Below, one piece after another: positions 1 through 50,992 of a DNA stretch of 50,992 nucleotides. The DNA comes from Bacteroidia bacterium (GTDB taxonomy: Bacteria > Bacteroidota > Bacteroidia > UBA7662), in the NCBI GenBank assembly GCA_049317645.1, contig JBMOHV010000002.1:1-50992 (forward strand), given 5' to 3'. The notes beneath the pieces were generated by a model. The model saw nothing but the letters and a program-made list of their open reading frames with translations, was not told the DNA's origin and made no database searches. A program made the position numbers and the translations under genes. How positions within the stretch are numbered: position 1 is the stretch's first letter; each line of letters opens with the position of its first letter.

Positions 1-110
1 AAGGAGGCGTAACCCCAGCGGTCACCGAACCCGATTCGGTCAAATACAAACTGCAACGTCACTACACCTTCCGCTACACGTTCCAGCCCAACGGGAGCCG
101 GGATTTCTAA
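1..110 (+). CDS. 3' terminal fragment of an unidentified protein-coding gene that starts left of the window
   Basis: Frame 3 is open from the window edge to TAA at 108-110 (...VKYKLQRHYTFRYTFQPNGSRDF*). Third codon positions are C/G-rich like the confident genes here. The other open frame begins with rare AGG AGG / ATA / CTA codons. Too short to assign a family. Confidence 0.35.
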   Translation, partial: GGVTPAVTEPDSVKYKLQRHYTFRYTFQPNGSRDF

Positions 111-116
111 AAATTG

Positions 117-190
117 TAGCGGGGAGCAGAATCGAACTGCCGACCTTAGGGTTATGAATCCTACGCTCTAACCATCTGAGCTACCCCGCC
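117..190 (-). tRNA. tRNA with CAU anticodon (tRNA-Met; lysidine-type tRNA-Ile2 not excluded)
   Basis: Reverse complement reads GGCGGGGTAGCTCAGATGGTTAGAGCGTAGGATTCATAACCCTAAGGTCGGCAGTTCGATTCTGCTCCCCGCTA. It has a 7-bp acceptor stem, a GCTC/GAGC D stem, a 7-nt anticodon loop TTCATAA with CAT at 34-36, and a GGCAG-TTCGATT-CTGCT T arm. CCA is not encoded. Confidence 0.85.
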
Positions 191-388
191 TCAAAGAACA
201 AATAGACCGCTTTGGGCGGTTGATGGGCGGCAAATATACATCAAGGAGCCTTGGAACTGCATTTCTTGCTGCAGTATCGCACCTGTTCCCAATTCAAGAT
301 CCATTTGCGGCGCCAAGCAAAGCTGCGGCCGCAGGTTGGACAGATTTTGGTGGGCAGAAAGGGCTTTCGGTGAGCGGTTGCCATCCAA

Positions 389-853
389 TTACTTGGCGGG
401 AAACAGGGCCTCCATGGCCTTGGTGCGGTATTCGAATATTTCTTGGAGCTGACCTCGAATCAAGAGATGCTGGGCCAAATCCCCCAAGATGCCCAAGGGC
501 GGGATGTAGGAAACCCGGTCTTCCATCCAGGTGCCGCCGTCCCCTGGGGTGAGTCGATGCTCATGGTGCCAGAAGCGGTAAGGTCCCAGAACCTGCTCAT
601 CCACAAAGTAGGAGCCGTGTTCGATTTCCGAAATACGGGTGACCCAGGTGGTGGTCCACCCCGGAAGGGGGCGAACGCGGTAGGCAATAATCATCCCAGA
701 ATGCATAACGGGTGGCAAATCAGGGGTTTGAATTTGAAAACCCATGCGGGGTGGGGTGATGCGAGCCAAATTGCGGGGGGTGGCCACAAAGTCCCAGAGG
801 GTTTCCGGGGAGGCCGGCAACCATTGTTTTTCGTAAAGCTGATAAAATCCCAT
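389..853 (-). CDS. SRPBCC-superfamily ligand-binding protein (COG4276-like)
   Basis: The track ORF 389..859 begins at a TTG; the first ATG is at 853 (MGFYQLYEKQWLP...). The string WDF...P.NL..ITPP.MGF.I......M..GMII.Y.V.P......W.T.I......YFVDEQ..GPY.FWHH.H matches my memory of the Bacteroidota SRPBCC/cyclase-dehydrase-like family. Confidence 0.6.
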   Translation of the reverse strand: MGFYQLYEKQWLPASPETLWDFVATPRNLARITPPRMGFQIQTPDLPPVMHSGMIIAYRVRPLPGWTTTWVTRISEIEHGSYFVDEQVLGPYRFWHHEHRLTPGDGGTWMEDRVSYIPPLGILGDLAQHLLIRGQLQEIFEYRTKAMEALFPAK

Positions 854-947
854 GACCAATCAACACATCAGGACACGCTTCGTTTTGATTCCGGTGGTTT
901 TAGGACGATTTTTGGGCATAGAGCGCTACGGCGCGATGAACCTCCCC

Positions 948-2309
948 ATGAATCGTTTATCCAGCATGCTCATCAGGGCCTTTGCCCTGCCCTTGGTGGC
1001 GACTTTTTTGATTGTGCAGTTCATCCTGGTCATGCAATTTCTGTGGCTTTACATCGATGACCTGGTGGGCAAAGGCTTGGAATGGTGGATCATCGCCGAG
1101 CTCATCTTTTACGCCTCGGCCAGTTTTGTGCCAATGGCTCTGCCCTTGGCCCTTCTTTTGGCTTCCATTATGACGCTGGGTAACCTGGCGGAGAACGGGG
1201 AATTGACGGCCATCAAAGCATCGGGGATTTCGTTCATGCGTTTTTTGCGTCCACTGTTGGTCGTGGTTGTAGGGATTTCGATGCTGGCTTTTTATTTCTC
1301 GGATACCCTGCTCCCCTCCTCTCGGCTCAAATTTGGTTCGCTCCTGTACGATGTTCAACAAAAAAAGCCATCCCTCGCCATCAAGCCCGGCGTTTTTTAC
1401 CAAGACATCGAAGGCTATTCCCTGATGGTCCGTCGCAAAGGCAAGGATCCGCAGACCCTTCTTGGTATTTGGATCTACGACCGGACGATTTCGGGATCCT
1501 ACCCCCAGGTCACCTACGCCAAACAAGGCCGGTTGATTCACAGCCCGGACCAGCGTTTTTTGACCATCGAACTCCGCAACGGCTTCACCTACGCGGACCG
1601 TACCCCATCGGGCAAAACCAACCTAAGCGATGGTGAATCCAGGATTCGTTTCAAAAAGCAAGAGATTCATTTGGACCTCAGCCAACTCAAACTGCGGCGT
1701 AGCGACGAAAGCCTCTTCAAAGATTATTATTCCATGCTCAATTCCAAGCAGTTACGACTGGCTATTGACTCCCTGCGTCGCGACAATGCCAGCCGTGATT
1801 CGGCCCTCAATGCTTTGATATTGGGGCAGTATCACTTTGGTCGACCCCATTCCGATCCCGTTTTTGATTCAGCGTTGACCGAAGGGATTCCGCCTTCGAC
1901 TTGGAACGACCCCGAACTATCGCAGGAGGCCCTTCGCCAAATCCAAACGGTGCGATCCTACACCGATATGAAAAACCGGGAAATGCAGAGTCGCAAAGAA
2001 CTGACTGCACGTTATGTTATCGAATTGCATCGAAAATTTTCTTTGTCTTTTGCCTGCATTCTTTTGTTTTTGCTAGGAGCCCCGCTGGGCGCCATCATTC
2101 GCAAAGGAGGTCTGGGCATGCCAACGGTGGTGGCCATTGCAGGGTTTTTGGTTTATCATATCCTGACCATGACCAGCGAAAAATTAGCCCGGGAAGGGAG
2201 TCTGGCTCCGGAATGGTCCATGTGGATTTCCAGCCTGTTCCTATTGCCGGTAGCCCTGGTTTTGGTTTACCGAGCCAACCGAGACCGAACTTTTCGTTGG
2301 ATTAGCTGA
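948..2309 (+). CDS. LptF/LptG-family LPS export permease (YjgP/YjgQ)
   Basis: MNRLSSMLIRAFALPLVATFLIVQFILVMQFLWLYIDDLVGKGL has the typical N-terminus of this family. The layout is three N-terminal TM helices, a large periplasmic insert, then three C-terminal TM helices. ATG 948 is preferred; ATG 936 and ATG 852 are alternatives. Confidence 0.8.
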   Translation: MNRLSSMLIRAFALPLVATFLIVQFILVMQFLWLYIDDLVGKGLEWWIIAELIFYASASFVPMALPLALLLASIMTLGNLAENGELTAIKASGISFMRFLRPLLVVVVGISMLAFYFSDTLLPSSRLKFGSLLYDVQQKKPSLAIKPGVFYQDIEGYSLMVRRKGKDPQTLLGIWIYDRTISGSYPQVTYAKQGRLIHSPDQRFLTIELRNGFTYADRTPSGKTNLSDGESRIRFKKQEIHLDLSQLKLRRSDESLFKDYYSMLNSKQLRLAIDSLRRDNASRDSALNALILGQYHFGRPHSDPVFDSALTEGIPPSTWNDPELSQEALRQIQTVRSYTDMKNREMQSRKELTARYVIELHRKFSLSFACILLFLLGAPLGAIIRKGGLGMPTVVAIAGFLVYHILTMTSEKLAREGSLAPEWSMWISSLFLLPVALVLVYRANRDRTFRWIS

Positions 2310-2319
2310 AGAACCGGTC

Positions 2320-3579
2320 ATGGACACAGCCTCCTCTTCCCTGAAGGTCCTTCAGGTTTACAACCGAATCCCCTACCCCGTGCGGGATGGAGGGGTCAAA
2401 GCGGTGCACCATATGGCCACCTGTTTGGAGCAATTAGGGCACAAGGTTCGCTGGTTTTGCATGAATCCCACCCGAAACCGGGTCGAACCCTCGGAGCTTC
2501 CATCGGACTTGGCCCAAGGCCGAAGGATGCAAACCGTGGACCTGCGCAGCGATATCTCGGTGTTCGGAGCCCTGCTTTCGTTGTTTCAACGCAAACCCTA
2601 CCACCTCAGTCGTTTTGAACAAGACGACGTTTCCAAAAAACTACGCCAAACCCTGGATGAAGAGCAACCGGACATGGTCCTCGTGGAGGGGCTTGCGGCC
2701 GCGCTCTACTTGCCTTTGTTGCGCCTATACCCGGTGCGAGTTTTCTACAGAGCTCACAATGTCGAAAGTGAAATCTTGCGCCAAAAAGCCCGTTCCTATC
2801 CCCGTTGGCATCCCTTGTTTTGGTGGCTAGGCTTGGAATACCGCAAAGTGTTAGCGTTTGAAAAAAAAATATTGAACGAATCCGACGCCGTCTTGGCAAT
2901 CAGCGCCGAAGACGCCGTAACATTATCCAAAATGCAGTCTTCCCCCAAGCCCGTGATGACCTTGGGCTACTGGCCACCAAATCCATCCACCCCAAAAGAC
3001 CTTGCGGCCTTTCATAACAACGCTCAAGGACTACGAGGGCCGGACCATCCCGGGCTCCGCTTGGGATTCATCGGCACCTTGGATTGGTTGCCCAACTTGG
3101 ATGCCGTTCAGTGGTTTTTGGAGGATTGGCTTCCTCAATTCCGCACGATTCATCCATCGCCAACCTTCCACCTCGCCGGCCGCAAGATGCCTTCTGGATT
3201 GGGAGCGGATCTCCCAGGGGTCGTGGTTCACGGCGAAGTAGAGGACGCCTCCGCCTTTATGGCGCAATGCGACCTTCTGGTGATGCCATTGCGCATGGGA
3301 AGCGGTCTCAAAATCAAGGCCCTGGAGGCCATTTGGTTGGGCATTCCCCTCCTTTCGACCGCCCTGGGGGTTCAGGGGCTGGGCCTGCGGCCTCGTTTGG
3401 ACTATTGGCCGGCCGAAAACCCTGCAGACTTTCTTGAAGGTCTTCAAAGACTCCACGCAGAGCCCGAGCTATTGGACCAACTGCGGCAAAACGCCCTCCA
3501 AACGCTGAAGAACCACCTTCAACCGGATCTTCAATTGAAGAGCCTTTCGGCCCTGCTTCAACCTTTAACTTCGGCTTGA
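2320..3579 (+). CDS. Glycosyltransferase, GT4 (GT-B fold) family
   Basis: N-terminal KVLQVYNRIPYPVRDGGVKAV (the G-rich acceptor-domain start typical of GT4). C-terminal PLRMGSGLKIKALEAIWLGIPLLST (the E-x7-E-like donor-binding region). Confidence 0.75.
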   Translation: MDTASSSLKVLQVYNRIPYPVRDGGVKAVHHMATCLEQLGHKVRWFCMNPTRNRVEPSELPSDLAQGRRMQTVDLRSDISVFGALLSLFQRKPYHLSRFEQDDVSKKLRQTLDEEQPDMVLVEGLAAALYLPLLRLYPVRVFYRAHNVESEILRQKARSYPRWHPLFWWLGLEYRKVLAFEKKILNESDAVLAISAEDAVTLSKMQSSPKPVMTLGYWPPNPSTPKDLAAFHNNAQGLRGPDHPGLRLGFIGTLDWLPNLDAVQWFLEDWLPQFRTIHPSPTFHLAGRKMPSGLGADLPGVVVHGEVEDASAFMAQCDLLVMPLRMGSGLKIKALEAIWLGIPLLSTALGVQGLGLRPRLDYWPAENPADFLEGLQRLHAEPELLDQLRQNALQTLKNHLQPDLQLKSLSALLQPLTSA

Positions 3580-3583
3580 ATCC

Positions 3584-4771
3584 ATGTGGTCGTTTGTAAC
3601 AGGTTTGCTATCATCCGCTGCGCTCTTTCACAGCTACATCCTCTACCCCTGGCATATGCGCCGGGCGGCCCGTCATCAAGAAGACTTTGAACCGCTGGAG
3701 TCGTTTCCGGAGGTCGTCATCCTGATGGCGGCCCGCAACGAAGAAAAGCATATCCGCCCCAAAGTCCTTTCGGTCTTTCGCTCTTCCTACCCCAAGGCCA
3801 AGATTAAATTCTATGTCGGAACCGATGCCTGTACCGACCAAACCGATCCCATCCTGGAAGAACTAACGACCGTCTACCCGGGTTTGAGGCATCGCCGCTT
3901 TGAAAAAAGAACCGGCAAGCCCCGTATCATTCAAGCCCTCTACGAAGAGGTCTGCCTCGAAAACCCCGAGGACGCCATCCTGGTTCTTACCGATGCCGAT
4001 ACGCTTTTGGAAGAAAAAACCTTGGCAGAATTGGTGCTTCCATTTGGAGAAACAAACGTCGGTGGGGTGCAGGCTCGCATTTTGGCGATCCAACCGGATC
4101 AAACCCAGTCCACCAAGGTCTCGGCACCCGAAATCCAATACCTGGAACGGGAAATGATCACCAAGCAAGGCGAATCCCAACGCGGTTGTGTCATGGGAGG
4201 CTACGGGGCCCTCATGGCTTTGCGCTGCTCGGATTTCCAAAAAGTCCCTGAAGGCTTTATTGTCGATGATTTTTATTGGTTCGCGGCCATCTTGCGCAGA
4301 GGTCGGCGAGTGGTTTTTGCCCCCAACGCCGTGGCCCGTATGCCCATTGAAGGCGATGCAGCTGTACAGTTCCGCCGCAAACGCCGATTGGGCAAAGGCA
4401 ACCTCCAAAACTTATGGGCCTTCCGCGCCCTGGCCCTGAATCCCCGCCTGGCCTATGCATGGATTTCTCACAAAGTCATCCGTTGGCTGAGTCCTTGGCT
4501 CCTGCTGGTCACCGTTTTGTCCTGGGGATGGGCCTTGAGTGGCAGCGCATGGGGACTGGCCTTGGTATTCCTGGGCGGAATTGAATTCACCGCCCTCTTG
4601 TTTTTGATTCAGCGCAATCGACGAACTCCCGCCGTTTGGGCCCAACGCTTGGGTGCTCCTTTGCATTTCTTGCACATGAATCTGGCCCTGGCCCTAGGGG
4701 CCTGGGATTTGTTATGGGAAAAAGTAAGGGGACGACAGGGCCGCGTTTGGTGGGATAACCAAAAGCCCTAA
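3584..4771 (+). CDS. Glycosyltransferase family 2 with C-terminal transmembrane helices
   Basis: VVILMAARNEEKHI (GT-A N-terminal strand), LTDADT (DXD motif), QFRRKRRLGKG (Q/RxxRW-like region), followed by hydrophobic helices. Only 4 nt separate it from the upstream GT4 gene. Confidence 0.75.
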   Translation: MWSFVTGLLSSAALFHSYILYPWHMRRAARHQEDFEPLESFPEVVILMAARNEEKHIRPKVLSVFRSSYPKAKIKFYVGTDACTDQTDPILEELTTVYPGLRHRRFEKRTGKPRIIQALYEEVCLENPEDAILVLTDADTLLEEKTLAELVLPFGETNVGGVQARILAIQPDQTQSTKVSAPEIQYLEREMITKQGESQRGCVMGGYGALMALRCSDFQKVPEGFIVDDFYWFAAILRRGRRVVFAPNAVARMPIEGDAAVQFRRKRRLGKGNLQNLWAFRALALNPRLAYAWISHKVIRWLSPWLLLVTVLSWGWALSGSAWGLALVFLGGIEFTALLFLIQRNRRTPAVWAQRLGAPLHFLHMNLALALGAWDLLWEKVRGRQGRVWWDNQKP

Positions 4772-5964
4772 AATCCAACCGACAAACCGCCGCAATACCC
4801 TTTGTATTCACCCAAGGTGAATGCCTCGGCATGCACGGCAATCATCAGGATCTTGGCCCTTACGCCAAGCCCCATTCGCAAGGTGCGGTTGCTTTTGGTT
4901 TCGATATCCAAGGGCTTGTCCAGCGAGGTCCATTCCTCGGTGAACCGCAAAGGATTGTTTGGATCGGGGGTCAAACCGCTGCGTATCGGGTAATTTCCTT
5001 CGGCCACCAAGCGAAAAGTAGATTCCTGCATGCCCACACTCGCAAAACCGGTGACCATGAGAATTTTTTTGGAGAGAATCAGGCCGAGGCCCGTTGCCCT
5101 CCCTTCCATAAACAGCCGTTGCTTTGAAAAATCCTCGGAACCGTTGATCCGATAATCCGCCAAAACCAGGTTCCCAGGAAGGGTGCGTGGATAATCCGAA
5201 GCGCTTGGTCCGTCAACGCGGGTATCCAGGGCGTAACTCATCCGAGAATGATTGGCATAAACACTCATGCTCAGAGGAAAGCGCTTGAGGACCGGAATCC
5301 ATTGCAATAGCTCGTGTTTGATGCCGACCCCCCAAAAACGAATCTCTCCTCGTAACAAATTATCAGGCACCAAATTCCCTCCCACGGTCGATAGATCCAA
5401 AACCGGCGCATACCGAATATTGAGCTCGGTATTTTTGATCAGGCCGATATTGGCTTGGATATAAGGCGCAAACACATTACGCATTCCCAATCCTTTGAGC
5501 AGATCCGGCAACGTATCCAATGCGACCGATCGCAGGCCACCCGGAGCGGTGGAATCTGCCAAAGTTCCAAACACAACCCAGGATGGCGATGCGGCATTTC
5601 GTTCGCCGGCAATGGTGGGAACCCGATCGGCCTGCCCTCCCAAGGGGCGTATGTTCTGCAAGCCCAAGGCATTGGCATCAAAGGTCCGGTCTGTTTCGGG
5701 CAGGGTCAACATGGTGGCCCCGGCCTGGACATTGAAGCGTAGGAGTTTAAGAGAATTGGCTGTATTGAACCAGTTTTGACCCAAAGCCTGCGAAAAACCC
5801 CGACCCAACGGGCCCACATAGGCGCCCACCAAACGATTGGCATCTTCACGGCCTCCGGATAACACCCCCAGGGCTGCATCCTGGGCACGGACCTTGGTCA
5901 TGGTACATCCAAAGACAACTACAAGGATAAAATACAAGGAGGAGGAGCGGAAGAAATGATTCAT
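4768..5964 (-). CDS. Secreted outer-membrane beta-barrel-like protein of unknown function
   Basis: Signal peptide MNHFFRSSSLYFILVVVFGCTMTKVRAQ. Alternating hydrophobic/polar strands throughout. The terminal ...GGLSVGF ends in Phe, like an OMP beta-signal. I cannot name a family with confidence. Confidence 0.55.
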   Translation of the reverse strand: MNHFFRSSSLYFILVVVFGCTMTKVRAQDAALGVLSGGREDANRLVGAYVGPLGRGFSQALGQNWFNTANSLKLLRFNVQAGATMLTLPETDRTFDANALGLQNIRPLGGQADRVPTIAGERNAASPSWVVFGTLADSTAPGGLRSVALDTLPDLLKGLGMRNVFAPYIQANIGLIKNTELNIRYAPVLDLSTVGGNLVPDNLLRGEIRFWGVGIKHELLQWIPVLKRFPLSMSVYANHSRMSYALDTRVDGPSASDYPRTLPGNLVLADYRINGSEDFSKQRLFMEGRATGLGLILSKKILMVTGFASVGMQESTFRLVAEGNYPIRSGLTPDPNNPLRFTEEWTSLDKPLDIETKSNRTLRMGLGVRAKILMIAVHAEAFTLGEYKGYCGGLSVGF

Positions 5965-6024
5965 TGTGTTCCTGTTAAAGTGAAAGGCAAACCGAATACG
6001 GCGAAGATACGCCGTAAGGATAAA

Positions 6025-7182
6025 TCAAATACGATCGGAAGCAGGAAGGTTCGCCAAAGCTGGGGGTCTCAATTCCAAAACAGCCTGCAAGACTTCCTCC
6101 ACTTGAATCCGATTCATGCAGGGGTTGTCCGGAAGAACACAGCGGATTTGGCCGCAGGGGTTGCAGGGTAATTTTTTGTGCAATGCCCTGAAAAATGGCA
6201 CTTTGGGAGAAAATATTTCGGGCTCCCCTGGCCCAAAAAGCCCTACCGTGGGACAACCGGCGGCGACCGCTAAGTGCATGGGACCGCTTTCATTTCCAAC
6301 CATCAGATGCGCCCCTGCCAACAAAGGAATCAACCTCGATACAGGGCGGCCCTCCATCCAAGTATGAGTTTCAAAATCCAGCATTGCGCGGATGCGCTCC
6401 ACATCGCCTTGCTCATCCGGTGTTCCAACAAAAACAATGTCCAAATCCATTTCGGCGTGCAATCGGCGTGCCAATTCGGCCCAGCGATGTAGCGACCATC
6501 TTCGTAACAATTTTCGGGCCCCGGTATGGAGAATCGCGTAATGCGTCAAATCGTGCCGATTCAAAAAGAGCTCGGCCTCCGTACGAGCGGCCGGGACGGT
6601 CCTCAACAGACTTTGACCGGGCTGATCCATGCCCATACATCGCAGGCTTTCCTCCGGACCCGCCTTCAGCCAAGGACCCGCCAGTACCAGGTTGATATCC
6701 CATTCATGGAGCTGAGGCTTGCCTACCAAGCGACGCTGCAAACGAATCGTGCCCCGATCTCGGCGCGCTCTCACCCCGATCTTCAAAGCATAGAGGAGCG
6801 TTCGCCAGTTTCCCCTCCCCTCAATAACCACATCGTAAGCCATTTCGGGAGGGGGTGCTTGTTCTTTCCATACTCGATGAAGCCCATCTTGACCCTCCAT
6901 CCACTCTCCAACCGTACGATTGCACCATAGATCGATTTTGGCACCGGGATTGTCCTTCGCAAGGGCCTTGATCATGGGGAGGGTGGTGACCATATCTCCG
7001 ATTTCGTCCAATCGTATGACCAAAAAACGCAAGCCCCCACCGCTCCTGTTTTCTTCGGCCCTCCTAAGGCGGCGTCCGAAGGGATGAAACAAGGTACCCA
7101 ACAAGGGCCAAAACAGTCCGCAAAGGGCCGAGACCCCAAAGTACAAGCGCTCGTTTCGCAACATCCCTGCAAATCTGAGCAT
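6025..7182 (-). CDS. Glycosyltransferase family 9 (heptosyltransferase-like)
   Basis: LVIRLDEIGDMVTTLPMIKAL (the GT9 N-terminal signature) and GNESGPMHLAVAAGCPTVGLFGP (the GT9 C-terminal signature). The track start at 7188 is a TTG; the first ATG is at 7182. Confidence 0.8.
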   Translation of the reverse strand: MLRFAGMLRNERLYFGVSALCGLFWPLLGTLFHPFGRRLRRAEENRSGGGLRFLVIRLDEIGDMVTTLPMIKALAKDNPGAKIDLWCNRTVGEWMEGQDGLHRVWKEQAPPPEMAYDVVIEGRGNWRTLLYALKIGVRARRDRGTIRLQRRLVGKPQLHEWDINLVLAGPWLKAGPEESLRCMGMDQPGQSLLRTVPAARTEAELFLNRHDLTHYAILHTGARKLLRRWSLHRWAELARRLHAEMDLDIVFVGTPDEQGDVERIRAMLDFETHTWMEGRPVSRLIPLLAGAHLMVGNESGPMHLAVAAGCPTVGLFGPGEPEIFSPKVPFFRALHKKLPCNPCGQIRCVLPDNPCMNRIQVEEVLQAVLELRPPALANLPASDRI

Positions 7183-7271
7183 AAACAACCCTTCTTGGAA
7201 CGCTGACCACGGCGATGGGTGGTCCCTAGGCTGTATTTTTACGATTCATCAAGCGTTGAGACCCCCAAACC

Positions 7272-8375
7272 ATGCCAAACAACCAAAACGAATACGATTC
7301 CTCGGGAATTTTTCGGTTCCTCTGGACCCACCGCCTTTTGCTGGGCCTAGGCGGCCTGAGCGGAGCCTTGTTAGGTGTCCTTTTTTCGTCCTCCTGGTTT
7401 GTCACCCCCCTCTATGAATCCAAAGTCGTTTTTTACCCTGCAACGGTGAATTCGATTTCCAAGGCCCTCCTCTCGGACAACCCTTCCGACAAAACCGATG
7501 TTATGGAATTCGGGGCCGAGGAGCAGAGTGACCAACTGATTCAAGTTTTGTATTCGGACGATATTCGCGATAGCATTGTTAGTCGATTTGACTTGATGAA
7601 CCATTACGAAATTCCTGTCAATGCCAAATTTCGTAACACTTTATTGCAAAAAGAATACGAAAAACTCATTCAATTTAAACGAACGGAATACATGTCGGTG
7701 GAAATCACCGTCCGGGACCGGGATCCTAAGACTGCAGCCGAAATCGCCAATACCATCGCCGCTCTCCTGGACCAAACCAAAAACAAAATTCAGAGTGAAC
7801 AGGCCCAAAAGTCTTTTAAAATCGTTGAAAATCAATACCTTGCCAAGAAAGCTTGGATCGAAAAGCTCAACGATTCCCTTAATTTTTTTCGTTCGCAAGG
7901 CATCTTTGATTACGACCTTCAAGCAGACCACCTCACCGAAGTTCAGGTTCAATCCTTGTCGACCCGAGCCGAGGCCCAGGGCAAACTTGAAATCCTGCGC
8001 AAGCTCAAGGTCAGCGAATCCGATACCGGCATTATCAACAACCTGGCGAGGCAGCAGGGCAGCGAAGCATCTTTAAAGGATATAGGTCGCCAGCTCAAAG
8101 TTCTAGAGCTTTACGGAGGCGCCTACAATTCGGTCAAGGAACAACTCGAAAAAGAGAACGAAGAATTGGTCAAGGTCCGAATGCGCTACGATCGCTCCCG
8201 GGTTGACTTGGAAGAGGTGCTTCCGGTCAAATTTCTGGTGAATTCTGCCCGGCCATCCGAAAAGAAGGCCTACCCGGTGCGTTGGCTGATTGTGGTCCTG
8301 GCCGGGACCGGCTCCTTGATCCTGGCCGCCCTTTACGCGACTTTTCGGCATCATTTACAGGAACTGAAAGATTAA
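7272..8375 (+). CDS. Wzz/GumC-like polysaccharide chain-length determinant protein
   Basis: N-terminal TM helix followed by TPLYESKVVFYP (a Wzz-domain start), a long coiled-coil-like hydrophilic middle, and a second TM helix at the C-terminus (WLIVVLAGTGSLILAALYATF). Confidence 0.65.
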   Translation: MPNNQNEYDSSGIFRFLWTHRLLLGLGGLSGALLGVLFSSSWFVTPLYESKVVFYPATVNSISKALLSDNPSDKTDVMEFGAEEQSDQLIQVLYSDDIRDSIVSRFDLMNHYEIPVNAKFRNTLLQKEYEKLIQFKRTEYMSVEITVRDRDPKTAAEIANTIAALLDQTKNKIQSEQAQKSFKIVENQYLAKKAWIEKLNDSLNFFRSQGIFDYDLQADHLTEVQVQSLSTRAEAQGKLEILRKLKVSESDTGIINNLARQQGSEASLKDIGRQLKVLELYGGAYNSVKEQLEKENEELVKVRMRYDRSRVDLEEVLPVKFLVNSARPSEKKAYPVRWLIVVLAGTGSLILAALYATFRHHLQELKD

Positions 8376-9814
8376 TGCAGCGCTGGGCCTTTGGACTGCT
8401 GGCCGGGGCCTGGGCGCTGGTTTTGGGCGGAGGACTTGCCTTGGAGCAATGGTGGGTTCTAGCCCTCCCTTTTGGGTTGGCATTTTTGGCCTTGTGCATC
8501 CTTCGTTTGGATGCGGCTCTTCTTGTTCTGGCTGCTCTTACGCCCCTTAGTGTGCTTATCGATGATCCGTCGTTGGGTTTTGCTGTTCAAATTCCCACCG
8601 ACCCCATGATGTTGGTCATCAGTGCCGTTCTGGTCGGCCGATGGCTTTGGATCCAACCCCCCTCCAAGGCCTTGCTGACCCATCCCATCACCCTCATCCT
8701 CGTGTTATGGACCCTTTGGATGGTGTACACGATTCCCCCTTCTTCGAGTCCCTGGGTTTCCCTCAAATTTGTATTATCGAATACCTGGAAAGTTTTGCCC
8801 TGTTATTTTGGCGCAGTCCTCCTCTTCCAAAAAAATCGTAACATTCTTCGATTCTGGTGGTTGTACCTTATTCCGCTGGCTTTTGTCGCGGCTTGGAGTC
8901 TCTATCAGCACGCCAACGATGGCTTTACCAAAGAGGCCAGTTATTGGGCCTCCGAACCATTTGTTATCAACCATGGTATTTACGGGGCGATGCTGGCATT
9001 TCTGATCCCGCTGGTGGTCCTTTACTTGATTAAACCCGAAATGCTTGGGAGCACAGCCCGCCTACGGCCATTGTTTTTGGCGCTCCTAATCCTCCTGACC
9101 ATCGCCGTCATCATGAGCTATACGCGGGCCGCTTGGGTGAGTTTGGCCGCTGCCATGGGTTTTTGGCTGGTCTTGGTATCGGGCCTACGGTTTCGTTGGT
9201 TTATGACCGTGATCGTTCTGGTGACGGTTTTGGTGGCCATCAACAGCGGGCCGCTCCTGATGTTTTTGATGCGTAACAAAACCGATTCCCAAGACCGCCT
9301 CGACAAGCATCTTCAATCCATCTCCAATGTTCGCAGCGATGCCTCCAATTTGGAACGACTCAACCGCTGGGCGGCGGGACTGCGGATGTTCCAAGAACGA
9401 CCCTGGCTGGGTTGGGGACCGGGTACCTACATGTTGCAATACGCTCCCTACCAAAACCCCTACCAAAAAACCATTATCAGCACCAACAACGCGGATGTAG
9501 GAGGAATTCACTCTGAATATTTTGGACCCCTGGTCGAAACGGGCGTTCCTGGCTTCCTTCTTTTTGCGAGTCTGGTTTTGGCCTCCCTCCAAAGGGGCAT
9601 GGTCCTATGGCGGCGTTTTAAAAATCCGGAACACCAACGCGAGCGGGCCCTGTCCTTGGCGGCAGTCCTGGGACTGGTCACCTACTATACCCACGGTTTG
9701 CTTAACAATTACCTGGATATGGACAAAACCGCCCTGTTATTTTGGTCCATGTTGGCCGTCTTGGTAGCCTTGGACCTCAAAACAACCCCCCCAAGCAACA
9801 AGCTTAACACTTAG
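8375..9814 (+). CDS. O-antigen ligase (WaaL/Wzy_C)-family membrane protein
   Basis: Polytopic membrane protein carrying SYTRAAWVSLAAAMGFWLV (the Wzy_C core) and a periplasmic loop. ATG 8375 overlaps the Wzz-like stop (TAATG), which suggests translational coupling. The track ORF begins further upstream, inside the previous gene. Confidence 0.7.
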   Translation: MQRWAFGLLAGAWALVLGGGLALEQWWVLALPFGLAFLALCILRLDAALLVLAALTPLSVLIDDPSLGFAVQIPTDPMMLVISAVLVGRWLWIQPPSKALLTHPITLILVLWTLWMVYTIPPSSSPWVSLKFVLSNTWKVLPCYFGAVLLFQKNRNILRFWWLYLIPLAFVAAWSLYQHANDGFTKEASYWASEPFVINHGIYGAMLAFLIPLVVLYLIKPEMLGSTARLRPLFLALLILLTIAVIMSYTRAAWVSLAAAMGFWLVLVSGLRFRWFMTVIVLVTVLVAINSGPLLMFLMRNKTDSQDRLDKHLQSISNVRSDASNLERLNRWAAGLRMFQERPWLGWGPGTYMLQYAPYQNPYQKTIISTNNADVGGIHSEYFGPLVETGVPGFLLFASLVLASLQRGMVLWRRFKNPEHQRERALSLAAVLGLVTYYTHGLLNNYLDMDKTALLFWSMLAVLVALDLKTTPPSNKLNT

Positions 9815-10655
9815 TATCCAAGTAAGAAGAAAGCGCGGACCCCAGCACATTGAATCCCAGGACCATCGTAAAAATGAGTCCGGCCGGAGCCCAAACGAGG
9901 TGAGGCGCGCCCAATAAGAGGTACGGATAATGCTCCCGTAACATGGTTCCCAGCGATGGAACCGGCGGTTGGACCCCCAGACCCAGAAATCCGAGTCCTG
10001 ACTCAAGCAAAATAGCCGAACCAAACACCGAAGCGGCCATGACCAACAAGGGTTTGAACAGGTTGGGCAAAAGCTGGACCGTCATTAAGTGCCAATCCGA
10101 AAAACCCATCATGCGGGCAGCCATAACAAATTCTCTTTCGCGCAGGGCCAAAACTTGACCGCGTACAATTCGGGCCACATCCACCCACATGGTTAATCCA
10201 ATGGCCACAAAAACCTGCCACCATCCTCTGCCCAATGCCAACGAAAAAGCCAAGACCAGCATCACCGAAGGCAGGGACCAAATCACCTGCATCAACCAAG
10301 ACAAAACACGATCAACCCAGGAGCGATAAAAGCCAGCCACCATGCCTACCGTGGTACCAAAAACAAGGGCCAACACCATGGCCGCCAATCCTGTCCCCAG
10401 CGAAACCCGGATTCCCCAAACCAAGCGGCTTAGCAAATCCCTGCCCAGGGTATCGGTCCCCAACCAATGCCGAATCGCGCCCTGATGCATCAGCGGCTGC
10501 ACCGCTTGATCTGGATTTTGGGTATTGGCATAGGGGGTAGGGTCCGGCAGCGCATAGACCCCAAAAACCGAAAGCAACAAAAGCAGAACCAAATACCCAC
10601 CGCTTGTCGCCAAGACGATCCGCACTGACCTGGAATGTTGGTTGCCTTCCTTCAT
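9804..10655 (-). CDS. ABC transporter permease, DppC/OppC-like (binding-protein-dependent type)
   Basis: WLGTDTLGRDLLSRLVWGIRVSL (the DppC/OppC N-terminal signature) and an EAA-loop-like MAARMMGFSDWHLMTVQLLPN. Six predicted TM segments. Confidence 0.8.
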   Translation of the reverse strand: MKEGNQHSRSVRIVLATSGGYLVLLLLLSVFGVYALPDPTPYANTQNPDQAVQPLMHQGAIRHWLGTDTLGRDLLSRLVWGIRVSLGTGLAAMVLALVFGTTVGMVAGFYRSWVDRVLSWLMQVIWSLPSVMLVLAFSLALGRGWWQVFVAIGLTMWVDVARIVRGQVLALREREFVMAARMMGFSDWHLMTVQLLPNLFKPLLVMAASVFGSAILLESGLGFLGLGVQPPVPSLGTMLREHYPYLLLGAPHLVWAPAGLIFTMVLGFNVLGSALSSYLDTKC

Positions 10656-10667
10656 CGTCCAACAAAT

Positions 10668-11870
10668 TTAGCCGTAGTTCCGACCCTTCCATGTGAATTT
10701 GCCTCGGTAACCAGCCAGACCGGCCCCCAACGTATAGGGCAAATACCATAGCTGCGTCCAAAGCAAAAGACCCCAATGGGCCGACCGCTCGTAAAAGCCG
10801 GCAACTGTACGCGTATAAAGACCATCCATCCATGCCTTGAGGCCCCAGGTCCCCAAAGCCATCGCTACCAGTCCGTATTGGCTTTGCAGCGCGCCACCAA
10901 CGAGCGTTCCCAAGAGGAGGGCATGCATGAACCACACCCCTTTGAGGATGAACGAAACAACCGGATCCGGGTAGGCCCCTTGTTTGGAAATCCAACGGAT
11001 ACGCTGAGCCAAAAAATCCCGAAAAGAACCCAAAGGCGGTGTATCCACCATGGCCTGCCTATCCAAACAAAATGTAAGCGCTGTAGGGCCCCTTAAACGA
11101 CTGAATTGATGCATTAACAAATCATCATCGCCCCCTGGATGTTTCCAATTGCTATCGTAGGGTGCGGTTTCCAAAAAAGCCCCGCGATCAAAAGCCATGT
11201 TACCTCCGTTGGAAATCACCGGACGACCCAAGGCCAAGGTCGATGCCGCAATGGCATTCAAACTCATGAATTCCAGAGCCTGGCTCCTTTCCCAAAGCGT
11301 GTTAGCTGGCGATAACCGAACCGGGCCTGCCACAAAAACCAAGCCCTCCCGGCTCTCGGCTTTGGCAATCATCGTGCGGATCCACCGCGGTCCCGGAACA
11401 CAATCTGCATCCGTTACCAAAACCCAACGACCCCTGGCTTGTTGAACCCCGTAGGCGATGGCTCCCTTTTTGTGAGGAGGGAAGCCGTCGCTCCCGTCCC
11501 GTTCCAAAACACAAAAGGGGGCTTTTGAAAACCGCTCCAAAAAATTTCTTGCCTGTTCCGCTGATTCATCGGTGGATTGATCGTCAATCCATAACAATTC
11601 CCAGACAAAATCAGTCTGCTGCTCCGTCAAGGCGCGTAACAGAGGGCCCATGCGCTGGGTTTCGTTTCGGGCGGCCACCAAGACAGTCACCCAGGGCTGG
11701 GTTCCTTCGGCTTGATGGATCGAACCCCAAGCAAGGCTCCCGGTGAGGTCCGGCCTCGGTCCATGGCCCTCTCCATCGACTGCCTTTTGCCAACCCTTCG
11801 CAAAGAAGACCAGCATGCTTCTGTAAAAAAGCAAAAACACCCCAAAAACCAACCCCAAAAACCAAATCAT
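10668..11870 (-). CDS. Glycosyltransferase family 2, membrane-anchored
   Basis: VTVLVAARNETQRMGPLL, LVTDADC (DXD) and AQRIRWISKQ (QxxRW-like), with TM helices at both ends. ATG 11870 overlaps the upstream gene's stop (ATGA). Confidence 0.75.
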   Translation of the reverse strand: MIWFLGLVFGVFLLFYRSMLVFFAKGWQKAVDGEGHGPRPDLTGSLAWGSIHQAEGTQPWVTVLVAARNETQRMGPLLRALTEQQTDFVWELLWIDDQSTDESAEQARNFLERFSKAPFCVLERDGSDGFPPHKKGAIAYGVQQARGRWVLVTDADCVPGPRWIRTMIAKAESREGLVFVAGPVRLSPANTLWERSQALEFMSLNAIAASTLALGRPVISNGGNMAFDRGAFLETAPYDSNWKHPGGDDDLLMHQFSRLRGPTALTFCLDRQAMVDTPPLGSFRDFLAQRIRWISKQGAYPDPVVSFILKGVWFMHALLLGTLVGGALQSQYGLVAMALGTWGLKAWMDGLYTRTVAGFYERSAHWGLLLWTQLWYLPYTLGAGLAGYRGKFTWKGRNYG

Positions 11871-12904
11871 AGCTCCACCGGTTTCCTTTGACCTCTGAAC
11901 AACCACCACGCACCCCCAACGAGTGCTGGAAATCCAACATTGGTGAACCAAATCAGCCAAGGCACCAACATCGCATGGGTCGGTACCGGAAGCAGAGGGC
12001 CAAAAACAAGAAAAGCGGAGAGGCCCCGCAAACCTAATTCACCCAAGACTCCCAAGGGAGCAAACCAATTCACTGCCAAAACCATGGCCGACAAAAAATA
12101 AACCGAAGCCCCGTCCATTTTTAATCCCAGAAGAGCCAGCCAAAAAGCCCATTGACCCAATAACAACAGATGACGAAGGAAGGACCAGGTCTGCAATGCA
12201 ACCGGAAGATGGTACGTCTGAGCGTAGGCCTGCATTTTCCTAAACATGGCGAGCCATGCCCATCCTGCCATCCATGCCAGTCCACCAAGAGCCACCGAAA
12301 ACCAAGGCGAGTCCAAAGGCGCCCACGACCATTGCATCGCCCATCGAGCCTTGGAAGACGGATCCACCAACCACCAAGCACCCGCCGGCACCAACAAGAC
12401 CCAAACCCATTGGCTTGAAGAGGATAACCAGGTGGAAACCATGACCCTCGGGTGTTGATCCTTTGGATAAAAACGGCAACGGCCGGCAAACTCCGTTAAC
12501 CTAGCGGGAAACCATAACGACCCCAAAATCCCGTAACATAGAATAGGAATATTCTTCCGAACCCTGTTCCACCAAGACCCCTGGAAATCCCCATGCTCCT
12601 GCATCAACAGGCCCCATTTGATCGCATCCACCACCAACCCCAGCAGTGGAAATACGATAACCGCCACCAAAAGACGCCAACCATTGGCCAACCACCACAT
12701 GGATGATCCGATCACCTTAACCACCGCCGGCGCGTCCACCAAGGTCCACGTTCCGGACTTGGACCAAAATTGTACCAACAAAGCAGCCAGACCCAACCAT
12801 GGAACCAGCCCCAGCCCTACAGACCACCACCGGCTTTGGGTCAAACGAACCAAGCCCTCAGGCCACAAAGCCATCCCCTGACTTGGAGCAGTATTTTTGG
12901 TCAT
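11867..12904 (-). CDS. Trp-rich polytopic membrane protein (flippase-like/UPF0104-type suspected)
   Basis: 345 aa, about 8 hydrophobic segments, very Trp-rich. It is translationally coupled to the downstream GT2, an arrangement common for lysyl-PG-synthase-TM-like proteins. The family call is tentative. Confidence 0.4.
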   Translation of the reverse strand: MTKNTAPSQGMALWPEGLVRLTQSRWWSVGLGLVPWLGLAALLVQFWSKSGTWTLVDAPAVVKVIGSSMWWLANGWRLLVAVIVFPLLGLVVDAIKWGLLMQEHGDFQGSWWNRVRKNIPILCYGILGSLWFPARLTEFAGRCRFYPKDQHPRVMVSTWLSSSSQWVWVLLVPAGAWWLVDPSSKARWAMQWSWAPLDSPWFSVALGGLAWMAGWAWLAMFRKMQAYAQTYHLPVALQTWSFLRHLLLLGQWAFWLALLGLKMDGASVYFLSAMVLAVNWFAPLGVLGELGLRGLSAFLVFGPLLPVPTHAMLVPWLIWFTNVGFPALVGGAWWLFRGQRKPVEL

Positions 12905-12918
12905 TCACCACAAAGTAA

Positions 12919-13542
12919 ATGCCCCAAGCACCAACAGCCCGCCCCACCGACAAAGTAATCCTAGGGATTGATCCTGGAACCTTGTTGATGGGCTATGGAA
13001 TCCTGCGCATCCAAGGAAACCGGGTCTCCCTATTGGATGCAGGGCATTGGCGATTTCGCTCCACCGATTCCCATCTGCTAAGGCTAAGCCTCATTTTCAA
13101 ACAAACCCTGGCCCTCATCCAATTGCATCAACCTGATGAATTGGCCATCGAGGCCCCGTTTTTTGCGCAAAATGTTCAATCTCTGATCAAACTAGGCCGG
13201 GCCCAAGGAGCAGCCATTGCCGCGGCCTTGGAACGAGATATCCCCGTTTTTGAATACCTCCCCAAAAAAATCAAACAAGCTGTCACCGGCAACGGCAATG
13301 CTTCCAAACATCAGGTGGCCGCCATGCTAGCCACCCTGCTTCAAACACCCACCGATCACTTCAAAAACGACGCAACGGATGCCCTAGGAGCCGCCTATTG
13401 CCATTTCCTACGAATGAACGACCCGACAACAGCGGGGAATCCAACATCCACCCAAGCAACTAAAACAAAAGGGGGGTCCGGCCCCAAAAAGAAGCAAGCG
13501 TGGGAACAATTTTTGCGCAGCAACCCAGACCGCCAACTTTAA
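12919..13542 (+). CDS. ruvC: Crossover junction endodeoxyribonuclease RuvC
   Basis: ILGIDPGTLLMGYGIL, ELAIEAPFFAQNVQS, KKIKQAVTGNGNASKHQV and NDATDALGAAYCH are catalytic and structural signatures of RuvC. There is a basic C-terminal tail. Confidence 0.9.
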   Translation: MPQAPTARPTDKVILGIDPGTLLMGYGILRIQGNRVSLLDAGHWRFRSTDSHLLRLSLIFKQTLALIQLHQPDELAIEAPFFAQNVQSLIKLGRAQGAAIAAALERDIPVFEYLPKKIKQAVTGNGNASKHQVAAMLATLLQTPTDHFKNDATDALGAAYCHFLRMNDPTTAGNPTSTQATKTKGGSGPKKKQAWEQFLRSNPDRQL

Positions 13543-13593
13543 ACGACCGGATCTGCTTTAAACGATCCTATCCGCATTAAACGTTCGAATCCG
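13537..13593. repeat. Three tandem copies of a 19-bp unit (core TTAAACG)
   Basis: The units are ctttaaacgaccggatctg / ctttaaacgatcctatccg / cattaaacgttcgaatccg; adjacent units share 15/19 positions. The array fills the convergent ruvC/HIT gap. Unit 1 supplies the ruvC stop codon and unit 3 supplies the HIT stop codon. Confidence 0.7.
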
Positions 13594-13972
13594 AGCTCAA
13601 AAAACCCTGGATACGCGCTGCATGCTCCTGCAATTCCTCCGGACTGGGGCGCAACTTGGGACGAGCAAAGGAAAGATCCACTACGTCGTCGATGGGCACC
13701 AAATGAACATGGGCATGCGGTACCTCCAGCCCAATAACCGCCATTCCTACCTTGCGACAAGGAAAGGCCGATTGAATAGCTGGTGCCAATTGACGAACCA
13801 AAGCCCAAACCGCTGTATAATACGGCTCAGGGACTTCGTAAAGCGCATTGACTTCGATTTTGGGTATCACCAAAACATGGCCAAATGCCAAAGGGAAGAT
13901 ATCCAAGAAGGCCAAGGCATGCTCGTTCTCTGCAACAACATGCGCAGGGATCTCCCCACGAACAATCTTCAT
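13577..13972 (-). CDS. HIT-family (histidine triad) nucleotide hydrolase
   Basis: MKIVRGEIPAHVV..., GHVLVIPK and HAHVHLVP (the HxHxHxx triad). The track start at 13987 is a GTG; ATG 13972 gives the usual HIT N-terminus. Confidence 0.85.
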   Translation of the reverse strand: MKIVRGEIPAHVVAENEHALAFLDIFPLAFGHVLVIPKIEVNALYEVPEPYYTAVWALVRQLAPAIQSAFPCRKVGMAVIGLEVPHAHVHLVPIDDVVDLSFARPKLRPSPEELQEHAARIQGFLSSDSNV

Positions 13973-13997
13973 AAAGAGACCTTGCACTTATCCTAAT

Positions 13998-14474
13998 TTA
14001 GATGGTAATTTCCAAAACCTCGAGACGCATCAACCCCGAAGGCACCTGAACCTCAGCAACTTCGCCTACCTTTTTCCCTAACAATCCTTGACCAATCGGT
14101 GAACCAACACTGATTTTACCTGCCTTGAAATCGGCTTCCTTTTCCGAAACCAAGGTGTACTTCATTTCGGCCTGATTGGCCAAATTGCGCAGACGAACCG
14201 TCGTCAGAGGCTGCACTTTACCCGTATCAATTTGGGATTCATCCATAACGCGCGCCGTGGCAAGCGTCTGTTCCAGTCGTGCGATTTGCATTTCCAACAT
14301 ACCCTGAGCATCCTTGGCTGCATCGTATTCTGCATTCTCCGAAAGGTCCCCCTTGTCCCGGGCCTCCTGAATCTGCTTGGCCATATCGGAACGGCCTTTG
14401 GTTTTGAGTTGGTGCAATTCGTCCTTGAGCTTCTCAAGGCCATCGCGGGTAAAAAAAGATAGAGGGAGGCTCAT
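13998..14474 (-). CDS. greA: Transcription elongation factor GreA
   Basis: FTRDGLEKLKDELHQLK...ARDKGDLSENAEYDAAKDAQ (the GreA coiled-coil signature) plus a C-terminal globular domain. The internal ATG at 14474 (MSLPLSFFTRDG) gives the canonical length. Confidence 0.9.
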   Translation of the reverse strand: MSLPLSFFTRDGLEKLKDELHQLKTKGRSDMAKQIQEARDKGDLSENAEYDAAKDAQGMLEMQIARLEQTLATARVMDESQIDTGKVQPLTTVRLRNLANQAEMKYTLVSEKEADFKAGKISVGSPIGQGLLGKKVGEVAEVQVPSGLMRLEVLEITI

Positions 14475-14530
14475 AGCATAAAAATAAAGAACGCCCCTTA
14501 ACGGGGCGTTATTCAAAAATAAATCAAAAA

Positions 14531-15577
14531 TTAAAGACCGTAACGCACACCAAACAAGTGCGTTCCGCCAAAAGGACTGGTTCCCCTGAAGGCGTAGTCA
14601 AATCCAAAATTGGAACCATTGAATGGCGCATCAATGCTGAGACCAAAACTCAAACCTGTATGCACATTTTGGGTAAATTCAGGATCGGAACCCGCATCCT
14701 CGTATTGGTAACCCGCACGGATCGCGGCAATTTTTCCAAATGCGTACTCCGCACCCACCCCGTATTGGTCGTTGGTAAAGGAATTGGAAGTAAAGTTGGC
14801 AGCGACCGTTAAGCGATTCGCCTTCTCGGCATCAAAATAAAAGTCGTAAGATCCCCCAATGTTCATCAAGGAAGGGAGTTCCAGGGTCTGTGAACGCTGG
14901 GACAAGGTCAACGGAACCGTACTACCCTGCATAACACCGCGTGCAGCAAGTCCATCCCCCGTGAAGGAGATAGGTGTGCCAACATTGCGCAAAGCAATAC
15001 CGAACTTGATACGATCATCGGGACCCGTGATGTACTGAATGCCCGCGTCAAAAGCAACACCCGAAGCATTCACATCGGAAGTTCCTTCCGTAACAATACG
15101 CAACGAAGCGCCGCCGTGAATACGATTCGAAAAAGAGCGGGCGTACGATACACCTAGATTAGCAATCGTAGGCTTGAAGGTACCGAGACCACCGTCTGGG
15201 TTGTTGACCGTGGTAATATCAATGGAACCCATGTCAACGCTCATCACCGATACAGCCAAAACACTGGATTCATCCAAGCGCTGAGCCAAACCAAAGGCGT
15301 TCATGTAGATTTCTGAACCACTCAACCAATTGGTCCTGGAAAAATACAATTCGGTTTTGCCACCCAAGGCCAATCCAGCCACATTCAGGCGCTCGGCTTC
15401 GAGGCCCTTGACATTGGCCGAATTGACACCGTACCAACCGGCCTGACGGGCCCATGGCATGATTTGCAACTCGGTTGCACCGGCCTGTCCTCGACGATCC
15501 GGATTACCGGCCAAGGCTTCAAAACTTGCAGCCGAAACCAGCATCAGGGTTCCTAAGCATGCGATACGGAATTTCAT
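14531..15577 (-). CDS. PorV/PorQ-family (FadL-like) outer-membrane protein
   Basis: Signal peptide MKFRIACLGTLMLVSAASFEALA. It is followed by GQAGATELQIMPWARQAGWYGVNSANVKGLEAERLNVAGLA. This fits the PorV-family N-terminal pattern as I remember it (G..GA..L.I....AR..G.GG...A..D..A...NPAGLA). The rest is beta-strand-like and ends in ...FGVRYGL. Confidence 0.6.
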   Translation of the reverse strand: MKFRIACLGTLMLVSAASFEALAGNPDRRGQAGATELQIMPWARQAGWYGVNSANVKGLEAERLNVAGLALGGKTELYFSRTNWLSGSEIYMNAFGLAQRLDESSVLAVSVMSVDMGSIDITTVNNPDGGLGTFKPTIANLGVSYARSFSNRIHGGASLRIVTEGTSDVNASGVAFDAGIQYITGPDDRIKFGIALRNVGTPISFTGDGLAARGVMQGSTVPLTLSQRSQTLELPSLMNIGGSYDFYFDAEKANRLTVAANFTSNSFTNDQYGVGAEYAFGKIAAIRAGYQYEDAGSDPEFTQNVHTGLSFGLSIDAPFNGSNFGFDYAFRGTSPFGGTHLFGVRYGL

Positions 15578-15618
15578 AGTCATCACCACGTCTTAATTTG
15601 GGTTTCGGTTAAAGTCGT

Positions 15619-18600
15619 TTAGAAAGTATCCAGATCCACCGGACGAAGTACGCCAAACCACTTCACGGTTTTCTCGCCGATACCGGGAGCATCCACGTGA
15701 ATTAGGTACGAACCGCTGGCAATTGGCACTTTATTTTGGTTCAACAAATCCCAATCCAGATAGGTAGCGGTCGCGTCGTCTTTGCGCAATGTCCGGATGA
15801 GGTTTCCGTTGAGAGTATAAATACGGACCGTACACTTGGTTGGCAAGTTGGTGATTTTGACACGGTTATCAATCTGGCTCACCTCGTAATTGGAAGCGCC
15901 GTAGTATGGATTGGGAACGACCCGAATCAAATCAAGAGCCGACTTGGCCACATCAAGGACCTTCTTGCGGGGAGCAATGCTACGCAGATTCACCAAGTAA
16001 TGAGGGTTCCCCTTGTTGATACCAGCCGTATCCGTAACATATTTGGAATACTTGCGCGATATCCGGATTTTGGCGGTGTAATCGTTATCCAAGAAGGTCT
16101 TGCCAGGACGGAGTAGTGGCACCGAGGTGTACAGAACGCCGTTGTAGAACAAACGAAAATCAGTCAGGGTCATGGCCTTGGGGTTGTTAACCGGCGAGGC
16201 GACACCTACTTGCCTGTTCAACTGACGCCAGGTGACATCCGCCTGATCGTAGCGGGAATTCATCACATAGATGAAGTGCCTGCCGCCCATGGGCACCCGG
16301 AAATTCTGACCACTCACGGAGAAGAATGAATCCGTTGGGTTCCATTTCATATCACCGTGCGGGTGACCGGCAATGGATGAATAACGGCTATCCTCACCGA
16401 AAGAAATATTCAATCGTTCGCCGGTTTCCAAATTGATGGCGTATCCTGGGAACCAAGACAAACCATTGCGCGAATCCCCATCGGGATTGCCTTCCTTGTC
16501 AACCGAAGGCGCAACGCGAAGGCGATTACGCAATTGACGGCCTTGGGCAAGGAGTGAATCTTCGCAGGTCTCGATAACACAGGCGCGGGTCCACTTGGAC
16601 TTGTCTTTGGTAATCACCACATCGACCGAAGCTAATTTGTCAATTTTGAAATAAGAAAAACGAACCTCGGGATTCAGCGCGCCGACGCCGGCAACACCGG
16701 GCAAGAAATTCCAAAGTCCTGGCCACCATGCAGCTGGCGCTGCATAAAGCATAGGGGACCAAGTACCACCGCGAACTTGCGGATTGGCACCTTGGCCTGT
16801 CCACTCATCTTCAGCGATGTTTTCAAAGAAACGCTGTGGATCTCCGGGGGGTATCAAACCTGCAGGATTCTGAGGCGTCGAATCCGAGCGAGGTGTTCCA
16901 CTACGAATCCAGTCAAAAATTTCGAGACGCTCATCGTCCGGTAGGAAGGAGAGCCAAGAATTTTGAGGGTTTTGGTATTGGAAGGTGGAGAATAGAACCC
17001 CATTTCCGCCGGCTGGATCATCTCCGGGATTCTTGGAATTACGAATCGTTGCGCTCAAACCAATACGCTTGAAGACGGCAGTGGTTTCGTAGTATCCCAA
17101 AATTTGTTCATTCCCCGCTACCAAAACCGTATCGGAGTAAATGGTATCCAAGGCAGCTGAACCGGTATCCCCCAAGACAACATACCAACGGCCTTGATCG
17201 TCCACGGTTGTGGCCGAACCTGGCGTTCCCTTGTACATGAACAAACGCATATCGGCCTCCGGCACGGCGGTTGGATCAATGACCTTGAGGTTGATTGGCG
17301 CGGCATTTTTCTTGTAAAGCGGCGTGGGCATAAATCCGTTTTCCAGAATAGTCAACACGTCCATGCTATCAATTTCAATGATATTGCCGCCGTTGCCGAT
17401 TCCTTCCATACGGCGAACTTCGGGTTGATCGCCGTAAACGCTGTTCAGGACTAGACCATCAAAGGTGGGCTCTGACTTGTGCGGAATACCTGTGTAGGTT
17501 TTGACATTGTTACGGCCTGGCAAATAAGGCTTCTGCTGACCGGTATCCGTTACGATATCGTAGCGAGCATAATTGTTATAACCGTAGGCAATGACCGTGT
17601 AGTAATACTTTTTGAAGTTCACCAACTGATCGGAGCCTTCGGCAAACGCATCCCTGTTGATTTTGAGGGTCATATTAACCCCTTTGTTGGTGCCGTTCAC
17701 GGCCAGGAAGGGTACAGACTGTTCCAGTTCAGCATCAAATACCCAGTTGATAATCCGGTCGACTGAATTTTGGATATCCCCCTGATAAACCATTCGAGCC
17801 TTGGACTGGTCATCCAATTCGCCGGTACTCACATTGGAAGCGGACAACTGGTAAACTTTGAAGCCTTCGAACTTATAAACCGAATCGTAAGGCGCTTGGC
17901 CGGGAGGTCTGTTATCATTCAGTGCCTTGATGACAGGATCCAATTCACGGTAACCCAAACGGTAATTATTGCTCGTTGGCTTGTAGGAGAAAGTAAGAAT
18001 TAACTCCTGATCAAGTTCGGTGATATCAACATCCGGAGCGTCAGGGCCATCGATGGTTTTGAAACAGTTATCAAACAAAGCCTGGGACTTGGAGTCGGCC
18101 TTTAACAACAAATTGAAAGAACCTCTGGCACCTCCTGATGAAGCCCGCGCCCAAACAACACCGATGGTAACATAATTGACGGCACCCGGTTGCAGCGTGA
18201 AGGGACCGGCCGACTGTACAAAACGACGGTCTGCAGGTACGTTGGGATTCGCGCCAGGGCCCGGTGCATTTTCGCTCCAATCAAACGGTGTCGCGATGGG
18301 ATTCTGACACGATCCACCGACACCCCAACCGTATTGACGGTCGGATCCGCCGGGGAACATAAGACCGCTGTTGATGGTGGGTTGTGAACCACCCGAGCCG
18401 GGGTAACCATTCCCCCCGTAAACCATGCGGGTATTGTCCCTCCAACGGCCCACCATGTAGTTGTAGGCATTCTCGGCTGTTGTTGGGTTTCCGTTGGGCT
18501 GACCATCGTTGTTGAAATACAAGAACTTAGCCATGATAATCCGCTCGGTACGTGGCTCAGGATCGCAACCACCCGCTACAAATTCATCCACCGTGCAATC

Positions 18601-19650
18601 CCGGTCGTTGTCAACTCCGTCCATGGGGTCTGCAAAAGGACCCTCAAAAAAGTCGATTCCAATGGAAGGAGGGTTTGCGCCGTAACCTTGAATACCCTCG
18701 TCGTCGTCGTCACCGTTGTAACAAATACCCAAACCTCGGGGTACATCGCAACCAACAAAGTCGTCGGTGTAATTGCCCAAATCAGGGTCCGCCCATTGCG
18801 CCATAAAGCAGGAATCCAGTCGAATGGAGGAGCGGTTAATGATCTTGTTGTAATAAAAGGTCATGTTGTTCAACTCATCGTTGGACTGGTAACCAAACGC
18901 CTGGGTTTGAATTTCCATCCCGATGGGCGTCGAACCCGAACCCGGGGTATTCCCCTTATCGTTGGTCACAAACCAAATACTCTGATCCCCGTAAATAAAA
19001 GGATAGTCCCCTCCATCGGGGGTGTAGGAACCATTACCGTCGGCATCCACGTAGGGGGCCATGTTCGGATCCTGCCCAGCAGTCAAATCACCGCTGACAG
19101 GCCATTCCCGAATAACTTGGGGAATCACATAATTGGGGTCAGCCGTCGAAATCGCGTTGATATGGTCTTGGACCTGACGACGATTCAGCTTCCAATGTTT
19201 GTCCCAGATCTTGCACTGGTCGTTGGTAATAGTCGCATCCACCAAAGACAAAGGACCCGCCCACCAGCCGGCACCCAGAACCGTCGCCTGACGATAGGTC
19301 TGGGCGGCAATTTTGAGCAGACCGTTGGCATCAATCCCCCCTACCCAAACCGAACCCGCAAAGAGCGAATGCTTTTTGGGGGCCGTTGGATCATCCAACT
19401 TGGGAATTTCGTAGCGAGCGTTACCGCTTCCACCCTGGTCCCACCAATAGTCATTACCGCGCAGAATCATGGCCCGAACATTGTTAATGTCCAAGTTGAC
19501 CCTGGAAGCGGGAGGGTTGCAAGTGGCTGCAACCCGTGCAATAAACTTACGGGCATCTCCCTCGGCCCTTGTGGGAACATTGAGAGCTTCCCGAGCCTCG
19601 GCACCCCATAGGCAGGTCATTAGACAGGTGACTAAAAGAATTCGCTTCAT
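15619..19650 (-). CDS. 1343-aa secreted protein with a T9SS C-terminal sorting domain; family unknown
   Basis: Signal peptide MKRILLVTCLMTCLWGAEA. The last ~95 aa (VVPNPYYGASNY...KCTVRIYTLNGNLIRTL...ASGSYLIHVDAPG...KTVKWFGVL) fit the type-A Por_Secre_tail pattern. Asp-rich segments are present (DGVDNDRDCTVDE, YNGDDDDEG). I see no catalytic motif I can name. Confidence 0.7.
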   Translation of the reverse strand: MKRILLVTCLMTCLWGAEAREALNVPTRAEGDARKFIARVAATCNPPASRVNLDINNVRAMILRGNDYWWDQGGSGNARYEIPKLDDPTAPKKHSLFAGSVWVGGIDANGLLKIAAQTYRQATVLGAGWWAGPLSLVDATITNDQCKIWDKHWKLNRRQVQDHINAISTADPNYVIPQVIREWPVSGDLTAGQDPNMAPYVDADGNGSYTPDGGDYPFIYGDQSIWFVTNDKGNTPGSGSTPIGMEIQTQAFGYQSNDELNNMTFYYNKIINRSSIRLDSCFMAQWADPDLGNYTDDFVGCDVPRGLGICYNGDDDDEGIQGYGANPPSIGIDFFEGPFADPMDGVDNDRDCTVDEFVAGGCDPEPRTERIIMAKFLYFNNDGQPNGNPTTAENAYNYMVGRWRDNTRMVYGGNGYPGSGGSQPTINSGLMFPGGSDRQYGWGVGGSCQNPIATPFDWSENAPGPGANPNVPADRRFVQSAGPFTLQPGAVNYVTIGVVWARASSGGARGSFNLLLKADSKSQALFDNCFKTIDGPDAPDVDITELDQELILTFSYKPTSNNYRLGYRELDPVIKALNDNRPPGQAPYDSVYKFEGFKVYQLSASNVSTGELDDQSKARMVYQGDIQNSVDRIINWVFDAELEQSVPFLAVNGTNKGVNMTLKINRDAFAEGSDQLVNFKKYYYTVIAYGYNNYARYDIVTDTGQQKPYLPGRNNVKTYTGIPHKSEPTFDGLVLNSVYGDQPEVRRMEGIGNGGNIIEIDSMDVLTILENGFMPTPLYKKNAAPINLKVIDPTAVPEADMRLFMYKGTPGSATTVDDQGRWYVVLGDTGSAALDTIYSDTVLVAGNEQILGYYETTAVFKRIGLSATIRNSKNPGDDPAGGNGVLFSTFQYQNPQNSWLSFLPDDERLEIFDWIRSGTPRSDSTPQNPAGLIPPGDPQRFFENIAEDEWTGQGANPQVRGGTWSPMLYAAPAAWWPGLWNFLPGVAGVGALNPEVRFSYFKIDKLASVDVVITKDKSKWTRACVIETCEDSLLAQGRQLRNRLRVAPSVDKEGNPDGDSRNGLSWFPGYAINLETGERLNISFGEDSRYSSIAGHPHGDMKWNPTDSFFSVSGQNFRVPMGGRHFIYVMNSRYDQADVTWRQLNRQVGVASPVNNPKAMTLTDFRLFYNGVLYTSVPLLRPGKTFLDNDYTAKIRISRKYSKYVTDTAGINKGNPHYLVNLRSIAPRKKVLDVAKSALDLIRVVPNPYYGASNYEVSQIDNRVKITNLPTKCTVRIYTLNGNLIRTLRKDDATATYLDWDLLNQNKVPIASGSYLIHVDAPGIGEKTVKWFGVLRPVDLDTF

Positions 19651-19703
19651 AGCTGCTTGATTTCTATAAGAGGATGGTTCTAAAAAAGGAGGCGATTGGG
19701 GAA

Positions 19704-22700
19704 TTAGAAATTAAGACGAACGCCCAAACGAGTACGACGTGGTAAAGAGAAGTTCCCGGGATCGGCCATGGAAGCCCGGTACAAATCGTTGAAGGCCTGA
19801 CGATTGATAACAGAAGCCAGCTGCTGAGCGCCTAGGCTGCTAGTCAAGTATCCATCGTCGGTGGGGTCGCCGGTGAATTGATAAACACCGGTGATGTTAC
19901 GGTTATCAAAGAGGTTGATAATCTGCAGATAGACGTTGACAGAGGCTTCGCGGGGTTTGCCATCTGCTTTGCGGCCCATGGTAAAATTGAAATCCTTGTC
20001 TACACGGAAGTTCATACGGAACTGCCATGGCAGACGTGAACCATTAATACCACCCTTGAGGGTCGTACGGCCGGTCAATCCACCAGCGGCATCACCATCG
20101 GGGGTCACAATGGTCTGACGAGAATACGGTGTACCGGAAATCGCATTGGCTACAAAGTTGAAACCGACGCCTTCGAACAACCCAAAACCACCAATTCGGG
20201 GGCCGTCATAGGTTTTTCCCGTTCCAAAGCGGTAGTCCAAATTGGCCACCAAACGATGACGAGCATCAAAACTCAATGGAATGGGGGTACGCAAATTGTC
20301 GATACCGGCCTGGATAATGTTGGCGGCCTGGTCGGGAGCCGAACCGGTACCATCGGCAAACTGCAGGGTATAACTGGCGTTGAGTCGAACATTACCGGTA
20401 CGACGCAAGTCGTAAGTCAATGTCAATCCCTTCACCGTACCAAAATCAATGTTTCCGTAGGTCTGGTAATCCGCTGGGAATGCAAAGGGCACGTTAATGA
20501 TTTGGATCATGTTCCGAAGTTCACGATAGAAAGCAGCGATGGTCAACGCGGATGTCTTGTTGAGGCGTTGCTTGAAACCCAATTGGTAATCAATGGTGCG
20601 CTCTGGTTGTAGGTTGGGATTGTTAATGGTACCACCAACCTGCCGTAGGAAATAATATTGACGGGGGTCAAAACGGCTAAACGCGCTTGGGCGCTGTGTT
20701 AGTACATCGTAGTGGGCAAAGAATTGGGCCTCATCGGAAATAGGGAACGAGAAGGCAACACGAGGCATCCAATTCACCTGGGGTGTATAGTCCGTGAAGG
20801 CATCGGCCCGTACGGCAATCTGGTTCGGATCCTTGAGCCAAGGAATGACCGTACCCGTTGCAGAGGCTGCAGCAATACCCGAAGCATTCCGGATTTCAGC
20901 GCCTTGGGCATTGTACCAACGGTTTCCGTTCCGGTAGCCCAGGATCGCCTTGTTGGCCGCATTGTTATCGTTGATATAAACAACAGCCGAACCAGGAACA
21001 ACGGATGGATGACTTAGGCCGGCCGTATTGGGATCGGCCTCGAGATCGTTGATGGTTTTGGCGGTGTACAACAAAAAGGGATCCTGTAGAACGGGCTGGT
21101 TGGCGTCAAAACGGTCCACCCTCAATCCAACACGGAATACCAAGTCATCAAAGTCAAACTTGTCCTCGATATAACCGGCAGTATAAACCGGGGCAAAGGC
21201 TGCAATGGGGCGGTTCAAAGAATCGGTGAAAAAGTCCAAGCGGCCAGGCTGATTGGACAATTTGTTACCGAGGTAATCATACCCGAAATAGCTCACAAAA
21301 GAATTACCCGAATTCAACAATTCATCTGCGGAGAAATAACTCAACTTGAGCTGGTCCGGATTCAAATCGTCAATTTGGATGAAGTCACTGGCACCACGGC
21401 CCAAAGAGGCCCGGAGGTTTTTGTCAAACATGGATTGATTGGACGCAATCAACCGATTCCATAACACCGTGTCGCTGAGAGGGAATCCAAAGGAGTCCAC
21501 ATCGACAATCGGGTTCCAAGGCTTGTCAAAATCCAAAATGTGTTGGTTGGTGAGAGAGCGCGCTTGGCCCCACAAACCAATGGTGCTTGCAAAAGGATTC
21601 AGGCTGTAAGAGCGATCGATTCGCTGATCGTATTCAAAACCAAACTTGAGAGAATGACCTCCAATATCCGCCGACGAAAAGAGTGTCATCCGGTAGGCAT
21701 CGTTGTCGTTGAACGAATAACCTCCGATTTGACGACCCGACTCGTTCCATATACCGTACGCAGTGCCTGGGCGTAGGCCATTGGTCAGACCACCGTTGAG
21801 GCGAACATCCGAAAGACCGTTGATGCCCACATTGGTCGCTGTTAGGAAGCCATCTGCATTGGTGCTACCACCGATGGTATTAAAAAAATCAATGCCCCAA
21901 TTGGCCAACAAGGGATCAATCCCCAAGGCCCAGGTTTTGTCGTAAACCAAGTTGCCTTCCCGATAACCTTGCAAAGAAGTCAATTCAAATTCGACGGTAT
22001 CGCCTGCAATCAGGAAAGGAACGGATTCGGTCCCAAATTGGGGGGTCAAATCGTAACGAAAACGCCCAACATACCCGTAATTAAAAGGGTTACGGCCCAA
22101 GGCGTCTCCGCCGTTGGTGGAACCCTTTGATTTGGTATAATCGAACTGAACCTGGTAGTAAGCATTGCGAATGAGTCCGTCCTGCTTTTGGTCAGCTGAA
22201 GCAAAATTCTGGCGAAAACGTGCATAACCGCGGATGGTCTGGTTCTCGTTGTTCCCCATGTTGTCGGGGTTCATCATCGAATAAGCGCGGGTATAGGCCT
22301 TGCCCCAGGTGCGGTCGTAGTTTCCACCCACCGTCATCGAAACACTGGTACTGGGTTGAAAGTCCACTTTGCCCGCAACGGAAACACGGTTCCGGTTGGC
22401 ATTGGGACGGACCCGAATCAGCTCGTATTGGTCTTCCGTTACAAACTCGGAATTCCGTTGAATCCCGGTTCCAAAGATGGAGGGACGGTAAGGGTCGGCC
22501 TGCAAAGCGGACAATTTATCCGGAGTCATTGTGTACAGACCAATGGCCGAAGGCGAGGCATCCACCTGGGTTTCGGCTTCACCGGAAAGGAAAAAGCCCA
22601 GGATGGACTTTTTGGTTTTGGCGTCTACCTGCTTGGTAATCAATGGACCCGAAAAATTGAGGGCAAAAAGATTGTAGCCGTAGGGCTCTAGGATTTTGGC

Positions 22701-23426
22701 CGAACTCAATACTTCAGCTCCTCCAAAATAGGTGCTGGAAGGACCGCGGGTTGTGATGTTGATAATACCACCGGTGGCGTCCCCGTATTGGGCAGGAATA
22801 CCACCCGTGATAACGGTGGTCTGTTCAATGGCCGCGTTGGGCAGGTTGGTGGAACCCCGAACACGGATACCGTCAATAAAGTATTCGGTGCTGGAAGACC
22901 TGGAACCGCGGATGTTCAAGGCCCCTCCTTCGTCCGCCTGGAATACACCGGCGGTGGTGGCTGCAATCGAGTTCACATCCCGGGTTGGCAGGGCCGCAAT
23001 TTCTTCGCGGGTTACCGTACCCCCCGTTGATGTTTCATCCTTGGAAATCAAGGGAACCTCGTAATCAACGACGTTGATTTCGCCTAGGTTCACACCGGAT
23101 GACATCTTAATGTCCAAAAACTGGCTACGGTCCGCCGTGATCACCAAGCCCCGAACAACCTCGGAATTGTAACCTACGTAACTGACCTTGATATCGTATT
23201 TGCCCGGTGTAAGGGCGCCAAATTTGTACTTTCCGTCAATGTCGGTGGTTGTTCCGCCCTTCTGGACGCCATCCTTTTCGATAATAACGTTGGCAAAGGG
23301 AATACCTTCCTTGGGCTTGAGGGCATCGACCACTTTACCCTGGACCGAACCGCTACCGGCCTGCCCCCAAGCGGAGGCAGAATACAAACCAAATAACAAG
23401 AGAGCGATGTACCTTTTCAACTGCAT
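19704..23426 (-). CDS. Oar-like giant TonB-dependent outer-membrane barrel (CarboxypepD_reg + plug + barrel)
   Basis: Signal peptide MQLKRYIALLLFGLYSASAWGQ. A carboxypeptidase-regulatory-like domain (GKVVD...IPFANVII...TDIDGKYKFGALTPGKYDIKVSYVGY). A plug (TREEIAALPTRDVNSIAATTAGV...ALNIRGSRSSSTEYFIDGIRV). A terminal ...RTRLGVRLNF. Confidence 0.8.
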   Translation of the reverse strand: MQLKRYIALLLFGLYSASAWGQAGSGSVQGKVVDALKPKEGIPFANVIIEKDGVQKGGTTTDIDGKYKFGALTPGKYDIKVSYVGYNSEVVRGLVITADRSQFLDIKMSSGVNLGEINVVDYEVPLISKDETSTGGTVTREEIAALPTRDVNSIAATTAGVFQADEGGALNIRGSRSSSTEYFIDGIRVRGSTNLPNAAIEQTTVITGGIPAQYGDATGGIINITTRGPSSTYFGGAEVLSSAKILEPYGYNLFALNFSGPLITKQVDAKTKKSILGFFLSGEAETQVDASPSAIGLYTMTPDKLSALQADPYRPSIFGTGIQRNSEFVTEDQYELIRVRPNANRNRVSVAGKVDFQPSTSVSMTVGGNYDRTWGKAYTRAYSMMNPDNMGNNENQTIRGYARFRQNFASADQKQDGLIRNAYYQVQFDYTKSKGSTNGGDALGRNPFNYGYVGRFRYDLTPQFGTESVPFLIAGDTVEFELTSLQGYREGNLVYDKTWALGIDPLLANWGIDFFNTIGGSTNADGFLTATNVGINGLSDVRLNGGLTNGLRPGTAYGIWNESGRQIGGYSFNDNDAYRMTLFSSADIGGHSLKFGFEYDQRIDRSYSLNPFASTIGLWGQARSLTNQHILDFDKPWNPIVDVDSFGFPLSDTVLWNRLIASNQSMFDKNLRASLGRGASDFIQIDDLNPDQLKLSYFSADELLNSGNSFVSYFGYDYLGNKLSNQPGRLDFFTDSLNRPIAAFAPVYTAGYIEDKFDFDDLVFRVGLRVDRFDANQPVLQDPFLLYTAKTINDLEADPNTAGLSHPSVVPGSAVVYINDNNAANKAILGYRNGNRWYNAQGAEIRNASGIAAASATGTVIPWLKDPNQIAVRADAFTDYTPQVNWMPRVAFSFPISDEAQFFAHYDVLTQRPSAFSRFDPRQYYFLRQVGGTINNPNLQPERTIDYQLGFKQRLNKTSALTIAAFYRELRNMIQIINVPFAFPADYQTYGNIDFGTVKGLTLTYDLRRTGNVRLNASYTLQFADGTGSAPDQAANIIQAGIDNLRTPIPLSFDARHRLVANLDYRFGTGKTYDGPRIGGFGLFEGVGFNFVANAISGTPYSRQTIVTPDGDAAGGLTGRTTLKGGINGSRLPWQFRMNFRVDKDFNFTMGRKADGKPREASVNVYLQIINLFDNRNITGVYQFTGDPTDDGYLTSSLGAQQLASVINRQAFNDLYRASMADPGNFSLPRRTRLGVRLNF

Positions 23427-23627
23427 ATGCTTTATTTTGAAGGCTGTAGTTCAATATTAGGGGCGAGATGGCCAAAATTCAACCATCCCAAAAAGGGATT
23501 AAAACACGAACTTAGGCACAAATCAAAGAATTTTGGCCCAATTGGTCATCTAAATTTAACTTTTGAAGGACCACAACCCCCTGCCAAGCCCTCTCCCCAC
23601 TTTGCCTCCAAGACCCCTGTATCTACG

Positions 23628-24608
23628 ATGATGCCCCCCAACCAAACCCCATCTCTCCTGCAAATCCTGGGCACCCGTTTACCCCTCATCCAAGCCGGAA
23701 TGATATGGTGCAGTGGCTGGGAATTGGCCTCCGCGGTCAGCATGGCCGGCGGCCTGGGCACCCTCGGGGCCGGATCCATGCGCCCCGAAGAGCTTAGGAG
23801 GCAGCTGGAACGCATGCAGGAGGTCTGCGATCGGCCTTTTGCGGTGAATCTGCCCCTTTTGTACCCTCAAATTGAGGAACACCTGGGTCTTTTGGCCGAA
23901 TTCCAGGTTCCGGTGGTGATTACTTCGGCCGGTAGCCCCTCCAAATGGACCTCCTACCTCCATGAAAAGGGCTGCAAAGTCCTTCATGTGGTGTCCAGCA
24001 CCCGCTTTGCCGTCAAAGCCCAAGAGGCAGGGGTGGACGCCGTCATTGCCGAAGGCTTTGAGGCGGGGGGGCACAACGGCCGTGAAGAAACCACGACCCT
24101 CTGCCTCGTACCGGCCGTGCGCAATGCCATCGATGTACCGTTGGTGGCGGCCGGTGGAATCGGTAGCGGCGAGGCGATTGCAGCAGCGCTGATGCTGGGA
24201 GCCGATGGAGTCCAAATCGGATCTCGCTACGTGGCAACCCCGGAATCTTCGGCCCATCCCTTGTTCAAGGCCAAGGTTCTAAGCGCCCGTGAAGGGGATA
24301 CGCATTTGGCGCTCAAGGGTTTGACCCCTGTAAGGCTGTTGGATAATCCTTTTGCACGCCATGTCAAAGAAGCCGAAACCCGGGGCGATGGGCTCGAAGA
24401 CCTCCGAGAACTGCTCGGGCGGGGTCGGGCCAAGAAAGGCATGTTTGAGGGGGACCTCGAAGAGGGAGAATTGGAAATTGGCCAGGTTTCGGCCCATTTG
24501 GACGAACTAATACCAGCCGGGGCCCTGACGAACCAGCTTTGGGAAGAAGCCCTGCAGCGGTTGGAAACCCTGTCCCAACTCCAAGTCCTGCGCCGGAACC
24601 TATCCTAA
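23628..24608 (+). CDS. NAD(P)H-dependent flavin oxidoreductase (nitronate monooxygenase / FabK-like)
   Basis: LPLIQAGMIWCSGWELASAVSMAGGLGTLGAG, AEGFEAGGHNG and VAAGGIGSGEAIAAALMLGADGVQIGSRY are NMO/2-nitropropane dioxygenase signatures. The real start is taken as ATG 23628 (MMPPNQ...); the track ORF starts 201 nt further upstream. Confidence 0.8.
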   Translation: MMPPNQTPSLLQILGTRLPLIQAGMIWCSGWELASAVSMAGGLGTLGAGSMRPEELRRQLERMQEVCDRPFAVNLPLLYPQIEEHLGLLAEFQVPVVITSAGSPSKWTSYLHEKGCKVLHVVSSTRFAVKAQEAGVDAVIAEGFEAGGHNGREETTTLCLVPAVRNAIDVPLVAAGGIGSGEAIAAALMLGADGVQIGSRYVATPESSAHPLFKAKVLSAREGDTHLALKGLTPVRLLDNPFARHVKEAETRGDGLEDLRELLGRGRAKKGMFEGDLEEGELEIGQVSAHLDELIPAGALTNQLWEEALQRLETLSQLQVLRRNLS

Positions 24609-24641
24609 GTCATCGAAGGGGTTGCCGGCCCAAAGTATCCA

Positions 24642-26468
24642 TCAGGAACCATCGGGACTTCGGTCTCCCCTGATTTTGCGTATCCGTTTTCGAGCCTCTG
24701 GTACAAAGGCCGATTCTGGATATTTTAACATTAGTTTTTCGTACAAATCACGGGCTCTTTGGGAATCTCCCAAATGGGTTTCCCACAAGCCACCTCGCCG
24801 AAGGCAGGCATCGTCCGCCCAGACCTCGTCCCCAAAATTCGCCAAGACCGATCCGTAGGCCGAATCGGCTTCGACATAGCGACCCAAGCGCTCCAGCAAG
24901 CTGGCTCTGCGCATGTACAAATCGTCGCCCAAGGTATGGCCCCGCAGCGTGTCTAACAAACTATCAGAGATGGCCAAAGCGCGCTCGTATTCGCGGCGAA
25001 ACACCAGACGATCCAGGAGCGCCAAACCCTGCAGTGGCAAAGTGCTGGTATCCAAATCATAATGGTCGTGAATATTGATTGACCAAGCCATGGCGTCGTT
25101 GGCCATCCGCGTTGTCGTACTCCCCTTGAGCACATCAAATTGGGCCAGCGACCAAGCAAACTCGTGTTCAAAAAACGATAGCCTGGCGTTGCGGAATTTG
25201 GCCTGATGACCCAGAGGCTGGTTGGGAAAATCACGCTCAACCTGGCCGTAAACCAACGCCGCTTCCCAATAAATTTCGTCCAACAAATAAAGATCTCCTA
25301 ACAACAGCTTTAGTTCCCCCAAAGCCTGCGATTCTCCCCCTTGTTGTATAATTTGTTCCAACAAATCCATAGCTTCTTCGTTCCTCCCCAAATCAAAGGC
25401 CAGCAACTCGGCATAGCCCGAAGCAATGCGCAGGCGATTGGCCGAGGGTTGGGGTTGTCCCAGAAGGGCCTGATAGGCCTGGGCCAGGACCGTCATGGAA
25501 TCGCGTTGGATCTGGGGCTCAGCCCGGAGAAGATGGGCGCAGACCCGAAGCTTCTCGGTTTGGGCCTCGAGGCCCATCAGCGTCCCCGCCGCTTGCTCCC
25601 CTACATAGTCCAGCATCGGTAGGCAGGCCTTCCAGTCTTCGTTTTCGATCGCCACCCTGGCCAGGTTCAAGACCCGGCGTCCCTTTTCGCGAAGCCGCAG
25701 ATCCAAAGCGCGGGCGTGGGGGAAGGCCTCGGCAAAATCCTTTTGTTGCACCAAGTACCAAACCAACAATTCCCCCCAAATCCACTCATCAGGGACCTGG
25801 CGTAGTCGCCGGATGAGCGACGTCCGAAGACCATCCATTTCGTCGGCCTCCAGTTTTTGTTGGAGGCTGTATTGAACCGTCTCAAGGGCTTCGGGTTGTG
25901 CCTGCAGATAATCCAGGTAATGCTCGATCATAGCGGCCTTTTGACCTGAACCATAGGCCAAATCAGCCAATTCCATGGCAAAGGCCGCGGGATTCCCCGC
26001 CATAACACGGCCGCGTTGGTAGGTTTTTTCGGCCCATTCGTTCTCAGCACGGACCCGAAAGGCCCCGGCCAAGATCATAATTTGATTGGGTTCCCCGCTG
26101 CATTGGTTAATCAGCCCCTCAAAAAGCCGGACCGCCTCCTCGGTACGGCCCCGCAATCGCATCGCATGGCCCCGATCCACATCGTAATGCACCGATCCCT
26201 TCCAACGGCGCCCCGTCTTGTAAGCCAATTTCTCGGCCTCCTCCCAGGCTTTGCTCTGCAACAAAGAGGCATAACTGTAAGCGTAGGCCGTGGAATACCA
26301 TTCGGGATGGGTCAAAAAAGGCTCCAAAACCCGAAGACAGGACTCCCACTCTTGTTTTTGAAAATGCTGAACCCCGATTTGAATTTCGGCTGGCTGAAGG
26401 CTTTGGGCCTGCAGGGGCTGACCCACCCCCATCAGCAACATCAGGGCACAAATCAAAACGAATTTCAT
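24642..26468 (-). CDS. Secreted tetratricopeptide-repeat (TPR) protein
   Basis: Signal peptide MKFVLICALMLLMGVGQPLQAQ, then helical repeats rich in A/L/Y/W...A..Y spacing. The track ORF runs on to 26891, but that part is antisense to radA and is not protein-like. Confidence 0.65.
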   Translation of the reverse strand: MKFVLICALMLLMGVGQPLQAQSLQPAEIQIGVQHFQKQEWESCLRVLEPFLTHPEWYSTAYAYSYASLLQSKAWEEAEKLAYKTGRRWKGSVHYDVDRGHAMRLRGRTEEAVRLFEGLINQCSGEPNQIMILAGAFRVRAENEWAEKTYQRGRVMAGNPAAFAMELADLAYGSGQKAAMIEHYLDYLQAQPEALETVQYSLQQKLEADEMDGLRTSLIRRLRQVPDEWIWGELLVWYLVQQKDFAEAFPHARALDLRLREKGRRVLNLARVAIENEDWKACLPMLDYVGEQAAGTLMGLEAQTEKLRVCAHLLRAEPQIQRDSMTVLAQAYQALLGQPQPSANRLRIASGYAELLAFDLGRNEEAMDLLEQIIQQGGESQALGELKLLLGDLYLLDEIYWEAALVYGQVERDFPNQPLGHQAKFRNARLSFFEHEFAWSLAQFDVLKGSTTTRMANDAMAWSINIHDHYDLDTSTLPLQGLALLDRLVFRREYERALAISDSLLDTLRGHTLGDDLYMRRASLLERLGRYVEADSAYGSVLANFGDEVWADDACLRRGGLWETHLGDSQRARDLYEKLMLKYPESAFVPEARKRIRKIRGDRSPDGS

Positions 26469-26523
26469 CCATGCAATGATAAAGCAAGGGGACGCATGCG
26501 GGATGGTGTAATTTCGTGTCTTC

Positions 26524-27951
26524 ATGGCCAAAACCAAACGCAGTTTTCGTTGCCGGGATTGTGGAGTCCACACCCCCCAATGGTCCGGGCAATGCCCATC
26601 CTGCCAGACCTGGAACACCCTGGTTGAAAGTTTGGAGCCAGGCCAGGCCCAACCCAAGGCGGACCGCCGCAAAGCTTCCGGGGATTTAATCCACGGCCAA
26701 GGAGAGGTACAGGCCATCGACCAAATCGTTTTGGAAGAGCAATGGCGCATTCCGGTGCCTGACGGGGAATTGCACCGGGTTTTGGGGGGTGGCTTGGTCC
26801 CCGGGGGCCTCTGTTTGCTGGGCGGTGAACCCGGTATCGGCAAATCCACCTTGCTGCTCCAATTGGCTTTGCGCCTCACCAATCTGACCACCCTCTATGT
26901 CTCCGGCGAAGAAAGCCGGCAACAAATTCGTCTCCGGGCCGAAAGGCTGGGGGCCCTGCACTCCCGCTGTTTGTTGTTATGCGAAACCGAAACGACCGCC
27001 ATTTTTCGTGCCATTGAAGAAACCAAGCCCCAATTGATTTTGGTAGATTCGGTCCAAACACTCTTTCAACAAGAATTGGACTCGTCCCCGGGAACCGTAG
27101 CCCAAATTCGGCACGTAGCGGGAGAATTCATGCAATACGCTAAGCAAAACCATGTACCCGTTATCCTTGTCGGGCATGTCACCAAGGACGGCAACCTCGC
27201 AGGACCCAAAGTCCTGGAACACCTGGTAGACACGGTGTTACAATTTGAAGGCGACCGTCATCAATCCTACCGCCTGTTGCGCAGCCTCAAAAACCGATTT
27301 GGTGCCACCCACGAATTGGGGATTTATCAGATGGATGGCGATGGTTTGAAAGAGGTGCTGAATCCATCCGATCTGCTGATGAGTCGGCATTGGCAAAACC
27401 GTTCGGGTATAGCGATTGGCAATACCCGCGAAGGCAACCGCTCCCTCATGGTCGAAGTTCAGGCCCTGGTTTCACCGTCCAATTTTGGCCAGTCCCAACG
27501 CAACAGCACGGGCTTTGAACACAAACGTCTCCAAATGCTGATCGCCGTCCTCCAAAAACGATGCCGACTGCCTTTGTCCCAACACGATATTTTTTTGAAC
27601 CTGGCCGGCGGTCTCGAAACTTCCGACCCGGCACTGGACTTTGCAGTCTGCGCCGCCCTGGTGTCCTCGCTCTTGGATTTGCCTCTGTCCAACCGCTGTG
27701 CCTTCATCGCCGAAATCGGATTGGGAGGAGAGTTACGGCCCGTTTCGGGCATGGATGCTCGCCTGGCCGAGGCCCGCAAGTTGGGTTTTGACAAAGTCGT
27801 CCTTTCCTCCCACCAAGGCATCGAGGCCGGTATCCTCCCCGGTGGACGCAAAACCAAAGGCCTGCGTATTTTGCCCATGGATTTTATCAGCGACTGGACC
27901 CAGACCCTACGAAACCATAACAACGAACCAACCGAAACGAACCATGCTTAG
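26524..27951 (+). CDS. radA: DNA repair protein RadA/Sms
   Basis: N-terminal zinc ribbon FRCRDCGVHTPQWSGQCPSCQTWNT, Walker A GGEPGIGKSTLLLQ, KNRFG motif LKNRFGATHELG, and a Lon-like C-terminal domain. Confidence 0.92.
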   Translation: MAKTKRSFRCRDCGVHTPQWSGQCPSCQTWNTLVESLEPGQAQPKADRRKASGDLIHGQGEVQAIDQIVLEEQWRIPVPDGELHRVLGGGLVPGGLCLLGGEPGIGKSTLLLQLALRLTNLTTLYVSGEESRQQIRLRAERLGALHSRCLLLCETETTAIFRAIEETKPQLILVDSVQTLFQQELDSSPGTVAQIRHVAGEFMQYAKQNHVPVILVGHVTKDGNLAGPKVLEHLVDTVLQFEGDRHQSYRLLRSLKNRFGATHELGIYQMDGDGLKEVLNPSDLLMSRHWQNRSGIAIGNTREGNRSLMVEVQALVSPSNFGQSQRNSTGFEHKRLQMLIAVLQKRCRLPLSQHDIFLNLAGGLETSDPALDFAVCAALVSSLLDLPLSNRCAFIAEIGLGGELRPVSGMDARLAEARKLGFDKVVLSSHQGIEAGILPGGRKTKGLRILPMDFISDWTQTLRNHNNEPTETNHA

Positions 27952-29080
27952 TCCCGTTACCGGAACCAAGGAGCGGGCCATCCTGGTGGGGGTGATTACC
28001 CCCCAACAACCCGAAAACCAAACCTCCGAGTACCTCGACGAATTGGAGTTTTTGAGCGAAACAGCTGGAGCAATCGTCTGCGCACGCTTTACCCAACGCT
28101 TGGCCCACCCGGATCCCCGAAGCTATGTGGGCAGCGGCAAACTCCGGGAGATGGTGGACTATGCCAACCAAGAAGGTTTGGACCTGGTGGTTTTTGACGA
28201 TGAACTCAGCGCGGGCCAACTCCGTAACATCGAAAAAGCCTTTAACCCGGACCCCCTGGAGGCTTCCATCAAGGTCCTGGATCGCAGCACTTTGATTCTG
28301 GATATTTTTGCGGCGAGGGCCCGAAGTTCCCAAAGCCGATTGCAAGTTGAATTGGCTCAACACGAATATCTATTGCCCCGATTAACCCGGATGTGGACCC
28401 ACCTTTCCAAGCAAAAAGGAGGGATCGGTATGAAAGGCCCCGGTGAAAAGGAAATCGAAACCGACCGTCGGATCATTCGAAACCGAATCACCCTCTTGAA
28501 AATCAAGCTTCAGGAGATCGACCGCCAAAACCAAACCCAACGCAAGAACCGCCAAACCCAGTACCGGGTGGCCTTGGTCGGTTACACCAATGTTGGCAAA
28601 TCCAGCCTGCTGAATCGACTGACCAAAAGCGAAGTATTTGCCGAAAATAAATTGTTTGCAACCCTGGACACCACCGTCCGCAAATGGGTCTTGGATAGCC
28701 AGCCTTTGTTGTTATCCGATACGGTCGGGTTTATTCGCAAACTACCCCATCACCTGGTGGAATCCTTCAAAAGCACCTTGGACGAAGCGCGCGAAGCGGA
28801 TTTGCTCCTCCACGTGATCGATGCCTCGCATCCGGGCTTTGAATCCCAAATCCAGGTGGTGGATCAAACGTTGGTGGACCTTGGCATCTCCGGGACCCCT
28901 ATCATCCGGGTTTATAACAAAACCGACGCCCTGCAACTGGAGCCCGAGGAAATGAATTCCTTTGAACGTAGCCACTGTGCCCGGCATCCCTTATCTGTTT
29001 TTATATCGGTCAAAACAGGGGCGGGCTTGGATGAACTGCGCGGCATGGTCCGCCAGCAGGCTCACGAAATTTTTTCGTAA
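27944..29080 (+). CDS. hflX: GTPase HflX
   Basis: ERAILVGV..., the HflX N-domain, G1 motif GYTNVGKSSLLNRLT, and DTVGFIRKLPHHLVESFKSTL. ATG 27944 overlaps the radA stop by 8 nt. Confidence 0.9.
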   Translation: MLSPVTGTKERAILVGVITPQQPENQTSEYLDELEFLSETAGAIVCARFTQRLAHPDPRSYVGSGKLREMVDYANQEGLDLVVFDDELSAGQLRNIEKAFNPDPLEASIKVLDRSTLILDIFAARARSSQSRLQVELAQHEYLLPRLTRMWTHLSKQKGGIGMKGPGEKEIETDRRIIRNRITLLKIKLQEIDRQNQTQRKNRQTQYRVALVGYTNVGKSSLLNRLTKSEVFAENKLFATLDTTVRKWVLDSQPLLLSDTVGFIRKLPHHLVESFKSTLDEAREADLLLHVIDASHPGFESQIQVVDQTLVDLGISGTPIIRVYNKTDALQLEPEEMNSFERSHCARHPLSVFISVKTGAGLDELRGMVRQQAHEIFS

Positions 29081-30225
29081 TGCGCTTGGCGGCTCACCTT
29101 CCTACAGAAGCCATGTTTGGCAACCTGCAGGCCGGAGAGGCGGTGGTCCTAGGGCTCATGTCGGGTTCCTCCTTGGACGGGGTGGACCTTTGTCTGGCGC
29201 GATTTGGCTACGGACCAAAGCGACCTTGGTCCTACGAAATTCTAAAAAGTCGCACCGTTCCTTACGATGAGACCCTCCAAGAACGACTTCGTCGGGCCCC
29301 CATGGCCCCCCGCCAGGAGCTTCTGGACCTGGACGTGGACTTGGGGCGTTGGTGGGCCCATGAAATCAACCGCCTGCTTCAGGATCGCTCTGGGTTCGGG
29401 CCCCACGATGCGCCTTTGCTCCTGGCTAGCCACGGACATACCATTGATCATCGTCCGGATCGGGGTTATACCTATCAAATCGGGAATCCGGCCTGGTTGC
29501 ATGCCCTGACCGGCCTGCCCGTAATTCATGATTTTCGGAGCGCCGATGTCGCCCTGGGTGGCCAAGGCGCGCCCCTGGTACCGATGGGCGATGCCCTCCT
29601 CTTTGGGGACTACAACGCCTGCCTGAACCTAGGAGGAATCGCCAACCTTTCTTGGGAAGAACAAGGTCTTCGCAAGGCCTTTGATATCGCTTTTTGCAAT
29701 ACCGCCCTCAATCGTTTTGCTCAGAGGGTCGGTCTGTCCATGGACCGGGATGGGGTGCTTTCCCAAAAAGGCCGCTTAATTCCCGAACTCCTAAGCACCT
29801 GGGATGCAGCTCCTTGGTACCAACAAACGGGGGCTCGAAGCCTAGACACCGCGACCTTCGAAGAGCAATTTGAACCGCCCACCCTGCAGCAGGCCTACCT
29901 TCCCGAAGATTTGTGTTATACCTGGTGCATTCATTGGGCAGGGGTTACCGCCAAAGCCCTAGTAGCTTGCAACGAAAGCTCTCATAACACCGGTCGCGGT
30001 CGTGTTCTCGTCAGCGGTGGGGGGGCCGCCCACCCCATGCTTTTGCGTTGCCTCTCCGAACGAACCACGATGGAAATCGTGGTCGCCGAGCCTGAACTCC
30101 GGGATTTCAAGGAAGCCTTGGTCTTTGGGCTTTTGGGGCTTTTGCATCAACTGGGTTTGCCCAATGTGCTTGGTTCGGGAACCGGATGCCCCTACAACCA
30201 CCGGTCTGGGTCCAGGCTGGGCTAA
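29080..30225 (+). CDS. anmK: Anhydro-N-acetylmuramic acid kinase
   Basis: GLMSGSSLDGVDLCLARF and DFRSADVALGGQGAPLVP are AnmK signatures. ATG 29080 overlaps the hflX stop (TAATG). ATG 29113 is an alternative start. Confidence 0.85.
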   Translation: MRLAAHLPTEAMFGNLQAGEAVVLGLMSGSSLDGVDLCLARFGYGPKRPWSYEILKSRTVPYDETLQERLRRAPMAPRQELLDLDVDLGRWWAHEINRLLQDRSGFGPHDAPLLLASHGHTIDHRPDRGYTYQIGNPAWLHALTGLPVIHDFRSADVALGGQGAPLVPMGDALLFGDYNACLNLGGIANLSWEEQGLRKAFDIAFCNTALNRFAQRVGLSMDRDGVLSQKGRLIPELLSTWDAAPWYQQTGARSLDTATFEEQFEPPTLQQAYLPEDLCYTWCIHWAGVTAKALVACNESSHNTGRGRVLVSGGGAAHPMLLRCLSERTTMEIVVAEPELRDFKEALVFGLLGLLHQLGLPNVLGSGTGCPYNHRSGSRLG

Positions 30226-30234
30226 TTTTGGGCC

Positions 30235-31338
30235 ATGCAACTGGATTCCTCTCCCCCTGCCACCACAAGCAGACCCGTTTGGGTCGTCACCGGTGCCACC
30301 GGCCTGGTCGGCGAAAACCTGCTCACCGCTTTGGACGAAAGCCTGAATTCCAAAGCCCCCGCATCCAAGCCTTTGTTAAGGGCTTCCTATCGCAACCCTG
30401 CTCGGATTGGCAGCCAAGGCGTGCTTCCAAAAAGCCTGAGTCCAAGGCATACCGAAGGGCAAGCCCATGGCCGAGACTATTCTTCGTTCGGGGTGGAATG
30501 GCAATCCTGCGACCTGAACGACTGGAACAGCCTGAACGATTTGGTTCAGGGAGCCGAGGTGGTTTTTCACTGCGCCGCCCTGGTTTCGTACGATCCAAGG
30601 GATGCGGAGCTGCTTTTTGAACAAAACACCCGCATGACCGGGCAATTGGTGGACGCCTGTCTATCGGCCGGGGTGCGACGGCTGGTCCATGTGAGCTCCA
30701 TTGCGGCCTTGGGCCCTTCGCGTAACGGAGAAACCATTCACGAAAACACCCCCTGGGACGAGAAGGGAGCCTCCTCCGTTTATGCCCGTTCCAAATTCGA
30801 GGCCGAGCTGGAAATTTGGCGAGGCCAAGAAGAAGGGCTTGAGGTCATCGTAGTGAATCCTTCGGTCATCCTGGGGCCCGGCGCCTTTGATGCCGGCAGC
30901 AACCAAATGTTTCGCCAGGTCGATCGCGGCCTCTTGTTCTATCCGCCCGGCTCGCTGGGGGTCGTGGATGTCCGCGATGTGGCCAGGGCCTGCATTGATT
31001 TGAATGAACAGAATGTTTTGGGACAACGCTTTTTGTTAAACGGCGCCAACCTCACCTTCCAAGAACTTTTTGGAGAAATCGCGCGGATCATGGGACGAAA
31101 AGCTCCGGCACTTTCGCCGCCCTATGCCTTGGCCAGGCTGGGGGCCTTGATTCAACAAATCATCAAGCAATGGACAGGGGGGCGCAATTACCTCAGCGCT
31201 GAAACCGTCCGGGCTGCCTATACACGCAAGCGCTACGATGGATCGGCGGTCCTCAAAGCCTTACCGGGTTTTGAATACACGACTTGGGAAAAAACAATGC
31301 AGGACGGCGTCTACCATTACCGCCAAAAATCGGTCTAA
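30235..31338 (+). CDS. NAD-dependent epimerase/dehydratase-family (extended SDR) protein
   Basis: VWVVTGATGLVGENL (Rossmann GxxGxxG), VHVSSIAALG and YARSKFEAE (YxxxK). A ~50-aa low-complexity insert follows the first beta-alpha unit. Confidence 0.75.
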   Translation: MQLDSSPPATTSRPVWVVTGATGLVGENLLTALDESLNSKAPASKPLLRASYRNPARIGSQGVLPKSLSPRHTEGQAHGRDYSSFGVEWQSCDLNDWNSLNDLVQGAEVVFHCAALVSYDPRDAELLFEQNTRMTGQLVDACLSAGVRRLVHVSSIAALGPSRNGETIHENTPWDEKGASSVYARSKFEAELEIWRGQEEGLEVIVVNPSVILGPGAFDAGSNQMFRQVDRGLLFYPPGSLGVVDVRDVARACIDLNEQNVLGQRFLLNGANLTFQELFGEIARIMGRKAPALSPPYALARLGALIQQIIKQWTGGRNYLSAETVRAAYTRKRYDGSAVLKALPGFEYTTWEKTMQDGVYHYRQKSV

Positions 31339-31345
31339 GCCCTCC

Positions 31346-31504
31346 TTAATCCAGGCCCACCATGCGGCCTAAGCCATAAAAAACGGCCAACCAAACCAAG
31401 CCTTTGATCAAAAAAAACAGAAAGCCGGCCCAGCCTAATCTCTGAAGCCACCTGCGGCCTTTGGAGGGTGGGGGTGGGGTGGGGTGGGGAGAATTGGAGT
31501 CCAT
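31346..31504 (-). CDS. Possible 52-aa single-pass membrane protein with a Pro-rich N-terminus
   Basis: MDSNSPHPTPPPPSKGRRWLQRLGWAGFLFFLIKGLVWLAVFYGLGRMVGLD has one clear TM helix. It lies 25 nt downstream of the FtsX-type permease on the same strand. Short, so uncertain. Confidence 0.35.
   Translation of the reverse strand: MDSNSPHPTPPPPSKGRRWLQRLGWAGFLFFLIKGLVWLAVFYGLGRMVGLD
31466..31489 (+). repeat. G-quadruplex-capable run GGGTGGGGGTGGGGTGGGGTGGGG
   Basis: Five G3-5 tracts separated by single T residues on the + strand. This is the template strand of the small minus-strand ORF, where it encodes PHPTPPPP. Confidence 0.7.
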
Positions 31505-31529
31505 GGCGGTAGGGCTGGGTGCGGTTCGG

Positions 31530-32807
31530 CTATCCTTGACGGGTCCAAGCGGCACGCCGCGCCGGAAGCCATGCAAAAATAGCGCCTACAACGAGGACGC
31601 CCAAGAAAACCAGCAAAGCATCGGTCCAGCGCAGGTCAACCGGATAAGGCATAGGAGTCACACCGCTTTGGCCCGGAAAGGTGACCAGCGCAAAGTGTTC
31701 TTGAAGCAAGCAGAGAAAAGCCCCTGCCGCTAGACCCACCAAAGCCCCTGCCGTAACAATACCCATACCGGCCAACCAAAAAACCTGAACCACCGACGAA
31801 GGCCTGGCCCCTAGAACTCCGAGGATTTCAATGTCTTTGCGCTTTTGGAGCATCAACATGCTGAGGGATCCCACCAAATTCAGGGAAGCCAAACCAACGA
31901 TAAATAACAAAAAAACAAAGGTCCACCACTTCTCTGCCGCAAAGATTTTGAGCAGGGCCGATTCCTGCTGCAAACGATTCTGCAAACGCAAACGATTCGG
32001 AATCGGAGCCGATGCCAGCACGCGATTTAGGTCTTGTTGAACGCGATCAGGATCCACGCCCGGTTGGGTAACTATTTCAAGAGCACTGGCAAAACGATCC
32101 TCAACGCCCATCCGGGAACGCAGGCTATCGAGGTCGGTCAAGACCATTTCTTGGTTGACTTCCGGCTGAAAATCAAAGAGGCCCTCCACCAACAAAGGGA
32201 CTTCCACAAAAGCTTGTTCGGCGGATAAGGCCTGAATCTTGGCCCCTTGCCGCGGAACATAGATCAACAAGGGAGGCGCCTGTGGGCCTACTTCCAGGGC
32301 CAAACGCTCCGCCAGGCCCACGCCCACCAAGGCCCATGGACGACCTACCAAACCGGAGGTCCATCCGGCGGTGGGCTGTTCGGGCCAAACCAAGGCGTCA
32401 TGGGTCGGAATGACCTCAAAATAGGCCCGGTCCACCCCTTTGATCCAGACCAAAGCTTCTTTGGTCCCGACCCGGAGCAAGGCGTTGGTCTGCAAGGTGG
32501 CCGAAACGGCGCGAACCCCTTCCACCTTTTGAATCAACGGAATCCAGGCCTGCGCATCCAATTGCATCCCCCGCTCCGGACTGGCCTTGAACGTGGGGTT
32601 GAAGCGGTTGTACATGCCCAGGGTTAGTTCCTCCAATCCGTTATAAACCGACAAAACGAGAATCAACGCTGCGGTCCCCAAGCCCAACCCTACCAAGGAA
32701 ACCACCGAAATCCATTGGCTAAAATGCCATCCACCACGGGTTGGTCGGTTCCACCGCAGGTATCGTCCGGCCATCAGCCAGGTCCAAAAAGGAATTCGGC
32801 GATTCAT
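31530..32807 (-). CDS. FtsX/LolE-type ABC transporter permease
   Basis: MNRRIPFWTWLMAGRYLRW...SVVSLVGLGLGTAALILVLSVYNGLEE (the LolC/E-like N-terminus), a large periplasmic domain, and a C-terminal FtsX 3-helix bundle. ATG 32807 overlaps the upstream stop (ATGA). Confidence 0.8.
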   Translation of the reverse strand: MNRRIPFWTWLMAGRYLRWNRPTRGGWHFSQWISVVSLVGLGLGTAALILVLSVYNGLEELTLGMYNRFNPTFKASPERGMQLDAQAWIPLIQKVEGVRAVSATLQTNALLRVGTKEALVWIKGVDRAYFEVIPTHDALVWPEQPTAGWTSGLVGRPWALVGVGLAERLALEVGPQAPPLLIYVPRQGAKIQALSAEQAFVEVPLLVEGLFDFQPEVNQEMVLTDLDSLRSRMGVEDRFASALEIVTQPGVDPDRVQQDLNRVLASAPIPNRLRLQNRLQQESALLKIFAAEKWWTFVFLLFIVGLASLNLVGSLSMLMLQKRKDIEILGVLGARPSSVVQVFWLAGMGIVTAGALVGLAAGAFLCLLQEHFALVTFPGQSGVTPMPYPVDLRWTDALLVFLGVLVVGAIFAWLPARRAAWTRQG

Positions 32808-33616
32808 GGTCTGCTGGCACGGACCACCAATTCCGAACCCTGCCAATGGGCAAAGACCACATCCAGCAAATTCAGCAAGAGAATCAGGGGATAGGTTAAC
32901 ACAAAATAAAGGGGCAGCACGGCCATCCAGAGTCCGGATTTTTTTAACAAATATTTGGGCAAACGAATGCCCAGCCTGGTGGAGAGACGACCGCTGTAAC
33001 CGTACGCGTAGTGGGCCCTGATCCGGGTGTATCCAATTTCTTTGAGGGTTTTTTTGAGGCTCAAGGCATTGTAGCGATGGGCCAGGCCTTGATTTCCTAA
33101 CAATTTATTGGTAAAATTAGGCTCCACCGTTAGGGCCTTGTCGGATTGAACCGCTAACAAAAGCGTACCCTCCGGTCGCAGGGAATCAAAAAAATTGGTC
33201 AACACCAAACGATCGTTGGGCAAGTACTCCAAGACATTGACAGCCAATACCAAATCAAAGCAATCGGGTTCACGATAGGTCTCCAGGTTGGCGGTTTTGA
33301 AGAAGACTCGGTGCTTGCCTCTTTCCAAAAAATACCGATTGCATTCGGCCACTTCGGAGGCTTCGCGGTCCAGGGCGCAGATATTCCAGCCCGGAAAGCG
33401 ACTGCTCATAAAATGCTCGTACTGTCCCATCCCGGCCCCGGCATCCAGGACATGGAGGTTGCGTTGGGACTGGTTCAAGGCCAGACCCCAGAGTTCTTTG
33501 CGAATATGCCAAAAACTGACGACCAAGGCTTCGGTGAGCGTATAAAAGAGGGTTCGGAACCCCGGCCTTTCGTGCAGAAATTGTCGTAAGGCTTGCCTGA
33601 ATTCGGATTGTTGCAT
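32804..33616 (-). CDS. Class I SAM-dependent methyltransferase with a C-terminal hydrophobic segment
   Basis: VLDAGAGMGQYEHFM (motif I), DLVLAVNVLEYL (motif II/III region) and a C-terminal WMAVLPLYFVLTYPLILLLNLL helix. Confidence 0.7.
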   Translation of the reverse strand: MQQSEFRQALRQFLHERPGFRTLFYTLTEALVVSFWHIRKELWGLALNQSQRNLHVLDAGAGMGQYEHFMSSRFPGWNICALDREASEVAECNRYFLERGKHRVFFKTANLETYREPDCFDLVLAVNVLEYLPNDRLVLTNFFDSLRPEGTLLLAVQSDKALTVEPNFTNKLLGNQGLAHRYNALSLKKTLKEIGYTRIRAHYAYGYSGRLSTRLGIRLPKYLLKKSGLWMAVLPLYFVLTYPLILLLNLLDVVFAHWQGSELVVRASRP

Positions 33617-33646
33617 GGCCTAAGGGCAAACCCCGTCGTCTTTGGT

Positions 33647-33997
33647 TTATTGTTGCAACAAACGCTCGATCCGCTCTGCATAATCCAGGGAATCGTCCAA
33701 GTAGAATTCCATATCGGGGACCACCCGCAATTGATTACGGACCCGCAGGCCCAGTTCCTTGCGCAGGCCTGGTTTGGCCTGCCTTATCTTTTCGATCATG
33801 GCTTCCTGAGCCTGGGCATCGCCGATCCCGTAAACCGATAGGTAAACCCTGCACAGGGACAAATCGGCTGTGACCCGGACACGGGTGATGCTGACCAAGG
33901 CCGGGCGGGTCAGTTCCTGAAATTTGAGGCGCAAAACCTGTGCTAATTCCTCTTGTACCAGTCCCGATACTTTTAGCTGCCGCTTACCCTGCTCCAT
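33647..33997 (-). CDS. rbfA: Ribosome-binding factor A
   Basis: 116 aa. RQLKVSGLVQEELAQVL...VSITRVRVTADLSLCRVYLSV... shows the typical RbfA KH-like pattern. Confidence 0.85.
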   Translation of the reverse strand: MEQGKRQLKVSGLVQEELAQVLRLKFQELTRPALVSITRVRVTADLSLCRVYLSVYGIGDAQAQEAMIEKIRQAKPGLRKELGLRVRNQLRVVPDMEFYLDDSLDYAERIERLLQQ

Positions 33998-34029
33998 GGG
34001 GGTAAATTTAGGCCGAATTTTCTTTGCGT

Positions 34030-34578
34030 ATGTCCACTTCGTCCTCTGATTTTGAAAACCGGCCCGAGCCAGCCGCTCTGCCCTACGAGTTTTTTAGTCC
34101 GGTCCACCTGCGCTGGGCAGATATCGATGCCTTGCAGCATGTCAACAACGCGGTTTACCTCAGTTACTTTGAGCAGGCCCGCATTGACTATTTCCGGGCC
34201 TTGGGGTGCTGGGATTGGAACAAAGTGGGCATGATTTTGGCGAGGACCGAGGTGGATTATTTGAGACCCTTGCTGATTCGGGACAGGGCCTGGGTGCTGA
34301 CCCGCACGGTACACTTGGGCTCCAAGAGTTTTACCATGGAATACCTCATCGTCCGTAAGGCGTCGGACTGGTCCGCCGATTTGAGACCCTGTGAGAGGAA
34401 TACCCCCGGCATGGTCCCGGAGGAGTTGATGGAGCAGGGGCCTCTCCAAAGCATCACCAAGGCCCGTTCGGTTTTGGTGGCCTTTGATTTTGAAAGCAAC
34501 CAATCGGTGCCAGTCCCGGAAGCCTACCGCGATGCTATCCTGCGGAAGGGACCGAGGCCAATTGCTCCAGGGCTATAG
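34030..34578 (+). CDS. Hotdog-fold acyl-CoA thioesterase (YbgC/4HBT-like)
   Basis: VHLRWADIDALQHVNNAVYLSYFEQARIDYF and ILARTEVDYLRPL are 4HBT signatures. The track start at 34024 is a TTG; the first ATG is at 34030. It has a ~40-aa insert relative to typical members. Confidence 0.7.
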   Translation: MSTSSSDFENRPEPAALPYEFFSPVHLRWADIDALQHVNNAVYLSYFEQARIDYFRALGCWDWNKVGMILARTEVDYLRPLLIRDRAWVLTRTVHLGSKSFTMEYLIVRKASDWSADLRPCERNTPGMVPEELMEQGPLQSITKARSVLVAFDFESNQSVPVPEAYRDAILRKGPRPIAPGL

Positions 34579-35740
34579 CGGCCATGAGGCCGGCCCCCAA
34601 GGGCAAAGCACTTTCGTCCACATCAAAGGTGGAGGTATGCACCGAGGAAACCCATCCTTTGGCTTCATTGCGGGTGCCCAGGCGGTAAAAAGTAGCCGGA
34701 ATTTGCTGAGCATAAAAGGCAAAATCTTCGGCGGCCATCCATAAATCCAAATCCACCACTTGTTGGGGCCCCAAATAAGCTTCGGCCGTCGAGCGGGCCA
34801 GGGCAGTTGATTCGGGATGATTAAAGAGCATTGGATAACCCCGATCGATTTCAACATCGCAGACCGCCCCCATGGCCGAGGCGGTGCCGGAGGCGATTTC
34901 GCGTATCAAAGCATGGGCTTGATCTCGCCATGTTTCATCCATGGTGCGAAAAGTTCCCCGAAGACGGACATCGTTGGGTAACACATTGTAAGCGCCTTCT
35001 CCAACAATATGACCAAAGGACAAAACGGAGGGGAGGGTGGGGTTGGCACGTCGGCTAACCACTTGTTGCAAAGCGACGACGATATGCGACGCGATGAGGA
35101 CGGCATCGGTATTCAGGTGGGGCATGGCGGCATGCCCTCCCTTGCCACGAATCGTAAGTCGAATTTCATCGGCGGAGGCCATGTAACGACCGCTGCGAAA
35201 TCCCACAGTACCCGCCGGTAGTAATGGCATAACATGCTGACCATAAATGGCTTGGGGCGTAGGGTTGGCCAGAGCACCGTCGCGGATCATCAGCGAAGCT
35301 CCGCCTGGTAATTTTTCTTCGGCCGGCTGGAACAAAAAGCGAACCGTCCCCGAAAAATCCTGGGTACGGGACCGTAACAAAGCAGCGACCCCCAACAAGG
35401 AGGCCGTATGAACATCGTGACCACAGGCGTGCATCACACCGGGCACCTTGGAAGCATACGGAACTTCGTTGGCCTCTTGAATCGGCAAGGCATCCATATC
35501 GGCGCGCAATGCCACCACCGGCCCGGGGCTATGGCCCTGCAGGTTGGCAACCACCCCGTAGCCTCCAATACCGGAAGTAAAAGGTATGTTCAGATCTCGG
35601 AGTCGCTCCTGAACAAAAGCAGACGTTTGAACCTCTTCAAAGGAGAGTTCAGGGTTTTGGTGTAAGTGTCGCCGATCCGAAACCAGGGTTTTTTCCAAGG
35701 CTTCGGCATCCCGCCTGAGGGCTTCAGTCTTCGTAGCCAT
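34535..35740 (-). CDS. M20D-family amidohydrolase (N-acyl-amino-acid amidohydrolase-like)
   Basis: RRHLHQNPELSFEE, MHACGHDVH and LFQPAEE are metal-binding signatures of the M20D family. Start taken as the internal ATG at 35740 (MATKTEALRRD...). Confidence 0.85.
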   Translation of the reverse strand: MATKTEALRRDAEALEKTLVSDRRHLHQNPELSFEEVQTSAFVQERLRDLNIPFTSGIGGYGVVANLQGHSPGPVVALRADMDALPIQEANEVPYASKVPGVMHACGHDVHTASLLGVAALLRSRTQDFSGTVRFLFQPAEEKLPGGASLMIRDGALANPTPQAIYGQHVMPLLPAGTVGFRSGRYMASADEIRLTIRGKGGHAAMPHLNTDAVLIASHIVVALQQVVSRRANPTLPSVLSFGHIVGEGAYNVLPNDVRLRGTFRTMDETWRDQAHALIREIASGTASAMGAVCDVEIDRGYPMLFNHPESTALARSTAEAYLGPQQVVDLDLWMAAEDFAFYAQQIPATFYRLGTRNEAKGWVSSVHTSTFDVDESALPLGAGLMAAIALEQLASVPSAG

Positions 35741-36185
35741 CCTGCTCCAGGGTGGGTTCCCCTTCTTGTTCCGTTTTGGGGTAAAGCAAAACCTTGTCAG
35801 GCACCACAAAGGCGGATGGAAAATCGGATTTCATCATGTTGAGGTAGGCTGTGGCTTCGCCCTTGTCGCGAAAATCACCAACCCGCACCCGGAAATCCGG
35901 CTGCCGGTACCCCATGTACACCCCCAATTTGGGATAGGACTGGACCATCAAATCCCGGATTTCTTTGGCCCGGGTCCGGGATGAACCTTGGTACAACTGC
36001 ACGCGGAAACCGGGAATTTTCTTTTCGGGAGCAGCACGGTTCACTTGGGTATCCTCGACGGAACCAGTCGTCATCACGGAATCCAGTTCTGAATGGGAGG
36101 GCGCAGCCGACCCTGATGCGTGATTCGATGCCAAGAGACCTGCGAGGGTCCCTACCAAGGCGAGGGTCGATAACAATCCTTTCAT
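35724..36185 (-). CDS. SPOR-domain (peptidoglycan-binding) protein
   Basis: Signal/anchor MKGLLSTLALVGTLAGLLA. C-terminal FRVQLYQGSSRTRAKEI...YRQPDFRVRVGDFRDKGEATAYL fits the SPOR-repeat pattern. Confidence 0.75.
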   Translation of the reverse strand: MKGLLSTLALVGTLAGLLASNHASGSAAPSHSELDSVMTTGSVEDTQVNRAAPEKKIPGFRVQLYQGSSRTRAKEIRDLMVQSYPKLGVYMGYRQPDFRVRVGDFRDKGEATAYLNMMKSDFPSAFVVPDKVLLYPKTEQEGEPTLEQDGYED

Positions 36186-36220
36186 GATTCAAAATTAGAC
36201 CACAATGACGGTATGTCCTC

Positions 36221-39200
36221 CTATTCAGGGGCGTCTTTGCCGTGACAGGATTTGAACTTGCGACCGCTACCGCAGGGGCAAGGGTCGTTGCGGCCAATTT
36301 TGGGGCCAACGCGGAGGGGCGGGGGCGGGGCGGCCGAGGCGGCCTGCGCCGCCGAGGCCGCGGGGGCCGAAGGCCCGGCCGGTGCGGCGGTTCCTGGACC
36401 GTATTCGGCCTTGGTGGCCGTGAGGGCTGGGGAGCCTGCTCCTCCCGTTACCGAGGACCGCCGCGCCGGCGCCGCCCCCGCCACGACCGTCTCTTCGTTG
36501 CCCTGAATGCGGGCCTGGAACAACATCGATAGCAAATCCTGGTAAATCTCCGATAACATCTTCTTGAACATCCCAAAGGACTCCATCTTGTAGATAACCA
36601 GCGGGTCCTTTTGTTCGTAGACCGCGTTTTGGACCGACTGCTTGAGATCGTCCATATCCCGCAAGTGGTTCTTCCATGCCTCGTCGGTCAAGAACAGGGT
36701 CAAGGCCTTTTCGAGCTCCGTCACCACGGCCTGACCACCTGTATCGCTGAGTTTCTGCAATTGAACCCCCAATTGCACCGACCTGCCTGCAAAAGTCACC
36801 GGGATCCCCACCGTTTCCTGAAGACGATCCGGCTGAGCCAACCAATCGCGCAGATGATGCAAAACCGTTTGAATCATGGCGCTTTGGCGACGGTGCAATT
36901 CCTGCTCCACTTGTCCCAGCAACTGCTCCGCCAAGGCAAGGGCCTTGGTGTTCTCAAAATCTTGGCTGCTACCCTCCGGCTGAACCCCAAACAAACGAAG
37001 GCATTCCAGGCTCAGGCTCTCAAAATCCCCCCCGTTCTTGGCGCGCTCAACCGTTTCTTCGACCAAATCAGCGAGCGCATTCATCACATCCCGGTGAACC
37101 CGCTCCCCGTTGAGGGCATTGCGTCGCCGGCTGTAAATAATTTCCCGCTGGGCATTCATCACATCGTCGTATTCCAAGAGGCGTTTGCGCACCCCAAAAT
37201 TGTTTTCTTCGACTTTCTTCTGGGCCCGCTCAATCGATTTGGTGATCATCGAATGTTGAATCACCTCGCCCTCTTTGTACCCAAAACGATCCATGATGTT
37301 CGAAATCCTTTCGGAACCAAAGAGCCGCATCAAATCATCCTCCAGCGAAACAAAGAAAACGGACGAACCCGGATCCCCCTGACGACCTGCACGACCCCTC
37401 AGCTGCCGGTCCACCCGCCGTGATTCGTGACGCTCCGTTCCGATAATCGCCAAACCACCCGCTTCCTGCACCCCGGGGCCCAGTTTGATATCCGTACCAC
37501 GGCCCGCCATGTTGGTGGCAATGGTCACATTGCCAGGGCGACCCGCTTCGGCCACGATTTCGGCTTCGCGCTGGTGCTGCTTGGCATTCAAAACATTGTG
37601 CTTGAGCTTGCGCAATGTCATCATACGGCTTAACAATTCCGAGGTTTCAACCGAAGTCGTTCCCACCAAAACAGGCCGGCCCGCTTCCACCAAACCAGCT
37701 ACCTGATCGATGATGGCGGCGTACTTTTCACGCTTGGTCTTGTAAACCAAATCCTCCTCGTCCTTGCGCACAATCGGGCGGTGGGTCGGTACAACAACCA
37801 CATCCAACTTGTAGATCTCCCACAATTCCCCGGCCTCCGTTTCGGCCGTTCCGGTCATACCGGCCAGTTTGTGGTACATCCGAAAGAAATTCTGCAGGGT
37901 CACCGTCGCAAAGGTTTGGGTGGCCGCTTCAACCTTCACATTTTCTTTGGCTTCGATGGCCTGATGCAATCCATCGGAATAGCGACGGCCGTCCAAAACA
38001 CGTCCTGTTTGTTCATCCACAATTTTGACCTTGTTCTGGTCAACAATGTATTCAATATCCCTTTCAAAGAGGCAATACGCCTTGAGCAACTGATTGATGG
38101 TATGAATCCGCTCGGATTTGATTTGAAAATCCTGCATCAAAACGGTTTTTTGCTCGGCTTTGTCGGAAGCCTCCAAATTGGACTTTTCGATATCCGCAAT
38201 CATCGCACCCACATCGGGTAACACAAAGAAACTGGGGTCTTCACCGCTGGATGTAATATGATCAATGCCTTTGTCGGTTAATTCAATGGAATTGTTTTTT
38301 TCATCAATAACAAAAAACAATTCGGTATCCGCCTTGGGCATTTCTTTTTGCTGATCCTGCAAGTAATAAGACTCGGTTTTGAGCAAAAGGGCTTTGACAC
38401 CGGATTCACTCAGAAACTTAATCAAAGCCTTGTTCTTGGGCAAACCACGGTAAGCCCTGAACAAAGGCAGGCCCGCTTCTTCTAGCTTGTTCTCCCCAAA
38501 TAAGCGGCGCGCATCGGACAAAGCGGTATTCAAGTAACGACGCTGCGCCTCGACCAGCGATTCAATCCGGGGTTTGAGTTGGTGGAATTCGTGATGATCG
38601 CCCCGCGGTACCGGTCCCGATATAATCAAAGGCGTACGGGCATCGTCAATCAAAACCGAATCCACCTCATCCACCATCGCGTAATGATGCTTGCGCTGCA
38701 CCAGGTCATCGACCGCGTGGGCCATGTTATCCCTCAAATAATCGAAGCCAAATTCGTTGTTGGTCCCGTAGGTGATATCGGCCCGGTAAGCCTCCCGACG
38801 GGCCTCCGAATTGGGCCGATGTCGGTCAATGCAATCAACCCGAAGTCCATGAAACTCAAAAATCGGGCCGTTCCATTCCGAGTCACGACGGGCCAAATAA
38901 TCGTTGACTGTAACAATATGCACACCCAGCCCGGTCAACGCGTTGAGGTAGGCAGGCAGGGTCGATACCAAGGTTTTGCCCTCCCCGGTTGACATCTCGG
39001 CGATTTTTCCACTGTGCAAAACCATCCCTCCCAACAACTGCACATCGTAATGAACCATGTTCCAGATCACCTCCGCCCCGGCGGCCATCCAACGGTTTTT
39101 GTAAACCGCTTCGGCGCCTTCAACACGAATAAAATCCTTGGACTGAGCGGCCAGATCCCTATCGTGAGCGGTAGCCGTCACGCGCAGTTCCTCGTTTTGG

Positions 39201-39574
39201 CTGAAACGACGCGCCGTTTCTTTGACCACCGCAAAGGCCTCGGGTAGGATTTGGTCCAGAATCTCTTCCAGCGCCTTGTCCCGCTCCTTGATTGTCTGAT
39301 CGTAGGCTTCAAAGCGGGCGGCCTGTTCCTCGGCCCCTTCCTCGGTCCCTGGCTGGGCCTTGAGCGCCTCCAGTTGTTGGTTCAAAGAATCCAGCCCTTG
39401 AGCGATCCGCTCCCTGAACTCCGTGGTCTTGGCGCGCAATTCATCGTTGCTCAAACCGGTCATCGATTCGCCGAACCGGTTTATTTCTTGAACCCTGGGC
39501 AAAAGGGCTTTGATATCTCTATCGGATTTGTTTCCAAAAAAATTTTGGATCACCTTGTTAAACATTCCAATCAT
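36221..39574 (-). CDS. secA: Preprotein translocase ATPase SecA
   Basis: DEAD-motor signatures (MSTGEGKTLVSTLP, MVDEVDSVLIDDARTPLIISG, TNMAGRGTDIKLG, RQLRGRAGRQGDPG) and the C-terminal zinc motif CPCGSGRKFKSCHG. Confidence 0.95.
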   Translation of the reverse strand: MIGMFNKVIQNFFGNKSDRDIKALLPRVQEINRFGESMTGLSNDELRAKTTEFRERIAQGLDSLNQQLEALKAQPGTEEGAEEQAARFEAYDQTIKERDKALEEILDQILPEAFAVVKETARRFSQNEELRVTATAHDRDLAAQSKDFIRVEGAEAVYKNRWMAAGAEVIWNMVHYDVQLLGGMVLHSGKIAEMSTGEGKTLVSTLPAYLNALTGLGVHIVTVNDYLARRDSEWNGPIFEFHGLRVDCIDRHRPNSEARREAYRADITYGTNNEFGFDYLRDNMAHAVDDLVQRKHHYAMVDEVDSVLIDDARTPLIISGPVPRGDHHEFHQLKPRIESLVEAQRRYLNTALSDARRLFGENKLEEAGLPLFRAYRGLPKNKALIKFLSESGVKALLLKTESYYLQDQQKEMPKADTELFFVIDEKNNSIELTDKGIDHITSSGEDPSFFVLPDVGAMIADIEKSNLEASDKAEQKTVLMQDFQIKSERIHTINQLLKAYCLFERDIEYIVDQNKVKIVDEQTGRVLDGRRYSDGLHQAIEAKENVKVEAATQTFATVTLQNFFRMYHKLAGMTGTAETEAGELWEIYKLDVVVVPTHRPIVRKDEEDLVYKTKREKYAAIIDQVAGLVEAGRPVLVGTTSVETSELLSRMMTLRKLKHNVLNAKQHQREAEIVAEAGRPGNVTIATNMAGRGTDIKLGPGVQEAGGLAIIGTERHESRRVDRQLRGRAGRQGDPGSSVFFVSLEDDLMRLFGSERISNIMDRFGYKEGEVIQHSMITKSIERAQKKVEENNFGVRKRLLEYDDVMNAQREIIYSRRRNALNGERVHRDVMNALADLVEETVERAKNGGDFESLSLECLRLFGVQPEGSSQDFENTKALALAEQLLGQVEQELHRRQSAMIQTVLHHLRDWLAQPDRLQETVGIPVTFAGRSVQLGVQLQKLSDTGGQAVVTELEKALTLFLTDEAWKNHLRDMDDLKQSVQNAVYEQKDPLVIYKMESFGMFKKMLSEIYQDLLSMLFQARIQGNEETVVAGAAPARRSSVTGGAGSPALTATKAEYGPGTAAPAGPSAPAASAAQAASAAPPPPLRVGPKIGRNDPCPCGSGRKFKSCHGKDAPE

Positions 39575-39617
39575 GAAAGGGGGGGGTCTCGTTACGGGTT
39601 CCTAAAGTCGGTTTCTA

Positions 39618-39637
39618 AGGGGGCAAAGTTACCCCCT
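39618..39637 (-). promoter_or_regulatory. Candidate secA promoter: a perfect Bacteroidota -7 box (TAACTTTG, 39631..39624) forming the loop of a 6-bp inverted repeat
   Basis: The plus strand reads AGGGGG-caaagtta-CCCCCT. The loop is the reverse complement of TAnnTTTG and lies ~50 nt upstream of the secA ATG. Confidence 0.4.
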
Positions 39638-39666
39638 GAAAGGAGCAGGAAATTACGAATTTGTTC

Positions 39667-39674
39667 TAATTTTG
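39667..39674 (+). promoter_or_regulatory. Candidate Bacteroidota -7 promoter box TAATTTTG for the riboswitch/receptor transcript
   Basis: Perfect TAnnTTTG a few nt upstream of the first paired riboswitch nucleotides. No clear -33 TTG was seen. Confidence 0.45.
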
Positions 39675-39675
39675 C

Positions 39676-39766
39676 CGCATCACGGGGTGCCTCCATCAAC
39701 GTTTCGGGGGCTGAGATCATACCCATTGAACCTGTCGGGGTCATGCCCGCGTAGGGAAGATGACTG
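39676..39766 (+). promoter_or_regulatory. TPP (THI-box) riboswitch
   Basis: GCATCAC-GGGGTGCC...GGGCTGAGATCATACCCATTGAACCTGTCGGGGTCATGCCCGCGTAGGGAAGATGAC contains the conserved GGGGUGC, CUGAGA, ACCC..GAACCUG and GCG.AGGGA blocks in the right order. CATC/GATG can close P1. Confidence 0.85.
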
Positions 39767-39779
39767 CCTTCATGGGCAT

Positions 39780-39804
39780 GGGTCGGCTCCGGACCCGGTT
39801 TTTT
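39780..39804 (+). terminator. Putative intrinsic terminator (riboswitch expression platform)
   Basis: GGGTC-ggctccg-GACCC hairpin followed by GG and TTTTTT. It sits between the aptamer and the receptor ATG at 39830. Confidence 0.5.
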
Positions 39805-39829
39805 GTTCCGTTCAAACCCAAAAAACCCC

Positions 39830-42364
39830 ATGAGCACCCTCCTAAAACGCCTTGTTCTTGCCGCCATCGTCCTCGTTGGGCCTTCGATGATCCCTCCAGC
39901 CCTGGGACAAACCGCTCCAACATCCTCTTCAACGTCCCCTTCAACGTCCCTTTCTACGTCCCCTTCAACCCCCCTTCAAGGCCGCGTTGTCGATCCCCAA
40001 GGTCGATCCCTGGCCGGCGCCACCCTGCTTTGGGAGGGAACCGCGAGGGGTACTTCCACCAACAACCAAGGTGAATTTGTCCTGGAAAGACCTTTGGGAG
40101 CCCAAAAACTCTTGGTTCGTTATGTTGGCTACCAACCCCTGCGCATGGAGATTCCCTTGGGAGCCAACAGCGATTTCGGCCTGGATACCTCTCGAAATTG
40201 GGTCTTGCAACTGCAGCCCTCGATCTTGATGCGGGAAGAGGTGGTCGTCACGGCCGGTCATGTTCTGCCAGGAACCCCGGTCACCTCCACCCGAATGGAT
40301 GCCGACGAATTGCGCAAACAAAACACCGGACAGGACATGCCGTATGTTTTGCAATTTCAACCCTCCACCCTGGCCTCCTCCGATGCAGGCGCTGGTATCG
40401 GTTACACCAATTTGCGAATACGCGGTTCGGATATGACCCGCATCAATGTGACGCTCAACGGGGTTCCGGTCAACGACGCCGAATCCCATGGTTTGTTCTG
40501 GGTCAACATGCCCGATTTGACCTCCTCGCTCAGCTCCGTCCAAATCCAGCGCGGGCTGGGCAGCAGCACCAACGGATCCTCTGCCTTTGGAGCCAGCATT
40601 CACCTCGAAACCCACAGCGAAACGGACAGCCCTGGCATAGGCCTGCGGGTGGGCGGAGGTAGCTTTGGTACTCAAATTCAAAGCTTTACCGCCAACACCC
40701 TTTCCCCTTCCGGAGCCTGGTCTGCCCAGGTCCGCGCCTCCCGCATCCTTTCCAACGGCTATGTCGACCGCTCGGGCAGCAGTCTTTATTCCTTGGCCGC
40801 GTCCCTCGCTTACAAGACCCGTAACACCATCCACCGCTGGTCGGTTCTTTCGGGTCGCGAAAAAACAGGCCAGGCCTGGTACGGCGTATTGGCTACCGAA
40901 TGGAAAGACAACCCCCGCTTCAATTACGCGGGCCTCTTCACCAACGATTCAGGGCAAACGGCTTTTTACCCTAACCAAACCGATAACTACCGACAAGACC
41001 ACTGGCAATATTCCATCAAACACCGACGTCCATCGGGATGGTCCATTCATAACACTTTCTTTTATACGCGGGGCTACGGGTATTACGAAGAATATGCGGT
41101 CGGTCAAGCCTTGGCTGATTACGGCCTTCCACCCGTCCGCACCGGCAGCGATAGCCTCGTCGTGCTGGCAACCCATTCGGACCTCATCCGCCAACGTTGG
41201 CTGGACAACCACTTTGTGGGGCAAATCCTTCAGGCTCAGTACCGAGGCTGGACGCTCGGGGCCCAGGTTCAGCGCTATACCGGATGGCATTTTGGCCGCG
41301 TCCAATGGACCCGCGTTGGGGCCCTCAGCCTGCCGGAACACGAATATTACCGCAACCGGGCCATCAAAAGCGAAGTTTCGGCCTTCGCCAAAAAACAAAC
41401 CCCGCTCAGCCGCGACGGAAGGCTTCAATGGTATGGGGACCTCCAATGGAGGGGAATCCATTACCAACTTATCGGAGAAGGCGGAGATGGACAGCCCCGT
41501 CCTATTGAAAAATATTTTAACTTTTTGAATCCCAAAACGGGTCTTCATTTTCAAGCCGACGAACGCTGGTCTCATTACGCCTACCTCGGTCTGGGCCATC
41601 GGGAACCGGTTCGGGACGACTTTACAGCGGCCTACGGACCCACCGATAGCAATACCATCTTGGTCGCCTATCCCTATCCCCGCCCCGAACGCATGGCCAA
41701 CCTCGAATGGGGTTCCCAATACCTAGGCAAAAGAACCCGCTTGGTCTCCAATTTTTTTTGGATGGAATACCAAAATCAATTGTTACTCACCGGCCGCATC
41801 AACGACGTCGGCGCCTTTACCCGCATCAATGTTCCGCGCTCTCGCCGCCTGGGATGGGAGTTTCAAATCGAATACGATATCCACCCTCAACATCGATTGC
41901 AGGCGCAGGGTACCCTGTCCCGAAACCGCGTGAATCGTTTTGCTGAATATGTTAATAATCAATTTGTTGCAGAACGAATCGGAACGCCTTTGGCCTTGTC
42001 TCCCGAACAAATGCTGGGGGCGGCTTGGACCTGGAAACCCCTTCGAAATTTGGAGGTCTTATGGAACCTGCAATGGGTCGGACGACAATACCTGGACAAT
42101 TCAGGAGACCGAAAGCGAAGCCTCGATCCTTATTCGGTTCATCAACTCCAAATAAAATGGAACGGACCTATGTTATGGAATCGTTTGCTGAAATCCCAAA
42201 ACGAAAGCCTGCAATTTCGCATTGTCAACCTCCTCAACCACCGCTACGCCGGCCACGGTTATACCTACGGTTACCTCAACGATATCGGAGTACCCGTCAC
42301 CGACAGCTATGTTTTCCCCCAGGCTCCGCGTTATTTCTTGCTCACCTATCAACTGGGGTTGTAA
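39830..42364 (+). CDS. TonB-dependent receptor (CarboxypepD_reg + plug + barrel), presumably for thiamine or a thiamine precursor
   Basis: Signal peptide MSTLLKRLVLAAIVLVGPSMIPPALGQ, an S/T/P linker, GRVVDPQGRSLAGATLLWEGT...VRYVGYQ (CarboxypepD_reg), a plug (YTNLRIRGSDMTRINVTLNGVPVND), and a terminal ...YFLLTYQLGL. The substrate is inferred only from the upstream TPP riboswitch. Confidence 0.8.
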   Translation: MSTLLKRLVLAAIVLVGPSMIPPALGQTAPTSSSTSPSTSLSTSPSTPLQGRVVDPQGRSLAGATLLWEGTARGTSTNNQGEFVLERPLGAQKLLVRYVGYQPLRMEIPLGANSDFGLDTSRNWVLQLQPSILMREEVVVTAGHVLPGTPVTSTRMDADELRKQNTGQDMPYVLQFQPSTLASSDAGAGIGYTNLRIRGSDMTRINVTLNGVPVNDAESHGLFWVNMPDLTSSLSSVQIQRGLGSSTNGSSAFGASIHLETHSETDSPGIGLRVGGGSFGTQIQSFTANTLSPSGAWSAQVRASRILSNGYVDRSGSSLYSLAASLAYKTRNTIHRWSVLSGREKTGQAWYGVLATEWKDNPRFNYAGLFTNDSGQTAFYPNQTDNYRQDHWQYSIKHRRPSGWSIHNTFFYTRGYGYYEEYAVGQALADYGLPPVRTGSDSLVVLATHSDLIRQRWLDNHFVGQILQAQYRGWTLGAQVQRYTGWHFGRVQWTRVGALSLPEHEYYRNRAIKSEVSAFAKKQTPLSRDGRLQWYGDLQWRGIHYQLIGEGGDGQPRPIEKYFNFLNPKTGLHFQADERWSHYAYLGLGHREPVRDDFTAAYGPTDSNTILVAYPYPRPERMANLEWGSQYLGKRTRLVSNFFWMEYQNQLLLTGRINDVGAFTRINVPRSRRLGWEFQIEYDIHPQHRLQAQGTLSRNRVNRFAEYVNNQFVAERIGTPLALSPEQMLGAAWTWKPLRNLEVLWNLQWVGRQYLDNSGDRKRSLDPYSVHQLQIKWNGPMLWNRLLKSQNESLQFRIVNLLNHRYAGHGYTYGYLNDIGVPVTDSYVFPQAPRYFLLTYQLGL

Positions 42365-42791
42365 CAAGCAAGCCGTTGGGGTCGATCATTCGACGACAAT
42401 AGTCTTTGATCTGATCCCGGACCGAATCAAAGGCCACCTGGATTTCCTCCGGGGTTCCTTGGGCCTTGGCGGGGTCCGGGAAACGTTGGTGCAGGCGAAC
42501 CGTTGGGGCGCCCTCTTTGCTGGGAAGAATGGGGCAATTTTCCTGGGCGTTATCGCAGACCGTTAGCACCAAATCAAAGACCATGGCGGCGTATTCATCC
42601 ACCAGCGTTGATTTTTGGCCCGAAATATCCACGCCGTCCCTGGCCATGCTGGCCACCGCCCGAGGATTGATTCCGTGGGCCTCAATGCCAGCGCTGTAGA
42701 CATCCACCGAAGCATCGGCGTATTTCCGAAGGTACCCTTCGGCCATTTGGGAACGGCAACTATTCCCTGTACACAAAACCAGTATTTTCAT
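42342..42791 (-). CDS. arsC: Arsenate reductase, thioredoxin-coupled LMW-PTP type
   Basis: MKILVLCTGNSCRSQMAEGYLRKY...VYSAGIEAHGINPRAV...TVCDNAQENCP aligns by eye with B. subtilis ArsC, including the CX5R P-loop and both downstream Cys residues (Cys82/Cys89 equivalents). Confidence 0.85.
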   Translation of the reverse strand: MKILVLCTGNSCRSQMAEGYLRKYADASVDVYSAGIEAHGINPRAVASMARDGVDISGQKSTLVDEYAAMVFDLVLTVCDNAQENCPILPSKEGAPTVRLHQRFPDPAKAQGTPEEIQVAFDSVRDQIKDYCRRMIDPNGLLVTTPVDR

Positions 42792-43040
42792 AAATTAGGT
42801 TGTTATAGGCATTGCATGATGAACTCTCTTTCCCAAAACCTAAACCAACAACCAAATCAAATTAATTAAGGTGAACTTTGGATCAAAACCAAAAACAATT
42901 TGTAATACAATGAGGGATGTTGTAATAACAATCGGTTTTTTGTACTTATTGATTTGCTGTGGTACCTGAATCATGGTTTGAGCTTTGGAGTGGTTGTACT
43001 TTGTTTTATTGAAACCTATTTTCTTAAAACGATTGGAACC

Positions 43041-43544
43041 TTAGCAACAACCGCTACCCGGCTTGCAACGACCCACAACGGGGGCCTGGGACATTGGTTG
43101 GGGTATGGCCTCTTCAACGGGGCTCATCGAGCTCGAGGTTTCCTCCAAAATGGGCACCCCACAGCGATCCTGGGCCAAGCAATTGGTTTGCAGGGGCTGC
43201 AGAGCAAGAACACCCTCTATGATTTCCACGCCGTACCTTTCGATGGTCTTCCCCTGGTATTCGATCTCCACTTCGTGGTTATCCCATTCCATCCAGTCCT
43301 CTGATTCACGAACAATGCGCAAGAGTTTGGAAGGATCCAAACGATGATCCACATCGCCAGCGACCCATAACTGAAGTTGAATGCGGCGCTCCAAGCGGTG
43401 AGTGCCTCCGCAATCCACGAAACGACGTGTCATTAAGGCGACTTCGGTAACATGGGCATGGGCGGGGACAAAACTTCCATCTGGCAAGGCCCAACGAAGT
43501 TCGCTCAGCGTGGCAAGGGTCTGAAGAAAGGACTGAATTTTCAT
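43041..43544 (-). CDS. DUF6428-like protein of ars operons (function unknown), with a Cys-rich C-terminus
   Basis: ...FVPAHAHVTEVALMTRRFVDCGGTHRLERRIQLQLW...HRL...EIEYQG... and the terminal CKPGSGCC match my recollection of the DUF6428 family, which is encoded beside arsR in Bacteroidota. The family number is from memory and is not verified. Confidence 0.6.
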   Translation of the reverse strand: MKIQSFLQTLATLSELRWALPDGSFVPAHAHVTEVALMTRRFVDCGGTHRLERRIQLQLWVAGDVDHRLDPSKLLRIVRESEDWMEWDNHEVEIEYQGKTIERYGVEIIEGVLALQPLQTNCLAQDRCGVPILEETSSSMSPVEEAIPQPMSQAPVVGRCKPGSGCC

Positions 43545-43567
43545 GGTTACAACAATAAATATATATT

Positions 43568-43590
43568 TTGTTTGGTCAAATTGTTTGGTC
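43568..43590. repeat. Two copies of TTGTTTGGTC with 13-bp periodicity
   Basis: ttgtttggtc (43568-43577) aaa ttgtttggtc (43581-43590), in the 81-bp arsR/DUF6428 spacer. Confidence 0.7.
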
Positions 43591-43625
43591 CATCAAATCG
43601 GGGGCTTTCTACGGCTTTTTGGGTC

Positions 43626-43961
43626 TTAAACACAACCTTTTTGGGAACAGGCTTCGGTTTGTTCGTGCATTTGATGCAAGTAATTGCGGAGCATTTCGGT
43701 GAGCTCGGGGTTCACCCAATAACAGATGGATTGACCGGCGATGTCCCCAACAATGAATCCAACGGATTGAAGAATGCGCAGGTGCCGAGAAACGGTGGGT
43801 TGAGCCAGTGGCAATTCATGCACCAAATCACCGGCGATGCAGCGATCCTGCGCCAAGAGATGTTCCACAATGGCCAAGCGAGCGGGATGACCCAAGGCCT
43901 TGAAAACATCCGCCCTTTGGAGAAGGGTCGGGGGGTAATGCTCGGTTTTGGTGAGTCCCAT
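43626..43961 (-). CDS. arsR: ArsR/SmtB-family metalloregulator
   Basis: VFKALGHPARLAIVEHLL...CIAGDLVHELPLAQPTVSRHLRILQSVGFI is the winged-HTH core of ArsR. Start taken at ATG 43961 (MGLTKTEH...); the track ORF extends upstream through the promoter region. Confidence 0.85.
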   Translation of the reverse strand: MGLTKTEHYPPTLLQRADVFKALGHPARLAIVEHLLAQDRCIAGDLVHELPLAQPTVSRHLRILQSVGFIVGDIAGQSICYWVNPELTEMLRNYLHQMHEQTEACSQKGCV

Positions 43962-44015
43962 GGCTTCAAATGGTTGAGAATGATCGAGGGCTGCGTCGCT
44001 GGATGTTTTGGAATG

Positions 44016-44023
44016 CAAAGATA
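44016..44023 (-). promoter_or_regulatory. Candidate arsR -7 promoter box (TATCTTTG on the minus strand)
   Basis: Plus-strand caaagata is the reverse complement of a perfect TAnnTTTG. It lies ~55 nt upstream of the arsR ATG and overlaps the palindrome cluster. Confidence 0.45.
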
Positions 44024-44047
44024 TTGCTAAATAGCAATATTGCAATA
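44021..44047. promoter_or_regulatory. Cluster of overlapping ATTGC/GCAAT palindromes (candidate ArsR operator)
   Basis: ATATTGCTA-aa-TAGCAATAT (9-2-9 inverted repeat, 44021-44040), GCAATATTGC (44034-44043) and TATTGCAATA (44038-44047). Confidence 0.55.
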
Positions 44048-44050
44048 CAA

Positions 44051-44083
44051 GGCCTTGGATTCTTTGAAAATGGCCTTGGATTC
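44051..44083. repeat. 12-bp direct repeat GGCCTTGGATTC x2 with a 21-bp period
   Basis: Exact copies at 44051-44062 and 44072-44083, in the arsR/VIT divergent intergenic region. Confidence 0.7.
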
Positions 44084-44191
44084 CTCGGAGGTCGCTTTTC
44101 TTCAAATAAATAAAGCTTTGACTGCGTTCCGATTGCATCTTCGTGACATAACAAGGCCTTTCAACCCTCGCTCCACTTAAACCCTGGCCCC

Positions 44192-44893
44192 ATGATTAAC
44201 CCGACCCAATTGCCTTTTGAACATTATATACACCGCAGCAACTGGCTTCGTGCGGCGGTCCTGGGCGCCAACGATGGGATTATTTCGATCGCCAGTCTTG
44301 CGGTGGGGATTGCCTCGGCAGGCACCGAGCGATCGGATGTTCTGCTAGCCACTGTGGCGGGTTTGGTAGCGGGAGCATTGTCCATGGCGGCCGGGGAATA
44401 TGTTTCGGTGAGCGCGCAGACCGATATTGAGCAAGCCGATATTGAACGCGAAAAAGTTGAACTCGCGACCATGCCTGACCAAGAACTAGCCTTGTTGGCC
44501 GATATCTACCGCAAAAGAGGATTGAGCCCCGCCACTGCCATGCAGGTAGCGGTCGAACTCACCGAAAAAGATGCTTTGGGAGCCCATGTTCGGGATGAAT
44601 TGGGCATCAACGATGTTTCGCAGGCCAAGCCCCTGCTGGCTTCGGTGGCATCAGGGGCGGCCTTTTGTGCGGGGGGCTTTCTGCCCTTTTTGGTAGGAAT
44701 GTTATGCCCTATGCCTTTCATGAGCTTGGGGCTGTACCTCACCACCATGGTGGCCTTGTTGGTGCTGGGTTATGCATCGGCGCGGGTGGGCGGTTCCAGT
44801 CCCGCCAAGGCCATGGGGCGGATCGTGATTTGGGGCAGCCTCGCGATGGGCGCCTCGGCCCTGGTGGGTCAATTGTTTGGGGTCACACTTTGA
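44192..44893 (+). CDS. VIT1/CCC1-family iron/manganese transporter
   Basis: NWLRAAVLGANDGIISIASLAVGIASA, AGALSMAAGEYVSVSAQ, a cytosolic acidic helical insert (DIEQADIEREKVEL), and C-terminal TM helices. Confidence 0.8.
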   Translation: MINPTQLPFEHYIHRSNWLRAAVLGANDGIISIASLAVGIASAGTERSDVLLATVAGLVAGALSMAAGEYVSVSAQTDIEQADIEREKVELATMPDQELALLADIYRKRGLSPATAMQVAVELTEKDALGAHVRDELGINDVSQAKPLLASVASGAAFCAGGFLPFLVGMLCPMPFMSLGLYLTTMVALLVLGYASARVGGSSPAKAMGRIVIWGSLAMGASALVGQLFGVTL

Positions 44894-46349
44894 TGCAAAC
44901 ATTGGTGGACTCCGTAAAAAAGCGGAGGGATTCCACGCCACCTTCGCGTCCGATTCCCGAGGCTTTGGCCCCTCCAAAGGGGGTCCGCAAATCCCGGATC
45001 ATCCAACAATTCACCCATACCAACCCAAATTTGAGTTGCTGAGCAACCCGATGGGCCCGGCTGAGATCCGAAGTCCAGACCTGGGCTGCCAAACCAAAGG
45101 GGGTTCCGTTGGCCAGAGCCAAGGCTTCGCCTTCGTCCTCAAAAGGCTGTAGGGTCACCACCGGACCAAAAATTTCCTCCTGGTTGGTTCGACAGGTGTT
45201 ATCGAGACCCTCGATGACCGTGGGTTCCATGAAGAAACCATCCCGGCAAGAACCATCCGGATGTAGGCGGTTTCCACCGCACAAAACGGTCCCACCCTCT
45301 TCGCGAGCCAATTGAACATAGCCCAGGACTTTGTGGAGGTGTCCTTCGGATACTAACGCACCCAGGTTCACCTGTTCCCGCGGATCCCCCACCGTCAAGG
45401 CTTTGACTTTGGCCAAAAAAAGATCGCGGAATGTGTTATAAATCGGTTGTTGAATCAAAATGCGGGAACCGCACAAACAAATTTCGCCTTGGTTGGTAAA
45501 GGCGGCTCGAACAGCGGTTTCCACCGCCTGCTCCAAATCGGCATCCGCAAAGACGATGTTTGGGTTTTTGCCACCCAGCTCCAAGGACATTTTTTTGAAG
45601 AGGGGGGCGGCGAGGCCGGCGATGCGGGCCCCCGTCACCGTACCGCCCGTAAAGCTGATGACCGGAGTACGCGGGTCCGTTATCAACGGCTCCCCGGCCC
45701 GCAGACCGGTGCCATGCACCAGGTTCACCACCCCCGGTGGTACGCCGGCCTCCCCGCACAATTTTCCCAAGAGATACGCTGTCAAAGGCGTGAGCTCGCT
45801 AGGCTTGGCCACCACAGTATTGCCCGCAGCCAAAGCAGGGGCGATCTTCCAGGTCAACAGATACAGCGGCAAATTCCATGGAGAAATGCAGGCCACCACC
45901 CCGATGGGCTGCCGCAACGTAATGTTCAAATGCCCCCCGCTGACCGGCTGGGACTCGGAGCTAAACGTCCGAATTGATGCCGCAAAAAACCGAAAATTGT
46001 CCACGGCTCGGGGGATATCCGTCCGGCTCGCCAGGCTGACCGGCTTGCCCTGATCGGCACTCTCGGCGGCGGCAAGCTCTTCGGCATGCCCTTCAATCAA
46101 ATCCGCCAAACGATGCAACAAGGCAGCTCGCTTTTCGACCGCCATCCCGGACCAGGCCGGAAAGGCCGCCGCCGCCGCCTCCACCGCCATCGCAATATCG
46201 GATGCATCCGAATCCGGAAAACGCCCCATAACCTGCCCAGTCGAGGGGTTGACATTCTCCAACCAAGCTCCCTTGGCGGCAGGCTGCATGCAACCATTCA
46301 CATAATTCAGGATGTCCTCCCCCTCGGTCCACAAGCGCTGTTTCATCAT
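44883..46349 (-). CDS. NAD(P)-dependent aldehyde dehydrogenase
   Basis: ISPWNLPL, FTGGTVTGARI, the catalytic Glu in MSLELGGKNP, the catalytic Cys in FTNQGEICLCGSR, and EEIFGPV. Confidence 0.9.
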   Translation of the reverse strand: MMKQRLWTEGEDILNYVNGCMQPAAKGAWLENVNPSTGQVMGRFPDSDASDIAMAVEAAAAAFPAWSGMAVEKRAALLHRLADLIEGHAEELAAAESADQGKPVSLASRTDIPRAVDNFRFFAASIRTFSSESQPVSGGHLNITLRQPIGVVACISPWNLPLYLLTWKIAPALAAGNTVVAKPSELTPLTAYLLGKLCGEAGVPPGVVNLVHGTGLRAGEPLITDPRTPVISFTGGTVTGARIAGLAAPLFKKMSLELGGKNPNIVFADADLEQAVETAVRAAFTNQGEICLCGSRILIQQPIYNTFRDLFLAKVKALTVGDPREQVNLGALVSEGHLHKVLGYVQLAREEGGTVLCGGNRLHPDGSCRDGFFMEPTVIEGLDNTCRTNQEEIFGPVVTLQPFEDEGEALALANGTPFGLAAQVWTSDLSRAHRVAQQLKFGLVWVNCWMIRDLRTPFGGAKASGIGREGGVESLRFFTESTNVCIKV

Positions 46350-46533
46350 CTTAACTCTATATAATTGAACTATTTAAAAAGACCAAAAGTGATACTAAAA
46401 GCTACGGCACAATTGGCGATGCACTGTTTTCCATTATCTACTGTCTTTGTTAGTTGGTATAAATCTATGCATATTATATTCTTTCGCTAGGCCTTATTGG
46501 TCGTTACCCTATAGCCAGTGCTATCTGTTGTCA

Positions 46534-46836
46534 CTACAGCTGTAGGGTCAATTTTAAATGTCCGCCAAGTCCTTGTTGAATTATTTTCATAAGGGTAGAA
46601 AGGCGAATGTCAGAAGAGTTGTTTTCGATGCGAGAAATGTATGATTTGTTAGTCCCACATTTTTCAGCAAGTTCCTCCTGAGTCATTCCAAGTTTTTTCC
46701 TTGCTTCCTCAAGCAGAACGCCAAGTCGAAAGGATTCAAATTGCTGCTCCCATTGTTCACGTTTTGGCTGTCCCTTTTTGCCATACTTCTTGTCAAGTAT
46801 TTGGTCAAAGGTTGTGATTTTACTATTTGTTTTCAT
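46534..46836 (-). CDS. XRE-family HTH antitoxin (HigA-like)
   Basis: LLEEARKKLGMTQEELAEKCGTNKSYISRIENNSSDIRLSTLMKI is a canonical XRE HTH. Its 5' end overlaps the toxin gene by 14 nt. AT-rich codon usage. Confidence 0.8.
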   Translation of the reverse strand: MKTNSKITTFDQILDKKYGKKGQPKREQWEQQFESFRLGVLLEEARKKLGMTQEELAEKCGTNKSYISRIENNSSDIRLSTLMKIIQQGLGGHLKLTLQL

Positions 46837-47164
46837 TTTGATATTCCTCCATTATTTTAAGTGCTTTTTCTAATTCTTGTTTTGGTGTCTTTTGAGATTT
46901 CTTGTGAAATGCATTTCCAAGAACAACCAAATTGCCTTTGTCAAAGAAGGAGAAAATGCGATAAATATTTCTACCAACTTCTACTCGGATTTCGTAAAGT
47001 CCATTGGTGCCTTCTAAATGCTTAAAATACTTTTCTGGAATATATTGAGTTACCTGAATTAGGTTTAGTGTCCATTCGATTTTCGTTTGCACGTTTTCGG
47101 GCTGCTTCTCGTAAAAGTCGAGAAAATAGTTTTTATAAGCAATTACTTGTCTGTCATCAGGCAC
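46823..47164 (-). CDS. RelE/ParE-superfamily toxin, Gp49/HigB-like
   Basis: 113 aa. ...FLDFYEKQPENVQTKIEWTLNLI...LEGTNGLYEIRVEVGRNIYRIFSFFDKGNLVVLGNAFHKKSQKTP fits the phage Gp49-like/HigB pattern. The toxin-first gene order is HigBA-like. The start codon is GTG and there is no in-frame ATG nearby. Confidence 0.75.
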   Translation of the reverse strand: MPDDRQVIAYKNYFLDFYEKQPENVQTKIEWTLNLIQVTQYIPEKYFKHLEGTNGLYEIRVEVGRNIYRIFSFFDKGNLVVLGNAFHKKSQKTPKQELEKALKIMEEYQNENK

Positions 47165-47196
47165 GATACAAAGTTAACTATTCAGACAACTAATTC

Positions 47197-47204
47197 CAAA
47201 TTTA
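47197..47204 (-). promoter_or_regulatory. Candidate toxin-antitoxin -7 promoter box (TAAATTTG on the minus strand)
   Basis: Plus-strand caaattta is the reverse complement of a perfect TAnnTTTG, ~33 nt upstream of the toxin GTG. Confidence 0.45.
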
Positions 47205-47210
47205 TTTTTG

Positions 47211-47261
47211 CTGAATTTTCGAGAGATTAAGGTGTCTTTGGCCACCTTTTACTGAATTTTC
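47211..47261. repeat. 10-bp direct repeat CTGAATTTTC x2 flanking a 6-bp-stem hairpin
   Basis: Exact copies at 47211-47220 and 47252-47261. Between them lies AAGGTG-tctttggc-CACCTT (47229-47248), followed by TT. Confidence 0.7.
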
Positions 47262-47505
47262 TGATGCAAGAGCCTTGCTGCCTTCCCGGGATTTTGGGAT
47301 AGCCCACTTCATTCCAAATCAAACCTGGCCATTCGTCTTTTTAACTCTCGCACCGTCCAAGTGCCTTTGATGTATTCTATTTTAGAAAAACCTAGTTTAA
47401 TGAGTTAGAAATTTTTATGGGTTCAATGAAATTGGAATAGGATAATTTATTTACAATATGCCCAAAGGGCACAGTCCGTACATTTCCGGAAATCGGCATG
47501 CATCC

Positions 47506-48294
47506 CTACAGATTCGGGGTACGCCCCCCGTCCACCGGCAAATTAATTCCCGTGATATAAGCGGCAGCAGGAGAGGCCAAAAAAGCAATGGCTGCGGCCA
47601 CTTCGTCCGGCGAACCAAAACGACCCGCTGGAATTTCTGCGAGCATTTCGTTTTGGATGTTCTCCACGCTGTGCCCCGTGGACGCCGCCTTGCCTTCGAT
47701 AATGGAAACCAAGCGTTGGGTCAACGTGGCACCTGGTAACACATTGTTAACCGTTATTCCAAAAGGAGCCAATTCCACCGAGAGGGTTTTGGACCAATTG
47801 GCCACCGCCGCGCGAATCGTATTGCTTACGCCCAGACCCCGTAGAGGCGCCTTCACCGAGGTGGATATGACATTGATAATTCGTCCGTAACCGGCCGCCT
47901 TCATGCCCGGTAACACCGCCCGCATTAGTTCGTGTGCCGCCAACAACTGCTGCCTCCAAGGAGCATCAAAGGCCTCGGCCGCCACCGCATGCAGAGCTCC
48001 AGCAGGCGGACCACCGCTGTTGTTCACCAAGATATGCACCTCTTCTTCTGAACCCCGTCCCCAAGACCCGTATCCATCCCGGATCTGCTGCAAATTCTGT
48101 AAATCCACCGCCCAAACCGCGTGCCCAGCACCGCTCAATTCTTTCAATCGCTGCTCCAGCGCCTCGGCGGTACGGGCAGCCATAACAATGCGTGCGCCCG
48201 ATGCGGCCAAAGCCTTGGCCGTAGCCCATCCAATGCCCTGACTGGCCCCGCAGACCAGGGCCGTTTTGCCTTCTAAATTTCCATAGGGTTGCAT
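47506..48294 (-). CDS. SDR-family oxidoreductase (FabG-like) with a non-canonical active-site motif
   Basis: Rossmann motif ALVCGASQGIGWATA. GRIINVISTSV...GVSNTIRAAVANWSKTLSVELAPFGITVNNVLPG aligns without gaps to E. coli FabG GRIITIGSVVG...[34 protein letters not shown] (FabG sequence recalled from memory). Confidence 0.8.
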   Translation of the reverse strand: MQPYGNLEGKTALVCGASQGIGWATAKALAASGARIVMAARTAEALEQRLKELSGAGHAVWAVDLQNLQQIRDGYGSWGRGSEEEVHILVNNSGGPPAGALHAVAAEAFDAPWRQQLLAAHELMRAVLPGMKAAGYGRIINVISTSVKAPLRGLGVSNTIRAAVANWSKTLSVELAPFGITVNNVLPGATLTQRLVSIIEGKAASTGHSVENIQNEMLAEIPAGRFGSPDEVAAAIAFLASPAAAYITGINLPVDGGRTPNL

Positions 48295-48319
48295 TCGCTA
48301 AAAATACAACCCGCCCTGC

Positions 48320-48973
48320 CTACCCCGCCTTGGGACCTGAATTCCTGCGGAAATAAGCGCACCAATCCTGCAAACCACAATCCCCGCAGCGGGGATTCCG
48401 GGCCACACAAACCCGCCGACCGTGCAAAATCAGCCAATGATGGGCCTTTGGAACCAAAGACTCCGGGATATGCCGCATCAATTGAACCTCGGTGGCCAGC
48501 GGGGTTTTGGCACCGCGGGTCAATCCCAATCGGGCCGAAACCCGAAAAACATGGGTGTCCACAGCCATCGCAGCCTCCCCGTGGAGAACCGAAAGAATGA
48601 CATTGGCTGTTTTGCGACCCACCCCGGGCAAAGCCATTAAATCCTCCCTGGTCGAGGGAACCTCCCCCCCAAAGCGCTCCATCAATAGCTGGGCCAAGCC
48701 CGCCAAATGCCTGGCCTTGGCGTTGGGATACGAAATCGATGCTATTAGACCCCGAATGACCTCCTCCCCGGCCGCCGCCATCGTTGCCGCATCCGGCAAT
48801 CGGGCAAACAAGGATCTCGTCACGATGTTCACCCGTTTGTCGGTGCATTGGGCAGACAAAACCACCGCCACCAGCAACTCAAACGGGTTGCGGTACATCA
48901 ATTCCGTCTCCGCCTCCATTCCACTCTCCTCAAAATACCGAAGCACCCCGGCATAACGCTCTTTGATCGTCAT
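48320..48973 (-). CDS. nth: Endonuclease III
   Basis: HhH-GPD elements (LMALPGVGRKTANVILS, AVDTHVFRVS) and the 4Fe-4S loop CVARNPRCGDCGLQDWC. Confidence 0.92.
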   Translation of the reverse strand: MTIKERYAGVLRYFEESGMEAETELMYRNPFELLVAVVLSAQCTDKRVNIVTRSLFARLPDAATMAAAGEEVIRGLIASISYPNAKARHLAGLAQLLMERFGGEVPSTREDLMALPGVGRKTANVILSVLHGEAAMAVDTHVFRVSARLGLTRGAKTPLATEVQLMRHIPESLVPKAHHWLILHGRRVCVARNPRCGDCGLQDWCAYFRRNSGPKAG

Positions 48974-49016
48974 GCCCCAAAACTACCTCCAAGGCCCATT
49001 GGCCCCACCTCCCTAA

Positions 49017-49250
49017 TTAATCTAACATCAAATTGTCCAACCTTGCCAACACCGCAGGGGAAACGGCAGGTGATGGAGAAGGCTGTAAATCGGCGCGTAA
49101 CAAATTTAGCAAACCGCTGACAACGCGGTGTTCTTCTTGGAGCGCGGCATCGGAAATCAGGTGGTGCTCAAAGGCGCCCACCCGGTCCGCGGGCAATTCA
49201 TCAAAAACATACAAAAGAAGCTGTTCCTGGAGGGTCGTGTTTTCGTTCAT
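49017..49250 (-). CDS. Small anti-sigma-factor-like protein (no TM segment)
   Basis: MNENTTLQEQLLLYVFDELPADRVGAFEHHLISDAALQEEHR resembles the N-terminal anti-sigma domain (L..Y.D.EL......E.HL..C). It is positioned just downstream of an ECF sigma gene. No Cys/His zinc motif is present. The track start at 49298 is a TTG. Confidence 0.45.
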   Translation of the reverse strand: MNENTTLQEQLLLYVFDELPADRVGAFEHHLISDAALQEEHRVVSGLLNLLRADLQPSPSPAVSPAVLARLDNLMLD

Positions 49251-49306
49251 AGGCTGTTTTGTTCCTAATAACGAAGCATGCGCCGTTTTCTTATTCAAAA
49301 AATAAA

Positions 49307-49332
49307 ACCCTCCTCATGCCCCCTCCTCATGC
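49307..49332. repeat. 13-bp tandem duplication (ACCCTCCTCATGC / CCCCTCCTCATGC)
   Basis: 12/13 identical adjacent units in the sigma/anti-sigma spacer. On the coding (minus) strand they read GCATGAGGAGGGG GCATGAGGAGGGT. Confidence 0.7.
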
Positions 49333-49366
49333 ATCTCTGCCCAACCCGGGCCGCGCCAGCCCCCCC

Positions 49367-49951
49367 TTATAGGTTGATCCCCTTCTGGTGAATGAGTTTG
49401 CGCAGGTTGCTCAGCGCGTACCGCATCCGGCCCAAAGCCGTATTGATGCTGACCCCGGTGGCATCGGCAATCTCCTTGAAGCTCAAATCCCCGTAAATCC
49501 GCATAATAAGGACCTCGCGCTGCTCTTCGGGCAGACGGGCGACCAATTGCTTGACCTTGGCCAGGCTCTGCTTCATCATCAACTTGTCCTCGGCATGCAG
49601 CTCGGTATCGCTCATCCGGGCCAGGGGATCCCAATCGTCATCGGCACGGACCAAAGGCATCCGGCTGTTCCGGCGAAAATGGTCAATGCAGAGGTTGTGG
49701 GCAATGCGCAAAATCCAAGGCAAAAACTTGCCTTCCTCGTTGTAGCGACCGGCCTGCAGGGTCTGCATCGCCTTCACAAAAGTGTCCTGGAATAAATCCT
49801 CGGCCAGTTCCTGATGGCGGACCAGCTGATAAATCGTTGTGAAAATGCGGGTTTTGTGGCGGTGCATTAACACCGACATGGCGGCCTGGTGGCCTGAAAC
49901 ATAGCGCCGAATCAGCTCCTGATCGCTAACGCCCATGACTTGTGAAGACAT
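49367..49951 (-). CDS. ECF-type sigma-70 family RNA polymerase sigma factor
   Basis: Region 2 (AEDLFQDTFVKAMQ...FLPWILRIAHNLCIDHFRR) and region 4 HTH (REVLIMRIYGDLSFKEIADATGVSINTALGRMRYA). Confidence 0.88.
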   Translation of the reverse strand: MSSQVMGVSDQELIRRYVSGHQAAMSVLMHRHKTRIFTTIYQLVRHQELAEDLFQDTFVKAMQTLQAGRYNEEGKFLPWILRIAHNLCIDHFRRNSRMPLVRADDDWDPLARMSDTELHAEDKLMMKQSLAKVKQLVARLPEEQREVLIMRIYGDLSFKEIADATGVSINTALGRMRYALSNLRKLIHQKGINL

Positions 49952-50135
49952 AGAGAGGGGTTTAGGTTAGCGTAGGGTCTGTTCCGATAGGCGCGATGGG
50001 TTTTATAGGGTGTTGTTGGAGACGAAGTTAAACTGATTTTTTCTAATTCCAAGGCCTTGGGTGGTTTTTGTTTTGGTGGCTTCGTCCGCACCTTTGCAAT
50101 CGCCTTTGCAGGACTCGCCCTGCACGGGTTGGACC

Positions 50136-50992
50136 ATGCCCGCCAAAACCCCTGCCAAAACGCCCAAAACCAGCGCAAAGACGCCCAAATTGCCCGCCAA
50201 GGCGGCAAAAGACATCGCCAAGACGCCCGATACCCTGATAACACCCCCGGACCGCGGCGGGATCGAAATCCGCAACGCCCGCATGCACAACCTGCGCGGT
50301 ATCGATGTGGTTCTGCCCCGGCACCAATTGGTGGTGGTCACCGGCTTGTCGGGTTCGGGCAAGTCCAGTTTGATTTTTGATACCCTCTACGCCGAAGGGC
50401 AGCGCCGCTACGTGGAGAGCCTCTCGTCCTATGCCCGGCAATTTCTGCAACGAATGCCCAAGCCCGAAGTGGACGATATCCGGGGCCTGAGCCCGGCCAT
50501 GGCCATTGACCAACATCACTTATCCCGCAATCCCCGCTCCACGGTGGGGACCACCACCGAGATCTACGATTATTTCCGTTTGCTTTTTGCCCGCTGCGGG
50601 CATACCCTGGACCCCCAAAGCGGGGAGGAAGTAAGGGCCTACAACACCGAAGACCTCCTCAAGGAGCTCCGTCAAAAACGCCTCGAAACCGCCGAAGCGG
50701 GCGCCGAATTATTGGTGCTCTGCCCACTGACTGCCGTCGAGCAGGCCCGCCATGATCACCACGGCCTGCAGGCCTACCTGGAGGAATTGCTGCAGCGGGG
50801 CTATACCCGCCTTTGGTCCGAAGGGACCCTGCTGCGCCTGGAATCCCTTTTGGAACCCAAAACGCGCTCGGCCCCCAAAATCCCCCCCGCCCTGCATTTG
50901 GTACTGGATAGAGTCGTTTGGGAACCAATCCCTGCCCAAAGCCCCTCCAAAAGCCCCTCCAAAAGCCCCCAATCCGAGGCGGATTTTCCGGA
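50136..50992 (+). CDS. uvrA: Excinuclease ABC subunit UvrA (5' part; continues beyond the window)
   Basis: Not in the ORF track because there is no stop before the window edge. The frame is open from 50037 with an ATG at 50136. It translates to ...IEIRNARMHNLRGIDVVLPRHQLVVVTGLSGSGKSSLIFDTLYAEGQRRYVESLSSYARQF...AIDQHHLSRNPRSTVGTTTEIYDYFRLLFARCG. Confidence 0.9.
   Translation, partial: MPAKTPAKTPKTSAKTPKLPAKAAKDIAKTPDTLITPPDRGGIEIRNARMHNLRGIDVVLPRHQLVVVTGLSGSGKSSLIFDTLYAEGQRRYVESLSSYARQFLQRMPKPEVDDIRGLSPAMAIDQHHLSRNPRSTVGTTTEIYDYFRLLFARCGHTLDPQSGEEVRAYNTEDLLKELRQKRLETAEAGAELLVLCPLTAVEQARHDHHGLQAYLEELLQRGYTRLWSEGTLLRLESLLEPKTRSAPKIPPALHLVLDRVVWEPIPAQSPSKSPSKSPQSEADFP

Follow-up and report, generated by a model that had tools for sequence, protein, structure and literature searches.

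A conserved cluster of a TonB-dependent transporter, a large putative T9SS cargo and a PorV/PorQ-family barrel in Bacteroidota

Three consecutive minus-strand genes lie in a window of 50,992 nucleotides (the whole stretch of DNA that was analysed) from the Bacteroidia bacterium contig JBMOHV010000002.1. They encode, in order of transcription, a TonB-dependent transporter, a 1343-aa secreted protein referred to here as the cargo, and an outer-membrane barrel of the PorV/PorQ family (Table 1). The gaps between them are 53 bp (19651-19703) between transporter and cargo and 29 bp (15590-15618) between cargo and barrel, and the spacing given in an earlier note on this DNA was thus confirmed by the open reading frame coordinates. 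The one, trivial, correction concerns the barrel gene, for which 348 aa and a 29 bp gap had been given together: the gap belongs to a GTG start at 15589 and a product of 352 aa, whereas a product of 348 aa needs the ATG at 15577 and leaves 41 bp. Signal-peptide-like N-termini can be read from the translations of all three proteins.

Table 1. Features of the three-gene cluster and its flanking DNA (window coordinates)
Feature	Coordinates	Strand	Basis
TonB-dependent transporter gene, 1240 aa	19704..23426	-	Pfam matches, AF2 model, Foldseek
1343-aa secreted beta-rich protein gene (cargo), uncharacterised family	15619..19650	-	Homologue searches, AF2 model
PorV/PorQ-family outer-membrane barrel gene	14531..15589	-	NF033709 match, orthologue loci
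Intrinsic-terminator-like hairpin, 8-bp stem with 6 G-C pairs, then CTTTATTTTT	14480..14510	-	Consensus match only
AT-rich divergent intergenic region, about 204 bp, upstream of the transporter gene	23427..23630	.	Sequence read
T9SS-type C-terminal sorting domain of the cargo, residues about 1237-1343, with a conserved extension ending ...RPxDLDTF	15622..15942	-	PorZ-model match
CarboxypepD_reg domain of the transporter, residues 27-108	23103..23348	-	PF13620 55.1 bits, PF13715 48.4 bits
TonB-box-like segment of the transporter, EINVVDYEVPLISKD, residues 116-130	23037..23081	-	Between N-terminal domain and plug

The layout is operon-like, and the trio is predicted to form one operon because of the short gaps, the common strand, the terminator-like hairpin after the third gene and the AT-rich region upstream of the first. 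That hairpin lies 20 nt past the stop codon of the barrel gene, between the trio and greA, and nothing within the trio stands out as terminator-like; an operon of the trio together with greA was rejected for this window because of the hairpin. The upstream intergenic region is likely to be the promoter region of the trio, and the ATG at 23631 is the probable start of the adjacent fabK-like gene, since NMO/FabK homology begins only at residue 77 of the long reading frame. No T9SS core genes were found within the 51-kb window, and the source organism is presumed to have a T9SS on the strength of its phylum and of homologue annotations.

The transporter consists of a signal peptide, a CarboxypepD_reg domain, a TonB-box-like segment, a plug and a 22-strand barrel, with about 450 extra residues held in its loops. 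The architecture read from the sequence in the earlier note, a TonB-dependent-type barrel with a CarboxypepD_reg domain, agrees with Pfam scores of 55 bits for CarboxypepD_reg, 43.1 for Plug (cut-off 23.9) and 49.7 for TonB_dep_Rec_b-barrel (cut-off 27), all of which exceed the Pfam cut-offs, and with the fold model. AF2 predicted residues 120-1240 as a plug within a 22-strand barrel (pLDDT 87, pTM 0.85), and the best Foldseek matches of the model were classical TonB-dependent transporters (E about 1e-25, TMt 0.6-0.8), including the importers Cir, PfeA, XusA and BtuB, with HasR also among the best. Pfam, AF2 and Foldseek all place the protein among the TonB-dependent transporters with plug and 22-strand barrel, and its orthologues are all 1210-1285 aa long. 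Residues 116-130 are a putative TonB box, judged by their position and their beta-strand-like pattern of V and I; the segment is kept in 74 orthologues with the consensus E-V-E-V-V-D-Y-K-V-P-L-I-D-K-D.

The transporter had also been called Oar-like rather than SusC-like, with no SusD following it. The negative part of that description stood, as the SusC/RagA models (TIGR04056/04057) were absent among the NCBIfam matches of the transporter and the genes downstream encode the cargo and the barrel, not a SusD. The term Oar-like draws only on the order of domains, which in Oar is CarboxypepD_reg, plug and barrel, and it is unspecific because SusC-type transporters have the same order; a CarboxypepD_reg-type N-terminal domain is common to them and to the transporter described here. 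Neither the transporter nor 120 of its orthologues matched an Oar-specific or PorF-specific family, the matches being to the generic barrel family only.

The cargo belongs to a large family, with more than 4500 homologues at E<1e-5 and 2201 clusters at 50% identity (E<=1e-30). Named cultured organisms from the homologue-cluster look-ups were only Catalinimonas alkaloidigena and a Cryomorphaceae genome. The body of the protein, previously said to resemble no recognisable family, had no match in Pfam or NCBIfam and no sequence match in the PDB, and fold searches bore this out. AF2 predicted residues 40-1239 as all-beta (pLDDT 85), and in Foldseek searches of PDB and BFVD the model gave only weak matches, to supersandwich and FN3 domains, at a TMq of about 0.15. 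The supersandwich matches are of the kind found at the N-termini of GH15, GH65, GH94 and GH116 enzymes. No catalytic domain was found by Pfam and NCBIfam searches of 14 members, by a PDB sequence profile or by Foldseek against PDB and BFVD, and the matches were weak; the possibility that the cargo is a known enzyme was rejected on these grounds, there being no confident match to an enzyme or other family by sequence or by fold. An all-beta body in which no catalytic core was found is more in keeping with binding than with enzymatic activity. The cargo has no lipobox. Two further identities were considered and rejected. The cargo is not a PorZ homologue, since with the PorZ model it reaches 30 bits (cut-off 260) in the region of the C-terminal domain only, and a canonical porU-porV pair was rejected because Peptidase_C25 and PorU gave no match and the barrel falls short of the PorV equivalog. 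Foldseek likewise returned no propeller or peptidase fold for the cargo body.

The C-terminus of the cargo appears to be a type-A T9SS domain that has diverged, its nearest counterpart being the domain that PorZ retains. The domain part of the PorZ model aligned with residues 1237-1330 at E 1.5e-7, and FlgD_ig gave a faint match (E 0.08). The suggestion in the earlier note that the last ~95 aa fit a type-A sorting domain held for the family, nine of the 14 full-length homologues matching TIGR04183 (best E 4e-5) and three of the 14 matching PF18962, but the protein in the window was itself matched by neither model at E<=0.01. Conservation within the cargo is highest in the C-terminal domain (0.52-0.67 against a mean of 0.41), the extra C-terminal tail is also conserved, and so is the domain in cargo paralogues found outside the trio. 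Such high conservation would be unexpected if the signal were discarded, although constraints imposed by the translocon could be an alternative cause.

The third gene encodes a member of the PorV/PorQ family, as had been proposed from its N-terminal motif: it scored 144.5 bits with NF033709 (cut-off 90) over residues 37-350 of 352. It is neither of the canonical members, scoring 58.2 bits with the PorV equivalog NF033710 (cut-off 250; residues 30-212 only), 22.6 with Pfam PorV (cut-off 27) and 69.1 bits with the PorQ equivalog NF033711 (cut-off 220; full-length alignment). Its orthologues are linked to the trio cluster only, which together with the failed PorV model speaks against its being simply the canonical porV of the genome. 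The scores point to a distinct PorV/PorQ subfamily dedicated to this cluster.

Gene neighbourhoods were compared from both ends of the cluster. When searches were anchored on the cargo, transporter, cargo and barrel occurred in the same order in about 70 of the 80 genome loci; these loci showed 36-89% identity and came from Bacteroidales, Flavobacteriales, Chitinophagales, Sphingobacteriales and Cytophagales. When they were anchored on the barrel, the cargo lay directly upstream in 75/75 metagenome loci with room for it, and wherever a metagenome locus offered more than 5.2 kb the transporter was there too, without exception. The recurrence of the trio order is more than chance, and the synteny is very strong in both directions. 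Flanking genes are lost more often than the trio, ruvC being present in 37/80 loci and GT2 in 27/80. With the failure of the canonical PorV and PorQ models, these results support the idea, put forward in the earlier note, that the trio is fixed and has a PorV paralogue private to it. Some 10% of the cargo homologues have no barrel beside them, and the neighbours of these orphans (peptidases, TPR and MORN proteins) are unrelated; these copies look like paralogues, and their existence means that adjacency of the trio is not obligatory. Full-text literature searches found no description of the trio, and no paper on the 1343-aa family.

Distance matrices for 52 taxa were used to compare divergence within the trio. 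The partial correlation of the cargo C-terminal domain was 0.34 with the barrel and 0.19 with the transporter, and that of the cargo body 0.62 with the transporter and 0.10 with the barrel, values in which shared phylogeny and protein length act as confounders, long proteins giving less noisy distances. They hint weakly that divergence of the C-terminal domain tracks the barrel and that divergence of the body tracks the transporter.

Several known systems resemble part of the trio. In the PorZ-PorQ and PorU-PorV pairs of Porphyromonas gingivalis and Flavobacterium johnsoniae a surface protein with a type-A-like domain is likewise paired with a barrel of the PorV/PorQ family. PorZ keeps its C-terminal domain and binds PorQ (PMC10202324), and the 14-strand barrels of this family are thought to hold the uncleaved domain of their paired cargo (PMC10202324, PMC7463736). 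However, the trio barrel scores below the cut-offs of the PorV and PorQ equivalogs, the cargo body has neither the beta-propeller of PorZ nor the C25 peptidase signal of PorU, and the T9SS attachment complex is without a TonB-dependent transporter, whereas the trio has one as a fixed third partner. The PorP/SprF barrels (SprB-SprF; Fjoh_1677) are similar in that the cargo gene adjoins a dedicated barrel that decides the final location of the cargo (PMC12618676). Those pairs employ type-B domains, while the trio has a type-A-like domain, a PorV/PorQ-family barrel and a transporter in addition; type-A domains are stated to be recognised by PorV in every case (PMC12618676). In the Bacteroides BAM, the co-encoded FadL/PorV-related barrel of BamG-BamH holds a large surface protein by its extracellular loops (PMC12578637), but that pair docks on BamA and its surface protein, BamH, is a lipoprotein, whereas the partner here has a T9SS-type domain and the third component is a TonB-dependent transporter, not an Omp85 protein. 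The trio as part of the Bacteroidota BAM complex (BamG/BamH, BamP; PMC12578637, PMC12611786) was rejected, as it has no Omp85 partner and a sorting domain in place of a lipoprotein.

From the side of the transporter, the nearest parallels are SusC-SusD, RagA-RagB, BtuB-BtuG, XusA-XusB and HasR-HasA, in all of which the gene for a plugged 22-strand transporter adjoins that of a partner, surface-exposed or secreted, which captures the substrate. The partners known in Bacteroidota are surface-flipped lipoproteins, and HasA is a T1SS hemophore; by contrast, the candidate partner here is a 1343-aa protein that lacks a lipobox and has a T9SS-type signal and a putative anchor barrel of its own. Oar of Myxococcus xanthus and PorF (PG0534) are also TonB-type outer-membrane barrels, and are implicated in protein secretion (PMC6434023, PMC8564354). 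Unlike them the trio includes a cargo with its own T9SS-type signal, the comparison with Oar and PorF having been made by family models. The attachment of cargo by its C-terminal domain to a cognate barrel is thus a known principle (PorU-PorV, PorZ-PorQ, and type-B domains with PorP/SprF; PMC10202324, PMC12618676), and the trio is a new combination of known parts, not a wholly new kind of system.

The reading preferred here, to which a probability of roughly 0.42 is given, is that the cargo is delivered by the T9SS, docks through a retained C-terminal domain on its own barrel and serves as a surface partner of the transporter. All three products would cross the inner membrane by Sec, after which the cargo would be carried to the surface by the T9SS. 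Its C-terminal domain may remain uncleaved, as proposed from its closeness to the PorZ domain, its position as the most conserved region and the conserved tail, and could then dock the protein non-covalently on the PorV/PorQ-family barrel in the manner of PorZ/PorQ and PorU/PorV. The beta-sandwich body would lie over or beside the co-encoded transporter, possibly in contact with it, as an extracellular capture or lid partner for a substrate that may be a glycan or another large molecule, and the transporter would presumably import this substrate with TonB energy. The role of importer with a surface partner is suggested by the closeness of its fold to XusA, whose partner is the surface lipoprotein XusB, and HasR, which works with HasA. 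A bolder version, which must be considered doubtful, is that of a widespread machine of a new type. In it a barrel energised by TonB would be coupled mechanically to a protein that the T9SS delivers and that sits, by its C-terminal domain, on a third, dedicated class of PorV/PorQ barrel; such a machine would be either a lid, built by the T9SS, for TonB-dependent import or a surface device powered by TonB.

It is unlikely, if still deserving of weight, that the cluster instead holds two co-transcribed units, cargo and barrel forming an adhesin or coat pair and the transporter an ordinary importer that does not bind them, with the order kept as an ancient, co-regulated block. Synteny can be inherited, since greA, HIT, ruvC and GT2 are also syntenic across orders with no obvious functional link, and the fold of the transporter is that of a classical import protein; orphan cargo paralogues, moreover, have no adjoining transporter. 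Against this, no barrel-anchored locus with room lacks the transporter, which sits 53 bp upstream on the same strand, with no terminator-like site standing out in the trio. Losses are much more frequent among the flanking genes than in the trio (ruvC and GT2, as above), and cargo-body distances track the transporter far better than the barrel or greA. Decidedly less probable is an export or assembly route, corresponding to the cargo-specific secretion or anchoring route of the earlier note, where the TonB-type barrel, alone or together with the small one, would be needed to secrete, fold or position the cargo. The precedents are that Oar is required for PopC secretion in Myxococcus (PMC6434023), that the TonB-dependent-receptor-like PorF (PG0534) is needed for gingipain secretion, and that PorV of C. 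hutchinsonii co-purified with a PorF-related TonB-dependent receptor (PMC8564354); the tight linkage of the three genes would also be accommodated. However, a cargo that already has a T9SS-type signal makes a second exporter needless, and passage of a folded, beta-rich protein of 1300 aa through a plugged 22-strand barrel is implausible. PG0534 is moreover without a Plug domain (PMC8564354) whereas the transporter here has one, and no match to an Oar-specific or PorF-specific family was obtained.

An envelope-biogenesis module, for example a second unit resembling the attachment complex that handles LPS or a surface glycan, with a glycan-binding body displayed by the PorZ-like C-terminal domain on the PorQ-like barrel and the transporter-like barrel as a platform, appears very unlikely, although a number of features are in its favour. 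The conservation of the trio is housekeeping-like, its identity of about 40% across orders and its greA, HIT and ruvC neighbours being unlike variable nutrient-uptake loci. LPS genes (LptF/G, a GT9 heptosyltransferase, a Wzy_C ligase-like gene and GT2) occur near the trio in the window and in related loci, but they are outside the transcription unit and variably present. The cargo body shows weak similarity to the supersandwich fold, which is often carbohydrate-binding. The C-terminal domain is nearest to that of PorZ and the barrel nearest to PorQ, and PorZ delivers A-LPS (PMC10202324); the cargo body is nevertheless unlike PorZ, the 30 bits (cut-off 260) coming from the C-terminal-domain region only, and there is no precedent for a plugged TonB-dependent transporter in the handling of LPS.

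A family of about 2,200 clusters, whose body has no Pfam model or solved structure, is therefore found in a predicted operon with two outer-membrane barrels across five distant orders, and the trio looks like an unstudied surface machine of Bacteroidota. If the reading of the cargo as a docked surface partner of the transporter is true, the trio would provide a third cognate pair of cargo and barrel for type-A-like domains, beyond PorU-PorV and PorZ-PorQ, and a tractable system for how some C-terminal domains escape cleavage. The bolder version would in addition widen the current rule, under which PorV alone receives type-A domains, and would give transporters a T9SS route by which to gain surface partners. 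Bacteroidota dominate gut, soil and aquatic communities, and a conserved uptake or surface module would thus bear on their physiology.

The transporter, the large protein and the small barrel of the PorV/PorQ type were found to form a cluster of fixed order. A sample of 80 genome loci anchored on the large protein (36-89% identity to it) covered Bacteroidales, Flavobacteriales, Chitinophagales, Sphingobacteriales and Lentimicrobiaceae, and in ~70 of them its gene was flanked immediately by the transporter upstream and the barrel downstream, all on one strand, with greA and a HIT gene next in most. The same block occurs in the cultured Catalinimonas alkaloidigena and a complete Cryomorphaceae genome. 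A second sample, anchored on the small barrel (80 metagenome loci, 46-99% identity), had the large-protein gene directly upstream in 75/75 loci with upstream room and the transporter in every locus with >5.2 kb of room, an association without exception that marks this barrel subfamily as dedicated to the cluster. The earlier note's claim of a fixed trio is thus supported by both samples. Three trio loci lie in MAGs labelled Sphingomonadales, Omnitrophica and Bifidobacterium, most likely because these bins are mislabelled or contaminated and not because the trio truly exists beyond Bacteroidota.

The three adjacent genes are present as open reading frames with the gaps of 53 and 29 bp originally described, and all three products have signal-peptide-like N-termini. 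The 348 aa first given for the small barrel hold for a start at ATG 15577, but the 29-bp gap goes with the longer GTG form. The flanks are housekeeping genes, with greA, the HIT gene and ruvC downstream and a divergent FabK/NMO-like gene upstream. Homology of the latter begins only at residue 77 of the called ORF, so its real start is probably the ATG at 23631; the first ~68 codons would then be untranslated, leaving ~204 bp of AT-rich DNA upstream of the transporter. Because a terminator-like hairpin follows the third stop codon, the trio looks from its sequence like a transcription unit of its own.

Features of the trio and its surroundings in the window
Feature	Position	Strand	Remarks
LPS and envelope gene run	852-11960		LptF/G permease, GT4, GT2, DUF6588, GT9 heptosyltransferase, ORF without family, Wzy_C O-antigen-ligase-like gene, OppC-like permease, another GT2
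DUF6588 gene	4768-5964	-	
Wzy_C O-antigen-ligase-like gene	8282-9814		
Barrel-to-GT2 block	9804-15589		
ORF without family	11867-12904	-	345 aa
greA	13998-14516		downstream of trio
Terminator-like hairpin	14510-14490		20 nt past small-barrel stop codon; 8-bp stem, 6 G-C pairs, then T-run
Small barrel	14531-15589	-	352 aa from GTG start
Large protein (cargo)	15619-19650	-	1343 aa
Transporter	19704-23426	-	1240 aa
FabK/NMO-like ORF as mechanically called	23427-24608	+	start flush against transporter start codon
TPR-repeat protein	24642-26891	-	749 aa
TPP riboswitch plus second receptor	39673-42364	+	
Second TonB-type receptor ORF	39803-42364	+	CarboxypepD_reg + Plug

The transporter carries CarboxypepD_reg, Plug and TonB barrel domains, each over the Pfam cut-off, and the top fold matches of its AF2 model (residues 120-1240; pLDDT 87, pTM 0.85) are the classical 22-strand import transporters Cir, PfeA, XusA, BtuB and HasR (E about 1e-25, TMt 0.6-0.8). 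Neither a SusC/RagA signature nor any Oar-specific family was matched by it or by 120 orthologues; 'Oar-like' therefore holds for domain order only. The segment between N-terminal domain and plug, EINVVDYEVPLISKD in the window protein, is kept in 74 orthologues (consensus E-V-E-V-V-D-Y-K-V-P-L-I-D-K-D) and, lying at the expected site, is a putative TonB box.

The body of the large protein had been said to belong to no recognised family, and it indeed gave no Pfam or NCBIfam match, even when 14 diverse members were scanned at E<=0.1, and no sequence relative in the PDB. Its AF2 model (residues 40-1239; pLDDT 85, pTM 0.68) is nearly all beta, and Foldseek returned weak matches only (TMq about 0.15), to FN3 domains and to supersandwich domains like those N-terminal in GH15, GH65, GH94 and GH116 enzymes, with no catalytic core found by this comparison. 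The family is large, with >4,500 homologues at E<1e-5 among scored candidates and, in a library of 1.84 billion representatives, 2,201 clusters at 50% identity at E<=1e-30 and 7,082 at E<=1e-3; full-length identity across orders is ~40%, and source names are just 'hypothetical' or 'T9SS C-terminal target domain-containing protein'. The type-A sorting domain proposed for it is less distinct than the earlier note suggested: the end of the protein aligns with the C-terminal-domain stretch of the PorZ model (E 1.5e-7) and 9/14 homologues match TIGR04183, but the window protein itself does not. This domain (1241-1343) closes with a conserved extension (...KWFGVxRPxDLDTF) and is better conserved than any other part of the cargo, at 0.52-0.67 identity to the window residue vs a mean of 0.41, a degree of conservation unexpected for a cleaved, discarded signal. 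It resembles in this the retained domains of PorZ and PorU, which bind PorQ and PorV (PMC10202324, PMC7463736).

The small barrel passed the PorV/PorQ family model (144.5 bits vs 90) and fell below the equivalog cut-offs for PorV (58 vs 250 bits) and PorQ (69 vs 220 bits), which together with the synteny supports the suggestion of a private paralogue.

The LPS and envelope run places the trio on the border of a region of envelope-biogenesis genes in this uncultured freshwater-type Bacteroidota MAG. A block of barrel, greA, HIT, ruvC, a ~330-aa ORF without family and GT2 is syntenic in the window, Catalinimonas (Cytophagales; 13339-18283) and the Cryomorphaceae genome (Flavobacteriales; 12840-17555); within the fetched flanks ruvC was present in 37/80 and GT2 in 27/80 genome loci. 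The 345-aa ORF of the window gave no Pfam or NCBIfam match. Both genomes have an ORF of similar size at this position, but tblastn found the window sequence in 1/80 loci only, so the gene either evolves fast or is unrelated. With the TTG start listed for it, the GT2 ORF would overlap this gene by 94 nt, and that start is therefore probably wrong. The TPR-repeat protein just past the FabK-like gene, whose C-terminal repeats are weakly YbgF/BamD-like, is conserved beside the trio in the nearest relatives alone (three loci). Elsewhere, a TPP riboswitch (RF00059, 62 bits) lies 29 nt upstream of the second receptor ORF, whose product is probably an outer-membrane transporter under thiamine control.

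Transporters with surface partners are established (SusCD, XusAB, BtuBG, HasR-HasA), as is the gripping of cargo by a cognate PorV-like barrel (PorU-PorV, PorZ-PorQ, type-B cargo with PorP/SprF). According to PMC12618676, type-A domains all go to PorV. In the Bacteroides BAM complex a FadL-type barrel grips a surface protein (PMC12578637). The partner in the trio is predicted to be delivered by T9SS and is no lipoprotein; full-text literature searches found no description of all three elements in fixed combination.

Pairwise distance matrices from 52 taxa, controlled for greA and the other components, gave the cargo body a partial r of 0.62 with the transporter and 0.10 with the barrel, and the C-terminal domain 0.34 with the barrel and 0.19 with the transporter, values for which common phylogeny and the less noisy distances of long proteins are confounders. 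They weakly fit a pair of interfaces, one joining C-terminal domain and barrel and the other joining body and transporter. A functional separation of the transporter from the cargo-barrel pair, with co-transcription as their only link, is unlikely, though the strongest of the rivals; less probable still is a role of the transporter in secretion or assembly, as for Oar or PorF (PMC6434023, PMC8564354). The PorZ/PorQ affinities of the trio's parts and the nearby LPS genes suggest an LPS- or glycan-related module resembling the attachment complex, a reading that seems improbable.

The preferred reading, given a probability of about 0.4, is that Sec would take all three products over the inner membrane, the large protein would cross the outer membrane by T9SS, its retained C-terminal domain would be gripped by the private barrel, and its beta-sandwich body would act outside the cell as the transporter's capture or lid partner. 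Of the dedicated surface complex envisaged in the earlier note, the fixed trio and private barrel are supported by synteny and family models, while complex and mechanism are proposals. Orphan cargo copies among unrelated genes in eight loci look like paralogues: one (L021, 7860-11885) shares 67% identity with the copy in the trio of the same MAG (L010), and four of Crocinitomicaceae/Cryomorphaceae type (L060, L062, L068, L078) form their own group. In a further locus (L041, 2084-12152), a second copy has come to lie between greA and HIT. All these copies keep the same conserved C-terminal domain, and the cargo paralogues may therefore share one anchor barrel.
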